DNA of 64,000 bases. Source: Massalongia carnosa. Lineage: Eukaryota. The position numbers and the translations under genes are program-made. Below the pieces are notes generated by a model. The model was not told the DNA's origin. It did not search any database and saw only the letters and a program-made list of their open reading frames with translations. Location of the stretch: the NCBI GenBank assembly GCA_965645245.1, contig OZ287070.1, forward strand, positions 62,001-126,000. The letters are read 5' to 3'. Below, piece by piece: positions 1-64,000 of the stretch. Within the stretch, counting starts at the first letter, position 1. Every line of letters starts with the position of its first letter.

Positions 1-583
1 AAGTAATATCAGGTATGGATGAGCACTCTGAGTGCACACCTCGGCGTCGGTGGTGTTCTTCACGCTGGCGATCGGCTTCGGTATGCTGCTCATGAGTGCA
101 GCACCGGAATTTACGTAGCTGCTTGGCCAGCTTAGAGGATGTGCTCTCAAGTTGACCAGGGCTCGGATTTGCGATATAGGCACTCTGCGCGCTACGCGGT
201 GCCTGCTGTACTGCTAGTTGTGGACTTTGGCCTAGGGGGGGTTCTCTTGAAGGCACAGGTGGTAGTGCTTCAACAGATCCAGCAGGTTGATGAAAATCCG
301 AGGGCGTAGGTGTAGATATAGCAATGCTTGGAGATGGGCGTGAAGTGGGCGAAGTAGGGTTAGAATCGACACTTGTCAAAGGCTTCATCCACGATAATAG
401 CGTGTTTCTCTGCGTTGGGAACGAAGTCCCACGTCTACTACTGGTGCTACTTGACTGAGCCTTGGAAATCCTGCTGTGACTGCGGTGTGTATCTGCAGTA
501 TGCTGTGAACTGCCCTGTTGTATATCAGTATTCGGTGGACTATGAATTGCTGTGTTGTTGTGTCTGGGTGCTGATGATTCGAC

Positions 584-780
584 TGTTAGAATGTACAAAT
601 CAAGCTACTTCATTTCAGCCGCACTCACCTTCTACCGCACGAGTATGACGCACGCTAATGGCTAGACGTATCGCTAGTCTAATACTAGCATACCGTACAT
701 TGTCTATAAATCTAGCTATTCCCACTATATAGAACAATAGCAAGCGTTCTATCCTCTATCTACTATACTACCTTTTGATA
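584..780 (+). mobile_element. Solo LTR (197 bp) of the Copia family at 18364-24317
   Basis: Near-identical to LTRs 18364-18560 and 24121-24317; 5-bp TSD TCGAC (579-583, 781-785). Confidence 0.95.
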
Positions 781-1158
781 TCGACATCACTAAACTGCTA
801 GGCGGCGTAGTCAGAATACAGTGACCCGGCCTTGCTGCTCTCCTGCCTCTCTTGTTGCCCAAATCGTAGTGCCTGGAGCACTTCTGCTGCCTCGAGATAG
901 GCTATCGACTCCTCTAACCGTGCCGTAAACCACCGCGTCATAGTCTGCGTCTTCAATAATTGTCACCTCCTCTGTGCGTATTTTCTCAACTTGTCGAATG
1001 ATTTCGGGCTCCTCGTGTAGGGATTTTGGAGTTGCAGTTCGAGGGGGGTTGTCCTGGGTTAGGTATGCTTCGGGTTCAAGCTCTTCCTCACAGTCTTCCA
1101 CAATATCGCGATCCGGGGGGATTGGTATGTCTGGGCTGGTTCGCAGACCAATGGCAGG

Positions 1159-2994
1159 CCCCCCCCCCCCCTGTATAAATCTTTACTAGTAAACAGCCTT
1201 TTTATTACTCATCCAGGGTGCGTACAAGCTAGTAGTTAGACTACGTATTAATAATGTTGCTGTTACTGACTAATTGTATTCCACACCTACAAATCTACCG
1301 ATTGCGATGACTTCAACTCCAAAAACGCGTCAGCCAATTGCGATACATCATCTTTTCTAGGCTTCATAGTTTTAGCAACCTTTCTCATCGCCGTTCCTTT
1401 CTCGCTTGAGCCCTAGCCTGTTTGACTGATTTCTCGACTCTTTGCTGAGATTCCAACTGCAACTGAGCCTTTGATTTCTTCGCCACACCCCGAGACCTTC
1501 GCGTTGTTGCAGAGGAAGTAGGGAGAATTTGACTGGCGCGCACGTTTTGGCTAAGACTATAAAGAGATGGAGCCGGCGCTGCCTGAGGTAGGGCTTTTTG
1601 ACTATGCTTGGCAAGCACATCGTCAATATCTTCGAGCGAATCCGACGAGGCTTCTGATGTAAGAATAATATTATTTTCGTCATCCGAAGGAAGCATAGGA
1701 TCCATAGAACGACCGAGAATGGGCTGAGTGCTTATATACTGCACCTCGTCATCGTCGTCGGAGACGATAGACGCGTTTTCGATTCTCTCCATAACTAAGT
1801 TTTCTCCTAAACCTATTGTACCCAATATTAGCCGACCCGAGCGCAATAACTTTGCAACATCGTGAATTTTACCTTCTGTTTCACCTTCAACCTCATCGTC
1901 GCCCCCAGCACGCAATCTATTATATCTAAGCCTCCTCCCTTGTTCAATAGAGTCCCTTTGCCTAGTACGTCGCTGTTCAGTTTCTCTAGCCTCAGCTGCC
2001 TCGCGACTAGTGTAGGCACGTCGACGACTCCCTCCTTTCTTATACATGAGGTTTTCTTTGGGCCGAATTTCGTCGGGGAATATGGTGGGGATGAGAGGTC
2101 TTACCAGCTCCTTCTTTTGCCATTTCTTGTTGAACTTTTCAACGATGTGAGCATGCTCGCGAGCGTACTCCTCCCTTCGATGAGAACCTTCTATTGATTG
2201 ATGCAGGTCAATAGATTGATATGCCACAGAATGTAGCAAATCAAGGCCCCGCGGCGAAATCTATCCTCACTCAACACGCCTTTTTCGAGCTCGACCTCAT
2301 CCTTATCCGCCTCAATCTCTCCCGTCCCTTCGACCTCATCGACGATCTTTTCGACCCCGAGCTCCGAGCCGCGAGCGAAATCGAAGGTCATTTGCCAAGA
2401 GACCGCATAAGGTGGGCCATCAAAAAACCAGCGGGGGTGGATGAGGGAAACGGGAATAGGGACCGAGTCGATGATGCATTTATACAACCAGCATTTTCAT
2501 GGGAGAACGTGCCTTAAAGGCAACTCACAATCATAAACACAGCTTCCACCATCAGGGACAATAGAAAGGATTCGTTCAGCTAATGATTTGGCGGCATCGA
2601 GTTCTCCTGAAACGAGGCTAATGGCATGATGCGTAATTTTCCCAATGAGTAACGTAAAAGCATTTCTATCGATCAATCTAGGAGTGCGTATTCGCTGTTG
2701 ATTGCACAAAATCTCCTGATATAATTGTTTTTTCCGCACCTCATTACATATTTTCTGCACCGATTGTCTTATAGGCAAGGGCAAATAATAAGTGAGCGTG
2801 AGGGTGAGGGTGAGGGTGAGGGTATGCTTTATCAGACCGAGTAGGGTAATTATTAGTAGCAATAACACGTCATACGATTTAAACCGAAAAGAGTTTAATT
2901 TGCAATTGGCAGTTGCATTACTAGCTTGTACGCACCCTGGATAAGCAGTGAAATAGCTGTTTACTAGCAAAGATTTACACAGGGGGGGGGGGGG
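1159..2994 (-). mobile_element. Internally deleted TIR DNA transposon with a Mutator(MULE)-like transposase remnant
   Basis: TIR C13-TGTATAAATCTTTACTAGTAAACAGC versus GCTGTTTACTAGCAAAGATTTACACA-G15. Frameshifted minus-strand ORF pieces (1385-~2790) carry a SWIM-like segment CVYDCELPLRHVLP...IPVSLIHPRW. Confidence 0.7.
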
Positions 2995-3597
2995 GGAACG
3001 GTCGGGGGGGACTGTCCCTAAGCACCTCTCAGCTTCATCAGCAGTAGAGTACTTTCGAGGCCTACCACCTGGTTTTTTCAATGGCTCCGTAGAAGGCATG
3101 ATTGGGGAAGAGTGACGCTGAGCAGTCGAAGTCTTAGAGATGACTAGCGACCGCGATAGCTCTGAACAATGAGGGATTTAGGAAAAAACCCTAATTTGGT
3201 TAACGCGCACGACGCGGTACGTGACACCAGAAAACCACAATACAATCCACCAGAACGCCAGCTAAGAATGTAAAATCAATGACAGGTTTAAGTTACTCAT
3301 CGCATGATCTCATCGCATGATAACATCATTCAAATCATCGCATGATCGATCACTTCTCGTGGTCAGGATCAGGATTTACATGAGAAATACAGGAAAAAAC
3401 CCGAATTCGGTTAGCGTGGTACGGTGCTCCAGCGGAATCGAGTGACACGACTTCTCCCCTTGGAATCATCACAACGCAACCAACAACGCTTACAATAGTT
3501 ACCGACTGAATGAGAATGACGATTGAAGTCCTTGCAGATCGATTGCGCCAAAAAAATCCACCACTTGTGTTCTAACCTTCACCCCGGATTCCGACAT

Positions 3598-4148
3598 CAT
3601 GAATGTAGGCTTTAAGTATCGAGCCTCAAATGAATTTCCTTTTCGGCGTGTAACATAGCAACTTCGAGAGTCGAAACCCATTTCAAACGTAGCTTCATCT
3701 GTCCATATAATACGTAGAAAATCATTCAATGTCCATTCCTTGTGCTCTCGAGCCCAGGCCAGCCTATTTAGAAAGGCCTTCCTTCAAGCCTTAAAGCTTA
3801 AATAACAGGCCGCCTTCAGATAACTTCGTACGGTGGTCTTCTGTCCCGTTTTAGAAGGGGTGGCCAAAGACAGAAGATTGTCGTGAGGAAACCTCCCCAC
3901 ATGACGAATTAATTGACGTCTGGCACGGGCATCAAGCTTAGGGGGACGACCGAATCGTTTTTTTCTCAAGGAGATTATATCAGAAGACATAGTATTACGA
4001 TGTAAAATAGTGGTAACGGTCGATTTAGCTAATTTCAAATGGTCAGCTATTTGACCATGGTATTTTTTTAGCTGATGTAGAGCAATAATGGTGGAAAAGG
4101 TCTCGGCTGAATGTTTACGTCTTATGGTCTACGGTTTTGAAGGCATGA
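3598..4148 (-). pseudogene. Tc1/mariner transposase 5' remnant (HTH plus first catalytic D)
   Basis: ORF pieces 3784-4038 (KSTVTTIL, GRPPKL) and 3499-3729 (IIWTDEATF...YLKPTF); frameshifted and truncated near 3598. Confidence 0.8.
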
Positions 4149-4938
4149 GGTAAATTAAAAGAAAAATGGTGGAGAAATGGGATATGGAAAATGAGAGGGT
4201 TTTTTCCGATGGGGTAAAATGACGTTATCGATCGGTGACTTCTGGTACCCGATTTGTAACTCTATTGTGACTATCACGTTGTGTAGCCCCTGTGGATCCC
4301 GTCTTCCAGTAGTGAATGCCTGCTGGGAGAAGGTCTCCCCGTTTTATTTAGATAGACAGTTGGAATTGAGGTGATGTGTCACGGAATCGCTTCGCACCCT
4401 CCCGCTTGTCCTGATCGGGTTAGTATTTAACAGGGCCCATTGCTGTGAAACCTCACCTATCGTGCTCAGGCGTTCTTCTGCCGCCCTCAGCGCACTATCA
4501 ATCTCCTACAATCCGTATTCCAATCTCAACGTCTCCACTATCCAGGCTTATGACTGAGAGTGCTTCAGCACAGATAAAGGCGGGATAGGTCAAAGCAATC
4601 ATGTTAAGGAAATTAGTATAGGAACCGAGATGGGGCAAGTCGAGAATAGGAGAGTTGAAAGCCATGGTTATAAAGTCTATGTGGTTTCCCAGGTGTTTGG
4701 AGATCCTCATCCGACGTCTTGTGTATTATTCTCAACTTCTAGTTTTAGCATATCTAGATATCTGTTCTGCAAGATAGAGTCTTGTATCTCTCCAGCCCTC
4801 CCCTGACATTACGTCCGATCTATATTTTTTGTGTTTTTCAAAGCACTATTCTTCCTTTCTCTTTTAATTTTTTGCCTATAGATAATCGTATTCGTTGATC
4901 AATTATTCAAACAAAAGCATTACGCACCTACCATAACG

Positions 4939-5970
4939 ATGGAAGTCGAAGAAGCCGCAACAGCTTTCTATTGGTATGTATGGAAACTCCATGGCCTGCC
5001 AGATGTTCTAGTTTCTGATCGTGGATCCCAATTCGTATCGGACTTCTGGCAAACATTGTGCAAACGACTAAAGATTGATGCTCGTTTATCAACCAGTTAT
5101 CATCCTGAAACAGATAGTCAAACGGAAAGAGAAAATGCGTCAATGGAGCATTACCTTAGGGCTTATGTGAATTATATGCAGGATAATTGGGTCGAATTTC
5201 TTCCTGGCGCTGAATTCGCTGCCAATAACACTGATTTATCTAGCACTCTGGCATCGCCATTTTTAGCAAATTCAGGGCAACACCCCCGCATGGGCTTTGA
5301 ACCTGCAGAACCTCTACCGGAAAATATATCGACCTAGGTCCGGGCAAATCTGATTGCTGCTGACAAATTCGCTGATAGGATGCAGAAATTAGATTCTCAC
5401 CTGCGTGACGAAATGCTAATTGCCCAAGCCATATATGAATCCAACGCCAACGCAAATCGTCGTCCCTGCCCTCGTTATTCTGTCGGAGATATGGTCTGGT
5501 TAAACACAAAGAATATCCAGACTGCCAGACCTACGGTGAAATTGGACGACAGAAATATAGGACCATATCGGGTAAATCGTGTCTTCCCAAACAATCCTTT
5601 AATCGTACAGTTGGAACTCCCAGAGACTGTCAAGATTCATCCTGTTTTCCATGTCAATCTCTTGAAACACGACCCTGCCGACCCTTTGCCCGGTCAACAC
5701 CCAGCACCGCGTGATCCTATTTTCGCAGAAGACGGGCAACAGGAATGGTATGTAAACAGCATTCTGAACTCAAAATACGATCGCCGTTATCAGCCGCCTC
5801 TGTTGCAGTATTTCGTCAATTGGGAAGGACATACCCCTACTTGGGAACCATTCAACTTCCTAACTAATTGTCAGCAAGCCTTAGACGACTTTTATTCTGC
5901 TTACCCTGCCGCCGCCGGACCACACATCACCCCATGTACAACTCCCCGCTTTCGTTGCCAAGAACTTTAG
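4939..5970 (+). pseudogene. Gypsy integrase core/C-terminus plus chromodomain
   Basis: SDRGSQF, YHPETDSQTER, GPY motif, IHPVFHV, chromo-like YFVNWEG.PTWEP; in-frame TAG at 5335-5337; gag and RT absent. Confidence 0.92.
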
Positions 5971-6009
5971 TCAACTCGCAGGAGCTCGTTCTTGAAGAGG
6001 GGAGCTACT

Positions 6010-6426
6010 TGTTGCGGAGGCTACGGATCATAGGGGTAGAAGTAGGAAACAACAGCAAAAAGCACGTGCGATGATCAAGCTAATTCAATGGCAGGCTACT
6101 AATAATTGATTGAAAATGACTGAGGCTATCTATGGGGGCATATAGCCCATTATATACCGCTGCCTGCCCTTGAGCACGATTCTCCCACTTTCTATGTGAT
6201 CGGTCAGTCAAATGCTGATATGTAAGCTCGTCTTTGTCGGAGTTCCAAAGCTGACATATTTGCCTCATTATCAATCCACTGTAGAATGTTCGAATGTCTC
6301 CTAGAATATCAGACGCGGGATGTTGATGATAAATCCCAAGGTGGCCAATCCAAATACTTCCAATAGCTAGTGCGCATTGGGGTTAGTGCCATTTTCTATA
6401 AGCAGACATCTCGGCTATCCTCAATA
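6010..6426. mobile_element. Solo LTR (417 bp) inserted at the PPT/3' LTR junction of the Gypsy element
   Basis: TGTTG...CAATA ends; TSD CTACT (6005-6009, 6427-6431). Confidence 0.85.
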
Positions 6427-6662
6427 CTACTGTCACGGAATTGCTTCGCACCCTCCCGCTTGTCCTGATCGGGTTAGTATTTAACAGGGCCCATTGCTGT
6501 GAAACCTCACCCATCGTGCTCAGGCGTTCTTCTGCCGCCCTCAGCGCACTATTAATCTCCTACAATCCGTATTCCAATCTCAACGTCTCCACTATCCAGG
6601 CTTATGACTGAGATTGCTTCAGCACAGATAAAGGCGGGATAGGTCAAAGCAATCATGTTAAG

Positions 6663-7001
6663 TGTTGTAATGTGCAAAGTCACCCGGCTGATGCCTAGTA
6701 AAGTGTTCAGAGTCACATAGTACCGCATTGGGATCAGTGCGTTGGTAAGAACATTAGGCATCACTTAACGACCTCGAGAAGCACCGTAAAACTTCTATGA
6801 ACATTCCCATCGAGTCATAAATTGGATATGAGTCAATCACCAATCTTAGATTTCTAGGAAGCAGGAAGATGAGTCATAGGGAGAACGGTTTTCGGCATGT
6901 TTTTCTATCTATATAAACACGGTCCTTAGATAGGTAGATAGAAATATCAATCGTTTCAAAAGTGAGCTTTTTACTATGCCAGCAGAGCTTCAATTACAAT
7001 A
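6663..7001 (+). mobile_element. Solo LTR (339 bp) of the Copia family at 53055-58297
   Basis: Near-identical to 57959-58297; TSD TTAAG (6658-6662, 7002-7006). Confidence 0.95.
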
Positions 7002-7018
7002 TTAAGGAAATTAGTATA

Positions 7019-8295
7019 TGTCAGACTTGGTACATCTACTAAGCGAGCTTGATCTCACGTGCTCAGCCCTACCCATTGTATATAGTCAGCCGAAAATTCT
7101 GTTGTAGCAAATAAAGGTCTTCCATCATCAATATTCTGTCCCACAGTTATGAGCCCGGAATCGCATTTGTTTTAGTCAATTACAGACACATTCTGCTACC
7201 CTTTATTCAATAGACAGAGGAAGCCTTCCTTCACGAGCAGTCGATTGCTGTCTTGTCGTATCATCACGACATTCCTTTCTTGAATCACACACATTACATC
7301 GCATTAGTCAGATACACTCACGAAGTGGATACGAATCGAATAAGCGGACACGAGCGAGTGCCACAAGCGCCTATGCAGAAACACAAGCGGAAGTCGATTG
7401 TCAACGAAATGGGGACATCAAGCAGACACGAAGTCAGACACGAAGTCATGATGAGCGGAAACGGGATGGAAACGAGCTTGAGGTCGGGTAGAAACGAGAC
7501 AAAGCGATAACATGAAAGAGAACACAATTGCGGTCGGGGGAGATAGTGTCCAAAGGTGCACATACTCAGCAAAGAGCTCGTAAGCCCTGCTCAGGCTAGC
7601 AACATTATATGGCTTAGCATCCATTCAGCAGCTACGAAAAGCCCTACATGAAGAGTAGGCATGCGGCCTCTACGTGGCCGGCAGACACGGCTTAGCATCC
7701 GCAAAGCAGCTACACATCGAGCTCGCTGAGGGGCATTATTTTAAGTCTGCGAAGGAGACAGACATAATTCTTAATCTAGTCTACCAGCATAATTGTGACG
7801 ACGATCAAAGAAAGATCTTAATCTAGACTAACAGCAATGCGCGATGACGGTCGAAGAAAGAGTCTTAATCTAGATTATCAGCAATAGTGTGACGACGGTC
7901 GAAGAAAGAATCAACTTCTCATCAAAGAAGTCATCTCAATAAGTCCTTCGTACAGGCCATCAGAAAAAGCCCTACATATTGTAGGCATTACTCTATAGTA
8001 CTCTTCCCATCCACCTATTTATCGGCAAGGCATACGAGCTAAAGGGGTGGTTGTGGGTTTAATGAGGCTACAAAGCAGGATGCCATCAATAAAAGAAGAA
8101 TCTACACAGTTAAGAGGTGCTACGACTAGAGACTCGGGCGACAGTGAGCTTCTACGCTCGAAGGGGTGTGTCAAACTTGGTACATCTACTAAGCGAGCTT
8201 GATCTCACGAGCTCAGCTCTACCCATTGTATATAGTCAGCCGAAAATTCTGTTGTAGCAAATAAAGGTCTTCCATCATCAATATTCTGTCCCACA
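7019..8295 (+). mobile_element. Non-autonomous TRIM-like LTR element (1277 bp)
   Basis: 127-bp LTRs 7019-7145 and 8169-8295 (TG...CA); TSD GTATA; PBS GTTATGAGCCC at 7146; PPT GAAGGGG; no recognisable coding domain. Confidence 0.9.
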
Positions 8296-9282
8296 GTATA
8301 GGAACCGAGATGGGGCAAGTCGAGAATAGGAGAGTCGAAAGCCATGGCTATAAAGTCTATGTGGTTTCCCAGGTGTTTGGAGATCTTCATCGGACGTCTT
8401 GTGTATTATTCTCAACTTCTAGTTTTAGCAAATCTAGATATCCGTTCTGCAAGATAGAGTCATGTATCTCTCCAGCCCTCCCCTGACATGATGATTACTT
8501 GCATTGAAAGGATTTTCCCCCCATTCTCTCAGTTACTAGAATGTTGGGATTCGGTTATTAGATTACCGTATCCGAGCTACATATCGCTTACTGCTTGACC
8601 ACTAAATTGGCTCCCAGCATCCAATAATGAAATCGATCATGTTTCGTACGCCGCGGAATGGGATGGGTTGGGTTGGGTTCTCACGTAAAGAACCCAGCCC
8701 AATGATGGGTTGGGTTCGGGTTGGGTTATTGTTGGGTTGGGTTGGGTTCGGGTTGGGTTTTCATTGGGTTACCCAAATCACATGCCTAGTAATGGACCTT
8801 GACTTATCAACGTGGCGATCGGCGTTAGTATCTTATGTATTCTCAACTATACCATCTACTTACCACCAGGCATACTCTTCCTGGTGGTTGGTTTTCTTAT
8901 CGTACCAGTTCTGGTACTTGATTCGGGTATTCTGTCGAGTGTTCGGTTTGGAATTCGCGCAGGTTTACACGTACGCTTGCGCGGAGTCATCGGTGCCATA
9001 TCTAAAAGCAAATAGGCAAAGCAGACAGGTTATCAGTGGTCGCGCGTGGCAACTAGGTTAGGCTGGGTATGGTTAGGTTCAGTATGACTAGGTTTGGGTG
9101 GCTAGTTTAGGGGGAATATATATGCATGCGTTGGATTTGACTGAGTGTTTAGAACGTAAACGTAGTTATTAATGCTTTATCGTAGCATAATCTAGTCAAT
9201 GAAGTTACATTCCTACAGCTACATTTCAACTGTTACATCCTATATATACATTTTATATATACAATCCTCGTTATTCGCAATA

Positions 9283-11530
9283 ATGAGCAGCTCGCAGATG
9301 GTAGATTCAGAGATATACGATCTTCAAGTTGTAGACAAACCCACCAGATGCTACGCATATGTGGCCGAGAAGAGCGAGGAGTTTATGGAATGGATAAATG
9401 GAATTATCACGAAGTGCTTCTTGCCTTCGAACACGTTGAAGGCTCACACACGGGAATAAAACTTGCTGAAGTATTGAAAAGCGTTTTAATTAGACATTCT
9501 ATTGAAGATCGTTTTTTGGCATTAACCACGGATATTGCATCTAATAACAAAACGATGGTAGATGAGTCGCGACGAATGATACGAAGCAATTGAGCCTTGG
9601 CACTTCTACACACTGATGCTTATGAGATACAGCGAGTGCCTTGTTTATACGTAATTCAACTTGCCGTGAAACAGCTACTTGGGTGTATTCACATTAATCC
9701 CAAAAATGCCGATTTCAAAACTAGCTGGGATGATAAGCAAGATAGACTGGATTTCGAAAACCCGAAACCGGGAGTTCCCCTTAAGCTAGCTAAGGCAAGA
9801 TTTATTTTGTGGTAGTCGTTGTGGTAGTCGTTCTAAATTTCGATTAGGTTCAAGCATTAGCTGTTTACATTAACAGTAGCAATTTACGTAAGGACAACTT
9901 CTACGCTGTCCAACGAGCATTGAATAACGAAGAGAGACGCACCGGAAATTCGGTCAGCGGTACAGTACTTAACCTTTTTCAAGATGTAAATACTCGATGG
10001 GACTCCACATGTCACATATTAATTCGAGCGCTCAAGTTCAGACAAGCGCTGAATAGATATCATGATAAACATGAAGCCGAGTATTTGAGATTGCTCGACG
10101 TGGAATGGTCACAGATAGAATATCTTATCGATTTAACGAAGCTATTCTACGTCTTCACAAAGATGATTTGTCAATCAAAGCAACCGACCATTCATCACGT
10201 GTTCGAGATCTACAATAAGCTGTTCGATCATCTGGATCAAGCTCGCGCAAGATTATCTCGTAAGCGAGTATCGTGGAAACGTGCGCTATTGAATTGCATC
10301 GAGGCGGCTGCAACGAAATTACGTCAATACTATTCTAAAACTCAGGGGTCATTAGGTTATCTATATGGAAAGACGGCATTGCTATCTCCCAATAAGAAGG
10401 ACCTAATTTTCAAGGGTCCCAATTGGGATGCGCCCTATAGGGAAAGTCGATGGGAAGATCAATATTGGCAATCTCTGGAAGCAGAATTCGATATCTACGA
10501 GAATTCTCAAACCTCACAAGTACGCGGGCGTAATGTCGCGGTAATTCGAGACTTGAATAACCTGGATCTTCTTCTGAGTACGAATAATGCTACTCCGCTC
10601 GCTCTAGATAACGAGTTGAACTACTATCGTCAGCGAGGTAGGTTAACTGATACAATAAATCAGATCTTTTCTCATTATGTTCAACTTATTTACAATACAC
10701 AGCCATTTATGATTGTTCGGGTCCTATTCTACAACAGTGGAAAGATCTCGAGCCGGAATTTCCACCAATGAGTATAGTTGCCAGGGACATCCTTGCTGTA
10801 CCAGCCGCTGGCGTTGGATGTGAGCGCGATTTTAGCGTTGCGGGAGCCCTTTACGATCATCGCAAGATTTTTCTTCCGGATACATTCTCCGCGATGATGA
10901 TAGTTCGTTTCTACGATCAGAAGGAGAATACAGATGCAAGTTTACACGTAGATTTGGAAGAAGAAGAAAGTATGAGTCTTGTGGATTTGACTAATGAGAT
11001 GCAAAGGCGACATGAAGACCTAACACAGGTTTTTCAGAAGGTCTACATTAGTGATGAAGAAGACGATAACAATGACGGGGACCAGTTAACGCAGATCGGG
11101 TCATCGCGGGTTGAGCAGGTCTCAGCGCGAGATGTAAGCATCGAGTCACCTACTTTCGTGTCTTCTTGAGCTAATTATTCTACAGAAAAGTAAGAAACGA
11201 ACTTACAATAACAGAAACTCCATTTCCGAGCAACGCGATAGGAATAAGAGGATTGCAACGCGCACAAGAAGGGGTAGGCTTCCATCAAGCGAGGAGGTAA
11301 AGAAGGTTATGATAGAGCATGATGTGGTGGATGAGGTGGAGGAGGTGGAGGAAGAGGAAGAGGGTATAGTGGATGAGGTGGAGGAGGAGGAGGAGCAGGA
11401 GGGTGTGGGGGAAGATTAGTAGAGGAGGAGGAGGAGGAGGAGGGTGTGGTGGAGGATGAGGTAGAGGAGGGGGGTGGAGAGGGTGGGGGTGACAAGAAGG
11501 TAGAGAGTAAAGGAAGAGATGGCGAGAGAC
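9283..11530 (+). pseudogene. Intron-containing hAT transposase with internal deletion and stops; Gly/Arg-rich tail
   Basis: GSHTG, TTDIASNN, DVNTRWDS, dimerisation motif ARDILAVPAAGVGCERDFS; probable intron ~10638-10702. Confidence 0.88.
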
Positions 11531-11798
11531 TTTCTTTACGAGTTTTGAATAGGACGCGATGAATTGGCGACATACTTCGATATTCGATAGAAGATAGCAT
11601 ATGAATTTGTGATAGTCTTTATGGTAGTTCGAAGTCAACGAAATAAATGTTTTATCTATAATCTACATTTTACTTTGTGATAGTCATTAAAATAAATCTA
11701 CAATGATTGAAAATCCTAACTCATGTGATAAATATTGCATTCGTGTTTTGTGGTAGTCATGCTAGTAGTCATCATTTACACTCGCATATTTTTTCTGT

Positions 11799-11873
11799 GG
11801 GTACTGATATATGGATACCATATCCGCTACCTAGACTCTAGGTAGCGGATTGGGTGTCCATATATCAGTACCC
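11799..11873. mobile_element. 75-bp palindromic miniature insertion (MITE-like)
   Basis: 37-bp arms with about 3 mismatches around a 1-nt loop; 8-bp TSD TTTTCTGT (11791-11798, 11874-11881). Confidence 0.85.
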
Positions 11874-12793
11874 TTTTCTGTTGGGTAACCCAACGATAAC
11901 CAAACCCAACCCAAAACCCATTGGGTTGGGTTCTCATTTTAATAACCCAACCCAACCCATTCCGCGGCGTAATGTTTCGTCAAGTCGGCGGCGTTTAGAG
12001 TTTCTTTGATCGCATCGCGCAGCTGGCTCAGCTTCACTTTCACGAAGAAGCAGGAAGATAGAAGAGGTCGGAACGATGTTTTTCGCTCTCGAAGAACTTC
12101 AATGTCACGTAATGCTTCCCTCGGGTCCAGAGGGAAGCATTAATATTTGAATTTGAAAATTTAAAGGTAAACTTTATTGAAATCGGCAATTACTTAGTCG
12201 TTTCTTGTTCAATTATTAAAATGGATTCAGCGTAAAATTTTGCATATTATGAACATGATTAATAATTACGTTACATATCATCTCAGAATTCGGTTAATTC
12301 TATATGAGGTTCGCTTATTTCAAAGTTCTTCGATTAATCTCGCGTGCAGGAGAGGTCTCCTTTAAGCGAATTTCATATTCGCTTAATTTTTTTGGTGGCA
12401 GGAGACCTTTAAATCAAGAACCAAGTATACAGGCAGTCTCTCTTCAGTTTGAAAAACAGGTATCGCAGATTTTCGAGATACCGGAATCGATCCCCGGGAG
12501 CGGCGAACCCCCGATGAATCGGATACGCAGGAGTAGTTTTTTACCTTTGGGTTTTCTACTTAGTATATAGCTTATATAGCATATCCCCCATGGGCCGGCC
12601 TTCTGCCGGTGACATAACGGCGGAAGTATAATCAAATCAAATCAATCTTCACGTTAATCGTATATCTTTCTCATCTTCTCACTTAATTTCTTATTCTGTC
12701 CTTTTCCGACCCCTTTTCTCCTCTAATTTTAATTATTATCTTTTTTTTTCCTAATCCTTTAACTATTCCTCAAATTCTAATCTTGATTCATAT

Positions 12794-13823
12794 TGTAATA
12801 CGGAAGGCGCTAGAGGGATACGTGATCGCCTATGGCGGTTGCGGGATTAACTAGCGTGGATCATGCCGTAGTACGAAGTCGCATAAGCCGTCGAGGCTGA
12901 CACACTGCCATCTTGCCCCGAAACTTCGGAGTTATTGTTATCACGTTCTTGACTACTTACAGATCAAACACCTGTCGAGGCCGTGGTGGTAGATTGCCAT
13001 GGAGTGTAAGGCGGACTCCTGTGGAGACGCCAAGGAACTCTATATGGGATCTACTGGCCTACTCGGAGCTACTGGATTTCTTGATGGTTCAAGAGAGGTA
13101 GCAGGAGGCACGGCTCGTTGGACGCAGCTTGAGCTAGGCTCCCCGGTGTAAACTTCAGCTTCAACCGTTATTACTACGTTGGTAGTGATGTCGGCTGAAT
13201 GAACCTACATGACCTCGTTGTCTAGACCTTGTGTCTAGAGGCAGGTCCGCAATGTAGCGAGGTATTCAGTCGGAGGTAACCTTCTATCACTAGGTAGTGG
13301 TGACGGCGAAATGAAGCTACATAGCCTGAAGCATGTAGTGAGGGATCTAGCCGGGGGTAGAATTGTTCTACCTTGCAAGGGAAGATCTAGAAGGCTGCTC
13401 GAGGCTGACTAGATGATCCAGCGAACGCCGAGTTCGTGGATGGATCCTGAGGGATGGTTGGATGTAATGCGATAAAGTCGGATGTGGATTGCAAGGCTGT
13501 AATGCTCGCAAGGCTCCCAAGGCTTGCAAGGCTCCTAAGGTTCCAAGGCTCCCAAGGCTATAGGCTTGGGGTGAGTAGGATAAATATCAGAACGAATCTT
13601 GTAGTATTCGTTAGCAATTAGTCTTTATTCTATGAACAACCTACGTTTGGGTCTCGGACGAGATCTCTTGGTCCAAGCACTTCCACATCCATTAGTTCTT
13701 TGGATCACGTATACTCTCGGAGACTAGCACGTAGTAGCTATCTTCCTCCTCTCACGCTGAGCATTTCCCCTTTCGAGATCAGTGTCGCTCGTGATAAGCT
13801 TACTGGTCTCGTAGCCTATTACA
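12794..13823. mobile_element. Large solo LTR (1030 bp)
   Basis: TGTAATA...TATTACA ends; TSD CATAT; internal GCAAGGCTC-type repeats ~13490-13560. Confidence 0.87.
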
Positions 13824-13917
13824 CATATCTTTATTCTTTCCTTCTTTTATTTCTCTCCTTTATTAAACTCTGATTCTTATAATCATTTAAATTCTTTTCT
13901 TCTCTAATATTCCTTCT

Positions 13918-13953
13918 TGTCAGGGGAGGGCTGGAGAGATACACGACTCTATC
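13918..13953 (-). mobile_element. 36-bp terminal fragment of the Gypsy LTR family of 4377-4808
   Basis: TGTCAGGGGAGGGCTGGAGAGATAC is the reverse complement of the end of LTR 4377-4808; cut by the next LTR. Confidence 0.85.
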
Positions 13954-15200
13954 TGTCACGATTCAACCACATCCACCCAAGGCCAATCAAAGGAAAGTAA
14001 GGCATCTGCGGGCGTACTAACCGCTTCCGTTACTCAACCTTTTAGCAATCATAGGGGCAAGCAACGGAGGTCTGAAAGGACTGAAAGGGACGCATCGGAA
14101 CGACCTTCTAAAGCGAACCTAAATAGATGAAAGGGGCAAAGGGCAGAAAGACTGTTTGACCAAACTGTTTACTTATTGATGGAGACACAAACAGCTGGAT
14201 CGGGCAAAGCCATTATCTATATAGACTCCTAGAGAGAGCACCTTTTGCTTGTTTTGTTTCTGAATCTTTGATATTTTCTAGTGCATAGTTTCCCAGTAGA
14301 TAGTCAATTCCACATCCTGGTTGAACCGTCACATAATATCAAAGATCTCTTTTTACCCTGCTATCCATCGTGGAGGATACAAAATAACCCACCCCACAGA
14401 TCCAGAACCAGAAGGCCGCCACCCCTACAGCGTGGCAGCCAGAACCAGAATTACCCCATAGATCCAGAACCAGAAGGCCCCCACCCCTACAGCGTGGCAC
14501 CCAGAACCCTATTTAGATCCAGAACCAGAATTAGAGACCATGGCGAATCGTCATGAAAAAGAACCAGAACTAGAACCAGAACAGGACTCCGTTCATTATC
14601 CAGCCCTGCTAGAAGAAGAAACTCAACTGGAAGCAGAAGACCCTTCCATGTTCCAGACCATAGAACATCTGAGGACATGGATTCTCCAGGATGAGCAGGA
14701 AGTGTTACAGATGATCCTAGCTATCAAGGAAAGTTATGAAGAGGCCCAAGCTGAAGCGGCCAAAGGAAAGAACACCACGAGCCGACTCCTCTCCCTGACG
14801 GAAAAACAAGAAGGAGTAGTAAATTACTTACAAAAGGAAGTCGAAAAGCTTAGGTTGACATTGATAGAAGAGCGACGACCGGATGTCGCTACTACCTCTT
14901 TTTCCACCATCAGTCAGAAGGAAAAACGTCCCATGAAGCTTCCTGACCCACCGGTATTTTCCGATGGAAAGGAACCGAACATCGATCATTGGCTAGCCAA
15001 AATGCGAAGCAAGCTGTTGGCTAATGAGGACCATATGCCAATCGAGATATTGCGAAAAGCCTATGTAGAGAACCGAGTGAATGGTGATGCCATGCGACAC
15101 ATAGAAGCCAGACTGAGGAAAGGGGCCGCCAAACCTTTCGAGACTGCTGAGGAAATGTTGGAATTATTGGAACGAATTTATGGGGACCCCAATCGAAAAC
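13954..15200 (+). mobile_element. gag: Truncated Gypsy element: 5' LTR (13954-14333) plus gag N-terminal part (14540-15200)
   Basis: LTR ends TGTCACGATTCAACC...GGTTGAACCGTCACA; gag-like KLPDPPVFSDGK..IDHWLAKMRSKL; cut by the LTR at 15201. Confidence 0.82.
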
Positions 15201-16220
15201 TGTCAAATATATAAGGGTCAAAAGGCATCAGGGAATTGGGTAGATGTTGATTGTATTGTGGAGGATGTGGAAAAGTGGGAATCTATCTTAGGGGGGAGGC
15301 CACGTGTCTAGTCGGGCCGGAATAACCCTTCGGATATATCATCCTGAGATACCACTGATGTTTAGGATTAGTTATCCTATAATTTCACACACCCCCTCAG
15401 ATCTAGAAACACCGTTTATAGATCTGGAATCAGTCAAGTATAATCCCTTATATTCCTCATCTTGATGCTTTGTCCTCCGAAACACGCCACCTGAACGCCC
15501 GATTGTGAATGCATTAGACGATTTTTCAAACTTTCCATCTTTCGTATCGAGTCCAATCTTTCCGATATGTTCACCAATCCTATCAATCTTATGAATCCCT
15601 CATGCTTCTGCCTTGATAAGGCCTTCGTCAATCCGTCCGCCGGCATCTTAGCTGTGGCCAACCATCTTATCGACACCCTACCGGCCTGATATTCCTGTCT
15701 CAACCGGTGATTATGTATGTCCACATGGCGAAGCCGAGTTTGAAGCTTCATATCCTCACTAGTTATCAAGTTAATAGTCTGTTTGTTGTCGCAGTCCATG
15801 ATCACCGGTCCCTCTAGTCTCACCTTGATGGCCTTTAACAGTCGTCTTAGATACATTGCTTCTTTGGTGGTGTCCGACAAGGCCAGCAATTCGGCCTCAG
15901 TGCTCGATGTGGTCACCGTCGCCTGTTTGCTTGCTTTCCATGCAACCGGTCCTCCGAACAGCGTCATTATATATCCTTGAGAACTTTTCCTATCCTTGTT
16001 GTCCGCGAAGGACGCATCGCTAGCACATAGGAACCCTTGTATCCCTTCCTCTTGTTTTCCTTCATATTGAATCGCCAGGGTTTTGGTGGCGTATAGGTAT
16101 TCTAGGACTCGCATCGCTGCCTGGTGATGTTTATCGGAAGGATTTATGGAGAATTGGGATAGTTTGGACACCGTGAATGCGATATCTGGTCTGGTGGTTA
16201 TGGCTGCGAATAGGGCTGTT
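15201..16220 (-). mobile_element. Copia 3' fragment: RT end/RNase H (15434-~16217), PPT and 3' LTR (15201-15389)
   Basis: DASFAD..DRKSSQGY, TTSSTEAE, RHVDI, MPADGLTKAL; PPT GAGGGGG then TGTGAAA...TTTGACA on the minus strand. Confidence 0.9.
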
Positions 16221-18560
16221 TGTTGATGTTACGCTAAACATTAGCCTAACGGACAAGTGTCAGGCAGTTGGTGACTGCTTGGCCGGAATGGGCCTAGGGT
16301 AGTTTAGCCGATTTGGGTGCTCAAAAGCACCCACGATAGAATTAATCAAAACTATTCCTTCTAAATATTCGTACATGCACTATAGTGATTAACAATTCAC
16401 TTCAACAGGTTATGAGAACCCGGATGCGTACCTGCATTACAATTACATAGTCACTACGAATACATTCTAATCAGGTAACTGACCAACCAGTCAGCGTTCC
16501 TGCGACCCCAAACAAGCAAATAGTCGACCAGCCAGTCAACTTTTGCTTCGACCCCCTACCAAACGGTGCAGACGCACCAGATCGACCAGACCCGACCGAA
16601 CCAATCATATTTCAGTACCGCAGCCATGGGATCTGATACAAAGTATGATTATAGCTTTAAAAAGCTGACCGGTTCAACTAAATTACAAGCAATGGACGCG
16701 AGACATGTCTTTTGCGTTGGAGGAAGCTAAGCTATGGGACCATGTTCTAGGAACGGCTATTCCACCTCCAACATTGGTAACGACCACAAATGATGATGAA
16801 GAAAGGGCCAAAAGAATTTACCAACGGTCCCTGAAGATCAAAGACTTCAATGACGACTCGCGCCGAACAGTAGCGAAAATTGGGAGAATGTGCACAGAGA
16901 CCGTGTAAAAGGAATTTCTCTCCAAGAATGAATTAGCAAAATGGACTCCAAAAGAGCTGTGGGACCATTTACAAATCCGCTATACACTACAAAATTGGGC
17001 CTCCAAGTGGAACACGCTTGGAAACTTAAACTCCATCCATTAAAGAGATTGCAAGAATGTTGCGGAATTTATCAGCAAAATTCGCGATATTAAATCAGAA
17101 ATCAATGACCTGAAAATCACCATGGATGAGGCAATTACAATTCATACCCTTATTTCGCTAGACACTCAGTTCAAGTCCTACCTGGCCATCCTCAGTCATG
17201 AGTCGAGGGAGAAAGCAGAACTTCCAACACTCGAGGTCCTAGCAAAGGCCTTGGAGGATGAAGAGTTACGGCTAGCCAATCAGGACAAAGCAACCGCGAA
17301 CTACACGCAGAAAGGAAAGAAAGGTGGGGACTCCGGTAAAAAGAAAAAGCCGGGGGAGAACTCCAACTCCAACTCCAATAACACTTCCGACAGCAAAGAC
17401 ACGTATGTCTGCACCAGGTGCAAGAAAACGCATGGAAAAGGTGATTGCTGGATGGACAAAGCGGAGTGTAATGGGTGTGGTAAACGTGGCCACATCAAGA
17501 AGTTCTGTAAAAAGAACAAGACGAACCAGGAAAGTGAAGCGACCACCCCAGAGGCAACCACCAAAGGGCTATCTTGCTTTATCAGAAAGATCATACCGAT
17601 CACACAGACCAATGAGGTCGAAGAGAAGAAAGGAATGGGGGCCATTCATTTGACGTGTAAGTCAGTGGCCGCAGTCATTCCAAAACTAAATCCCTACGTA
17701 ATCATAGACTCTGGGGCCACCGACCATTTCTTCTCAAACCGAGGCTTTTTTACCACCTACACTGAGTACTACCATGAGTTCCAAACGGGCTCGGGGCAAG
17801 TTCTTCCTGCCTTCGGGTATGGTGACGTAGTCCTAAACATGGTCCAGGAGGACGGATCAATAAATGTCCTGACAGTATAAGATGTAAGCTGGGCACCGGC
17901 CCTAGGCCACAACTTACTGAGCACCGTTCCCCTTGCAATGAAAGGTGTCGAGGTGTTCCTGAGACGTACGGATGTTCCTACTCAATAAATTCATGAGAAC
18001 AAAATCCACGGACTAGCTGACGTTATCAATCGACAATATGTTCTTCGGATTAAAAACCCGGAGATTATGCAGACTAACTTCGCAAACACTAAACCAGTAG
18101 TGAATGCAATTAAACCAACCATTGAAATTTGGCATCAAAGAATGGGCCACCTTGGTTATCGAAACATCCTCAAACTTCCACAAATAGCTGAAGGAATTGA
18201 GGTGAAAGGGCCGGTCCCAGAGGAAATTTGTGGGCTATGCATGAAGGGTAGACAGCAACGTAAGCCGTCACGAACTCCCATGCCCCGAGCTTCAAAATTT
18301 CTGGAAGAGGTCCATAGTGATTTGGGAGGTCGATACCCGGCCTCTAGAAACGGATTACAATATTGTTAGAATGTACAAATCAGGTTACTTCATTTCAGCC
18401 GCACTCACCTTCTACCGCACGAGTATGGCGCACGCTAACGGCTAGACGTATCGCTAGTCTAATACTAGCATACCGTACATTGTCTATAAATCTAGCTATT
18501 CCCACTATATAGAACAACAGCAAGCGTTCTATCCTCTATCTACTATACTACCTTTTGATA

Positions 18561-18572
18561 GGTTATGAGCCC
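18561..18572 (+). promoter_or_regulatory. Primer-binding site complementary to the initiator tRNA-Met anticodon stem-loop; also at 46427 and 53396, with variants at 7146 and 16408
   Basis: GGTTATGAGCCC directly after the LTR is the reverse complement of GGGCTCATAACC. Confidence 0.85.
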
Positions 18573-18827
18573 GGCCGCAGGGCGCCTCTTTACATGTGTT
18601 TGCTTGTCTTACTTTACCTACCCTAACACAAGCCTCCTTACCGTCGCAAACAATTACCGTCGCGAATAATCTCCTACAAAAAAATCCGACACAAATCGAC
18701 ACATATGAAACAGTCGGCAGTGTTTGAGATGGCTAAGCACTACTATCGGGCGCCCGGCTTCTTCTTTGCCCCTTACTAAACGAACGCTAACAAATATTTT
18801 AACAGGCACCTCCTTGCACTTCGTTTC

Positions 18828-19151
18828 GATGTCTCGGATGATCTACATTCCCCACAAAAAACCGGGAATGTGACATCCAGATGTCTCGGATGATCTACGT
18901 TCCCAATAAAAAACCGGGAATGTGACATCCACTTCACTTTGATGTCTCGGATGATCTACATTCCCAACAAAAAATCGGAAATGTGACATCCAGGTGTCTC
19001 GGATGATCTACATTTCCAATAAAAAACCGGAAATGTGACATTCACTTCGATGTCTCGGATGATCTACATTCCCAACAAAAAACCGGGAATGTGACATCCA
19101 GATGTCTCGGATGATCTACGTTCCCAACAAAAAACCGGGAATGTGACATCC
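18828..19151 (+). repeat. Six ~51-bp tandem hairpin-forming units in the Copia 5' UTR
   Basis: Unit GATGTCTCGGATGATCTACATTCCCAACAAAAAACCGGGAATGTGACATCC. Confidence 0.92.
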
Positions 19152-19755
19152 ATTGGGATGAAACCAAATCTCCCTGTAATCGATTTTGCCCTCTATTCAT
19201 AGTCAGCATCTGCGTATCAGTTATAAGACTGCAGGATTATGGCTTCGAGCAACAAAAAACGCTCTCGATTTATCAACCCCAAAGGCACAACTAAACGCCT
19301 CAAATCTATCTTTGCACCTGCATCTGCTTCTGCGTTTAGATCTATTATATCAATCACTGCCCCATTCCTACGTGGCACTCTTGCCGAGATCCAATGACTC
19401 TCAGAGCCTCAACCAAATAATAGGCCGGCAACAAGGCTTGAACGGGATTCACAACATACATTACAGGCGGCTAGTGCGGAAATCGTTGCTTTCTCTTAGA
19501 GGATAACTCAGATCAATCAAAATTGGATTGCTTTGTACCATCATCCCTGAGCCTCCAGTCACTCCCGGTCAGTCCACATCAAAATCGGACCTAGAACCGC
19601 CCAGCGACTGTGATCCTTTCGATCTAAGAGCCAGAACCAAGTCACCAAGCACTTATAATAGCACTCCGTCGGAATCCGGTAAAACCAAACACCAGTTCAA
19701 GCCAGTCCGTTAACAAGGACAATCCATTAAGCTCTTCCAATAAACCCTTTCCATC

Positions 19756-22700
19756 ATGAGTGAAAAAATCTCTGGATCGGGGTCCTATAGCGCTATTGAT
19801 AGGATCCCTAAGCTAGTGGACCACGAGGGTTATCCAGCATGGAAGCGAGCCATGCGAGATTGCCTCAAAATGATAGATCTTTGGATCTATTGTGATAACA
19901 CCGAAGCTGCACCACGCCCAAACGCTCCCAATGATGGCTTCAACAAATGGAAAAAGGGCCAAGATAAGGCCTGCACTGCTCTACGATTAGCTTGTGAAGG
20001 AAATGCCTACACCGATATAGAAGACCATACTACTGCTTCCGTCGCCTGGGACCTGCTTGAGTCAAACTATAAGCCTCGCGGTTCGGGATTCCTCAATGAC
20101 ACCTTTAGAAAATTAGACAACCTTATCCTATCGGATTGCAGCAGCCCTGCAGACTACGTTACCCAATTTCGCGCCACGGTGAATAAGCTTCGCACCTTCT
20201 CAAGCAAGCTAAGCCTGGACGAAAACTGGCTTATCTATCGCTTCCATACCAATTTAGGCTTCGAATACAACAGCTATTTCGAACGATACGCTCAGGATCA
20301 TGATCCTTTCAATGAAATGGGTGAACCCAAGCACACGTTAAGTCAGGCTATGCAGCATTTCCAAAACACGGTGACCAACCCAAGCAAGTCCAGCGATAAG
20401 GCCGTAATCGCAATGGCAGCTGTTTCAAACGCTCAAACCCAAGCAGGAGCTCAACCCGGAACAGCCCATTCTCGAATCATCACCAAGACCATCAAGTTCT
20501 GCAACCACTGCCGAAAAGACTATCACGTAGAGAGCGAGTGTCGTGAAAAATATCCACACCTCGTTAACCAAGACTCACAGCGTAAGTCCAATAAGCGTCG
20601 TAGGAATTCCAAAAGTCAAGGTCAAAGCCAAAAGCCAACCGGAAACAATGACTCAACCAAAGGAGCCTTCTGCGCCTACATGGCCACCGCAGATATAACC
20701 AAAATATCTAAGCTCTGGATCTGTGACTCTGGAACTAGCCAACATATTACCCACGATCGCTCCATCTTCACCTCATTCAAGACATCCGATTGCCCTCCAA
20801 TTCAAGGTATTGGAGGAGTATTAATTCCCAAAGGAATAGGTAACGTCATGTTGCGGTGTGCCGGTAACGAGGGTCTTCGGGAGTTCCCTCTTTTCGATGT
20901 GTTATACGTTCCGGACGGAGGCCTAAATCTCATCTCCCAAGGACAATTACAACGAGATGGATGTCCCCTGAAGATTGTACCAGAGGGAATTGAAATCGGG
21001 AACTATGGTATTATCGCTCGCCGCCAGGACAACAATCTGTATATCCTGAATATGTGGAACGTCTCTGAAGCCGCTCTCGCTCTTGCTGCAATTAATAGCG
21101 AGGCGATAAAAATGTGGCACGCTCGTTTAGGCCATCTTGGAGATCAAAACATTCTCAAGCTCGCTGGCATGTCAAAAGGAATGGACCTCACCAAGCCCCC
21201 GCCCCAAGACGCCTGTCCTCCGTGCGCCATCGCTCAGTCCCAAGTAGAACCACACCGGGCCCCCATCCAACCAGGCAAGCACCCGCTGGACTTAATTCAC
21301 AGTGATGTCCAAGGACCTTTCCCAGAAGCCTTGAACGGCGCCAAATATATGGTGACCTTTCTTTGCGATTTCGATAAACGGTCCCACGTCACCTTACTGC
21401 GCGTCAAAAGCGGAGTCCTTCAAGCTTTTAAAAACTACAAGAAGCAAAATGAATATGGGGACAAACGAATTAAGCGCTTGCGATCGGACTGTGGGGGTGA
21501 GTATGACTCCAAGGACTTCGAGAATTTCAGAAACGAGCATGGCATTCAGTGGGAACCTACCGTACCGGGAAATCCACCCATGAACGGGACAGCCGAGCGC
21601 CTAGGTCAAACGCTTCACAAGTTAGCCAGCACCATGCGAGAAGGCGCTAAACTAGACATCAAATATTGGGCTGAGATGGTTCTCACTGCCAACTACCTAA
21701 GAAATCGACAACCAACTGCGGGACGCTCCATCACCCCCTACGAGTCTCACACCGGCAGCCCACCAGAACTAGGACATCTAAGGATAATAGGACAGACTGG
21801 CTATGCGCAAAATCGCAAGCCCTCCACCGGATGGAAGAAATTTCAGGAACGAGCCACCAAATGTACTTTAGTAGGATACGAAGGCGATCACATCTATCGA
21901 ATGATAAATCCACGGGGCGCGGTCATGCGTTATTCCAATGTTCAGTGGATAGATAACAACCCCCCAACTCCTCCTTCCTTATCATTCTCTCAAACTAAAA
22001 GAGCCCTACATGTTGGACAGTCAGGACCGCCCACAAGAAAGCAAAAAATTACCCATCATACGGACTCCCCTCATACGGACTTAGTCGACGCTCATGAATC
22101 CATAGAATCAATTCCCACTGGACCTCTCCCATCAAACGCTGGAAAAGAGGCATTGGCAAACCAACTGCCCATTGAGCCTTGGTCCCAGGCAGATATTCTC
22201 TCTAAGCATCCAAAACTTCGCGCCCCCTCGCCTGACCCGCTTGCTCTTTTGGCTCTTCTTGCTCGAGCCAATGACCCGGAGCCATACGAGCCTAAAACCT
22301 ATAAACAGGCCGTAGATAGTCGGGAGGAAAAGGATTGGCGAAGGGCAATGCAGGAAGAAATTGACTCTATCAACGAAAATGATACCTGGATCCTCACCTC
22401 CCTGCCCCCGGACCGCAAAGCCCTGCGAGGCAAATGGGTTTATAAAATCAAACGAGGCCCGGCTGGCGAGATTCTTCGTTACAAGGCTCGATGGGTAGTC
22501 AGAGGCTTTGAGCAACGTGAAGGCATTGACTACAATGAGACTTTTGCTTCAGTAGTGAAGCCAATGAGCTATAAAGCCATCTTCGCTATCGCTGCAGCCA
22601 ATGATTGGGAAATCCACCAAATGGACGTAAAAACAGCCTTCTTGTACGGAAGGGTGGACGAGGAAATCTACGTGGAGCAACCAACCGGTCTGGATGACGG

Positions 22701-23880
22701 GTCAACGAGAGTTTGCAAGTTGAAGAAAGCTCTTTATGGCCTGAAACAGTCGTCTAGAATCTGGTATGAAACGATCACTACTTTTTTCAAGTCTCATGAA
22801 TTCGTTCCAGTCAACGCCGACCTTAGCGTTTTCGTTAAAGAAGGGGTTATCGTAGCCATTTACGTCGATGATTTAATTATCACTGGCTCTTCTTCTTCCG
22901 AGATACAACGTGTCAAGAAACTGCTGAGTGACGAGTTCTCGATGGTTGATTTAGGCCCTATCAATTACTACCTGGGCATGACGATAACTCGGGATCGGGC
23001 TAATAGGATTCTTCGCCTTGGTCAGCAGGCCTATCTGGAAAAAGTACTACGTGACCATGGCATGTGGGACACTAACCCCGTGGCTACCCCGATGGATGGG
23101 CGACTGGAGGCTGCACCAGAGGGCCATCAGGCCACAGATGACTCTCGCCTCCGCTACCAATCAGCGGTGGGCTCTCTCATGTATGCTATGCTAGGCACTA
23201 GGCCTGACTTAGCCTACGCCGTATCGGTGGTCAGCCGCTATGCCTCGAACCCGACCGATACGCACTGGAAGGCAGTCAAACGCATCTTTCGATACATCAA
23301 GGGCACTCTACCGTTGCAGTTAACATACAAAGGTCACTTACAACCCTTAAACGGTTACACTGACGCGGATTGGGCCGGAGATCATCATACCCGAAGGTCT
23401 ACCTCAGGCTTCGTGTTTAATGTGGGTAGTGGCGCTATTAGCTGGTCTTCCAAACGACAACCGACCGTAGCCCTATCTTCATGCGAAGCCGAGTACATGG
23501 GTCAGACTCAAGCCACCAAGGAAGCCGTCTGGCTGTCTAGTCTTCTCGACCAACTTTCAGCACCTCAAGTCCCTGGGATACACTCTCTCCAAACCCAGAG
23601 CACCTCTGTAGCCCTTGCCTGCTTGCCTACATCTTTCGCCCTAAATGCTATCATCATTCACTGCGACAATCAAGGAGCAATAGCTTTGGCCAAAAATCCC
23701 CAGGCACACGCGCGGAGCAAGCATATTGACATCCAATGGCACTACCAAAGAGAGAAGATCGAAGACAAATCAGTGGAATTTCGCTATGTTCCTACCGAAG
23801 AACAGGTAGCTGACGGCCTAACCAAGGCCCTACCAAAGGACAAATTTGTTGTCTTTCGAAAAGCTTTAGGCTTAGAATAA
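19756..23880 (+). CDS. gag-pol: Copia gag-pol polyprotein (Gag, PR, IN, RT, RH), 1374 aa
   Basis: CNHC..H..C knuckle, WICDSGTS, WHARLGH, SDCGGEY, MDVKTAF, YVDD, DADWAG, KHIDI; IN precedes RT. Confidence 0.97.
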   Translation: MSEKISGSGSYSAIDRIPKLVDHEGYPAWKRAMRDCLKMIDLWIYCDNTEAAPRPNAPNDGFNKWKKGQDKACTALRLACEGNAYTDIEDHTTASVAWDLLESNYKPRGSGFLNDTFRKLDNLILSDCSSPADYVTQFRATVNKLRTFSSKLSLDENWLIYRFHTNLGFEYNSYFERYAQDHDPFNEMGEPKHTLSQAMQHFQNTVTNPSKSSDKAVIAMAAVSNAQTQAGAQPGTAHSRIITKTIKFCNHCRKDYHVESECREKYPHLVNQDSQRKSNKRRRNSKSQGQSQKPTGNNDSTKGAFCAYMATADITKISKLWICDSGTSQHITHDRSIFTSFKTSDCPPIQGIGGVLIPKGIGNVMLRCAGNEGLREFPLFDVLYVPDGGLNLISQGQLQRDGCPLKIVPEGIEIGNYGIIARRQDNNLYILNMWNVSEAALALAAINSEAIKMWHARLGHLGDQNILKLAGMSKGMDLTKPPPQDACPPCAIAQSQVEPHRAPIQPGKHPLDLIHSDVQGPFPEALNGAKYMVTFLCDFDKRSHVTLLRVKSGVLQAFKNYKKQNEYGDKRIKRLRSDCGGEYDSKDFENFRNEHGIQWEPTVPGNPPMNGTAERLGQTLHKLASTMREGAKLDIKYWAEMVLTANYLRNRQPTAGRSITPYESHTGSPPELGHLRIIGQTGYAQNRKPSTGWKKFQERATKCTLVGYEGDHIYRMINPRGAVMRYSNVQWIDNNPPTPPSLSFSQTKRALHVGQSGPPTRKQKITHHTDSPHTDLVDAHESIESIPTGPLPSNAGKEALANQLPIEPWSQADILSKHPKLRAPSPDPLALLALLARANDPEPYEPKTYKQAVDSREEKDWRRAMQEEIDSINENDTWILTSLPPDRKALRGKWVYKIKRGPAGEILRYKARWVVRGFEQREGIDYNETFASVVKPMSYKAIFAIAAANDWEIHQMDVKTAFLYGRVDEEIYVEQPTGLDDGSTRVCKLKKALYGLKQSSRIWYETITTFFKSHEFVPVNADLSVFVKEGVIVAIYVDDLIITGSSSSEIQRVKKLLSDEFSMVDLGPINYYLGMTITRDRANRILRLGQQAYLEKVLRDHGMWDTNPVATPMDGRLEAAPEGHQATDDSRLRYQSAVGSLMYAMLGTRPDLAYAVSVVSRYASNPTDTHWKAVKRIFRYIKGTLPLQLTYKGHLQPLNGYTDADWAGDHHTRRSTSGFVFNVGSGAISWSSKRQPTVALSSCEAEYMGQTQATKEAVWLSSLLDQLSAPQVPGIHSLQTQSTSVALACLPTSFALNAIIIHCDNQGAIALAKNPQAHARSKHIDIQWHYQREKIEDKSVEFRYVPTEEQVADGLTKALPKDKFVVFRKALGLE

Positions 23881-26024
23881 ACCAGAAGCCCTTTGTCGTA
23901 AAAAATTCGACCTTAACCCAAAAAAAAAAAAAAAAAAAGTATCACCCACAGCTGAGCCTGTGGGGGTGTTTTCGTACATCGCCAGCAGCATTAGCCTGCG
24001 GAGTACACTGACTCACCTGCAGGTGATCCACTGGGAAGCATGATATTATACTGGAGTATGTGGGAGTTATTGAATTTCTCTTTATCATGTGGGAGTGCTA
24101 TTTCAGTGCCTGAGTGGGGGTGTTAGAATGTACAAATCAGGTTACTTCATTTCAGCCGCACTCACCTTCTACCGCACGAGTATGGCGCACGCTAATGGCT
24201 AGACGTATCGCTAGTCTAATACTAGCATACCGTACATTGTCTATAAATCTAGCTATTCCCACTATATAGAACAACAGCAAGCGTTCTATCCTCTATCTAC
24301 TATACTACCTTTTGATAAATATTACATATCTTTCAAAGATGATGCCACTGGAACGTACCATGTTTATCCGCTGAAACTGAAGAGTCAGGCCTTTGAGAAG
24401 GCAAAGGAATATATTGAATGGGCGTCTCAGGAAACTGGCATGCAGATGGGAGCACTCCATACGGATAGGGGAGGTGAATATAACAATGAAACCTTTCAGG
24501 ACTATCTTAAGAAACAACACATCAGATGGAAATGCAGTGCCCCATACACCCCCGAACAAAATGGAAAAGCCGAGCGACTAAATTATACTCTGATGAGTTC
24601 AGTCCGGTCCATCTTATCAGCAATGAAATTACCGAAGGGCCTATGGCCTGAAATCATCAAAGCAGTGTGTTATCTGAAGAACAGAAGTCCTAACACGGAC
24701 GGGGTGACACCATATGAGAAACTAAACAACAAAAAGCCTAACCTCGGTCATCTAAGAGTGTTGGGTGCACGTGCTTGGGTTCATATTCCCAAGGAAAAGC
24801 GAAAGAAGCTAGACGAACGGTCCTGGCAGGGCATCCATGTGGGCTATGAAGGCACCAATCAGTATCGGATATATGACCCCTGCACAGGCAAAGTTCATGT
24901 TACTAGAGACGTAACTATTGATGAAAAGAACCTATTTGATCGGAAAGCTTACAAATCAAACGAGCTTGTTGACGACGAATGGGCACAAACAGACGATGAT
25001 CAGTTCGGAAATCCAGACGATTTTGACGACGAGGGAAATAACAAACCCGAGGACTATTACACCCCTCGGTCAACTAAACCTCACCTACCTACACCCCCCG
25101 ATTCTCCTCCAAACACGGAACATTCACACCAAAATTCAGTGGGAGATTCACAACAAACAAGGCCAGAAGGGGGAAATGTCGAAGAAAATTATGGAGGGGG
25201 AAATTATGATAATCCCTATGATAGTCTGACCCACGACCCCGAGGCCACCAACCACGAGGCCGAGGCCACCGACCCCGAGGCCCCTGAGGCCTCGGAAGGC
25301 CATAATTCTTCCACCTCTGACCATGTTCCATTGAGAAGGTCCAAGCGGGCACCAGTCAAACGAACACAATATCCTGATGAAATTTTTTATGGACCAGGTA
25401 GGCTACCGAAACGAACTAATTTCACTAGCACAAACGTGGCAAAATCCCACATACATATGATGAAGGCACTAACCATGCTTGCAAGCAACATTGATAATGA
25501 AGGGCCAGATGAACCCCTCTCGCTCAAAGAGGCTATGGCTAGGCCTGATTGGCCCAAATGGATGGAGGCCATGAAGACCGAAATTGAATCTCATACCGAA
25601 AATGGCACGTGGGAGTTGACCGAAGCACCAAAAGACCGACGGGTAATCACCGGACGGTGGGTGTTCAAACTGAAAAAGGATCGACATGGAAACATACTAA
25701 AATACAAAGCACGATGGGTGGTTCATGGCTACAAGCAGGAAGAAGGTCTAGACTACATCGACACCTTCGCTGCAGTGGTCAAGCCTATGTCATATATGAG
25801 ATGGTTCTATGTCACGTGAGGCCCCTGAGTCAAAGTAAATTAAGAATCACCCTCTGAATATTCTTTCCTCATTCACTTCTTCTCACTCGGCCTCATCCAT
25901 CTCACTGACTCGTCGTCGACCCCACTTTGTCTCGGTGCCCCTACCTCGCTGTCAGTGCTTGCTGCTTTTCCAATCTCACTGACTCGTCGTCGACCTCACG
26001 TTGTCTCGGTGCCCCTACCTCCCA

Positions 26025-27038
26025 ATGACGAACACCCGTTCCCAAAGCACCTTGATGGACGACATAGTCCCCGACCCCCAGGAGATTTTCGGATTGACGC
26101 AGGCCCAATCCAATCAAATCTTCGCCCTACAAAAGAAGAAAGCCGAGGCGGAAGCGAAGGCGGCCGAGGCTGAGGCTAGAATTGCCGAGTCCAAGGCATT
26201 GGTCGCCGAGAAGGAGGTGGAAAAAATGCAGCTAGAAATCGACTGCATGCGCCGAGAATCTGACGCCCGAATAGCGGCCGTCATTCCTGCTGGCAAGCCG
26301 AGTCGTGTCGTCGGCGATGACGACGAGGACCTAGGTGAGATCCCTCTCGAAGTAAGAAGCATAGCACCCCGTTTCGCGGGCCTACCACAGGACGAGATCA
26401 TCAAGATCTTTTCAAATAAATTCAAAGCCATCAACCTCTCCCGCCTCCGACACATGCACGGCATGCAATACGAGTCATACAAGGATCAAGACCGCATCGG
26501 CATCGAAGACGGCGCCTTGAGGTTGAGAAAGGCATCCGGGACCTACAAAGATTTCGGAAAGACAGTTCATGACGTCTGGACCGAGAGCTTCATCAACTAC
26601 ACCTCGATCTTGGTCAGTCTTTTCGGGAAATCGAGTCAACAGCTTCACGCCACCATGTCGGCATTCCACGGGAAAATCCTCACGCTGGCCAAGGTGTACG
26701 AGTGGCAGGAAGCAGTCCTCCCCCTCGCCATCGAAACCCACACCCACATCATCGCGTCTCAGCCATCCGACGCATCCCAATGGAAAATGCCCGACGAATT
26801 CCAAGCTCGATTCTGCACCCCCCTCACAGTCCTACGCCGTCGCCGCTCACGATCCCCGCCGTCCCGACGACCGACCCCGAGAGGAGACAGGGCCGAGAGG
26901 GCCGAGAAGGCAGCGGGGGAAATCTGCGACAAGTACAACAGCGGCACCTGCACCTGGCCGTCGTGCTACCGACAGCACAAATGCAAATCGTGCGGCGCGG
27001 CTGGGCATGGCCAGAAGACATGCCCAACGAAGAAATAG
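26025..27038 (+). CDS. gag: Gag-like ORF1 of YR element 1
   Basis: ATG at 26025; coiled-coil-like N-terminus; C-terminal C/H cluster CDKYN..C..C..H.C..C..H..C. Confidence 0.85.
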   Translation: MTNTRSQSTLMDDIVPDPQEIFGLTQAQSNQIFALQKKKAEAEAKAAEAEARIAESKALVAEKEVEKMQLEIDCMRRESDARIAAVIPAGKPSRVVGDDDEDLGEIPLEVRSIAPRFAGLPQDEIIKIFSNKFKAINLSRLRHMHGMQYESYKDQDRIGIEDGALRLRKASGTYKDFGKTVHDVWTESFINYTSILVSLFGKSSQQLHATMSAFHGKILTLAKVYEWQEAVLPLAIETHTHIIASQPSDASQWKMPDEFQARFCTPLTVLRRRRSRSPPSRRPTPRGDRAERAEKAAGEICDKYNSGTCTWPSCYRQHKCKSCGAAGHGQKTCPTKK

Positions 27039-28787
27039 GGGGTTGGTGCAGGAGGCAGTAGAATAGCTTCAATAGCTGAATTCATGACGTCCCATCCCTG
27101 CTTACCTGCACCAATCAGACCAAATACAATCCCTTCGTTTCAACTCGTAGACGCATCTCGTCAGCGTTTGAAAGACAGCCCATCTCCCCTCGTACCGTCC
27201 GCATGGGCAACCCTACTTCAAGAGTATCCGGGCCCCCTCCGAGTCCATCTGCCCATGATCCTTCGTTTCGGAGTACAAATCGGATACGAAGGCCCCACAG
27301 ACATCCTTCGGATCGAAAAAAATCTGACATCAGCGAATGAGGACCCGGAAACGATCGAGAATAAGCTTCAAGAGGACCTCAGGAAGGGCCGAGTCAGACG
27401 AATAGCCGCCCCGAGTCAGCCATTTGTGGCCTCCCCCCTCGGCTTGGTCCCGAAACATGACGGAGGATGGCGACGCATTCATCAGCTGTCTCATCCCAAT
27501 CAAACATCAGTCAACGACAACATTCCAGAAGAGGCATCCAAATTACAATACGCCAGACTCGACGACATTATTCAATTGATTCTGTCAGAGGGCAAAGGTG
27601 CTGTCATAGTGAAAAGAGACGTCAAAGACGCCTTTCGAAACGTTCCCGTCGCACCTCATCATCAATGGCTTCTGGGTTTCGGATGGAATGACGAATTCTA
27701 CACCGAGACATGCCTTTCGTTCGGACTGTCGACGGCCCCGTTCATCTTCAATCTTTTTGCGGAAGGCTTTCATTGGATTTTGGAATCCTTTCTACAATGG
27801 AGATTACATCACTATCTAGACGACTTCGTTGCAATTTTCCCATCCGAGACATCGTCAGAACGATTGCACCAAGAAACAAAAGCCTACAACATTCTCACCG
27901 ACATTCTCGGCATCCCGAGAAACGACTCAAAAGACGCCGAGGGAACGACAGCGACAGTCTTCGGACTCGAGGTCGACACCATCAACAGTCTTATTCGTCT
28001 GCCAGCGGACAAGCTGGAAAAAGCGAGAATCATCACTACAAAGGCACTAAACGAGACGACAATCAGCCTCGGCGACATGCAGTCAATAGCGGGCTTCCTA
28101 AGCTTCTGCGCACAGGCAGTCAAATTGGGCCGAGTCTTCTTACGATTATTCTGGAATTTTATAGCCTCATTTCCCTCGGGCAGTCATCGTCGGGTCAAAA
28201 GAAGAATTCTCACATGGGTCAGACAGGATCTCATCTGGTGGAACAAACTTTTAGTGGACTTCAACGGTATTGTCTTCTTCGAGACGTCAACACGAGACAC
28301 GATCAAGGTGCATACGGATGCATGCCTCACAGGTCTCGGAGGCTATTTTCAACAAGACAACGAGCTCGTGAATCAAAAAAAACACATGTAGGGCCCGAGT
28401 CCTAGTCCTCAATCAGGAAGAATCACCGAGTATAAACGTCCGAGAAGTCGAGGCTATCCTTCTAATCCTTCAGAAATGGGCGCCGACATGGCGACATCGA
28501 CAGATCCTTGTCTTTACCGACAGCAACACAGCATACACAGGATTCACGAATCTAACCCTCAAGGGACCGGCCAACGCGCCTCTACGAGAAATACTGTCCA
28601 TAGCTGCAAAGTGGGACATCGTACTACGTTGTCAATGGATCAGTGGCACTTCCAATGGACTAGCAGACGCCCTGTCACGTTTTGATGATGAAAGATTGGC
28701 TAACTTTTGCCCTCATTGGCAGAACCCATACAATTCGATGAACCTCCCTCCGCCTACCTATCCTCCACACCAGGGCCAGCCCTGGTA
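27039..28787 (+). pseudogene. pol: RT/RNase H of YR element 1, frameshifted near the A run at ~28375-28383
   Basis: SPLGLVPK, KRDVKDAFR, LSFGLSTAP, YLDDF, TDACLTG; RNase H continues in another frame (FTDS, NGLADALSR). Confidence 0.9.
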
Positions 28788-28791
28788 AAAC

Positions 28792-31700
28792 CAGTGTTCG
28801 CAATGGAGTGACTGGATTGGATTGGAGTGGCGCTCCAATCCAATCCATTAAGTCTAGACCTATATGGATTGGAGTCCATTAAGATTAAACCTTAATGGAT
28901 TGGACTCCATTAAGGAATATATTTAATGGATGGAGTGGATCGGAGTCCATGGATCTCCAGTGGAGTAAATCCAGTGGACTCCACTGGATTAAATCCATTT
29001 AATCCATTTAATCCATGGACTCCATGGACTCCACTGAAGTGCAGTGCGTACAAACCTTTCCGGAACCTCCCTCGAGCGTAAAACCACTTTGTAGTAGATA
29101 TAAATTGCCTAATCGAGACGACGACCCAGCTAAGCGAGGACGACGACCTTTGTGTTTTGATGATTTTAGCTGGATTTTCGCACCTTCCATGGCCCGGTAA
29201 ACCTCGGCTAGGGGGTAGAGTCTGAAATATAGGTGGTAGATTGAGGTTGCGAAGTTGAAGTGATGAGGAAGGAGTGTTTTTGCATTTGTTCTCCACGAAC
29301 TCAAAGTAGTTTTTGAACCTTTCAACTAAAATTAACTAGGAAAAATTCAAAAGATACCTAAAAGAACCTTTCCAGCAATGCCAAATTTGCCATCAAACAT
29401 AGCAAATATCAACTTCTAGTCCCCTTGGCAACCATGCACTCATCCCACCTCCTATGGGTTCCCTTGATCCCCGAACTTCTCTCCTGCCTTCTGGTACGCT
29501 GGTAAGTACTCGAAATAGTCTCCTAGAACTAGCCCACCCATGGCCCAGCTTCTAATACACTCTCCTGCCTCAATAAAGTCGGGTTTTAGACGATTCCTAT
29601 GATCTGGAATCATCAATTTGGACGAAGAGAACAAGCGTTCGACCTCTGCACTCTTGCCAGGCACAGAGAATATATCCCTGGCCATTTGAGCTAGTCTAGG
29701 ATAGTGAGGCTCGTGAGCTTTCCACCATTCTAAGTGGCCAGAGAACCCGCAACCATCTTCATCAACTGGTTCTGTATTACAGTACCGTCTATATTCATCT
29801 CTGACAGTGGATTTAGCTTTGTTTGTACTCCTTTTAAGGTGTTCCTTCAAAAGGGAGGGCTTAGCGTGCTACAAATATAGTTAGCCGTGTTTTTATATTA
29901 ATAAGTGTTAATATACCTTATTATTTTGACTTCCAGGTGACGGTGTATCATCTTCAGCAACCTCTATATTTGCATATAAGTCTTGCCAAAGTTTTTGGAC
30001 CTTCGTACGAGCTTGAGCAAGGTCACTAGCACTCATACTATCCTCAAAATAAGTGCACTTATACCAGGGCATCAGGACGACGGCCACTAAATAAATAGGG
30101 GAAGTGAGTAGTTGACGGTATTTCTCTAGCTTTTGCATGGCGTTAATAATGTTCAGTTCCAGTCGTTTACTAGCTAGTTCCTGTGGGTTTGACTGATCGA
30201 CTTCATCAAGCTCAAAGCCAAATAGCTGCTCTTCCATCCCCTTTTTTATTAAATCATATGAAGGGAGCACTTGGTGAGCGTAACCACTATTTCCTATTAA
30301 AAGCTTAGTGATTATCGAGTTATTTAAAGCTTATATAATATACCAGACATCTCTCTTCCTTGTAAACTCATCATAAGCTCTTCGAGTGGTTCCATAAAAG
30401 CAATCACTTCCTTGGCGTAGTTCCAATCGTCAACCGTCATTTGCGAATCAAAAAGAGTCTTCTCAGTAAATGATTGCTCAGAGTTACGATGGACGAATAG
30501 ATCAAGAGAGTCTTTGATTTGAATGGCCCGTCGAAGCATATTAAGAGTTGAAAACCATCTAGTGATTTGCTCTTTAATTGGATGCAAGAGAGGGTCTTGA
30601 ATCGTCTTATTAATCCCTTCAAACTGCTCGATCCTTTGAGCGGTGGCCATTATAAAGACAATAATCACATGAAGCTTTGTAATAGCATCTATAGGACGTT
30701 TCCAGACTGCCTTGGGCTCCCCTGGGAGTCGTTGACGCGCTTGCTTCGTAGGTTTGTTCTCTAAGAATGCAGTTGCCACGAGATTAACGATATGGCCGAA
30801 ACAACGTAGTCGGTGAGTATCAGCGTCCCACCTAACTCCCTGCAAAAGGAGATGTTCCTCGACTGCTCTCAAGCAAGTGTCATTATCACCGGCATTATCC
30901 AAAACACAGTAGCCGAGCCTACCCCCTAGTTTATAAACTTCAAGGGCCTTGACTATTAATTTTGACATATTCTCTCCACTATGGGGTCCAATAAGACGCT
31001 TCATGCCAAGAATCACTGTACGTGCTTGCCAGGAACGATCAATAAAGTGACAGCAAAGACCTAGCATAGAGAAATTATTAGGAGACGACCATAAGTCAAA
31101 GGATATATGGACTTGGCAGTTGCTTTCCACTAATAACTGAATCAATACAAGTTGACAAGCTAGAAATATCTCTAATAGTGCAGCTTTAATGGAATTGCCC
31201 GACTTGGGGAGTGTATCATTGCCTCATAAATACGGACTTGAATATAAAAGCAGGTCTCGAAAAGCACGCTGCTCTACAATGGCAAAAGGAATATGACAAA
31301 TACAAAGAAATCGTAAGAGCTTTTGTCGAAAGACTTCTGGACTAAAAGGAGCAACTACTACCCCTTGTTGAAGATGTTCAACAACAGAGATAGATGCCCT
31401 AGCAGCTGCTTCCTTAGGTGGAACAAGATTATGGTCCTTTCGTAAGTGCTCTCCACATGAAGCAGTGCCGTTTGTGATCATATACTCAGTATTAGAACCG
31501 TCTGCAACACCTGTAGTTAATTAGCTTTAATAATCGTTAATATAAATTAAATAGATATTGGACAAATGTATAGTACATGTCAAAATGACAACTCGATGGT
31601 TCGGTACATATAAAATGGGCGGAATTACACTGAGTTCTATACAAATTTTCATAGCAAACATGGCAAATAAGTATAAATCTGGTACTTTACATTTGTTACA

Positions 31701-32969
31701 CACCCAATAGGCCTTGCCCTCCCTCTCTGCCTTGGTGCCCCAATCCCATATCCAACTACGGCTCGCTCTAGCTCTCTTTGAAGCTATTCCACTTGTAGGA
31801 GACGAAAACCGGCCACCAATAACCCTGCCTTCAATAGAGGTTATAGGTGACGGCCTAGAAGGGCTGCTGGAATGGTTACCAGGAGCGTTCCTGTCGTTCT
31901 CAAGTATATAGTGCCGCTCAGGATGATATGGGGACGCTCCGTAGCTTGGGAAGTCGTGGAGGGTGCAGGGGAACGTCGAGAAAAGCTCAGGGCTGACTGG
32001 GATGGAGACCTCTGCCATATATTAATATATAAGCTTGATTAAATAAAGGATATGGATCAATACTCTTGAAGCTTCATTCCCAAGCTCTGCTGAACCAACC
32101 GTACGCTTTCTGCCACGCGTAATACGTTCAGGAACGTCGATATCACATGCTCCAGGAAGCTCAAATACTGACTCTGTCTCGCCAGGGTCGGGGCGGGTTG
32201 TAGTTGTATCGTCACTAATATCAGACATCTGTCACGGTACGAGGTCTGGTAGGAATTCAGGTGGTGCAAACGTATTACTTGATTGTCTAGCTAGGTGGAC
32301 AAGACGTTCGACAAGGAGAAAAGAAACAGAAAATCCAAGGTGGGCGAGTATAAGACTCTGGCGAACGGAACTAGTCCCAATCCAGCCGTTGATCCAATTT
32401 CCCCCAAGTCCCTAGCATGAAACTATCGCTATGACAGTCGGAACACTTACCTTCAGCCGGAACACTTACCTTTGCCCTAACTAAACCTGATTAAGCTTAG
32501 TTCCTTTCGGATCGGCTAGCCGGCTAGTGCTTCGTTCAAGCAGCTAAGGTTGGTTCAATGAACTAACTGGCAGGTGCCCAGTCACTCCATGACAACATCA
32601 CTTCAAGTACGGTTCGGGACGGATTTTGGTGGTTTCTAGTTTAAATAGAAGCAAATTCAGTCCATAGCAAGTGATATTTATAGGTTGACACGAATAAAAG
32701 CAGTAAAACAAGTGAAATATCACTTAAAATGTGGGAATTACCATAGCTTTAAGGCCCCTGGAGCTATACCTAAAACACCACCTATTTTTAGGCCCTAATC
32801 CATTGGACTCCATGGAGTCCACTCCATTAGATAAATCCTTATTGGAGTGACTCCATTAAGCCTAAAACCTTATTGGATGGACTCCATTTAAAAAAAAAAC
32901 CTTTGGAGTGGATTGGAGTGGATTAAATGGAGTGGATATCCATTAAGAATCACTCCATTGCGAACACTG
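28792..32969 (-). mobile_element. hAT DNA transposon
   Basis: 20-bp TIR CAGTGTTCGCAATGGAGTGA; 8-bp TSD GGTAAAAC (28784-28791, 32970-32977); dense TGGAG/TGGAT subterminal repeats. Confidence 0.96.
29452..32228 (-). pseudogene. Multi-exon hAT transposase with BED finger; at least one premature stop
   Basis: SWIW..YWVCNKC..HL..H, SFDLWSS, LDNAGDND, RCFGH, TRWFS, WWK..ARDIFSVP..AEVERLFS; in-frame TGA at 31224-31226. Confidence 0.9.
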
Positions 32970-35279
32970 GGTAAAACGCCTCGTCTGGCACGGACACTCG
33001 GCGGACACGAGAAAAGGGTACGGGACGGCGATCGACTCATACGAGGCATTCTGCGCGACGACGGGACGCACGTCGTGGCCTGCAACAACCGAGTCCCTCG
33101 AGGAATGGCTAGCCGGTCGACTATACGGGGGCGGCACACCCAAGCAGGGAAAGATAAAACCAGAGACGGCAGCGAGCTACCTCGCCGGCCTCAGATCATA
33201 CCATGTAGACCGAGGATATGGCCTCACCCCATTCGAGGGGCCGAGACTTCAATTGATGCTGAAAGGGGGAAAAAGGATCTTTTCTCAGACAAAAAGAAGA
33301 CGCCTACCCATTTCAAAAGAATTACTGACAAAAATCACCAGTATTCCCGCTCATTCGGCCGAAGACCTCAACATCGACGCGACATTCAAAGTTGCATGGG
33401 CAGGGTTCCTCAGACTCGGGAAAATCACCTACACTGTCGCCGATCGTAAGAAGACATCTTTTCAGAGATTGAAACCTACACGAGGTTACATCTCATTCGC
33501 CGAGAACGATCAATACGCGACATTACGTCTCAAAAGAAGCAAAACAGACACAAATCACTCATGAGTTCAGATAGTGCTGGCAGCGACCAATGAGAGCACT
33601 TGCCCCGTGACAGCACTACGGCGTCTTTTCAGAAATGATCCTCAGCCATCTACATCCCCGCTTTTTCGTCTCGGCACCGCATTCACCAGAGCCTCCGTCA
33701 TAGCATCCCTGAAAAAGAGACTGATAGCCGCCGGCATCAACGACTCGGCATACTCGGGACACAGCTTCAGAAAAGGAGCAGCACAACACGCCGCCGACCA
33801 CGGGATGCTGGATGAGAGTATTCAGAGACTCGGAAGATGGTCATCAAACGCGTTTCAGCTATACTTTCAGACGTCCCAGGCCTCACTATTCAATTTGAAC
33901 CTCAGTTTTCAAAAAGGCATCCCTCTGGCAGTCCCACGTGCTGTCGTCGCCGAGACGAATCCTACAAACTCCTACCCCTACTCAATTTGGGCATTCCATT
34001 GGGCGTACAGGTCAACCAGGGCATCGATCCGGAGCGCCGCCGGGCACCTCCATCTAGATCATCGCCGTCGGGCACTGCCGTCGGGCATCATCTATCGGAT
34101 CTTTGAGCGTCAGCAGACGCCTCGGGCCTAGAAGATGAGGTTCTCACCTCAGCACCGACCCCGAGTCACGTGCCTAGGCCTGCCCGGGTTGACCTGTGTC
34201 GTTCCCATGCCCAATCAAATTCAAGCATTCAAATCAATTCATCCAAAAAGCCCCATCCAGAACGGACGGTTATGATGACAAGAATAATGCCAAAGTAAGA
34301 GGCAGTACTCTGTAGTCACGATTCGAACCTCTCGAAGTAACTTTCGGCTCTTCAGCGATTGCGGAGAGTGCTATGTATGTAAGCATAAAGCACAGTAGGT
34401 TTTAAAAGCAGAATGCATTCTATTGATATTGAGCTGTCGCGCACAGAACGTGAAATCTTTGATACAGAATGGGGGAATGCTTATTGCTCATAGAAGAGTG
34501 GTGCTGTGGACATCATTATTCGACAAGTCGACTTCTACGCCAAGCAGCGTTAGAATCAGGTCATGCATACTCGGAGAAGTTGATTCATTAGTACTATTCT
34601 GTGGACTTGATGAAGTGCTGATGACATGAATGTCTTCGTACCCGTTTAACTCGATTAGCATCTTGTGGAAGAATTCTCATTGTGATGGTCTTTCATTCAC
34701 AACAACATGTACTCCGTAGCCTTATGTTTTCTACCGACGAGGACGGGCATGCCTCGAAAATCATTGGCGATGACGTGTCCGGACTACGCCGCCTAGATGC
34801 ATCTAGTGAAACGTGCTGAACCAATCAGTGCTAAGAAAGCAGCAGGCTGCGCCCACTAGTTCGGCTATGCTGAGAGCTAGTGCGTCGTTAATCGAGACAG
34901 CTCCCGCTTTGATTTCGGCACCGCATGGATCTCTCGGACGGCATAGATGTCTCAGCACCATAAGGATGTCTCAGCACGGCATAGAGATCTTAGCACCGCA
35001 TCGATCCTTCGGACGACAGTTAGGTTTCGGATTTGTGTATGCCTTGCTATGGGCCGCGTTGATGGGGCATACTGGGATGGTAGAGTAGGACAAGGAGAAT
35101 AGGAAGAAGATATATAAAGAGGAGGTCCCAGACGGTATCCCTCATCATCTCACATCTCAAGACAATCAAAAAGCATAGCATTTTGATAGCACTGTTTGCA
35201 ACGTTTTCTTTTCACCCAATTCAAATTTATACAACCACTACACTTAAATTTACTCTATTCAAATCCCTCTCCTCCAAAA

Positions 35280-36434
35280 ATGGCCACCCGCATCTCCAAC
35301 AGAATCACCAAGCCTACCTCCCGCACACAAGGCAGCACTCTAGCCCGTACTAGAACTAGAGCTAGGGCAAATCTAGCCAACTCCAACCCAGACGTCGAAG
35401 TACCCGACTCACAAGACAGCACGGCAACCCTTCAAAGCCATCCTCAACCTTCTCCTCTTCCATCTTCAGCGTTTAATTCCTCCTCACAAGGGCCTGTTAT
35501 ACCGGAAACCCGTTCTCGCACCCCTGATGACATTATTGAACTTAGATCACAACGCGAAATGTCCCGCAGGGAAGCCGAGGAAAGAGAAAGAGTAAGTCTT
35601 AGGCGGGATATCGAAACCCAACAAGCACGTGCCCGAGACGTGGTCCCTGGGCCAGTAGCCTCAGCTCAACAGCCTTCCCTATTATTTCCGACATCATTTC
35701 CACCGCATCGACCAAACTCATTGTATACAGAAGGTATGGATCCTCGTTTTGTTTCTCTTATGAACGAATATCCCACTATCAAGCCCATATGGATAAAGCA
35801 AATCTCCGAGAATACGTTTGACCCAATCAACATTACCAAGCTATGTACCGACATCGACGGAGTTCAAACCAACTCTAGATACGTCAAACTCGGAGAAGGT
35901 CTGGAAATCGCCACGAGAGAAGAAGATGGCTCCTTAAAAGATATCAAAGGGATAGTTCATTTGATACGATGTCTCGGGGTATATTGGATGATACTACTAC
36001 ACTTTGCACACCCCGGTCTCCAGATAAACCTGATGAGAGCCTTCATGGCTTATCAGGACCATCTTCTATCATTATACGCCTTCTACACCTGGGACTCGGT
36101 TCGCATCTTTCATTTGAATTTCCACAAATCTCGAGCCTTTCGCGGGATTGACAACCCGGATGGATGGAAAGAAATGGACCATTCCTTGGAAAGGCATCTT
36201 GTGCGGAAACCGTCCGCTTACTTTGCAAAACCGGACGATAATTCTACGGCTTTCAAAACCTCAGGCGAAAAGATTATCTGTAAGAAATACAACTATGGCA
36301 AAGACTGTCCCGTATATTGTAGATTCCAACATGTGTGTGAGAAATGTGGAAAGCAACATCGGGCGATGGACTGTACAAATGGAAAAAATCAACCCTCTAA
36401 CCCAAATTCGATGCCTCTCCCATCAAGGCAATGA
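35280..36434 (+). CDS. gag: Gag-like ORF1 of YR element 2
   Basis: ATG at 35280; core similar to 26025-27038; CKKYN..C..C..H.CEKC..H..C zinc cluster. Confidence 0.88.
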   Translation: MATRISNRITKPTSRTQGSTLARTRTRARANLANSNPDVEVPDSQDSTATLQSHPQPSPLPSSAFNSSSQGPVIPETRSRTPDDIIELRSQREMSRREAEERERVSLRRDIETQQARARDVVPGPVASAQQPSLLFPTSFPPHRPNSLYTEGMDPRFVSLMNEYPTIKPIWIKQISENTFDPINITKLCTDIDGVQTNSRYVKLGEGLEIATREEDGSLKDIKGIVHLIRCLGVYWMILLHFAHPGLQINLMRAFMAYQDHLLSLYAFYTWDSVRIFHLNFHKSRAFRGIDNPDGWKEMDHSLERHLVRKPSAYFAKPDDNSTAFKTSGEKIICKKYNYGKDCPVYCRFQHVCEKCGKQHRAMDCTNGKNQPSNPNSMPLPSRQ

Positions 36435-38051
36435 CTAACCGCCCCATTCTTATCCATCGCGGAGTCCTTTCCATACACCTTGACGGACAATCTAACAAAT
36501 ATCCCACCGGGCCCATTGAAGAAAGAAGGCTGGGAGAAACATTTGGCCAATCACCCGGATCGCACTTACACACAAACAATTATCGATATCATCACCTACG
36601 GTGCCAAAGTTGGTTATACAGGACCACATCAACTCATTATTAGCGATAATCTTGCCTCTGCAAATGAGGCACCGGAAGTTCTTACCAATGACCTCGAAGA
36701 ACAAATAGCTAGTAATCGGTTGGAGAAAGTCAACAACATTCCTTCTTGCTTTATATGTTCCCCATTAGGCCTTGTACCAAAGGCTAACGGTGGTTGGCGG
36801 CGAATCCATCATCTATCGTATCCGGAGAGTAGCTCAGTCAACGACCACATACCGGAAGACTGGGGCTCCCTGGAATATACCAGCTTCGACGAAGCCATTA
36901 GGTTGATTGAGCAACGCGGGCCAGGGTGTATTCTTATTAAAAGAGACTTTGCGGACGCTTTTCGCCACATACCAGTAGCAAAAAGCGATTGGTGGTTACT
37001 AGGTTTCAAGTGGCAGGATTCCTTTTGGATGGATAAATACTTACCCTTTGGGCTGAGAACGTCGCCGTTCCTTTTTGATCTGTTCGCGAAGGGTATCAAC
37101 TGGATATTGTACAACTGTGGTTGGAAAGACGCTATTCATTACTTGGATGATTTTTTAATAATAGTCAGCACCGGACCAGATGCTGAAAAGTTTGATCAAG
37201 TTTTCCACAACATTTGTAAAGATCTTGGCATGAAAATCAAGCTCGAAAAGAACAGAACTGGAACGACTTGCGATTTCCTCGGCATTGAAATCGATACCGC
37301 GCTCATGGAAGCACGCTTGCCTTCCGAAAAGTTACTAAAAGCAAAGACCCTAGTATCGGCAGCTTTGAATAAAAAAGCCATACCCAGGAAGGAACTCGAC
37401 TCTCTTCTAGGATTCTTATGCTTTGCAGCCAGAGTGGTAAAACCAGGAAGAGCCTTTCTACGCCGTCTTTTCAATGCTACGGCAAGCGTAACCTCTAAAC
37501 TAATCCATCTTAACAAGGACATGAGGGCTGATCTTCTATGGTGGCATCATTTCCTACCTAAATGGAATGGCATACATCTGCTCAACCGTACTAGACATAC
37601 TATGAGAATATGGACAGATGCGTCCGGCTCATATGGTATGGGCGGCTTTATCCTCAGCGAGGATCAAAATTTGCATAATATACAAGCAGCCCGGCAGGCT
37701 TTTAGCACACGCTTTACTACGCGCCTTAGGGCAAAGCATATCAACGTCAAAGAAATGACAGCAATTCTTCAAGCTATGAAAAAGTGGCTACCTATATGCA
37801 AGGGTAGTCATTTAATCCTCTATTGTGATAGCTACGCTGTCACGAAAGGAGTGAATAAAACCTCTATACGAGGCCAAGCAATGCATGCCCTGCGGGCAAT
37901 TACAATGCTAGCTGCATTACATGATATCCAGATAGAAGCGCGATGGATATCATCCAAAGAAAATTATATTGCTGATCTCTTGTCTAGAGGACTTTTGAAG
38001 AAACTGGCTGACAAAATCCCTCAGTTTCAGGCTCTACCCTCAGCAATATAG
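36435..38051 (+). CDS. pol: RT/RNase H of YR element 2, in frame with gag, no upstream ATG
   Basis: SPLGLVPK, KRDFADAFR, LPFGLRTSP, YLDDF, TDASG, INVKE, CDS, NYIADLLSR; frame open from the gag stop. Confidence 0.95.
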   Translation, partial: LTAPFLSIAESFPYTLTDNLTNIPPGPLKKEGWEKHLANHPDRTYTQTIIDIITYGAKVGYTGPHQLIISDNLASANEAPEVLTNDLEEQIASNRLEKVNNIPSCFICSPLGLVPKANGGWRRIHHLSYPESSSVNDHIPEDWGSLEYTSFDEAIRLIEQRGPGCILIKRDFADAFRHIPVAKSDWWLLGFKWQDSFWMDKYLPFGLRTSPFLFDLFAKGINWILYNCGWKDAIHYLDDFLIIVSTGPDAEKFDQVFHNICKDLGMKIKLEKNRTGTTCDFLGIEIDTALMEARLPSEKLLKAKTLVSAALNKKAIPRKELDSLLGFLCFAARVVKPGRAFLRRLFNATASVTSKLIHLNKDMRADLLWWHHFLPKWNGIHLLNRTRHTMRIWTDASGSYGMGGFILSEDQNLHNIQAARQAFSTRFTTRLRAKHINVKEMTAILQAMKKWLPICKGSHLILYCDSYAVTKGVNKTSIRGQAMHALRAITMLAALHDIQIEARWISSKENYIADLLSRGLLKKLADKIPQFQALPSAI

Positions 38052-39067
38052 GACGCGATCCACCCCCATCTTGGTACAGTGAGGTACCTCTAGACGAAAT
38101 CGCAGCACGATACCTCTGGTGGGGCCTGGCCACTAAGACAAGATCTTTATACACAACGGCAAGAAAGGGATACGTTCTTTACTGTAGGGTAAACCTCAAC
38201 GCGCCACCATTTCCAGCCAACATCCGGACGCTGTCTTCGTGGATCGCAGCGTTGGGTGAACGACGCCTGCAACCAAAAACTATTAAGAGCTACTTGACGG
38301 GCATAAGATCATGCCAGATAGATATGGGCCTCGGTAATCTCGACGTATTTCATCACCCGGTGTTAGATCGCATCCTTACTGGCATAAAGCGAAAGAACGG
38401 TGAAGCCGAGAAACGTGAAAGGTTACCAATTACTAGAGAGATCTTAATCAAATTGCTAAGTCGTCTTGATCAAACGAAAGAGAAAGGCGCAAATTTACAT
38501 GCGGCGTACTGCTTAGCGTTTGCAGGCTTCTTACGAGCCGGAGAATTTACTTACACAACGCAAGATGTACTAGACCCAAGCTTTGATCAATGGCACCTCA
38601 CCAGAAAATCTATTAGGTTCGAAGCAGATCACCTACAGCTCTCTCTACCAGTCTCCAAAACCGATTCCTTTCGCCGAGGCATAACACTGACAATTGCGGC
38701 TACCAACGATGTTGCTTGTGCACTAGCTTCTCTTACAAATTTATATAGGCGATTCCCAAGTTCTCCGGCCGCACCACTCTTTAAAAACGGTCAGTCCTTC
38801 ACTCGAGACTACATTACAACAGCGATGAAATCCACCTTAAGGAACTTGGGCTATATAGGAAATTTCTCTGGCCACTCGTTCAGAAGAGGTGCGGCAACAA
38901 CAGCGCGACGGGCAGGACTCACCGAAGACGAGATTCAGATGCTAGGAAGATGGAAGTCAGACGCATACAAGCTTTACATACAAACCCACCCCACTTACCT
39001 TCTTAACGCCTCAAAACGCCTTCAAACATTACCCACGGAACCTCACAATCCAGTCACTAGGTCCTGA
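38012..39067 (+). CDS. Tyrosine recombinase of YR element 2
   Basis: Open from 38012; FAGFLRAGEF, SKTD, GHSFRRG, LGRWKSDAYKLY catalytic set; first ATG only at 38324. Confidence 0.95.
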   Translation, partial: QNPSVSGSTLSNIGRDPPPSWYSEVPLDEIAARYLWWGLATKTRSLYTTARKGYVLYCRVNLNAPPFPANIRTLSSWIAALGERRLQPKTIKSYLTGIRSCQIDMGLGNLDVFHHPVLDRILTGIKRKNGEAEKRERLPITREILIKLLSRLDQTKEKGANLHAAYCLAFAGFLRAGEFTYTTQDVLDPSFDQWHLTRKSIRFEADHLQLSLPVSKTDSFRRGITLTIAATNDVACALASLTNLYRRFPSSPAAPLFKNGQSFTRDYITTAMKSTLRNLGYIGNFSGHSFRRGAATTARRAGLTEDEIQMLGRWKSDAYKLYIQTHPTYLLNASKRLQTLPTEPHNPVTRS

Positions 39068-39930
39068 ACAACACCGCAAGCGGGTCGTTCCATGTTGGGG
39101 ATTGGGAGTCTGTTCACAGCCCAAGGCCTGCGAGAGGGTCTTACATTAGTAGACAGCAAGGCCCTTATCGAGTCCCCCTCTCGAGGCCGGGGGCTGTGAG
39201 CAATAGCCCAAACATACTTAGTAGCAATATAACGAGATTGACACGAACTAGCTAGTTCGGCTATGCTGAGAGCTAGTGCGTCGTTAATCGAGACAGCTCC
39301 CGCTTTGATTTCGGCACCGCATGGATCTCTCGGACGGCATAGATGTCTCAGCACCATAAGGATGTCTCAGCACGGCATAGAGATCTTAGCACCGCATCGA
39401 TCCTTCGGACGACAGTTAGGTTTCGGATTTGTGTATGCCTTGCTATGGGCCGCGTTGATGGGGCATACTGGGATGGTAGAGTAGGACAAGGAGAATAGGA
39501 AGAAGATATATAAAGAGGAGGTCCCAGACGGTATCCCTCATCATCTCACATCTCAAGACAATCAAAAAGCATAGCATTTTGATAGCACTGTTTGCAACGT
39601 TTTCTTTCCCACCCACCCACTCCAGTTCTTCTGTCGCTTAGATAGAGGGAGTCTGTTCACAGCCCAAGGCCTGCGAGAGGGTCTTACATTAGTAGACAGC
39701 AAGGCCCTTATCGAGTCCCCCTCTCGAGGCCGGGGGCTGTGAGCAATAGCCCAAACATACTTAGTAGCAATATAACGAGATTGACACGAACTAGCCTATC
39801 TTGGAGAGTTTTAACTCTCTCTTGACCATCAGTACACCTCAGTATTGTTTTGGTGAGTCTACTGTTGCCAGCACAAAGCCTTATTGTTGCAATTGTAAAT
39901 CTACGACTATCATTACTACTGCAGGATTCG

Positions 39931-42900
39931 ATGGAAAGCTCTTCGCATGAAAGTAGGTCCTTGTTTAGTCACAAGGCTAGTAAGGCAAAACAGGACTCTA
40001 CAGGAGTTTCAGTGCAAGGATCTTCCACAACACAATCAACGAAGCCTGATTCTGCCTCTATTCTGACGTCGGTGAGCTCTAAATCTGCTCCGGATTCAAC
40101 TGAAGAGGCGAGATCGATCGAAGCATCTTCCTCAACGGGTGCGCAAGCTCAGAATGTACAGAGTGGTCTCTGGTACATTGCGCTGCAGAAACTATCGTCA
40201 GAGGAGAAAGCAGCTATTCAGCAAATATCCTTGAATTTTAATCCTGTTCATGCTGCGTTGCCATGGGCGGGAGTTAGGAATTTTGATCCTGTTCATGCTG
40301 CGTTGCCATGGGCGGGAGTCAGGTTTCTGCTTCAGGTGAGATTGGATCTTCCTTTGACATGATCTTGAAAAGATCTAACTCTGAAAAAGATGGCGTTGGG
40401 AGAAAGCGAGTTGATAGCAGCTTTACTTGTTGGGGAAGACAAGGTAACGCAACTTATCAATCGGTGCACAATATATGAACGCCTTTACCTTTCTTCTGAG
40501 GTATCCGGACCGTCCACACTTGCTATGGAGAACTTGACAACGGCGTTGACAGCCTTGTATCTCGTTGTGTTAAGATTCCTTGCCCGTGCCAAGAAATTCT
40601 ATGATAAAGGATCTGTATCTCGAACTCTGGGGAGTGGGTTTGGTTTGAAAGTTCTCGAATTTGTTGAGAGTTGTAAGGACTTAGAAACCCAAGTAGATAC
40701 GGAGGCAAGAAATTTGGATCGCATTCAAGATCGGGAGGCAACTATGAAGCTAAAGAGCTTATTTGAAGACTTGAGAAGCCCAATCTTGCGCGTCGATGCT
40801 CGAGTGAGTGCTTTGAGCGATGAATATGAAGTGAACAAGCGAAATAAAATACTCTCTTGGATATCCGACATTCCATACAAGGGCATCCACAATGTTGCTC
40901 GCAAAGGATGGACGAAGGGGACTGGAAATTGGCTGCTGGAGCATGACCGATATTTAAAATGGCGTGCGTCTAGCGCATCTACAATATTATGGCTGCACGG
41001 AATACGTAAGTGCATATACAATATCTAGCATTTCTTACTGACTGTGTCCATCAGCTGGCGCTGGCAAAACTAAACTTGTGTCAACAGTCGTCGATGATCT
41101 GACTAAAAGTTTTGCTCAGCAATCGAATGACGAGGCGTTGGCCTACTTTTATTGCGATCGCAATCAGCCTAATCGTCAAGACCCAGCAGTAATCATGAGC
41201 AGCTTCGTGCGGCAATTATCGGGAGTCGAAAGCAGCAACACGATTCAACGTCCGATCGTTCAAAGGTATGAAATAGAGCAAAAAAATGGCTTTTCCTCAG
41301 GAGGGCTCGAGATTGAGGAAAGTTTTAATCTTCTACTTCAGCTGATTGAAATTTATTCTCAAATCACGCTAGTTGTGGACGCTTTGGATGAGTGCAACAA
41401 GGAAACGAGGGCCTCTTTCATGGAAAATTTAGACATCTTGGTCAGCGGCAAGTCTTCTAACTTGGTAAAAATTTTCATCTCGAGCAGGCCAGACCTAGAT
41501 ATCAAACACCGATTTAGTGGTGGACCAAACATGGAAATCAGGGCAACGGATAATGAGAAGGACATAGCAATGTTTATTGACGATAAGATCAAGGATAAAA
41601 AGGAATGGTATTGCAAGATAAGTTCCGAACTTAGAGAGCTCATCTCGGAGACATTGGTGAGCAAAAGCGACGGAATGTAAGTTTCTATAACCGTCGGCCA
41701 CTAGCATTGATTTTCTAAGAGTAGAATAGGTTTCAGTGGGCATCTCTTCAGATTATTCAACTGCATAAACTCCTGCCCCGTAGACGCGAAATTGAAGAGC
41801 GACTAGGCAAACTTCCTAAGGACCTTGATGCGGCATATGACGAACTATATCGCAGAATTAAGGCTCAGGATGGAAGTGCGCCCGAAATTGCCGACCGTGC
41901 ATTTCAATGGATTATGTATTCCGTTGTCCCCTTATCACCAGAAGCATTAATCGCTGGGGTTTGTCAAGATCACAACACGGACGTTGTAGACCCTGTGGAT
42001 GTCGATATCAATTTTCTTCTCGACGCTTGTCAAAACTTAATCGTCGTTGATTCTCAGCTTCATATCTGCCGATTTTCCCACTTATCAGTTCAAGAATATC
42101 TGGAAAAACATTGGGGATACTATGATGCGAATGCTCTAATAGCGAAAGTATGTTTGTCTTTGTTGAATGATCCAGTTCAACAAAAACGGAATACCGAATT
42201 GCAAGACGAAAACAAAGAACTCGACGACATTATTCGCTACGCAAGATTCTGTTGGGCAGATCACGTACAAAACCACGATAAAGAAAGGATTGCTTCTCGT
42301 TTAGCGATAATTTTAAAGCAATTCCTTGGATCCTTCAACGAAAGCAGCTCAGCGTACAAGAGTTGGCTTGAAATAATAGACACGGATATAAATAAGAGAT
42401 ATCTTGACGTGCAGGTGTTTAATACCAGTCTGGTATATAAAGTATTTCATAGTATTAGTCCATCTTCTTTAACTTTACTGGTAATATCAGCGTTTGGATT
42501 CAATAAAATCATATTCGATTGGTGGGAAACGGCTGTTTTCGATGTCGAGACACGTAATAAGAATAATGAATCATTACTGCATATTGCAAGTCGATACGGT
42601 CATCCTTTCATTGTCATGATTTTATTGAGGAAAGGGGCGGATGTCAACGCGCAGAGGGGAATATACGGCAACGCGCTGCAGGCGGCATCGTCGAGAGGTC
42701 ACGAGATGGTGGTGCAGCTGCTGCTGGAGAAGGGGGCGGACATCAACGCGCAGGGCGGAGAGTACGGTAACGCGCTGCAGGCGGCATCGTCGCGAGGTCA
42801 CGAGGCGGTGGTGCACTTGCTGCTGGAGAAGGGGGCGGACGTCAACGCGCAGGGCGGATGGTACGGCAACGCGCTGCAGGCGGCATCGTCGGAAGGTCAC

Positions 42901-43629
42901 GAGGCGGTGGTGCAGCTGCTGCTGGAGAAGGGGGCGGACGTCAACGCGCAGGGCGGATGGTACGGCAACGCGCTGCAGGCGGCATCGTCGAGAGGTCACG
43001 AGGCGGTGGTGCAGCTGCTGCTGGAGAAAGGGGCGGACGTCAACGCGCAGGGCGGACCGTACGGCAACGCGCTGCAGGCGGCATCGTCGAGAGGTCACGA
43101 GGCGGTGGTGCAGCTGCTGCTGGAGAAAGGGGCGGACGTCAACGCGCAAGGCGGACGACTTAACAACGCGCTGCAGGCGGCATCGTGTGGAGGTCACGAG
43201 AAAATCGTGCAGTTGCTGTTGAACAGCAAAGCGGACGTGAACGCGCAAGGCGGATACCTTGGCAACGCGCTGCAGGCGGCATCGTTGAGAGGTTATGAGG
43301 AAATCGTGCAATTGGTGTTGAACAGCGGAGCGAACGTGAACGCGCAAGGCGGACGATTTGACAACGCGCTGCAGGCGGCTTCGTGGAATGGCTACAAGGC
43401 GGTGGTGCAGCTACTGCTCGAGAACGGGGCGGACGTTAACGCGCAAGGCGGAGAAACTGAAAAGCATGAGGTTATATCGATATTTGCCAATGACGAGAGG
43501 CTTCAGCCGTTGTATTCATCCGCTCTGAAAAATACCAGCATTGGTGCCACCCGATTTGAGGATACTTTTCGCCGATTGTTAAAACGTTACGCTAAAGATT
43601 TGGATAATGAGGCACAAGTAGGACTTTAG
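39931..43629 (+). CDS. NLR-like NACHT NTPase with ankyrin repeats; exons 39931-40335, 40390-41005, 41055-41676, 41730-43629
   Basis: PVHAALPWAGVR N-terminal motif; Walker A HGIP/GAGKT across an intron; Walker B VVDALDE; ISSRP; GM/FQW; HLSVQEYL; three GT-AG introns preserve the frame. Confidence 0.9.
42628..43452 (+). repeat. About 8 near-identical 99-bp ankyrin units
   Basis: GADVNAQGGxYGNALQAASxxGHEAVVQLLLEK repeats, visibly GC-richer than the flanks. Confidence 0.95.
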
Positions 43630-45348
43630 AGAAATACTGCGTTGCTGATTCGCGTTTGTGCTAATGATATTCGCGTTTGTGCTAATGATATTGCAATCGC
43701 TATTAGGAGTCAATTTGACTTAGAAGATATTGAATATTCAAAACGCATTGAACAGTTGAAAATGCACGGTTCTGAGCCCGCGAAGCTCATGATGCTTGAT
43801 CGTTATTTGAGCGGCTTTGCTGCTAGGAGCAAAAAAACAAGGGAGATGAAAAGTCCTCTTGTTCCGAGGGACAGATCTGACGCCCGTTATTTGTCAAAAG
43901 AAACAGCTTCCGACAGTGAGGTTGTTAATGATCAAAGTTCAGACAGTTATAAATCGGCAGACGATTTTTCAAACAGCTTCCCGTCTTTCACTGAAGTCAA
44001 GCAGTTTATGGTTCAAAGTAACGCTTTCAATAGTCTTCGACAGCACCTGGATCGGTTTGTGCACCCAGATCATGAGGTCCCTAGCAATATATCTGCTTCC
44101 ACGGTTAGCTATGCCACCGATAACATCTGGTCGTCAAATTTACACCTTGGACAATGACTACCCATCCTGGATTTTTAGATCGGATTAAAAATATTATAGA
44201 GAAGTGGATCTGAAACCCAATCATTTGGTGGCCACTACAACCAACGAGAGCCCGATGCCCAAATGGCTTTACGAGGATATCTTGGTCATGTGTAAGTTGA
44301 TTCGTTGAAGCTATTACAAAGACTTTGAAAGCCGTGTGATATATTTCAGATAATTGTCAGCTCTAGACATGAATTTCGCCCAGCTGATTTGTTCATATTC
44401 AGGCCTGTGGAGTCGAGCTCTCAGTCGATATTCCTGATGAGGTGGCGAAAGAGTATCAGAAAATATGCTCATCCGCTGCATCGACTTCAACAAATCAGCC
44501 TGTTCTCCCCTTACACAATAATTCACTTATCGCCTCGTCCTCTAGTATTTCTACTCAAACTCAAACCAAGACACTATCTTCAAGTCGGACGGTCCAAAGG
44601 TCTCCAACTGTCTTGAATCCAGGTAACAATAGCGGTGCTGCACAACATTCTCTGCATTCTGATCAATATATTCACTGGTGTGTGGATGTTAGGAGATACG
44701 AGACTATGCTCAATCATATCTCAATATTAGCTCCTTATGATGTAAACCTCGTCCCCAAACTCAAATCTGCATATGACACTACTCGCGGCTTTCGACGATG
44801 GGTTTCCCTAACCGCCTGCTATGGTGTTAAATTTGTTGTTGTAAGATGTCACCTCACCTGATTTAAATCTTTAATCCTAATATCTCACAGTTTGAGCGGA
44901 TAAATCGTAGCGGAGATTTCATTACTTGTGGCAAAGAAGATTTACCATGCTCAAAAACGAACAGCGATTATTCATACTCATACAAAGATCCTCGAGAATA
45001 ATTTATCAAAACCCTAGAGAAGAGCTTAATGCACAGCTTTCACAATCCTGGCGGCTGCTGCCCTCAAGATATTGAAGATATTATTAGACGCATACCAAAA
45101 AAAATAAATGGCAGATTGGATGAGGATATGGCGTGTTAGGATATGGCATGCATGCTTTACCCGGATGGGCATTCTGGAAACTGATGGTTGGCTTATTTTT
45201 GACTCAAATTGGACCTTCAATATTTTTTATCAAGTGGCTCTGTGGGCACCCAGGTGACCTCCAAAATGCGTTTTCTTTGTCGTTATACCTTCTTGCTCTT
45301 TTGAATCTCCTAGTGTTAGTTCCCGACATCTGGAGTTTTCAGAAATAA
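43453..45348 (+). pseudogene. Fragment of a second intron-containing gene with hydrophobic C-terminus, fused to the ankyrin array
   Basis: IGATRFEDTFRRLL, WWPL..RISWSC/ACG across intron ~44292-44402, GDLQNAF; stops at 43627, 44155, ~44211. Confidence 0.6.
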
Positions 45349-45907
45349 AGCTTCTTTGCATTTTCTCACTTTGGGTTCCAAAACAGTCATTGTAGCGTAT
45401 AATATCATGGCTGCTTAGTTATGAGCTCTATCGACGAGATTGGTATGCAGATGTGCAATTAATTGCCAGAGAGTAATGTCAACGTCTAGCTTACAGTTTC
45501 TATTCGTCCGGAACCCACCCAGATTCAGAGATATTATACAAACAATCAACAAGCAACCCAAGTATTTCAAATCCATGAGCAGGCTTGTACAATACCTTGA
45601 GAGCGATACAAGCCAGAATGGAAAAGCAAGCGCTAGTAAAACGGATAACATATATTAAGAAAAACCTAGGATACATCAGAAAGACACTGAGAAATACTCA
45701 AGAGCTGTTGAAAGGGGTATAGTCAGAAAATCCGTGAATCAACAATTGGCGGAGCATCATGCTTCTCAGCAGGAGCCAGAAGTCGAGCGGGGGAGAGCCA
45801 AAAGCGGACCTGGGAGGGGAGCCGGATAAGGATACACTCCGTTTGCAAAAGGGAACTAATACCGGGACACCCCTTTTCACTACCTTGACACCCTAATTCT
45901 CTAGGTT

Positions 45908-48900
45908 TATTGGAATTTGCCGAGATACCTGAATATTTGCGACCGAGGTTCTTTTGCCTCCTGCTTACTAATTTCCAGATTAGGCAATCATATGCTATAT
46001 GCGAAAAGCTTCAGATATCGGCACGACTTCGGCAACTACGAGGAGGCAAAAGTATGCAGCAAGAATGCTACATTTCGGAGGCAATTCAGCTGTTCATGAT
46101 CACTGAGTGTCTCGGTGTCTCCGGTCAGCAACGAGGTGTATTTTGCCCAGCTGAAAAGGTTCAAAGGAAGCAGGTTCATGCATTTGATATAGGCCGAGAT
46201 GGAGGCCCTCAAGCAGTATAAAGAGACGATGATTCCTCATGTAATTTAGCTATTCAGTCGTTCAGAATTCAGTTCAGCAGATAGCTAAATTTGGAGTATC
46301 TTCACTGGAAATACGGAGTACCTGCATCACGTTTGCCAAGCACTTCTCTTTGCCTATCCTTGATAGCCCTAGACCCTCTTCTCCTGCATCCCGCTGCCGT
46401 ATGCCTGGTTGATTTTTTGTTCAACAGGTTATGAGCCCGGATAGCACTCTATTCAAATCCAGGAGTATTTATCACTAGATCTTTTATCTTAGGGGATATA
46501 GCCCGTGTGCTTGTTCGAACTCCTAGCTATCCATTTCGGCACTCGAATAGGACGACTCCTTCACCACCAAAATGTCTGCCTCAGAAGACAGCCAAGATAC
46601 CGGAGGTGCCATGAGGGCATCCACCACCCCCGAGGCAAGCAAGGCCTCCTCATCAAAGGACAAGGGCCTAGCGGCTATGACAGCCATTGATGGGGGATAT
46701 AAAAGGGGTGCCGGTGTGAAAGGTGAAGTAAAACTGCCAAAACTTACTAGCGACAACTACAGGCTGTGGTCCCACCTTTTGAAGGTGCACTTAATTGCCA
46801 AAGGGCTCTGGAAAGTAGTCAGTGGAGAGATACTCGAACCACCAGGAAGCATGCCTTTGGATAGAGACTCGTGGATCTTTGATGACGCCACAGCAATCAC
46901 CATCCTCATGGGAGCCATGGATGAAAGGCAGCAGAAGCATGTGCAACTGCAGCAATCTGCCAAAGGGGTATGGGATGCCCAAAAGGAAATTCACGGCAAA
47001 GACTCCAGGACACGCTTGGTCCCCATGCTCCGCCGATTTCATACGTATAAGGCCAAGGCAGAGGAAGGAGTGGATGAGACTGCAGCAGAGCTAGAAGATA
47101 TGAGGGATATCATCGCAAATATCAACCCAGAGGTGAAGCCATCCGATATCATGATGGCCCTAGTCCTAATGGATTCGGTGGATCACGAGCGGTATAATGC
47201 GGTGAAATTGCAATTAAACGACTTGGAAAACCTCACGTTTCGGAAGGTGATTGAAAAATATAAGGAAATCGAGCAGATGGCCAGAGATAACGCGGGGACC
47301 CCCTATGAAATCGCTAATAAGGTCTCCGCCAAGCCCTATAAGTTTAAGGGGAAATGTTACCACTGCAAGAAACCTGGTCACGTGAAAACCAAGTGTTTTG
47401 AATGGCTTGCCAGTGACGAAGGCAAGGCCTACAATGAAGATACCGCCAGCACGGCCCAATCAAAGGGCAAGAAAGCCAAGGACGGAGGTAAGGGAGAGGA
47501 AAAGTTAAGGGATGGCAGACGTGGCAAGGGCCGAGGAGGTCACCTTGCACGCAAAGCATCCGGCACAAGGGACAGCGACAGTGAGGATAGCGACGACGAG
47601 TCAGTGTACGGTCGCATGGCCATTGACCACGTGGACCAGAGCGACCATGAGGATTACACCGACTACGTCAACAATGGGGCGCGCTATCGCACTTCCCAGA
47701 AGTGCTCCTCCCCTAAGAGTTTTGCTAGAGTGGCAAAACTCACTTCCAAAGTAATACCCCCGAATGAGTGGATTATTGACTCAGGGGCCAGTCGCCATAT
47801 GACGGCCAATCGGAAGCTATTCACAAACTTTACACTGCAGGTAAGTTGGGTGACGATAGCTAATGGGGTAAAGATTAAATCACCTGGTAAAGGTGATGTG
47901 GCTGTGGAGCTGGAGGATAAGAAGTTCAAACTCACAGAAGTGTTATACGTACCTGAGCTGGATGCGAATTTGTTGTCAATTTCGGCATTACAAGCTAGAG
48001 GAATGATTGTGAGGTTTGGATTGAGTTGCGTCGAAATTTTGAGGAGAGGTACCTGCCTCGCCACCGGGTTTTTGGTGGGAAAAACGTACCTGCTCCGATC
48101 CGCAGGAAGCGGAGTGGCCCTGATAGCCACTGAGGATCCCGAGGAAGAAATCCCTATTACTTCTGATCCAAATATCAGCGAAAGATCGTCCGGAAATCAG
48201 AATTTGCCAAGAATGCCAGAAAATGCAAAAGACAACAAAAAAGCAATTAGCACTCGGTCCCAATTAGAAAGAGACCGATACCTACTATGGCATGGCCGCA
48301 TGGGGCACGTGGGAGCATACAGACTCACTGTCCTCCATGAAGCCACTAATGGAGTGGGAGCCAAGTTACATGACCATGAGAAGGAATGCAAATGCATCAC
48401 ATGTACTCAGACGAAAATGACTCGAATAATCAACCGAAACCCACCAGAACGGGCTACCCGCCGTCTGGAACGAGTCTATTCAGACTTTTGGGGTCCATAT
48501 CGGGTGCCCAATAACCAGGGGACCAAGTATTTTGTGTCCTTCACCGACGAAGCCACCGGCTACTCGGATGTTTACCTCGGGGCCAGGAGCGAGCTAGAAA
48601 AGCTCTTTCGGATGTTCAAAAATCGTGCCGAGATCGAGACAGGGGAGCGAATCAGGACCTTGCGATGTGATAACGCTTTGGAGTATGAAAAACTGGCTAG
48701 AACGATATTGCCGGAAGGAATAGTGGTGGAGTTTACCACGGCCTATACCCCTGAGCAGAATGGGGTTGCAGAAAGACTCAATAGAACGCTGATGCAGATG
48801 GTATCAGCGATGCAGATGTGGTCTGGGTTGCCTAGGTCATTTTGGGGGGACGCAGTACTGACTGCCAATTATCTGAAGAATCGGCTTCCGTCGAAGCGGT

Positions 48901-51882
48901 TTGATATGAAGACCCCATATGAGATGTGGCACCAGAAGAAGCCAGAGGTAGGCCATATAAGGACCTATGGATGCCTCGTACACGTGCACGTTCCTAGCGA
49001 AACTCGTGCGAAGATGGATAAGGTATCCCATCAGGGAATTCTCGTTGGATTCCGGTCATCAAGACAGTATAAGGTGCATAATCCTGATACGAAAACAGTG
49101 GGAGTACATACCTCAGTGAAGTTTTTCGAGGATTGGCCAGGAGGCCCTTTACTGAACGCACCAGTGGAACCGGGTGAGTGGGAGTTAGATGTTGCAGATT
49201 CGGACTACGAACCGGATGAGGAACAAGGCGTTCCTACGCACAAACTTACCAACCCTGAGACAGCCTTAGAGTTTCAGGGAACATCAAACCTAGAAAATGA
49301 CGACGCAATAGTTCTAGGCGATAATGTTCCCGGAGAAAGTATTGAGGGTGCAGAGAATCCCTCACTGAATGAAGGCGATATTCCCGGAAATCGCGAAACT
49401 CCGGGAAATCAAGAAGAAGGAAACGAGACCTCGGAAACTGAAATCCGAGCGCCAGAATTCGAAGGTCTGCCGACTACTGGGCGAAATTCGCCAGAGCCAG
49501 CACAGAATTCAAAAAGGGGGCAGAAAGCCACGCTCCCACCGAAAAATCAACAGCTTGTTTCCGCAGCATCTTCCCGGTCAAGACGCACGAAAAAGCCGTA
49601 TGACTCCAAGGCATTTGATAAGTCAAAAGCACCAATGGCTATCGTTTATATAGCTCGATTGCCTGAACCGGCTACCTATAAGGAAGCCATGACTGGACCA
49701 AATCGCCGTGAATGGAGGGGGGCAACGGAAGAAGAGCTGGAAGCGCTGCGGTGGAAACGCACGTTTATCATCGTGCCGAGGCCGAAAAACCGTGAGCTAA
49801 TAACTTCGAAATGGGTGTTCAAAATCAAATACACATCCGCCGCAGTTATTGAGCGGTTCAAGGCCAGACTTTGTGCTAGAGGTTTCAGTCAGAAATATGG
49901 CATTGATTACGAAGAGACATTTGCACCCACCTTAAGGTTCGAATCTCTGAGAATGTTAATGGCAATTACTGCGTTACTGAACCTGGAAGCACATCAAATG
50001 GACGTTTCAAATGCCTATTTAGAAGGTGAGTTGGAAGAAGAAATCTACATGGAAATACCAGAGGGAATGGATGTTCCGAACGGAAAAAATAAGGCCCTTC
50101 TACTGCAAAAAGGTCTTTATGGTCTCAAGCAATCCGGCCGAATCTGGAGCAGAAAGTTCAGAAGGTATCTGAGATCCATTGGATTCGAACCAATCTCAGC
50201 CGACAATTGTGTGTTCATAAACCTCCAAGCCGGCGTCATTATCTCAGTATACGTCGATGATCTTCTCATCTTTGCCGCCAAAATATCCCGCATCAATGCA
50301 GTCAAGGCACAGCTAAAACGGGAGTATAAGATGAAGGATTTGGGAGAGGTGGACCATATCCTGGGAATGCGAGTGCGGAGGAACCGAAAATCTAGAAATC
50401 TAACACTAGATCAGTCAGTATACATCAACAACTTCATTTCGAAATATGGGATGGAAAATGCACACCCAGTTTCAACTCCTATTGATGGATATGCAGCACT
50501 GACTGCCGCCACCCCCACGGAACCCAGGACCGACCAACTGGAGTATCAGAAAAGGATAGGAAGTCTAATGTATGCCATGACAAGTACCAGACCTGACATA
50601 GCCTTTGCAATTGGCAAGTTAAGTCAATTCAGTCACGATCCAGGTGTAAAGCATCGAGTTGCGCTGGATAGAGTAATTAGGTATTTGAAAGGCACTGCAA
50701 GCTTAGGCCTAGTCTATGGCCCTAGCCCGAAAGGCAACACCCCCATAGGGTACGCGGATGCGGCTTATGCCGATTCCTCGGAAAATCGAAAATCCACACA
50801 TGGCATGACTTTGCTTCTTGCAAATTCAGCATGCATCTGGACCAGCAAGAAACAACGCACTGTTTCTACCTCAACCACTGAAGCCGAATACGTTTCGCAA
50901 TGCCAGGCTTCAAAACAGCTCGTTTGGGCAGGTCGCTGGCTACAGCAACTTGGGATTAGAGAGAGAGGAGCCATCGAACTTCGGTGTGATAATCAAGGGG
51001 CCATTGCACTCGTCAGAAACCCCGAAAACCACTCACGTACGAAACACATCGATGTGCAATATCACTACATTCGCGAGGTAGTGGAGGATGGACTTATCCA
51101 AATCAGCTATGTTCCCACCAACGAGATGGCAGCTGATATTCTAACAAAGCCTTTGACCAAGGCGGCTTTTGAACGCGGACGTGCTCTACTAGGTATGAAG
51201 GAAACCTAGAGAGTTAGCGATAGTTTATCGCAACCACATCGGCCCACGAGGGCCCATGGCCTACCTGAGCATCGTGTTCAGATGGGCAGAACGCGGAGGA
51301 TTTCTTTTAATTCGTTTTTGGGCATGCGAGGGTATGAAGCCATTCAGATACTCGGAGTGGGAGTATTGGAATTTGCCGAGATACCTGAATATTTGCGACC
51401 GAGGTTCTTTTGCCTCCTGCTTACTAATTTCCAGATTAGGCAATCATATGCTATATGCGAAAAGCTTCAGATATCGGCACGACTTCGGCAACTACGAGGA
51501 GGCAAAAGTATGCAGCAAGAATGCTACATTTCGGAGGCAATTCAGCTGTTCATGATCACTGAGTGTCTCGGTGTCTCCGGTCAGCAACGAGGTGTATTTT
51601 GCCCAGCTGAAAAGGTTCAAAGGAAGCAGGTTCATGCATTTGATATAGGCCGAGATGGAGGCCCTCAAGCAGTATAAAGAGACGATGATTCCTCATGTAA
51701 TTTAGCTATTCAGTCGTTCAGAATTCAGTTCAGCAGATAGCTAAATTTGGAGTATCTTCACTGGAAATACGGAGTACCTGCATCACGTTTGCCAAGCACT
51801 TCTCTTTGCCTATCCTTGATAGCCCTAGACCCTCTTCTCCTGCATCCCGCTGCCGTATGCCTGGTTGATTTTTTGTTCAACA
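45908..51882 (+). mobile_element. Full-length, very young Copia LTR retrotransposon
   Basis: 519-bp LTRs 45908-46426 and 51364-51882 (no difference seen); TSD AGGTT; PBS at 46427; PPT GGAGTGGGAG. Confidence 0.97.
46572..51209 (+). CDS. gag-pol: Copia gag-pol polyprotein, 1545 aa
   Basis: CYHCKKPGH..C, WIIDSGAS, WHGRMGH, PEQNGVAER, MDVSNAY, YVDD, KHIDVQYH. Confidence 0.97.
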   Translation: MSASEDSQDTGGAMRASTTPEASKASSSKDKGLAAMTAIDGGYKRGAGVKGEVKLPKLTSDNYRLWSHLLKVHLIAKGLWKVVSGEILEPPGSMPLDRDSWIFDDATAITILMGAMDERQQKHVQLQQSAKGVWDAQKEIHGKDSRTRLVPMLRRFHTYKAKAEEGVDETAAELEDMRDIIANINPEVKPSDIMMALVLMDSVDHERYNAVKLQLNDLENLTFRKVIEKYKEIEQMARDNAGTPYEIANKVSAKPYKFKGKCYHCKKPGHVKTKCFEWLASDEGKAYNEDTASTAQSKGKKAKDGGKGEEKLRDGRRGKGRGGHLARKASGTRDSDSEDSDDESVYGRMAIDHVDQSDHEDYTDYVNNGARYRTSQKCSSPKSFARVAKLTSKVIPPNEWIIDSGASRHMTANRKLFTNFTLQVSWVTIANGVKIKSPGKGDVAVELEDKKFKLTEVLYVPELDANLLSISALQARGMIVRFGLSCVEILRRGTCLATGFLVGKTYLLRSAGSGVALIATEDPEEEIPITSDPNISERSSGNQNLPRMPENAKDNKKAISTRSQLERDRYLLWHGRMGHVGAYRLTVLHEATNGVGAKLHDHEKECKCITCTQTKMTRIINRNPPERATRRLERVYSDFWGPYRVPNNQGTKYFVSFTDEATGYSDVYLGARSELEKLFRMFKNRAEIETGERIRTLRCDNALEYEKLARTILPEGIVVEFTTAYTPEQNGVAERLNRTLMQMVSAMQMWSGLPRSFWGDAVLTANYLKNRLPSKRFDMKTPYEMWHQKKPEVGHIRTYGCLVHVHVPSETRAKMDKVSHQGILVGFRSSRQYKVHNPDTKTVGVHTSVKFFEDWPGGPLLNAPVEPGEWELDVADSDYEPDEEQGVPTHKLTNPETALEFQGTSNLENDDAIVLGDNVPGESIEGAENPSLNEGDIPGNRETPGNQEEGNETSETEIRAPEFEGLPTTGRNSPEPAQNSKRGQKATLPPKNQQLVSAASSRSRRTKKPYDSKAFDKSKAPMAIVYIARLPEPATYKEAMTGPNRREWRGATEEELEALRWKRTFIIVPRPKNRELITSKWVFKIKYTSAAVIERFKARLCARGFSQKYGIDYEETFAPTLRFESLRMLMAITALLNLEAHQMDVSNAYLEGELEEEIYMEIPEGMDVPNGKNKALLLQKGLYGLKQSGRIWSRKFRRYLRSIGFEPISADNCVFINLQAGVIISVYVDDLLIFAAKISRINAVKAQLKREYKMKDLGEVDHILGMRVRRNRKSRNLTLDQSVYINNFISKYGMENAHPVSTPIDGYAALTAATPTEPRTDQLEYQKRIGSLMYAMTSTRPDIAFAIGKLSQFSHDPGVKHRVALDRVIRYLKGTASLGLVYGPSPKGNTPIGYADAAYADSSENRKSTHGMTLLLANSACIWTSKKQRTVSTSTTEAEYVSQCQASKQLVWAGRWLQQLGIRERGAIELRCDNQGAIALVRNPENHSRTKHIDVQYHYIREVVEDGLIQISYVPTNEMAADILTKPLTKAAFERGRALLGMKET

Positions 51883-52693
51883 AGGTTAACACCCCAAAGT
51901 AAGCTAACCCGATTGGGTAGTTTATCCATTCCGGAGCTGGAACTTCGAAAAATTCTGTACTCATACCTGCATGCATTTCATAGGGCGTCCTACAATCGCA
52001 ATGCGTTTACAATTGGAAAGAACAACGAAAGGCTTGTTTAAAATAGGAGGGATGGATGGAGAATGATGGACCTAATGCACAGAAAATATGTGGCAGAGTG
52101 CCAGAAGTCTCTGGATAGTACAGAACTTCTATGAATGAAATAATTCAGATTATTGCGACTGATCTCTAAGCTATGCGTAGGAATGATGTTATATACATGT
52201 TGATAACAGAACATTCGAGATTCTCCTCGAACGTCTATAGACCTGAATTTCTAAGCATCGAAGATACCAGAAATCTCAGATGTAACTATTCCCATATCAG
52301 TAAAATACGCGAGGGCATTCGCATATTACGTCAGATATGATCTAGCTGGCTTGGCATTCGCAACAAGGCTGATAACTCTACTCAACGGGGGTTATCAGGG
52401 TTCGAACATGTCGAGGAGATGTTGAATGGACCTCCGAGGCGAGGTCGAGGACGGGGGCGAGGGCGAGGACGGGGCAGAGAGAGGAATTATGAGCAGTCTG
52501 ATGAAAAGTAAAATTCAGGTGTAGGTATAATAGCACGATTGATTGTAATTCTTGAGATTCTAGACTTGAAGAGAATCTTTCGGGCAGGTACGGGCTCACT
52601 ACTCGAGAGTTTCCATTTCCTAGGAATTTCCCTAGTTCTATCATCATCGACGGCTACATCATAATCATTGTCGCAATCGTGATCGAGGACGCG

Positions 52694-53054
52694 ATGAACA
52701 TTCAACTCGAAAACACGTTCGTGATCGCGCACGCGGAGCAGAGAGATCAACTGCTGTACAAGATAGATGACTATCTGATAGGTATAGGAGACGGAGGGGA
52801 ACCGGAGGGAACAGGGATTCTAGAGGAGGTGAAAAATTTTCTCGATAATCAGAGAAGCATCGACAACAACAACGAAAACATACCGAAGCCCATTCACGAC
52901 ACCCTGACTGAAATACAAAGAAGTCTAGCCCGTATCGAAAGTGCTAAGACAGCCACAACAACCACAAATAGCTATTCCGCAGCCGCCACCAGAGGTCAAG
53001 CCTCCGAGGCCCCCCCGATTCCCCGCCGCACCAAGCCAATCACTTCTTCAAAAC
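52694..53054 (+). pseudogene. Probable LINE ORF1 N-terminal fragment cut by the Copia LTR
   Basis: Coiled-coil-like EIQRSLARIE followed by SYSAAA, a pattern typical of fungal LINE ORF1; no RT visible. Confidence 0.4.
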
Positions 53055-56000
53055 TGTTGTAATGTGCAAAGTCACTCGGCTGATGCCTAGTAAAGTGTTC
53101 AGAGTCACATGGTACCGCATTGGGATTAGTGCGCTGGTAAGAACATTAGGCAACACATAACGACCTCGAGAAGCACCGCAAAACTTCTATGAACATTCCC
53201 ATCGAGTCATAAATTGGATATGAGTCAATCACCAATCTTAGATTTCTAGGAAGCAGGAAGGTGAGTCATAGGGAGAACGGTTTTCGGCATGTTTTTCTAT
53301 CTATATAAACACGGTCCTTAGATAGGTAGATAGAAATATCAATCGTTTCAAAAGTGAGCTTTTTACTATGCCAGCAGAGCTTCTATTTTACAATAGGTTA
53401 TGAGCCCGGAAAGCAATTTTTTCTTCCGCATAAATTAATCTATCTATTCTGTTGTTTTTCAAAGTTTCAAAGCCATACTTCTCTTCGTTCCATTCATCAG
53501 TTTTCCTATTATTGGACCATGTCTGGAAAAGAGAGCGATTCCGCAGCTCCCGCGAAAGAGGGCACAACCCCTGATTGATCATATTCAAAAGCCATTCGAA
53601 AAGGAGACTATAAAGTAGAGCCGAAGCTTGGGTCCAACAACTATCTGACCTGGGCCGATGACATGCAACTTCTTCTCAAATCTAAAAGGATGTGGAGGAT
53701 AGTAAACGGGGCCATTTCTTCTCCAGACCCTGTCACCCATCCAAAAGACTATGAGGAATGGTTTACTGATGACACTCAGGCACAGCTCTGGATCAGGGGC
53801 AATATAGAAATGTCTCAATATGTCACTGTTAGGAACAAGGAGACCGCAAAGGATGTTTGGGCAGCATTGAGGAACGTCCATGGAGTCAAAGCCAAAAGCA
53901 GAATATGTGTGCTTCACAGAAAATTCTATACATATGAAATGTCAGTCGATCAACCCATCGATGAGGTCGCCAATGAATTGCAGAACCTTGCGATGGAAAT
54001 CGCAGATATAAAGACTTTAGAACAGCCATCAGATCTGTCTGTGGCCATGACCCTCATGAACGCCATTAAGGACCCAGCTTATGACACCGCGAAGTTCATC
54101 CTTGAAGACCTTGGTGATCCCACATTAGAAAAGACTCTGGAAAGCCTAAAACGGGTGGAGCAACGACTAAAAGATGGGCAAGAGACCGAGACGGCCAATA
54201 AGGCCATTAACAAGGGTAAGGCAATTCCCAAATGCTCACATTGCCCAAAGAGGCATAATAGCAATGATTGCTGGGACTGGCAGGACAACACAGATGAAGG
54301 TAAAAAATAGGTCAAAGAACACCCTAATGAGGTGAAACCTAGACCAGAAAATAACCGAAAATCAAAGAGTGATAACAAGCAGTCCAAAAACAAACCGAGA
54401 GGAAGGGGGGCAGCACGAGCAGCAAAGGATGAATCGAATAGTGATAGTGAGGATAGTGCGTGGATGACGCAAGATGATCAACACTCACCTGGATGGGTAA
54501 TTGACTCAGGAGCCTCCAGGCATATGACGTACAACAAATCGATCTTTACCCAAATCAAGCCATACCGGACCACCATTAGAATTGCAAACGGCGAAAAACT
54601 CTTCTCCGTAGGAGTAGGTACGATTTGCACCAATATCGATGGGAAAAATATCCGGATGACAGACGTTCTATTCGTGCCTGAACTAGACGTCAACTTGCTA
54701 TCAATTGCAGCCCTTAATCGGAAGGGTTTGAACGTTTCATTTAACCGGAGAGGTGTCGAGATTTTCAGGGATGGTACTTCGGTCGCTACCGGAATTCTTA
54801 GGGGACGGGCGTACTTCCTCCACACATCTCATGTAACCCTCGAAGCCCATGATGTAAATGATGATTTAGATGGCCCCGAACCACCGGCAAACCTTAAATC
54901 AACCACATATCTGACCTCGCTTTCCTCCGGCGAAATTCAACCAAAAACTCCTCCTCCTATTACCCCTGACTGCATCGATAGCGATCCAGTGGGAGCACCC
55001 AAAGAGACCACCAATGAAGCCACCAATGAGGCCCAATATTGGTTATGGCACACACGATTGGGGCACCCCAATGATATACGACTTCAACAAGCAATAGGGA
55101 AGAAATTTTCAAAGGCAATTCTGGACCTACCGTGCCAGATTTGCAATTTAACTAAGATGACCCGTACAATCAGCAAAATTCCTTACTCGAAGGCAAATAG
55201 ACCACTCGATAGAATACATACTGACGTTTGGGGTCCATATAAGAAGGCCAGTTTAGGTGGGCATACCTATTTCGTTTCTTTGATAGACGACTATACCCGA
55301 AAATCTTGGCTCTTCTGTATGAAAAGTAGGGCAGACATATACCGCATCATAAAAGACTGGAAGGCAATGGTCGAGTTGGAAAAGGGGCTCAAAATCATTC
55401 GCTTTCGTGCTGATAATGCCAAAGAGTATGAATATCTCGCAGAGCAACTTCAGCCATTAGGAATTCGTATGGAGCCAACCACCGCATACACGCCCCAGCA
55501 GAACGGTGTCGCCGAAAGGTTCAATAGAACTATTGTTCAAATGGTAAGGTCTATGTTGGTATGGGCCAAATTGCCACAATCTTTCTGGGGGGAAGCAGCA
55601 GTAGCAGCAAACCACCTCAGAAACTTCTTACCTCCCACCAACACCACGTCGCCTAATGAGTCTTGGACCGGGCTAAGACCTAACATCAACACTCTTCGTA
55701 CGTTCGGATGCGTCTTTTTTGTGCATGTCCAAAAGGAAAAACGCTCCAAACTAGATAATGTGTCATATCAGGCAATATTCACCGGGTATCATTCAAGCAA
55801 TCAATATAGGGTATACAATGTGGAAACAAAAAAGGTGGAAATTCAGACTTCAATAAAGTTTGATGAAAAAAGACCGGGGGGGTCCTTACTTACAAAAGGC
55901 CTATCATCCCCGTCCGTCGTCCTAAATGACGATGACTCTTCCGATGACGATGAATCGTCACCACTAACCAATCACCCATAACTGATCAAGTGGGAGTTCC

Positions 56001-58297
56001 TACTAATGGTGATCAGCACCAGGGCGATTGTATTCAGCATCAGGATGATGATGCAGGTGCTCAGGATAATCTGCACCAAGATGATGCAGGTGCCCAGCAC
56101 CAAAACAACCAAACTCAGGAGACAAATAGGACCCCTTCTTCATCACCTACCAGACATTCCAACCGCAGGAAAGATGTGTATAACCGATACGAATTCGATA
56201 ACTCTTATGGAAACAAAAAGGACCGGGACCGGGCAAATATAGCAAAACAACCATCCAAAGTGTACGAGCCGCAGTCATATAATCAGGCCATGCAATGCAC
56301 TGACCCGCAGTCATATAATCAGGCCATGCAATGCACTGACCATCGCAAATGGAAAATTGCTATTCAAGACGAATTAAATGCTCTCGCCGCCAATAATACA
56401 TGGAAATATGTTGAAAGACCAGCAGATAAGAAGATCATCACCGCTAGATGGGTCTTCAAAGTGAAATACACCCCTACTAACCATGTTGACCGCTATAAAG
56501 CACGATTAGTAGCAAGGGGCTTCAAACAAATCCCCGGGACAGACTATGGGGACACGTTTTCACCCACCCTAAGGTATGAATCCTTACGAATGCTCCTATA
56601 TTTCGCATGTAAATATAACTTCCATATTGAGCAAATGGACGCACCAAACGCATACTTGCAAAGCTCCCTAGATGACGAAATTTATATGGAGCCTCCCCAA
56701 GGCTTGGTGCTTCCCCCACATCTGACGAACCATGTGTTGCGCGTTCTGAAAGGACTCTATAGTCTCAAACAATCTGGCCGAGGATGGAATAAAAAGATAG
56801 CCAATTATCTAACATCCATTGGTTTCAAAGCGCTCTCAGGAGACAATTGTGTGTTCGTTAATCACACTACCCACGTTATCATTAGCCTTTATGTTGATGA
56901 TTTTCTGATATTTTCCAAAAGCATGACAGCCATAAATGAGCTCAAAAGTCTACTAATAAAGGAATATAATATGAAAGACTTAGGGCCAGCAAAGTTCATC
57001 TTAGGGATTCGCATACGTCGCGAGAAAGACAAAATAATGACTGACCAATCATCTTACGTTCGCAGCGTCCTGCAGAAATATAAGATGGATAAAGCAAATT
57101 CAGTCCTTACCCCTATGATCAACTATGATGCATGCAGTCCTGCCATCGTCAACGAACCTAGGACAAACCAATTAGAATATCAAGAACGGATAGGGAGTTT
57201 GATGTTTTTGATGATCAACACGCGACCAGACATTGCTCAAGCAGTTGGAAAGCTTAGTCAATATATGCACGATCCAGCAATTAGGCACCGAAACGCGGTA
57301 GACCATCTCATAAAATATCTGAATGGGACCACGAATTTGGCACTTACCTACGAACACAATGACACCGGACCCACTAGTTATGCTGATGCAGCGTATGGTG
57401 GTAACCATGATAGAAAATCATCATATGGCCACGTTCTGATGCTAAGAAACGGGGCAGTTATATGGGCCAGTAAGAGGCAACGGTCAGTCGTCACATCCAC
57501 CATGGAAGCAGAGTATTCTTCCATGTGCCAGGCTTCAAAAGATATAGTGTGGGCAACTAGATGGTTCGGAGAGTTGAACTTCTCCAAAGATATGAACCTA
57601 CCAATTATCCTAAATGGCGACAACCAGGGTACGCTCGATTTGATAAAAAACCCTGAGCACCATAGTCGGTCCAAACATATGGATATTCAGCTTCATTATC
57701 TTCGGGAGGTCGTTGAAGACAACTATGCCACTATACAGCACGTATCCACTCACGATATGGTGGCAGATATCTTCACTAAACCACTGGCGGCACCTATCTT
57801 TCGAAAGTTGCGCGAGAAATTAGGCCTAAGAGAGGCATAGGAAGATGGAGGACGCTTCATCATAAGGCCACCTAAATTGACCACATAGGCCACACAAAAT
57901 CAGATTGGAAACCGGCGTTTAGGATATTATTACTCACCTGGCAACTTTGCAGTGGGAGTGTTGTAATGTGCAAAGTCACCCGGCTGATGCCTAGTAAAGT
58001 GTTCAGAGTCACATGGTACCGCATTGGGATTAGTGCGTTGGTAAGAACATTAGGCAACACATAACGACCTCGAGAAGCACCGCAAAACTTCTATGAACAT
58101 TCCCATCGAGTCATAAATTGGATATGAGTCAATCACCAATCTTAGATTTCTAGGAAGCAGGAAGGTGAGTCATAGGGAGAACGGTTTTCGGCATGTTTTT
58201 CTATCTAAATAAACACGGTCCTTAGATAGGTAGATAGAAATATCAATCGTTTCAAAAGTGAGCTTTTTACTATGCCAGCAGAGCTTCAATTACAATA
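53055..58297 (+). mobile_element. Full-length defective Copia element without matching TSD
   Basis: LTRs 53055-53395 and 57959-58297; PBS at 53396; flanks AAAAC versus GCTTT. Confidence 0.94.
53519..57840 (+). pseudogene. gag-pol: Disrupted Copia gag-pol
   Basis: Stops at 53576 and 54308, frame change near 55980; WVIDSGAS, WHTRLGH, YVDD, KHMDI; 36-bp duplication 56269-56340. Confidence 0.93.
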
Positions 58298-60148
58298 GCT
58301 TTGTACCTTTTCATCTCTATTTAAAACGGGGAATATCACTCGGGTTTAATACATCAAATAAGTGTGAGACTTTAAACCAACTTTAAGTCAAATTAGGAAG
58401 GAGCAAAGATAGGTACATAAAGTGGCCATAAGACGTCCACGGCGAACAAGTATTTCTGGATAAAAACACACCAAATTCCTTAGCAAAGCTCCCCAAAAGT
58501 ACCTCCGCCACCGTTCAAAAGAGTGAATTGCATATGCCACTCAAAAGCTTCGATACGCCCTAAGCTTTTGAACCCTTCCCCTCCTGCCCGCCTTCTTGGC
58601 TGTCTCCTTCCGTTGTACTCCCTCCACTTATTCCTTCGTCCTGGCACCACCAAAGGACGCTCCCTGTCCACCACTCTCTGCCTCCACGCTCTGACCAAAG
58701 AGCATCACTTTAATAATCCACTTCGCACCAAATATCCACTCCAGCCCGTATCCAAAAGTCGATTTTTGGGCTGTCCCGAACCAAAATCCACCCAAAATGG
58801 CTTGTAGAATCGACCTCGCATAAAGAGATACCGGTTCTATGGCGTGAAGAGGTAGGTTCGCGATATTTGAGGATGTATTGGTGGTTAAGTGTAAAACAAA
58901 CCGAATCGGGGATATCGAATTGGATGACTTCTAGATTTTTAGCACTCGCCAGAGCTGAAAAGGGGATATACTAACAGACAATCTCTGCTCTCCCAGAGCG
59001 TACCCTTCGATCCATTGCTTTTATAACGATTTATATGGTGTAGTTTTTGAATAAATTATGAAAAAGGAGCAATGGGTCACTTTTTGGGCGGTTGCCCCTT
59101 TTGGGCGGTTGCCCCCGCAACTCTTCTAATGCCTATAGAGCCCAAATCTTAGAAGACCAACTACTACCGCGACGACATATTAAGCTCATCTGTTCTGGAA
59201 CAACAGTCCCTCTTAGACGGAAGCCCTTCCTTATCCTATTAAAAAGCGCATGCGTTTAGGAAACCAATTCTCTTTAATGCTAACATAACACAATAGGGTA
59301 CGTGTGACGAAGCGAGACAGTGAATAGATTTCTACCATTGCGACACCTGTCCTCCCGACCAAAAGACACAATACTTAGTCCGCAGACCAAGCTCTATTCT
59401 ACTATAAATGGGACTCCTGCTATGTTCGCTGTAGGTCCTGCTGTCGAGACCACGCATGGTCGAACCGTTACATTACGTTATAATCCCAAACGTTAAGTTA
59501 TAATCCCAAACAAAAACTAAACACCAAATCCATCGAGTCTAAAGGATTCAAGAGTACATGAAGGTCTAGATATATGGGACGTGCGATGGGGGGGCGCTCT
59601 CGGTCGCAATAAAAATGGACTCGGTTGGTTATATTAACCTGACAAATTGAGTCCACTACTTGATTTGTTCATCGGGATATAGATTACACATGCCACAGCA
59701 TCCTTCGTATGGACGGTGGTCAAAGATAATATGGATGATCGTATCGATAGTGGACAAGAGGTGGTTTGGATGATAGTCAAAAGATGGTATAGACGGTGGT
59801 CTGGATGGTAGTCAAAAGGTAATCTGGGTGGTGATCTGGATGTTAGATAAATGGTTGACGAAAGATGGTCTAGATGATGTGCAAAAGGTGCTATAAGAGG
59901 TGAACATTCAGTTCACGAAGAATGTGGCGAAGGGCCGTTGCGGAGCGTCGATGAACAGGTCTGGGGCAGGAATTAGGCTTTTCGGGGGTGCTTACTATAT
60001 TCAGTACTCTCGTCTCCGCAAAGAACACTGTTGTCCTCTGCTATGTCCGCCGTTTTCAACGCTTCAGTTCTGAAGTGCCACGGACTCGTTGCCGCTTCCA
60101 TGATACCTGGTAACTATTGTTAATGGTTAACGGATATCATTATACTAT

Positions 60149-60445
60149 CCCCCCCCCTGAACAATCTTGAAAACATGGGATTTTGCAAGGGCGGTACGGG
60201 GGTATGTGCTAGGGTGAAAACGGGCGTGGATACAGGCTTGTCGCCAATCAGACAGTCGAATCTAATGAATATTTGGAGAGGTAAAATCACTAAGGGATTC
60301 GCTCTAAGGCTGTACAGTAAAAAATATTTACATGTCCTGATTGGCTCGAAGCCCTGGTTTTCCACCCATATGCTGTCCTGTCAAGTCATCACTCCCGTCC
60401 TCCCCTTGCAAAAAACCCATGTTTTCAAGCTTGTTCGGGGGGGGG
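60149..60445. mobile_element. MITE (~297 bp) with poly-C/poly-G termini
   Basis: Imperfect TIRs of ~45-55 bp (C9-TGAACAATCTTGAAAACATGGG versus CCCATGTTTTCAAGCTTGTTC-G9); AT on both sides. Confidence 0.85.
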
Positions 60446-60711
60446 ATTAACCTTTTACAGAGATGATCTACAGTAAGCCAACATCAACTAACCCTAATCT
60501 AACAGCTAACAGGATTTTCTTGATCTAACAGGGGCTGTTTTAATCTAACAGGAACCGTTAGCATATCATAACAAAGTCAACGATCCTAACACGCTAGATT
60601 TGGTTGCAATGGCAAACTTGGTCATTTTACTTTTCGCGTCGATCTCTTATACTTTGCTCGTTTCCCAAATCCACAGGTATTGCATATTCCTTGTTGCTCC
60701 TTTTTTTCACT

Positions 60712-62818
60712 ATGTCAACATCAAAGGCAACCACTATCAACAACCCACAAAGAATCACAATGGTACGAACCTCCCCAGGATGTATAGAAACCAACGCGTA
60801 TCGGCTGACTTTGCTTTTCCTTGGAGAACTCTCAGGATTTTGATGATTCGCCTTCCGAGGAAGACTTGCCTACATTGACACAACTAAAACGCTCTCGTGC
60901 AAAATTTGATGAAAATAACACTTACGGAGACAACAAACGCTCACATCGCCTCTCTTGTGTGGACGAGTTGGCTGAATCTAGTACTGGCAACGACTCAAGC
61001 GATGAGAGTTTCCAGCCGAGTGTAAATAGTACAGTCATGAATACATGTATCGGGTTCTGACATAGAACAGAAAACGCCGATAACTAAGTATGTGGCGAGG
61101 ACATTACGGGCCGGCGCAGGCCGCGGTATTCAATACAGCTCAAGTTCTCCATCTCGAAGGAGCTCCTTACGAAGGGAAACGTTCCCCTCGTCTCCACCGA
61201 GAAACCCTTCCCGCGCGCTAGATAATATCTTGTCGCCTTCACAAATACGCACTCGTCGGGGTTTGCCTGCGACAATCTCCTCGCAAACTCTCGAGATCTC
61301 AAAGGTCCTCCCGATCAAGTCTACTTCCGGCACAAGGGCTGGCATAACGGAGGACGAGACAGTCTCCGAAATCCAAAAAAATAGATGCTTATCGTTTACT
61401 CCGGGGTGACATATGGAGGCGAACCAAGTTCAACTCTAGCCCTGCTCATCAATTAATACTACGTGCCATGATTCCTTTTTTCAACGCTCTGATAACGTCC
61501 GGACACGCGGTTGAATTATGTTCGCCTTGGGCGAACACATAAGCCTCGATTGAGCAAATTAATGAGTCGTACTTGGCAGGACCTTGCGAAGCGTCTCGGT
61601 GACCTTCCTAGCAACCGGAACGTCGACGTAGCAGAGCTTCCCACCGCCAAAGAGGCTCGCAAGGTAGGTGAGGTCTTGCTTACAACGGATTTGTACATAT
61701 AAAAGCTAATCTGAGACTAGATTTATGATTCGACAACGGATTTTCGCTCTCAAATGTTGAGCAAAGTGAGATTGCTTGTGGCTAACGAATACCCGTTCTC
61801 AGTTCAGAGCGACTGTCGAATATTCGTGTCCACTTTGCTAGACGATCTTCATTTTCTGTGTGAAGATTTATCAACGGTTAATATGTCCTAGTTATCTTGA
61901 TATAAAGTTTAACTAACTTGCGATTAGGCTCCGAAAAAGCAGTTTCTCGCGCCTATCTTGATAAAGGCAGTTACTCTGATATTCTTCAATAACGACAATG
62001 ACTGCAATTATGGACGCAATACCGACACTGCGCATTTGTTCAATCCACTTCGAGGAGAAGTGATCGTATTGATAACAACTCTGATTCAACATGCTATTGG
62101 AGAGTACGAATACGGGCAAAAAAAGGTACAGGCTTTTGATGGGTCACAGCGAGAGAGTAAGTTTGTACCAATATAATCATTGCTGAGTTTAGGCATTAAT
62201 ACTGAAAAGAAATCAATACTCGAATGACGAACACCTGGAATCAACAGTCCTCGGAGAGAAAGATGTTGTTACAAAGTATCATTCATCGGCGGGTTATGCG
62301 TCAGACTAGACAAAGAGATGGAGACTTTTCGGCGGTCACAAAAGCTGTCCACAATCCATTTGCCAGTTCTTGACGATCATAGAAGGAAACCTCTTCACCT
62401 AGACCGCCGCAGTTGATGAGCCACGAGGTATGCAATCTTATTAACCGCGTTCTAACGTGGTATTAACATCTCTCCTAGAATTCTTCGCAACGTGGACCCT
62501 CACAATTAAAGCACAGCGCATCAAGTACATCCTTCGTAAGTATTCGCTTTGTTTGTAGAATATCTGTTAGTCTAACAATTGCGTTGGAAACAGATTAACG
62601 ACAAGATATCGTCAACTCCAACTCCACTCGCGCAAGACGCAATCGTGACGACAGATTCGGGTCAAGAAGATGCGGTAGATTACGATTTACGCATGGGAAA
62701 AGACGGGCGGATTCGGATGAGGTATGATGCAACGTGGAAGGAGTGGCAGACTGCTGTGGGAATGAAAGATGGAGAGTCGTTCTGGTACACTGTATCAACA
62801 ATCCCAAGGCCGTATTGA
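60712..62818 (+). pseudogene. Multi-intron hypothetical gene, probably degenerate
   Basis: Chain of plus-strand ORF pieces separated by GT..CTAAC/CTGAC..AG-like segments; segment FNPLRGEVIVLITTLIQHAIGEY; function not recognised. Confidence 0.45.
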
Positions 62819-63066
62819 CCTTTGAGGAGGAATAGAGTTCGTTTTTGGATCGGGTGGAACAGGTGCATAGAGTAATGATACGAAGAGGAAACTGGGCGCA
62901 TTCTCAAGCAGATGAAGACTCTGCGAGGGAGGACGACAATATGGGAGAACTTACATAACATTATTTAAACCAAATCTTGATAATTTACTCGACTGGTGTG
63001 TCTTTATCGTCGTATCTTGCAGCATCAAGCGCTCGAAAAGGAAACAAAAGCAGTGCATTATGACAT

Positions 63067-64000
63067 TGTAGGGGGGTGGAGCGGTGATACTCTAAATTCA
63101 AATTGCTAGCGGTTCGGGAGTTGGTTCTTTTCGGCTGATACTCGGTAAAGGTAGCGGGAAGTCAGGTGACAGTCGTTCTTTTAGTTTAGTTATAGATAGT
63201 TCTTTTCCTTTTAGAGCAAGCATGCTCGTAGCAATAGCTACAACACATAGCATCAACACATACAGTTCACAGGCACGAGGCATCAGGCACGAGGCGCGAG
63301 GCTTACAGTGATCAGTCTAGCTATTGTTCTTATTCTATTGTTCTGTTCTTCTCTTGTTTGTTTGTTCTCTTGCACTCCTAGCTGTAGTGGACCACGCACA
63401 CCACCCAGTTCATCCTTCCACATTTGGCGACCACGGTGCGATCTCTATTTGACCGGGAGCAGGAATCAAACGACGAGTCTAGATAGACATGTGAGACAGA
63501 CAGTAGACTTACAGGCGACAGCGACAGGGAACAGCGACAGGAAATAGCGACAGGGAACAGCGACAGGAAATAGCGACAGGCGACAGCGACAGGAAACAGC
63601 GATCTAGAAGCAGCGACAGCGTACAGAGATCTAGAGATAGTGGGAAAACGACATACAGCGACCGGAGGAAGACAGAAAGAACGGGGGCATCCATTTGACC
63701 CTGACAGAGGGTGGCGATGCGAACAGACCTCACCTGAACGGGCGGAATTGATTATAGGGGAAGAGACGGACTCGAATAGTCTGCGACACGGTGGAGACGG
63801 TCGAGAGTCTAACGTAGCGACATCACGATTCCGATAGGCGGGAGATAGGTGGCCGATTTGACCCGAACCAATCAGCGAGCTCGAATTCCGTCTCGGTGGC
63901 AAGCTAATCCTGTTTGAGAAGATCGTGAGAATAAGCGAGCAGCCTCGAGGACTGAGTGACGACGTCGATTTGACAATGTGAACAGAAGGACCCACCAGAA
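63067..64000 (+). mobile_element. Possible 5' LTR (63067-63422), PBS and leader of a Gypsy-like element leaving the window
   Basis: TG...CA followed by TT-TGGCGACCAC (tRNA 3'-end-type PBS); GCGACAG repeats 63514-63620; second LTR not visible. Confidence 0.4.

Follow-up and report, generated by a model that had tools for sequence, protein, structure and literature searches.

How can a retroelement express a recombinase whose ORF follows pol in another frame and in most cases has no start codon? The question is raised by two elements, E1 and E2, in the window (the whole 64,000-nt stretch of DNA analysed here), where the tyrosine recombinase (YR) ORF is in frame −1 relative to pol and lacks a conserved start codon. 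The original prediction proposed an answer from these two elements: a donor early in gag spliced to an acceptor ahead of YR. Following it up in the window and among related loci, we put the probability that E1 and E2 use a conserved long intron joining the start of gag to the recombinase, in the manner of a retroviral subgenomic splice, at a little over three in four. This reading of the sequences is probable and strongly supported by comparison.

Anatomy of the two elements

Both elements are tyrosine-recombinase retrotransposons of Ngaro-like type. As in fungal Ngaro elements, a gag-like ORF is followed by RT and RNase H and then by YR, and none of the ORFs has a Pfam match to a methyltransferase family. 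E2 also agrees with Ngaro in its split direct repeats A1...B1-A2-B2, in which A1 equals A2 and B1 equals B2, both at 100%. Profile searches matched RVT_1 (E=8e-13) and, weakly, RVT_3 in E1, and RVT_1 (E=3e-14) and RT_RNaseH (E=1e-7) in E2, while no rve domain was found in either element with Pfam. Matches to Phage_integrase fall under the Pfam cut-off (E=3e-4 in E2, E=1e-3 in E1); in the YR alignment (alignment A1), R175 and Y322 are invariant and H288 and R291 nearly so (R...HxxR...Y). The sole pair of inverted repeats found in 25700-39700 lies within a hAT transposon, with no ITR or internal complementary region belonging to the element; this and the lack of a methyltransferase set the elements apart from DIRS1-like ones. 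In the available text of two studies, the YR ORF of fungal Ngaro overlaps pol in a shifted frame (PMC3783388; PMC13465315), as it does here. Unlike described Ngaro elements, E1 and E2 have gag and pol frames parted by a single in-frame stop.

Table 1. Coordinates of E1, E2 and the predicted splice signals in the window (a slash marks the exon/intron boundary)
Feature	Position	Strand	Remarks
E1 gag ORF	26025..27038	+	stop TAG 27036-27038; pol continues in same frame
E1 exon 1, gag ATG to last base before donor	26025..26334	+	103 codons + 1 nt
E1 5' splice site GTGAGA, predicted	26335..26340	+	phase 1; homologous to conserved R/GTAYGT site of relatives
E1 proposed intron, 2388 nt	26335..28722	+	contains gag core, gag stop, RT, RNase H
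E1 pol (RT PF00078 and RNase H-like)	27039..28788	+	stop TAA 28786-28788
E1 branch-point-like CTAAC	28700..28704	+	its TAA (28701-28703) is the stop bounding the YR frame
E1 3' splice site AG (ttggCAG/), predicted	28721..28722	+	19 nt past branch A; phase 1
E1 exon 2, opening part of YR frame	28723..28791	+	runs to hAT insertion
hAT transposon in E1 exon 2	28792..32969	-	20-nt perfect TIR; 8-bp TSD GGTAAAAC
E1 YR coding region past hAT	32978..34131	+	interrupted at TGA 33562-33564 and, through a 1-nt difference, at 33986
E2, intact-looking Ngaro-like element	34856..39795	+	
E2 repeat A1	34856..35211		
E2 gag	35280..36434		
E2 5' splice site GTATGG, predicted	35734..35739	+	phase 1; Gly codon of TE-G-MDP
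E2 pol	36435..38051		
E2 branch CTGAC and two phase-1 AGs	38008..38030	+	CTGAC 38008-38012; AGs end 38024, 38030
E2 YR	to 39067		
E2 repeat B1	39104..39252		
E2 repeat A2	39252..39607		
E2 repeat B2	39647..39795		

Fungal introns are generally marked by a GT donor, a CTRAC-like branch point and a YAG acceptor, and all three were found here in compatible phase. The gag-containing ORF of E1 spans 25983-27038 with its first ATG at 26025, and the donor CTAG/GTGAGA (GT at 26335-26336) falls inside the Gly codon 26334-26336 of ...DEDL-G-EIP...; among the 5 phase-1 GTs in 26025-26400, only this one opens a splice-like hexamer. The aligned start of the gag core (RF/EY) lies 12 codons past the E1 donor and 11 past that of E2, both in a G-x-x-P context. 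At the other end, E2 has AGs 13 nt (ending at 38024) and 19 nt (ending at 38030) from the branch A, the latter spacing being that of E1, and its YR-bounding stop, TGA 38009-38011, lies within CTGAC. Similarity of RNase H between E1 and E2 stops at the acceptor (28722 in E1, 38030 in E2).

Joining 26334 to 28723 in silico, with the hAT and one target-site copy deleted (28784-32969 or equivalent), produced the reading ...VGDDDEDL-E-PIQFDEPPSAYLSSTPGPALVKRLVWHG..., a frame open for 321 codons from the ATG at 26025 to the TGA at 33562. Without splicing, the E1 YR frame contains no ATG in 28704-28791 and, past the hAT, none before that at 33256. Thus, the split Gly codon at 26335, the acceptor ending at 28722 with TAA 28701 in the branch motif, the in-frame product once the hAT is removed, the late ATG, the equivalence of the E1 and E2 donors just before the gag core and their like branch-to-AG spacing were all as originally predicted. 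Two other E1 candidates were rejected on inspection of the sequence: a phase-0 GTAAGA donor at 26352, from which the spliced frame would meet a pol-frame stop, and a 102-nt GTACTA...AG intron (28621-28722), which keeps the pol frame and would remove the RNase H ADxLSR motif.

The window copy of E1 is dead, although it keeps its splice signals: it has the hAT in exon 2, a pol frameshift and a YR stop, and its 3' end departs from other copies. The hAT (Dimer_Tnp_hAT, E=9e-20) is flanked by copies of GGTAAAAC at 28784-28791 and 32970-32977, and its empty site, joining 28783 to 32970, was found in runs X1 and X5. A single additional base near 28375 splits pol, and other copies omit one base there; at 33562, all four runs (4/4) carry T>G relative to the window copy; and beyond 34246 the other copies continue differently.

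Conservation of the signals and of the fused frame in relatives

We compared the elements with 79 related loci from metagenome contigs, which turned the argument from two elements into a family-wide footprint. Of 32 unique gag N-termini that were aligned and have a core that can be recognised, 31 show a phase-1 R/GTA donor at the homologous G-x-x-P site, and its flanks hold almost zero information. The donor codon is GGT or AGT, so that the amino acid differs while the GT is retained. Strict hexamers (GT[AG][ACT]GT) in the gag N-terminus are distributed over phases 1, 0 and 2 as 20, 2 and 0, compared with 259, 272 and 136 for all GT dinucleotides. The donors of E1 and E2 differ from the family consensus at +6, and that of E1 additionally reads GTG rather than GTA. 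In all elements the gag ORF is uninterrupted across the donor.

The acceptor was counted at 70 unique RNase H/YR junctions (69 from the loci plus E2), 57 of which have CTRAY and a first AG 13 or 19 nt past the branch A in phase 1, the phase of the conserved donor; the spacing is 13 nt in 51 and 19 nt in 6. The background frequency of this motif is 0.29 per kb (218 occurrences in 738,987 nt). It was found in 10 of 13 clusters (70% amino acid identity), and E1 represents a further lineage, with the N-terminal part of its YR 28-38% identical to all loci. The majority of the 13 junctions without the strict motif are in decayed copies. Between the parts of the motif, third codon positions of pol are freely variable, and the residues that the motif itself encodes change (A or T; D or N) with CTRAC retained. 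The pol tail beyond the acceptor ranges from 19 to 406 nt across elements. The claim that E1 and E2 match beyond chance is therefore borne out by homologous donors and acceptors that recur in most relatives. Another point of the original prediction, the YR stop inside the branch motif, holds for both elements and recurs throughout the count of motif-bearing junctions (57/57), but it adds no independent support: spacings of 13 and 19 nt both equal 1 modulo 3, and the location of the stop is a geometric result of this spacing.

When 36 elements were spliced in silico, 21 yielded an unbroken ATG-to-YR ORF, 341-663 aa long. The conserved N-terminal YR motif, DPPxSWY...ARYLWWGL, precedes any conserved Met, and no ATG lies between the bounding stop and the YR domain in 40 of 56 relatives. 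The original prediction had set an ATG ahead of YR, or missing splice signals, in intact copies against itself. An in-frame ATG does occur just ahead of the domain in the other 16 relatives, past the acceptor and three codons before QPPxxW, at a site where M interchanges with L, I, F, R and Q; these 16 nevertheless keep the splice signals.

One database protein, P0018 (513 aa; sources ncbi and lgn), encoded on a 3850-nt contig, is a gag-N/YR fusion by alignment. It matches E2 gag residues 108-180, with the match ending at the donor (E=1e-6), and then matches YR at 51% identity. As a protein query, the N-terminal exon of gag returned 2 matches for E1, 1 for E2 and 71 for the related locus L028, all of them unspliced gag ORFs or fragments and none a fusion. 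Intron-less genomic copies were absent from the 79 loci, where 0 of 71 matches to the end of the gag-N exon adjoin a YR start; L006, which has no upstream pol, was considered as such a copy and proved to be merely 5'-truncated. A scan of viral_contigs found zero relatives of the element.

No RNA run was listed among those containing E1. The joints 26334/28723 and 35733/38025 were not among the 15 of 54 joints listed for four DNA-like runs of unspecified kind, a set that has no bearing on expression. In run X3, one contig joins 35733 to 35841, removing 107 nt bounded by GT..AG and beginning exactly at the E2 donor; the joint has a 26-nt side and 3-nt microhomology, and this run contains many chimeric joints.

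Other routes to the recombinase

Typical fungal introns are far shorter than 2.3-2.9 kb, which counts against a gag-to-YR splice. Short introns being the norm, this length favours a different pairing of real splice sites, with the gag donor used with a nearby cryptic acceptor, or a pol donor with the YR acceptor, and no gag-N/YR message made. The 107-nt joint in X3 would fit such a pairing, as would a G/GTAAGT 35 nt ahead of the AG in the L005/L013 clade and, in E2, a G/GTATGG 389 nt ahead of the AG, whose phase in pol would produce a Pol-YR fusion. However, a candidate pol donor is present in 13 of 50 elements but not in E1, the distances are unrelated, and removal of the 107 nt disrupts the gag frame, quite apart from its origin in a single contig with the features noted above. 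The continuity of gag across the donor in all elements and the phase common to the conserved donor and acceptor also speak against alternative pairings, which we consider unlikely.

Recoding within the pol/YR overlap, by −1 ribosomal frameshifting or otherwise, would yield a Gag-Pol-YR protein and make the splice-like motifs incidental. Systems that frameshift by −1 at gag/pol or pol/int overlaps resemble E1, E2 and nearly all relatives in having a −1 downstream ORF and a short overlap, and some in-frame XXXYYYZ heptamer lies within the overlap in 16 of 50 elements, including a correctly framed CCCAAAT in the L010 clade. Muszewska et al. 2013 (PMC3783388), in its available text, calls the YR ORF 'frameshifted' or overlapping. 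Unlike in those systems, however, no conserved slippery heptamer (X XXY YYZ in the zero frame) was found: the other 34 elements, E1 and E2 included, have none, and the heptamers that do occur are at non-homologous places, several downstream of the conserved YR N-terminus. Recoding would also require readthrough to be followed by a frameshift, and leaves both the conserved GT donor in gag and the constant location of the YR stop in CTRAC unexplained. We thus regard it as very unlikely.

Least likely is an absence of splicing, with YR translated from an internal or non-AUG start or from a separate transcript and the conserved nucleotides serving another cis function or a protein constraint on the pol tail: the ATG three codons ahead of QPPxxW in 16/56 relatives and the near-cognate codons in the E1 YR frame would suit it, but that ATG is unconserved and missing from E1 and E2, a protein constraint predicts neither third positions that are fixed (T of xCT, C of RAC, G of CAG) next to freely variable ones nor a Gly-to-Ser change with GT kept, and we know of no other cis element with such a three-part form in matching phase.

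A proposed expression plan and its precedents

Under the gag-to-YR splice, unspliced full-length RNA would be translated into Gag and, by readthrough of the single in-frame stop, into Gag-Pol (RT and RNase H), and would presumably also be the template for reverse transcription. A portion of the RNA would be spliced by the spliceosome from the donor in the gag N-terminus (26335 in E1, 35734 in E2) to the acceptor at the extreme end of RNase H. This would take out ~2.3 kb in E1 and E2 and 2255 to 2889 nt in relatives, and fuse an ATG and ~100-200 N-terminal Gag codons in frame to the YR ORF. The resulting Gag-N/YR fusion would act as the active recombinase, and, more speculatively, the shared, coiled-coil-like Gag N-terminus might bring YR into Gag assemblies.

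Retroviruses offer precedents for such a plan. The env mRNA of avian leukosis/sarcoma virus takes its AUG and initial codons from gag by splicing, and foamy viruses express pol from a spliced mRNA. The proposed message shares with retroviral subgenomic mRNAs a 5' splice site in or near gag, a 3' splice site before the downstream ORF, an unspliced RNA that serves as genome and gag-pol message, and a downstream protein that borrows the gag start. It differs in that the downstream gene is a tyrosine recombinase rather than env or pol, in the fusion of more than 100 Gag residues, in the fungal-like host, where the predicted intron is far longer than usual, and in being predicted from sequence. Among LTR retrotransposons, the gag mRNA of Drosophila copia and the env mRNA of gypsy are spliced. 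The common point is that splicing of the transcript sets the product ratio; copia and gypsy are, however, LTR elements with a DDE integrase, whereas here the splice would serve the recombinase of a DIRS-order element.

In the available text of Ngaro papers, YR is treated as 'frameshifted/overlapping', whereas the conserved donor, branch and acceptor described here point to a spliced gag-N/YR message. The string 'splic' has 0 occurrences in the available text of PMC3783388, and native splicing of Ngaro or DIRS elements was not described in the portion of the literature covered; older Ngaro papers and the Poulter reviews lie beyond its scope, and an earlier description is possible.

For the family as a whole, we lean slightly towards a broader reading, in which fungal Ngaro-type elements in general depend on a conserved 2.3-2.9 kb intron, covering the gag core and the whole of pol, to make a subgenomic Gag-N/recombinase mRNA. 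The shared Gag N-terminus would dock the recombinase into Gag assemblies, and the suboptimal, very long intron would set how much RNA is genome and how much is recombinase message. On the same broader reading, records such as P0018 might represent spliced transcripts, or else derivatives of that message that were retro-copied or domesticated, and a retrovirus-like splicing strategy would have arisen within the DIRS order.

The expression of the DIRS/Ngaro recombinase has so far been left as an 'overlapping or frameshifted ORF', and a conserved splice would be a concrete, testable answer. For annotation, ORF-based pipelines will always report such YRs as start-less fragments, and gene predictors may list gag-N/YR fusions as host genes. 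If the splice is used, tyrosine-recombinase retroelements would join the short list of elements that need a balance of spliced and unspliced RNA, and fungal-type sequence would provide a case of a conserved intron of unusual length.

Two Ngaro-like elements and their predicted splice signals

Two retroelements of one kind, E1 and E2, lie within 25.8–39.8 kb of the window. Each contains a gag-like open reading frame (ORF) with a zinc-knuckle-like Cys/His cluster at its C-terminus, an ORF for reverse transcriptase (RT; PF00078) and RNase H (RNase H families), and a tyrosine recombinase (YR). Amino acid identity between them is 36–41% in pol and YR and 24–26% in gag. By domain content and its split direct repeats, E2 is a Ngaro element; E1 is one by domain content, its repeats being left aside. 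An apparent 3,892-nt skip in E2 was rejected as a deletion variant, being a mapping effect of an A2-spacer-B2 contig placed on A1...B1.

Features of the two elements, their surroundings and selected relatives (a slash marks the splice boundary)
Feature	Position	Description
E2	34856-39795	intact-looking, with Ngaro-type split direct repeats
E2 repeat A	A1 34856-35211; A2 39252-39607	100% identical
E2 repeat B	B1 39104-39252; B2 39647-39795	100% identical
E2 A2/B2 spacer	39608-39646	39 nt
E1 predicted donor	26335	G/GTGAGA, phase 1
E1 branch motif	28700-28704	CTAAC
E1 predicted acceptor	AG ends 28722	phase 1
E2 predicted donor	35734	G/GTATGG
E2 branch motif	38008-38012	CTGAC
E2 predicted acceptors	AGs end 38024 and 38030	both phase 1
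E1 gag/pol stop	27036-27038	TAG, then GGG
E2 gag/pol stop	36432-36434	TGA, then CTA
hAT transposon in E1 YR exon	28792-32969	4178 bp; transposase on minus strand; 20-nt perfect TIR; 8-bp TSD GGTAAAAC
Copia-type element	19744-23880	full gag/integrase/RVT_2 ORF, 1378 codons
Copia-type element	24215-25819	ends inside RVT_2, at E1 start
Second donor-like site in relatives	L036 994; L046 3295; L051 986	G/GTGAGA

The E1 copy in the window is dead. Its YR frame is interrupted after 69 nt by the hAT transposon, which encodes a hAT dimerisation domain (minus strand, E=9e-20), while contigs of sequencing runs X1 and X5 contain the empty site, joining 28783 to 32970. Compared with four other runs, further lesions are private to this copy: a run of A longer by one base at 28375, the other runs' contigs having one base fewer and thus an unbroken frame through RT and RNase H; a T at 33562, where all four runs carry G and lack the TGA; one base more at 33986; and divergent sequence after 34246. 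The E1 5' leader also contains a 74-nt tandem duplication (25899-26021; 49-nt cores, 96% identical), at which a contig of run X3 skips 72 nt. Two copia-type elements lie upstream of E1, and 3' of E2 a 45-nt unit occurs in two tandem copies (40233-40322, 96% identical) within an ORF.

The original prediction was that, in both elements, a donor in the gag N-terminus (gag-N) is joined to an acceptor ahead of the YR, and re-inspection of the sequence confirmed all of its coordinates. The E1 donor splits a Gly codon in phase 1, between the first and second base; the TAA of its branch motif is the stop bounding the YR frame, and the next AG ends 19 nt past the branch A. With the hAT and one duplication removed in silico, joining 26334 to 28723 opens a frame of 321 codons, which starts with the ATG at 26025 and ends at 33562 with the TGA private to this copy. 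Unspliced, the first ATG of the E1 YR frame is at 33256, already within the N-terminal domain, and that of E2 comes only at codon 105. The two donors are equivalent in position, 12 (E1) and 11 (E2) codons upstream of the aligned gag-core start, both in a G-x-x-P context. One X3 contig joins 35733 to 35841, removing 107 nt with GT..AG ends and starting exactly at the predicted E2 donor. It hints weakly at past use of the donor, the joint having a 26-nt side and 3-nt microhomology in a proximity-ligation-like library with GATC letters at other joints. The predicted joint itself was not among the 15 joints listed, which come from contigs of runs of unknown, DNA-like kind; a look for RNA runs containing E1 found none.

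Conservation of acceptor and donor in relatives

Using the YR alignment as query, we fetched 79 related loci (L001-L079) from metagenome contigs, with 38–55% YR identity to E2; E1 is an outlier to all. Among 70 unique RNase H/YR junctions (69 loci and E2), 57 contain CTRAY followed by a first AG at exactly 13 nt (51) or 19 nt (6) past the branch A, in phase 1. These comprise CTGAC (29) and CTAAC (18) at 13 nt, CTAAC (5) and CTGAC (1) at 19 nt, and CTRAT (4). Clustering at 70% identity gives 13 clusters, 10 of them with the motif; over all 738,987 nt it is found 218 times, true sites included. The 13 junctions without it are mostly decayed copies in which it is visibly mutated or shifted; L076 has CTGAC and a phase-1 CAG further on. 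The YR-frame stop falls inside the branch motif (57/57 motif-bearing junctions), but this is not independent evidence, because 13 and 19 are both 1 modulo 3 and the stop follows from the spacing. Across the CTRAC-to-CAG interval, all four bases are found at third codon positions of pol, while changes of pol residues within the motif are confined to those that keep CTRAC.

The donor, too, recurs at the homologous place in most relatives. Anchoring the gag core by regular expression gave 32 unique gag N-termini (13 gag entries without the anchor, E1 among them, were left out), and 31 have a phase-1 R/GTA at the same G-x-x-P site, as GTACGT, GTATGT, GTAATG, GTACTA or GTATGG; the remaining one is a decayed copy with A/GTTATG. 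A second method was applied to the 46 elements that have a gag match, and 40 of them showed an R/GTA-type donor. A sequence logo has a sharp G/GTAYGT peak in otherwise uninformative surroundings, and the donor codon is GGT or AGT, switching between Gly and Ser with GT kept. In an unbiased count over the gag-N of 41 elements, strict hexamers (GT[AG][ACT]GT) fall 20 times in phase 1, twice in phase 0 and never in phase 2, against 259, 272 and 136 for all GT dinucleotides; element interiors contain just 25 such hexamers in 98,005 nt. Many relatives have a second phase-1 donor-like site 39 nt 3' of the conserved GTAYGT, with the hexamer of the E1 donor.

The predicted fused frame and alternative routes to the recombinase

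Splicing in silico of the 36 elements with both signals (introns of 2255–2889 nt) produced an intact ATG-to-YR frame of 341–663 aa in 21; eight others lack an upstream ATG, their gag having decayed, and seven are interrupted by stops. The YR N-terminus (DPPxSWY...ARYLWWGL) is conserved 5' of any conserved Met. That no ATG precedes the YR domain holds from the bounding stop onwards in 40 of 56 relatives, but in the other 16 an ATG lies past the acceptor, at a site that may hold M, L, I, F, R or Q. P0018, a 513-aa database protein from NCBI and Logan sources, matches E2 gag residues 108–180, up to the donor (E=1e-6), and the YR match that follows has 51% identity; as a protein record it is therefore a gag-N/YR fusion. 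Searches of protein collections with the gag-N exon returned unspliced gag ORFs only and no fusion, and no intron-less genomic copy turned up among the 79 loci.

On these sequence patterns, we put at about 0.77 the probability of a real splice by which YR is expressed. Other pairings of real sites are jointly unlikely, among them a short intron within pol that reaches the YR acceptor. The L005/L013 clade has a perfect G/GTAAGT (L005 ~3316, L013 ~5940) 35 nt 5' of the conserved AG, in a phase fusing Pol to YR, which may be a mini-intron or chance, and E2 has a candidate 389 nt before the AG. Such candidates are not conserved, however, occurring in 13 of 50 elements at unrelated distances and not in E1. 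Production of YR by −1 frameshifting from pol fits the frame relation, since nearly all elements have YR in the −1 frame, and in L010 (2789), L012 (5992) and L017 (4986) CCCAAAT, formally a −1 slippery site, stands in the zero frame of pol after the branch point and before the AG. Yet this route is very unlikely: the overlap lacks an in-frame slippery heptamer in 34 of 50 elements, E1 and E2 included, the other 16 have it at differing places, and the neat CCCAAAT is confined to the L010 clade. Protein constraint alone, without splicing and with an internal, non-AUG or own-transcript YR start, is the least probable account of the conserved nucleotides, leaving the synonymous-site pattern and the Gly/Ser switch unexplained.

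Predicted expression of Gag, Pol and YR

Muszewska et al. 2013 (PMC3783388) term the YR ORF in-frame or frameshifted, and the string 'splic' is absent from that paper. In the literature searched, which did not include the founding Ngaro papers and reviews, we found no account of Ngaro or DIRS elements being natively spliced.

In E1 and E2, gag and pol share one frame with a single stop between them; a common frame is also found in 29 of 36 relatives, 14 of them having exactly one intervening stop. This arrangement points to stop-codon readthrough as the source of Gag-Pol. Unspliced RNA would then yield Gag and, through readthrough, Gag-Pol, and would presumably also be the template for reverse transcription, while a spliced minority would encode the Gag-N/YR fusion. 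Splicing would be kept inefficient, as in retroviruses, by the great length of the intron and the non-consensus donors. Avian retroviral env mRNA borrows the gag AUG, and foamy viruses use a spliced pol mRNA; the expression logic read here from DNA resembles both. The Gag N-terminus is basic and coiled-coil-like (for example, IAELExQLAQLR in relatives), and we speculate that it may tether YR to Gag assemblies.

Follow-up and report, generated by a model that had tools for sequence, protein, structure and literature searches.

A predicted conserved intron would join the Gag N-terminus to the recombinase of a fungal Ngaro-type retrotransposon

We propose that element 2, a tyrosine-recombinase (YR) retrotransposon in the window (the whole 64,000-nt stretch of DNA that was analysed), has a conserved phase-1 intron whose removal would join the N-terminal part of gag (GagN) to the YR frame. 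The product would be a GagN-YR fusion, and the scheme would be a form of the subgenomic splicing of retroelements. From sequence comparison, we put the probability of this reading at roughly 75%. The sequence itself shows the splice signals and their phases, a fused frame that stays open, and conservation at the nucleotide level in relatives that are 38-55% identical. We infer that the spliceosome uses these signals, that the long intron is spliced in part of the transcripts, and that GagN is a shared module. The features of element 2 are:

34856..39795, + strand: element 2, a whole Ngaro-type YR retrotransposon, with split direct repeats at its bounds
35280..36434, + strand: gag ORF, 384 aa, from the ATG at 35280 to the TGA at 36432-36434, with a zinc-knuckle-like C-terminus
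35280..35733, + strand: proposed coding part of exon 1, GagN, 151 codons plus 1 nt
35731..35739, + strand: proposed 5' splice site AAG|GTATGG, phase 1, cut at 35733|35734
36435..38051, + strand: pol ORF (RT and RNase H), 538 aa, in gag's frame and inside the proposed intron
38008..38012, + strand: CTGAC branch-site motif, containing the branch A (38011) and the TGA stop from which the YR frame opens
38012..39067, + strand: YR open frame, 351 codons, at -1 relative to pol; exon 2 would start at 38025 or 38031
38022..38024, + strand: CAG acceptor CCCTCAG|TT, phase 1, 13 nt past the branch A, favoured by homology
38028..38030, + strand: second CAG acceptor TTTCAG|G, phase 1, 19 nt past the branch A, the choice of the earlier note
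38324..38326, + strand: first ATG of the YR frame, at residue 105, downstream of invariant residues

Judging by its split direct repeats, its order of gag, RT-RNase H and YR, and the absence of a methyltransferase, element 2 is Ngaro-type. The repeats are all direct, in the order A1 ... B1 A2 ... B2, and both pairs are 100% identical (A1 34856-35155 and A2 39252-39551, 300 nt; B1 39104-39252 and B2 39647-39795, 149 nt). There were no inverted repeat pairs within 30000-45000, hence none of the terminal repeats or the internal complementary region of a DIRS1-like element. A Pfam search with the 384-aa gag product matched no family; a database protein, P0124, is identical to it. The 538-aa pol matched solely RVT_1 (E = 2.9e-14) and RNase H families (RT_RNaseH, E = 1.4e-07), and the Pfam search gave no protease, rve (DDE integrase) or methyltransferase. 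The YR matched Phage_integrase at E = 3e-4 and 21 bits, which is under the cut-off of 27.1. It has 699 protein relatives, some of which are labelled "integrase" by JGI, and the relatives that were aligned share the invariant block HxFRRGAAT...GRW...Y. At position 38666, the YR of element 2 encodes S where the relatives show an almost invariant P. In the available part of the text of Muszewska et al. 2013 (PMC3783388), fungal Ngaro elements are described with the same split direct repeats (A1...B1A2...B2), with gag, RT-RNase H and YR, and with no methyltransferase; the YR ORF is often off pol's frame, as it is in element 2.

The YR frame of element 2 has no suitable start codon. The frame opens at 38012, and the observation in the earlier note that its first ATG (38324) lies inside the conserved part holds up: columns P68, W77, K92 and Y94 are invariant across 28 aligned relatives, and all of them are upstream of this ATG. 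The best YR match, P0001, is a 247-aa ATG-started ORF that begins at 38324. An in-frame ATG before the conserved part of YR is present in 9 of 51 families of related elements, and element 2 has none before residue 105.

A donor GAAG|GTATGG at 35734, in phase 1 and joining gag in frame to YR, had been claimed before, and the sequence bears this out. GagN contains five GT sites in phase 1, with a sixth just past its end, and AG|GTRNG is found at 35734 alone. The fungal 5' splice-site consensus is GTRNGT. The element 2 donor, GTATGG, has 5 of its 6 positions and is off at +6. There is also a perfect GTAAGT, 142 nt upstream of this donor, but its phase (0) is incompatible. Removing 35734-38030 gives a single open frame (...LYTEG-STLSNIGRDPPPSW...), and joining at 38024|38025 gives a fused ORF of 498 aa. 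The acceptor that the earlier note had chosen, 38030|38031, is indeed present and in phase 1; however, the spacing seen in homologs favors 38024|38025, which is 6 nt upstream. We consider 38024|38025 to be more likely, because 61 of the 65 loci that have the acceptor pattern (described below) space the branch A and the AG by exactly 13 nt. Either acceptor would be in frame.

Under this scheme, the full-length unspliced RNA would be both the genome and the mRNA for Gag, and Gag-Pol would be made from it by read-through of the single in-frame TGA. Some transcripts would be spliced, from the donor at 35733|35734 to the acceptor at 38024|38025 (by homology) or 38030|38031, which would take out the gag core and the entire pol (about 2.3 kb). 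Reading the spliced RNA from the gag ATG would give a protein of about 498 aa, with GagN (151 aa) followed by the complete YR, so that the ATG-less YR frame would be expressed through its fusion to GagN. GagN may also serve to target the recombinase to Gag particles or into the nucleus. Usual fungal introns are far shorter than 2.3-3.0 kb, so the length of the predicted intron in these elements (2.3-3.0 kb) counts against splicing.

A donor and an acceptor in one element alone could be due to chance, but comparison with relatives appears to put the pattern beyond chance. We examined 75 loci, namely the window and 74 of 80 metagenome loci (6 without the N-terminal end of YR were left out). These form 51 families, clustered at ≥85% nucleotide identity, with YR identities of 38-55%. 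In 65 of 75 loci and 46 of 51 families, a CTRAY motif contains the stop codon from which the YR frame opens, and the first AG comes 8-25 nt further on, in phase 1. The third positions of the pol codons at this site are also strongly conserved: all 46 of 46 families have GCT or ACT as the preceding Ala or Thr codon (background of 23% T), the Asn or Asp codon has a final C in 42 of 46 (background of 58%), and the Gln codon is CAG in 45 of 46 (background of 51%), although the p-values for such codon bias, here and at the donor, take families as independent and are partly circular, as the sites were picked by pattern. The branch and acceptor motifs double as code for a conserved RNase H tail, [AT][ND]xxPQ, so the conservation on the acceptor side is partly at the protein level.

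On the donor side, 18 of the 20 families that keep a gag N-terminal part have a phase-1 GTRNGT in the linker before the gag core. (At locus L005, for example, it is C|GTACGT, in phase 1; one related family, the L001 group, has the weak G|GTACTA alone.) Within the gag N-terminal part, there are 19 instances of GTRNGT in phase 1, 4 in phase 0 and 0 in phase 2; in the rest of gag, the counts are 2, 4 and 1. The residues encoded at the donor vary (G, S or R, then M or T, then Y, F, S or L), while GTAYGT stays fixed. Where the donor encodes Thr, the codon is ACG in 11 of 12 cases (background of 13%), and where it encodes Gly, the codon is GGT in 16 of 16 (background of 18%). A pattern-free codon alignment of 17 family representatives has four third positions that are ≥90% conserved, and two of these are the T and the G of GGT-AYG; the gag core is strongly conserved and has no comparable third-position conservation. 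Thus, both of the comparisons that the earlier note had suggested came out in its favor: among homologs, the phase-1 G|GT donor is kept in 18 of 20 families, and CTRAC...CAG, where RNase H ends, in 46 of 51. Its idea of a spliced mRNA that skips the gag core and pol to encode GagN-YR is supported by this conservation of donor and acceptor at third codon positions. GagN also appears to be a real module and not a mere leader, because 26 of its columns are invariant across 9 families of the Tuber-like group.

The window contains another element of this type, element 1, whose relevant features are:

26025..27038, + strand: element 1 gag, from first ATG to stop
26332..26340, + strand: proposed element 1 donor TAG|GTGAGA, phase 1, cut at 26334|26335
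28700..28722, + strand: CTAAC (28700-28704) to acceptor CAG (28720-28722), 19 nt spacing, phase 1
32978..34131, + strand: remainder of the element 1 YR past an insertion, decayed, with one in-frame stop

The arrangement in element 1 had been described as equivalent to that in element 2, and we agree: it has a phase-1 donor (GTGAGA), CTAAC, and a phase-1 acceptor (CAG|AA, cut at 28722|28723), and the join is in frame. Its YR, which is interrupted by a 4178-bp insertion, also has no ATG before the conserved part.

We looked for GagN-YR fusions among known proteins. One public protein of 513 aa, P0018 (from ncbi and lgn), has GagN fused to YR: its N-terminus matches gag residues 78-150 (E = 1e-6) and is followed by the whole YR, so that it is collinear with 35511-35729 and 38057-39055. 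None of the metagenome loci encodes P0018, and its two parts may be naturally fused in one ORF, with no splicing involved. Searching GagN against 1.84 billion representative proteins gave 3 matches and no fusions, and against longer proteins, the sole match was the Gag P0124, so no GagN-YR protein from element 2's own family was found. With a profile built from 9 Tuber-like GagN sequences, there were 30 matches, and there were no fusions among the 21 that we examined, including two named gene models from Tuber brumale. (The other 9 were of Gag length at 512-515 aa, were the locus's own Gag, or were RT-bearing proteins of over 1,000 aa.) A search for sequencing runs gave 17, none of them recorded as RNA. 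The sequence of element 2 is abundant in four runs. Across element 2, the Logan contigs of these runs contain no joint and are uninformative about splicing. Contigs do break near 35739-35768, not at 35733, and these breaks look like a variant among copies.

Alternatively, ribosomes could shift to the -1 frame at a programmed site within the short overlap of pol and YR and so make a Gag-Pol-YR polyprotein, which is the customary, if unstated, way to read such overlapping, frameshifted YR ORFs. The frames are what this would predict: 66 of 69 loci (46 of 48 families) have YR at -1 relative to pol, the two ORFs overlap in every family, and the available text of PMC3783388 calls the YR ORF frameshifted and overlapping. 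However, a phase-1 donor and an acceptor after a pol codon yield the -1 relation automatically. The 40-nt overlap in element 2 contains no X_XXY_YYZ heptamer, slippery heptamers occur in just 4 of 47 families and in non-homologous places, and the length of the overlap ranges from 13 to 415 nt among families. A frameshift would also leave the fixed third positions (in CTRAC and CAG) and the phase-1 GTAYGT in gag unexplained, so we consider it unlikely. YR might also be translated on its own. It could have a subgenomic RNA or an internal promoter, ribosomes could re-initiate, or translation could begin at the 38324 ATG or at a codon other than AUG; all of this seems quite improbable. Such translation fits the 9 of 51 families in which an in-frame ATG immediately precedes the conserved PPxxW motif and the several database relatives that begin with M-x-R-D-P-P (element 2 has ATA there, at 38048-38050). 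But this ATG is absent from 42 of 51 families, the column reads M, L, I, F, R, Q or H, and many of the database "M" starts come from ORF calling. With a start at 38324, about 100 residues would be lost, the invariant columns among them, and independent translation would not explain the conservation of the donor. The earlier note had named both a frameshift and a separate start as alternatives; in the relatives, neither has conserved signals.

It is very unlikely, in our view, that shared ancestry and a conserved protein sequence account for the motifs, with no splicing and perhaps a non-functional copy of YR. The families are related, so their counts are not independent; CTRAC-N8-CAG does code for the conserved tail of RNase H, and the serine at 38666 replaces an almost invariant residue. 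Against this, synonymous positions are fixed far above the background of codon usage, the hexamer at the donor is kept while the amino acids change, and the gag core lacks similar third-position conservation in the pattern-free alignment. Nor does a decayed copy fit well with 100% identical terminal repeats and a sequence that is abundant in four runs. Splicing between other partners, with a product other than GagN-YR, has hardly any probability either: the GTAAGT at 35592 could be joined past the CAG ending at 35730, or the donor could be joined to an acceptor near the start of pol. The protein P0121 (114 aa) comprises gag residues 1-104 and then a +1-frame reading from 35731, which amounts to gag without 35592-35730, but it may be an ab initio gene model. 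This 139-nt stretch contains no CTRAY, its removal shifts the frame and leads to a stop 10 codons on, and no such phase-0 donor is kept in relatives. We rejected this small intron as the main event for the same reasons (no CTRAY, a frame shift, and no conservation).

The predicted splicing of element 2 to GagN-YR has parallels among retroviruses. The env mRNA of avian sarcoma/leukosis viruses is partly spliced, with a donor shortly past the gag AUG, and env is read in frame with the first codons of gag. The two schemes are alike in that one transcript is (or would be) partly spliced and a downstream ORF is joined to the start of gag. They differ in that the shared part here is a conserved module of 151-205 aa instead of a few codons, the downstream gene encodes the integration enzyme instead of the envelope, and the element is not of the LTR type and has a fungal host. 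Similarly, foamy-virus Pol has its own spliced mRNA, and copia and BARE have spliced gag mRNAs. In these systems, too, splicing rather than frameshifting or read-through sets the ratio of structural to enzymatic proteins, but unlike GagN-YR, their products are not Gag-enzyme fusions that skip the capsid core and RT.

Among YR retrotransposons, kangaroo-1 of Volvox, from the PAT group, is said to have transcripts that hold introns (in the accessible part of PMC1636488), which may be partial prior art. DIRS-1 of Dictyostelium, as covered by the accessible part of PMC7192593, resembles element 2 in being a YR retrotransposon with overlapping ORFs, and the expression of its YR and its route to cDNA are open; the only introns in that text are artificial marker introns. 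Unlike element 2, it has inverted terminal repeats, an internal complementary region, a methyltransferase domain, and a YR that lies before or over pol. For fungal Ngaro elements, the available text of PMC3783388 mentions neither splicing nor introns, and it describes neither a conserved intron nor a GagN-YR product, both of which we propose here. Literature searches likewise turned up no spliced YR mRNA, nor is one described in the available portions of that paper or of PMC3266345, PMC4157794, PMC6681497, PMC13465315, PMC8547959 and PMC7192593; Goodwin & Poulter 2004 or Duncan et al. 2002, the original paper on kangaroo-1, may contain an earlier description.

YR retrotransposons raise the question of how their recombinase is expressed: the ORF often has no start codon and is off pol's frame, and the available papers go no further than to call such ORFs overlapping and frameshifted. 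A conserved intron would be a concrete and directly testable answer. It would place these elements near retroviruses in their mode of expression, and it predicts a new protein species, GagN-YR, along with a shared N-terminal module. It is also a warning for annotation: gene models would need to link such ORFs over a distance of about 2.5 kb. An element's activity could also be gauged from how much of its RNA is spliced relative to unspliced. More broadly, we lean towards the view that a clade of fungal Ngaro-type elements, from Tuber-like ascomycetes to the organism of the window, makes its recombinase only as a GagN fusion, with a conserved intron of 2.3-3.0 kb, containing the capsid core and RT, being spliced out of part of the transcripts; GagN would then be a shared module that targets the recombinase to the Gag particle or into the nucleus. 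If so, reverse transcription of spliced RNAs could seed GagN-YR derivatives without pol, which may account for the existence of such derivatives, and P0018 may be one of them.

Judged by layout, element 2, a YR (tyrosine recombinase) retrotransposon of this window, is of the Ngaro type: its layout is the one described for Ngaro elements in passages of PMC13465315 and PMC3266345. We found no inverted repeats in the element, and its pol lacks a methyltransferase, a protease and a DDE integrase. Its features are:

34856-39795: element 2, 4.9 kb, bounded by split direct repeats
34856-35155 and 39252-39551: repeats A1 and A2, 100% identical
39104-39252 and 39647-39795: repeats B1 and B2, 100% identical
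35280 (ATG) to 36432-36434 (TGA): gag, 384 aa
36435-38051: pol, in the gag frame, with RT and RNase H domains
38012-39067: YR frame, -1 relative to pol

Despite the identical repeats, this copy has a few private changes: three bases differ from the covering contigs of the compared sequencing runs (35547 T>G, 36500 T>G and 38666 T>C). The change at 38666 leads to S, where relatives have P in a near-invariant SKTDPFRRG block. Across 35156-39103, the mean word depth was ~21,000 in run X2 (814 million letters), ~130-440 in run X1, and 2 in runs X5 and X6; the depth in X2 would point either to a huge number of copies or to very strong expression.

As a whole, the window is a transposable-element nest. 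Outside element 2, it holds mostly Ty1/copia elements (polyproteins at 19744-23880, 24215-25819, 46551-51209 and 54311-57840), a second, decayed YR element (element 1), and an ankyrin-repeat gene (ORF at 41725-43629, 634 aa, with eight 99-nt tandem units). The YR of element 1 was later split by a 4178-bp insertion (28792-32969) with terminal inverted repeats of 19 bp (CAGTGTTCGCAATGGAGTG) and an 8-bp target duplication (GGTAAAAC, at 28784-28791 and 32970-32977). This insertion looks like a DNA transposon without a family assignment; neither of its minus-strand ORFs (299 and 164 aa) matched a Pfam family.

We propose that element 2 expresses its recombinase through a conserved intron, as a fusion to the N-terminal part of gag (GagN), which would be a variant of known retroelement splicing. 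Judging from sequence, we give this about three chances in four. Splice signals, phases, an open join and nucleotide-level conservation are all present. As the earlier note had it, the YR frame has no ATG before 38324. This ATG (residue 105) is downstream of P68, W77, K92 and Y94, all invariant columns among 28 aligned relatives. The predicted donor, GAAG/GTATGG, does fall at 35733/35734, after 151 codons and one base, and the CTGAC branch motif lies at 38008-38012. The acceptor first chosen, TTTCAG/G at 38030/38031, is in phase 1 and gives an open join (...LYTEG-STLSNIGRDPP...), but there is a second phase-1 CAG 6 nt upstream (38024/38025). Since the CAG at 38022-38024 has the 13-nt spacing from the branch A, we consider it the homologous acceptor and the one at 38030/38031 the next CAG. 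Both leave an open frame, and joining at 38025 yields an ORF of 498 aa.

Element 1 has the equivalent arrangement, as had been claimed: a donor (TAG/GTGAGA, 26334/26335), CTAAC at 28700-28704, and an acceptor (CAG/AA, 28722/28723), with both cuts in phase 1. It too is without an ATG ahead of the conserved part of YR.

Within gag of element 2, a perfect GTAAGT in phase 0 and a TATACAG acceptor flank a 139-nt stretch (35592-35730). A public protein of 114 aa (P0121) consists of gag 1-104 continued in a shifted frame from 35731, which is what removal of this stretch would give. No CTRAY lies within the stretch, and the shifted frame runs into a stop after 10 codons. P0121 is probably an ab initio gene model; it may reflect a real minor splice.

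Because a splice-site pair in one element could be due to chance, we collected relatives. A YR profile matched 596 stretches of metagenome contigs, 141 of which encode a relative, and we used the best 80 of these 141 (38-55% YR identity to the window; many with gag, pol and YR). The N-terminal end of YR is missing from 6 of the 80 loci; the remaining 74 and the window make 75 loci, or 51 families at a nucleotide identity of at least 85%.

The expected conservation of CTRAC..CAG at the end of RNase H was borne out in 46 of 51 families (65 of 75 loci): the YR frame opens at a stop within CTRAY, and the first AG to follow at a distance of 8 nt or more from the branch A lies in phase 1. In 61 loci, branch A and AG are exactly 13 nt apart. 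Most of the ten loci that fail this pattern (L007, L009, L010, L011, L029, L040, L042, L059, L061 and L080) are visibly decayed or frame-fused copies. Protein constraint adds to the conservation, as the stretch also encodes the RNase H tail [AT][ND]xxPQ. Synonymous positions are fixed as well: Ala/Thr is encoded by GCT or ACT in 46 of 46 families (third-position T is 23% for these codons in the pol background), Asn/Asp has C as its third base in 42 of 46 (58% background), and Gln is encoded by CAG in 45 of 46 (51% background), although these probabilities are partly circular because the 46 families were picked by the motif, and families are treated as independent.

The G/GT donor is conserved too. 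Among the 20 families with at least 25 gag-frame codons upstream of the gag core, 18 have a phase-1 GTRNGT in the linker before the core, nearly always G/GTATGT or G/GTACGT at one homologous column. The window departs from this with GTATGG, and the L001 family with a weak G/GTACTA; L005, a separate family, has C/GTACGT in phase 1. Counts of GTRNGT in phases 1, 0 and 2 are 19, 4 and 0 in the N-terminal part of gag and 2, 4 and 1 in the rest. The hexamer is kept while the residues vary (G/S/R, then M/T, then Y/F/S/L): Thr is ACG in 11/12 cases (13% background) and Gly is GGT in 16/16 (18% background). As a pattern-free test, we aligned representatives of 17 families codon by codon, with the proteins as guide (without L001, the window and L077, which were too divergent or too short). 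Conservation reached 90% at only four third positions, and two of these are the T and G of GGT-AYG; comparable third-position conservation is absent from the strongly conserved gag core downstream.

Many families of the Tuber-like group have a second phase-1 G/GTGAGA, which may be an alternative donor, ~13 codons past the conserved one at the motif GESAS (L016, L027, L036, L039, L051, L053, L062, L063, L064, L073 and others). At this site the T of GGT is kept in about half of the families and the third position of GAG is invariant. Element 1 has a donor of the GTGAGA type.

Of 18 in silico joins of donor and acceptor, 8 kept an open frame for 300 or more YR residues; the other 10 joins are broken by stops or shifts within decayed YR genes, not by phase. 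A public protein of 513 aa (P0018, ncbi and lgn sources, seen on one 3850-nt contig) resembles such a join. With the window's YR it shares 50% identity, across 95% of YR, and its residues 32-110 are similar to gag residues 78-150 (E = 1e-6), ending just short of the donor; the matching parts of the window are 35511-35729 and 38057-39055. P0018 could stem from a spliced transcript, from a spliced copy that was retrotransposed, or from an ORF that is naturally fused. The protein libraries yielded no GagN-YR fusion from the window's own family or from the Tuber-like group; most of their entries are ORF calls on DNA, in which a spliced product would not appear.

YR might instead be translated from its own start codon, and 9 of 51 families do have an in-frame ATG ahead of the conserved part of YR. 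However, relatives have M, L, I, F, R, Q or H at the start-codon column, and the window has ATA there. A -1 frameshift from pol into YR would fit the relation of these frames, which is -1 in 66 of 69 loci, but a phase-1 donor with an acceptor behind a pol codon gives the same relation, so it does not discriminate between frameshifting and splicing. Against frameshifting, only 4 of 47 families have a canonical heptamer where pol and YR overlap, at differing places, and the length of the overlap varies between 13 and 415 nt.

If the fusion is made by splicing, partial removal of a 2.3-3.0-kb intron would yield a subgenomic mRNA that encodes GagN-YR from the gag ATG. Unspliced RNA would encode Gag, and also Gag-Pol when a single in-frame stop is read through. 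In the window, gag and pol share one frame with a single TGA and then CTA-ACC between them (36432-36440), and a single in-frame stop followed by C or G is also found in element 1, L001 and L003, which points to stop-codon read-through for Gag-Pol. The gag/pol relation is mixed in the Tuber-like loci because many copies are decayed. The GagN-YR scheme would work like those retroviral subgenomic mRNAs in which the gag start codon is retained, and like foamy-virus Pol mRNA or copia/BARE gag mRNAs. We found no description of a spliced YR mRNA in full-text searches or in passages of papers on DIRS, Ngaro, VIPER, Crypton and DIRS-1; one sentence of PMC1636488 mentions that transcripts of the PAT-group element kangaroo-1 showed introns, which may be partial prior art.

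In nine Tuber-like families, GagN has 26 invariant columns, a basic N-terminal end and two helical motifs. Tuber-like GagN is ~205 aa (L016, L019, L021, L027, L029, L038, L039, L063 and L073), with motifs MAPRR...GGIRKNTRSRQ, EPSxPEYSHSP, TMRELLRSHEQDI and RIAELExQLAQLR, and two hypothetical proteins from Tuber brumale are the named proteins closest to it. As GagN is conserved in its own right, we think of it as a shared module, which, we speculate, would carry the recombinase to Gag assemblies or to the nucleus.

Follow-up and report, generated by a model that had tools for sequence, protein, structure and literature searches.

Ngaro retrotransposons are reportedly placed in the DIRS order, an assignment that is said to go back to Goodwin and Poulter in 2004. 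To our knowledge, the control of the ratio between structural protein and enzyme has not been worked out for tyrosine-recombinase retrotransposons.

In fungal Ngaro elements, the tyrosine recombinase (YR) ORF is frameshifted relative to the RT-RH ORF (PMC3783388; this and the other papers cited by PMC number are quoted from the accessible parts of their text). DIRS1-like elements are described with inverted terminal repeats, internal complementary regions, a methyltransferase domain, and long overlaps of the pol and YR ORFs (PMC3266345). The searchable papers on Ngaro and DIRS elements, a set outside which the two primary descriptions lie, give the ORFs as separate or overlapping and mention neither a conserved in-frame gag/pol stop nor readthrough.

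An in-frame leaky stop between gag and pol is a known strategy elsewhere, and it is unmentioned for Ngaro and DIRS elements in this searchable literature. In MuLV, gag and pol are separated by UAG, and the frequency with which this stop is occasionally read through to give the Gag-Pol protein determines the ratio of Gag to Pol (PMC4178896). This signal is assigned to type III, in which UAG-G is combined with a pseudoknot, whereas the type II motif is UGA-CUA (or CGG) with C at position +4, and adenines at positions -1 and -2 are also favorable. Examples of type II are known from alphaviruses and others, and cellular genes with UGA-CUAG have been described. In general, the leakiness of stop codons is ranked UGA>UAG>UAA, and that of the following base C>U>G>A (PMC4615788, accessible text).

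In a fungal retroelement, the copia-type LTR element Tca2 (pCal) of Candida albicans, gag-UGA-pol is likewise arranged in one frame with a potential pseudoknot, and the gag-pol RNA serves for the expression of pol. According to the accessible text of the same paper, the Tca2 junction alone gave no readthrough in a Saccharomyces cerevisiae reporter but turned out to contain a cryptic promoter (PMC2194720). The bypass is therefore non-canonical there, and Tca2 serves as a warning and not as a model: an in-frame gag-UGA-pol arrangement need not imply simple context-driven readthrough.

Structure and Age of the Element

The window, i.e., the whole stretch of 64,000 nt analyzed here, is rich in decayed transposons. 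The element at 34856-39795 has the layout A1 - gag-like ORF - RT/RNase H - YR - B1 A2 B2, with all features on the forward strand. The repeat search with exact extension placed the split direct repeat A1 at 34856..35211 (356 nt) and its identical partner A2 at 39252..39607; B1 (39104..39252, 149 nt) is identical to B2 (39647..39795), and A2 and B2 are separated by 39 nt (39608-39646). Both pairs, A1/A2 and B1/B2, are 100% identical, and the A-39 nt-B join was also found in contigs of all four public runs compared. The element is a recent insertion and a young copy.

The interior of 3.9 kb is filled by three ORFs, in which the Pfam analysis detected neither a methyltransferase nor a protease nor a DDE integrase domain. 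DIRS1-like inverted terminal repeats are absent from the element, the sole inverted repeat of the window being located at 1159-2994. Judged by these sequence features, the element is a Ngaro-type tyrosine-recombinase retrotransposon and not a DIRS1-type one. It shares with Ngaro the ORF order (gag-like, RT/RNase H, YR) and the split direct repeats A1...B1 A2 B2, and both are devoid of the three domains mentioned above. With DIRS1-like elements it has in common the YR and an RT/RNase H related to that of Ty3/gypsy (PMC3266345), whereas the inverted repeats, the complementary region, the methyltransferase, and the long pol/YR overlap are all absent from the window element.

The first ORF (ORF1, 35280..36431, 384 aa by translation) encodes a protein that is basic at its N-terminus and helical in its core, and that ends with tandem Cys/His fingers, CKKYNYGKDCPVYCRFQH and VCEKCGKQHRAMDC. 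A tblastn search with ORF1 matched the upstream ORFs of related elements; those of 16 relatives align to it, with invariant C334, C343, C347, H351, C353, and C356. No Pfam family was found in ORF1, and in the Foldseek search of the PDB nothing reached E <= 0.001 (best match E 2.8). The AlphaFold model of ORF1 has a mean pLDDT of 68.7. The wide VIA-align search gave a best Z of 5.1 for a helical segment, which is inside the stated background of the tool. A capsid fold could not be demonstrated for ORF1 by these comparisons. As ORF1 has neither a Pfam family nor a fold match, the label "gag" is based on its position and the zinc fingers.

The second ORF (pol, 36435..38048, 538 aa) lies in the frame of ORF1; the pol frame is closed by TAG at 38049..38051 according to the ORF listing. 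Pfam detected RVT_1 (E 2.9e-14, residues 153-286, approximately 36891-37292) and RT_RNaseH (E 1.4e-07, residues 388-476, approximately 37596-37862), both above the cut-off. The translation contains YLDD, and 1813 homologues of pol were found at E<=1e-10.

The gag/pol Junction of the Window Copy

ORF1 ends with CAA (36429-36431) and TGA (36432-36434), which are followed by CTA (36435-36437) and ACC. The ORF listing gives open frames of 35190..36434 and 36435..38051, both on the forward strand; as the starts are 1245 nt (3 x 415) apart, gag and pol are in one frame. The translation of 35190-38051 is interrupted by a single internal stop in 954 codons, which lies 11 codons past the two conserved Cys/His fingers and is separated by 27 codons from the conserved pol core downstream. 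With one stop so placed in 954 codons, and with the same layout recurring in 27 of 81 related loci, the arrangement exceeds chance. A match to the junction region was obtained for 34 database proteins, but none of them spans the junction; their coverage does not exceed 59%, and all correspond to the pol half.

In the pol frame, ATG occurs for the first time at codon 199 (37029), within "SFWMDKY" and downstream of "KRDFADAF". Codon 16 of the same frame is TTG (36480). The ATG at 36431-36433, which overlaps the TGA, was considered as a restart site and rejected: it opens only a -1 ORF of about 70 codons (36401..36643) that on inspection is unrelated to pol.

The best explanation of this arrangement, and in our opinion a probable one, is programmed readthrough of UGA 36432 that would yield a Gag-Pol protein. 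A full-length RNA would be translated from the ATG of ORF1 at 35280, and the majority of ribosomes would terminate at UGA 36432, giving the Gag-like protein. A few ribosomes would decode UGA with a near-cognate tRNA and stay in frame; the occurrence of this event, its rate, and the inserted amino acid are what we infer from the sequence. The product would be a Gag-Pol fusion of approximately 923 residues with RT and RNase H, and the ratio of Gag to Gag-Pol would thereby be set in a gammaretrovirus-like manner.

The candidate signal (36429..36437) is the local context CAA-UGA-CUA, which combines UGA as the leakiest stop with C at +4, the type II CUA, and adenines at -1 and -2, and would operate without RNA structure. 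The earlier note had read the junction in this way, and the ORFs and translation agree with its description of CAA-TGA-CTA at the end of gag, of the same frame open to 38051, and of a first in-frame ATG lying past the RT motif; UGA-CUA is indeed a published leaky context, being the type II motif (PMC4615788, accessible text). Its contrast with the overlapping frames of classical DIRS elements is only loosely apt, the element being of Ngaro type, with split direct repeats and without a methyltransferase.

Conservation of the Junction

The stop was covered by contigs in three of four public runs, with TGA CTA in each and no variant. The three covering runs (X1, X2, and X5) represent three coded organisms from three studies, one of which may be the window's own source, and their contigs differ from the window at positions 35547, 36500, and 38666 only. 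The stop is therefore not a private mutation and belongs to the family consensus.

Among 81 related loci, whose pol is 37-55% identical to that of the window element, there are 27 in which the first stop 5' of the pol core is directly preceded, in the pol frame, by a gag-like ORF of 150 codons or more. Together with the two elements of the window, these 27 loci form 22 clusters at 80% identity, with TGA in 14 clusters, TAA in four, and TAG in four. The clean layout is absent in 38 of the 81 loci, many of which are decayed copies. In a sister clade, gag is found in other frames, for example, in L051/52 (a 55-nt overlap with pol at -1), L059, and L028. In the window element, L001, and L002, the stop occupies a homologous place between "...NS.P..R[QKR]" and "S[LI].SI[AS]E.FPY".

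The proposal of the earlier note to compare other copies was thus borne out by all three covering runs, and the sense codon that it had named as counter-evidence was found at the stop place in no natural relative among the related loci, L046 with its fused ORF being a deletion derivative (see below). As for the homologues, in which a stop plus CTA was to be looked for, a single in-frame stop is kept across the 22 clusters, but CTA follows it in only seven of 20 representatives.

Stop Codon Context and RNA Structure

CTA follows the junction stop in these seven representatives of 20, compared with 1.2% of their codons, and CTN in 14 of 20, compared with 7.8% of codons. TGA accounts for 14 of 20 junction stops and for three of 15 stops that end the pol frame (p 0.006). 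At +4, C is present in 16 of the 20 representatives, whereas the frequency of C as the first base of a codon is 0.28 (binomial 2e-6) and only one of 15 pol-frame-ending stops of the same loci is followed by C (Fisher 2e-5). Such binomial and Fisher values overstate the independence of the lineages, which are related. A second control, the stops ending the YR ORF, has C at +4 in seven of 11 cases, and the enrichment of +4 C is accordingly not specific against this control (p 0.41). The enrichments of TGA, +4 C, and CTA at the junction match the published ranks of leaky contexts and the type II motif (PMC4615788, accessible text).

No RNA structure was detected downstream of the window stop, with z values of +1.26 (129 nt), +0.81 (269 nt), and +0.39 (90 nt). 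With MuLV, the window element shares gag and pol in one frame and a single stop between them, but not the type III signal: the stop is UGA-C, the z values lie between +0.39 and +1.26, and UGA-CUA without detectable structure stands in place of UAG-G with a pseudoknot (PMC4615788). The site is closer to type II and to the cellular motif, as it has UGA followed by CUA, C at +4, and adenines at -1 and -2, a downstream ORF without an early start of its own, and a stop and frame that are kept in diverged relatives. It differs from the mammalian CUAG motif in having A and not G after CUA (PMC4615788), and the relatives depart from the type II motif in that CUA is found in only seven of 20 of them and CUN in 14 of 20.

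The window contains a second Ngaro-like element (stop at 27036), which is 41% identical and also carries gag, TAG GGG, and pol in one frame. A hairpin predicted to begin 5 nt past this stop has an energy of -34.5 kcal/mol and a z of -4.20 (0/200 shuffles). It is the exception among the seven other junction stops folded: no stimulatory structure was found at the remaining six (L009, L026, L001, L021, L050, and L016), with z between -1.2 and +1.7. With UAG-G and a predicted hairpin, the second element resembles the UAG-G-plus-structure class and is a closer analogue of MuLV than the element with UGA-CUA.

Alternative Explanations

Pol could be made independently of Gag, with the stop acting as a true terminator. 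It would then be expressed by an internal promoter transcript, internal ribosome entry, a non-AUG start (TTG 36480 / 36516), or termination-reinitiation. The Tca2 junction, which held a cryptic promoter and whose context alone gave no readthrough in the published assay (PMC2194720, accessible text), is a precedent. In addition, in many relatives with approximately 50% identity the called pol has the conserved start "MP(S/A/T)SL", which lies a few codons past the stop; L007 has such an ATG 12 codons after TAA, and an in-frame ATG lies ahead of the pol core in 14 of 23 loci. However, such an ATG is absent in the other nine, namely the window copy and eight other loci.

Moreover, independent synthesis leaves the frame of gag relative to pol unconstrained, yet this frame is kept in 22 clusters over linkers (stop to pol core) that range from 27 to 207 codons in 20 representatives. 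In the two other frames, the 1958 linker codons contain 36 and 72 stops. Between close pairs, the linker diverges fast, with differences about equally distributed across codon positions. Since the linker changes fast and nevertheless stays open and in frame, it is its openness and frame that are kept, and not its residues. The enrichment of the rare CTA directly after the stop is likewise unaccounted for by initiation. Taken as a whole, an independent origin of Pol appears unlikely, and readthrough of UGA 36432 remains the preferred reading.

It is very improbable that Gag-Pol is made from a processed fraction of the RNA that has lost the stop, either because a short intron was spliced out or because the RNA was edited. 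In the window copy, TGA is directly followed by CTAAC, a word resembling a fungal branch point, but relatives have CTATCC, CTACAT, CTCCCA, and others in its place. Inspection of 36200-36700 revealed no donor-like site of frame-keeping length around the stop, the residues on either side of it are conserved as protein, and the DNA contigs have no joint at this site.

There is still less reason to regard TGA as a nonsense mutation in a dead copy whose ancestor had fused gag and pol. The decayed transposons that fill the window, together with a continuous gag-pol ORF in one related locus (L046), would fit this idea. The split repeats are, however, 100% identical, the three ORFs are otherwise intact, TGA stands in the consensus contigs of three runs, and all three stop types occur at the gag/pol border in the 22 clusters. 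The L046 ORF was considered as the ancestral form and rejected: it results from a 124-nt deletion in comparison with the 99% identical L062, which has TAG, and the lost piece does not have GT..AG ends.

Reading of UGA as an amino acid, through a variant genetic code or selenocysteine, can practically be dismissed: it has only the open frame in its favor, while TAA and TAG occupy the same border in relatives, the stop switches inside one cluster (TGA in L018/19/25, TAA in L030), and the YR ORF of the same element ends in TGA.

Tyrosine Recombinase ORF

The YR ORF (38012..39064, forward strand, 351 aa) overlaps pol by 40 nt and is read in the -1 frame with respect to it; the first Met of YR is located approximately 103 residues in. 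It contains the motif HSFRRG and the C-terminal Tyr; the Pfam match to Phage_integrase (E 3e-4, 21 bits) is under the cut-off of 27.1. According to tblastn, a homologous YR ORF follows pol in 69 loci, in 61 of which it is in the -1 relation. The point at which the YR frame opens is a fixed T[AG]A within the pol codons GCT GAC/AAC, and the word pair CTRAY...CAG sits exactly at this opening.

No canonical -1 slippery heptamer was found in the pol/YR overlap of the window copy, and such heptamers are absent in most members, being present only in L006/L009 (CCCAAAT; in L009 also AAATTTA) and L051 (CCCCCCA, CCCAAAA). No conserved splice donor into the YR frame was found near the ORF1 ATG in 16 loci. 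With no canonical heptamer in most members, the YR step would depend on an unusual frameshift signal or else on a conserved splice.

Tentatively, a whole lineage of Ngaro-type elements may produce its complete set of proteins from a single RNA through two recodings, a gag/pol readthrough directed by interchangeable signals (structure-free UGA-CUA or UAG-G with a hairpin) and then a conserved -1 switch to YR. Both classes of readthrough signal would in this case coexist in one genome.

Biological Significance

For annotation, the "two ORFs" of such elements would have to be merged as one readthrough product, and the stop would be no sign of a dead copy. The comparison also brings to light another unsolved step, the expression of the recombinase ORF, which is in the -1 frame and has no start codon. 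If readthrough is confirmed, the elements would offer a natural series of short UGA/UAA/UAG-CUN contexts in fungus-like genomes for the study of structure-free leakiness. If the leaky stop is conserved, tyrosine-recombinase retrotransposons would join the retroelements that use the gammaretrovirus strategy.

Organization of the target element

The target element (34856-39795, plus strand) has a gag-like ORF1, which starts at the ATG at 35280 (protein beginning MATRISN) within an ORF at 35190..36434 and is closed by two Cys/His fingers eleven codons upstream of the stop codon TGA at 36432-36434. The pol ORF (36435..38051), with Pfam matches to RVT_1 and RT_RNaseH and a YLDD box, follows in the same frame. 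The junction reads CAA TGA CTA ACC (36429-36440), translation of 35190-38051 contains a single internal stop, and the first in-frame ATG of pol is codon 199 (37029), beyond the KRDFADAF motif; on these points the earlier note had read the junction correctly. The tyrosine recombinase (YR) ORF (38012..39067), with HSFRRG and the C-terminal Tyr, overlaps pol by 40 nt in the -1 frame; its Phage_integrase match in Pfam was under the cut-off.

According to a repeat search with exact extension, the direct repeats are split into two pairs, A1 (34856-35211) with A2 (39252-39607) and B1 (39104-39252) with B2 (39647-39795), each 100% identical. Since the order is gag-like, RT/RNase H and YR, the direct repeats are split, and no methyltransferase, protease or integrase domain was detected in the element by Pfam, it is of the Ngaro type rather than the DIRS1 type, as these are defined in the available text of PMC3783388 and PMC3266345. 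That the repeats are identical and all three ORFs intact points to a recent insertion.

Transposons are abundant in the window: besides the target, it contains three elements of the copia type and a second Ngaro-like one. In one copia-type LTR element (53053-58256), gag (53579..54310), AAA TAG GTC and a protease-integrase ORF (54311..55981) share one frame, and RT (55954..57840) is reached after a change of frame. Its LTRs are 97-98% alike and the other two copia elements (19744..23880 and 46551..51209) are single fused ORFs, so this stop may be simple decay. A short way 3' of the target element lies an ankyrin-repeat ORF of 634 codons (41725-43629); eight tandem units of 99 nt within it (42531-43520) show 64-92% identity.

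The junction stop in other sequencing runs

Contigs from four public runs (X1, X2, X5 and X6, coded organisms A-D) were compared with 34856-39251. As the earlier note had expected of other copies, the contigs of X1, X2 and X5 cross 36432 with TGA and CTA unchanged, with the caveat that one run is possibly the source of the window itself and that rare variants are lost in contigs; those of X6 do not cover it. Between the window and the X1, X2 and X5 contigs, the only differences are at 35547, 36500 and 38666, at which the contigs read G, G and C, respectively, and the window reads T; at 36500, in the pol linker, AAG (Lys) is replaced by AAT (Asn) in the window copy. The target stop thus clearly belongs to the family consensus. 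The mean word depth of the element contigs was ~21,000 in X2, ~130-630 in X1 and ~2-5 in X5 and X6; the X2 sample may be very rich in the element, although contig depth is not copy number.

The junction stop in related loci

Homologues of the pol ORF number 1813 at E ≤ 1e-10. A locus search seeded with an alignment of 26 pol homologues yielded 81 related loci with pol 37-55% identical to that of the window, 79 of them metagenomic. The other two (L080 and L081) carry a eukaryote-type retrotransposon pol and YR on contigs assigned to bacterial MAGs (Bacteroidetes, Kribbellaceae), and are probably eukaryotic contigs binned with bacterial genomes.

In each locus, the pol frame was followed upstream to the first stop and the preceding sequence was classified. 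In 27 of 81 loci, this stop is directly abutted in the pol frame by an ORF that is 150 codons long or more (maximum 592). Sixteen loci could not be assessed: in nine of them the contig runs out, and in seven the frame stays open up to a contig end within 150 codons. The other 38 differ, having extra stops in a pol-frame gag, a gag that lies in a different frame, or nothing recognisable as gag. Where similarity is detectable, the upstream ORFs of the relatives are homologous to ORF1; they share the terminal finger pair, and the stop occupies the same aligned position in the target element, L001 and L002.

At 80% identity, the 27 loci and the two window elements form 22 clusters with a single in-frame border stop, TGA in 14, TAA in 4 and TAG in 4, so that retention of a stop in homologues, the check proposed in the earlier note, was borne out in these clusters with all three stop types. 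The stop is swapped even inside one cluster (TGA in L018, L019 and L025, TAA in L030). In a tree of 59 pol sequences built by a quick method, every clean in-frame case belongs to a single clade of 41 rows. Its sister clade of 18 rows contains the loci in which gag is in another frame, for example L051/L052, where pol is in the -1 frame and the overlap is 55 nt, as well as in-frame decayed copies (L065, L072 and L048) with TAG CTA or TAG CTT. The only continuous gag-pol ORF was found in L046, which is without 124 nt at the gag/pol border (L062 2769-2890) that are present in the 99% identical L062; the border of L062 reads TAG CCA and then a C12 run that places pol one base out of frame.

Nucleotide context of the stop

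According to the available text of PMC4615788, stop leakiness decreases in the order UGA > UAG > UAA and, for the base at +4, in the order C > U > G > A. Readthrough is stimulated by adenines at -1 and -2, and UGA-CGG and UGA-CUA are classed as type II motifs, while type III is UAG-G with a pseudoknot. The target site agrees with every type II context rule stated there. Of 20 representatives, 14 have TGA as the junction stop and 16 have C after the stop, compared with 28% C as first codon base in the ORFs of the same loci. The following codon is CTN in 14 (7.8% of codons in these ORFs) and CTA in seven (1.2%). Of the stop plus CTA that the earlier note proposed to look for in homologues, CTA is thus present in seven of the 20 representatives.

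Stops ending the pol-frame ORF differ from the junction, with +4 C in 1 of 15 (p 2e-5) and TGA in 3 of 15 (p 0.006), whereas those ending the YR ORF do not (+4 C in 7 of 11, p 0.41); as related lineages are counted here as if they were independent, all of these P values are too optimistic. Since the two control sets disagree, the +4 C argument alone is weak, and the CTA/CTN enrichment is the firmer context signal.

Alternative explanations

The readthrough mechanism itself is textbook knowledge (gammaretroviruses, type II viral motifs). No mention of readthrough or an in-frame gag/pol stop in Ngaro, DIRS, PAT or VIPER was found in the searchable literature, the original Ngaro description and a 2015 review lying outside it. 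The available parts of PMC3783388, PMC8547959, PMC3266345, PMC6681497 and PMC9210276 describe separate or overlapping ORFs and make no mention of readthrough.

The main rival is that Pol arises by independent initiation or by a non-canonical bypass of the stop. According to the available text of PMC2194720, the Tca2 junction alone gave no readthrough in yeast and held a cryptic promoter. In addition, many relatives of the target element have a conserved Met shortly past the stop. However, independent initiation does not require gag and pol to share a frame, and 9 of 23 loci, the window copy among them, have no in-frame ATG ahead of the pol core. The linker from the stop to this core spans 27-207 codons in the 20 representatives, and its 1958 codons contain 36 and 72 stops in the other two frames; the lack of pol-frame stops follows from the linker definition, but the in-frame abutting gag does not. 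The linker evolves fast. As differences between close pairs are spread about evenly over codon positions, what is kept is openness and frame, despite many insertions and deletions.

Splicing may also remove the stop, but no conserved signals were seen around it and the DNA contigs lend no support. Decoding of UGA by a variant code or as selenocysteine is excluded by the use of all three stops at the border and by the TGA that ends the target's own YR ORF, and a dead copy with a functionless TGA by the same TGA in other runs and the border stop in 22 clusters.

Reading frame of the recombinase

Of the loci with a YR match, 61 of 69 have the recombinase ORF in the -1 frame relative to pol, as do 46 of the 50 in which pol is unbroken; the recombinase ORF mostly has no ATG ahead of its conserved N-terminus. 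The recombinase frame becomes open at a fixed T[AG]A within the pol codons GCT/ACT GAC/AAC, in the C-terminal 'IAD..PQL' motif, and CAG follows 9-27 nt further on. A CTRAY...CAG word pair, which resembles a branch point and acceptor, coincides with the frame opening (38012-38051 in the window); no conserved splice donor for this frame was found near the ORF1 ATG in 16 loci. Canonical slippery heptamers at the pol/YR border occur only in L006/L009 (CCCAAAT) and L051, and none is present in the overlap of the window copy. The recombinase may be made by frameshifting, splicing or something else.

RNA structure and the second element

Folding revealed no stable RNA structure 3' of the target stop (z +0.39 to +1.26). 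In the second Ngaro-like element, a gag-like ORF with a CCHC knuckle (25983..27038) ends at a TAG in the context TAG GGG and is followed in frame by a pol/RT ORF (27039..28391) that is 41% identical to the target pol. A hairpin starts 5 nt past this stop (27036-27125; -34.5 kcal/mol, z -4.20, 0 of 200 shuffles). The pol of this copy is truncated at 450 codons, and the copy is therefore partly decayed. Judged from sequence, two classical kinds of readthrough signal appear to be present in two elements of one genome, which would be difficult to account for if the stop were not intended to be read through.
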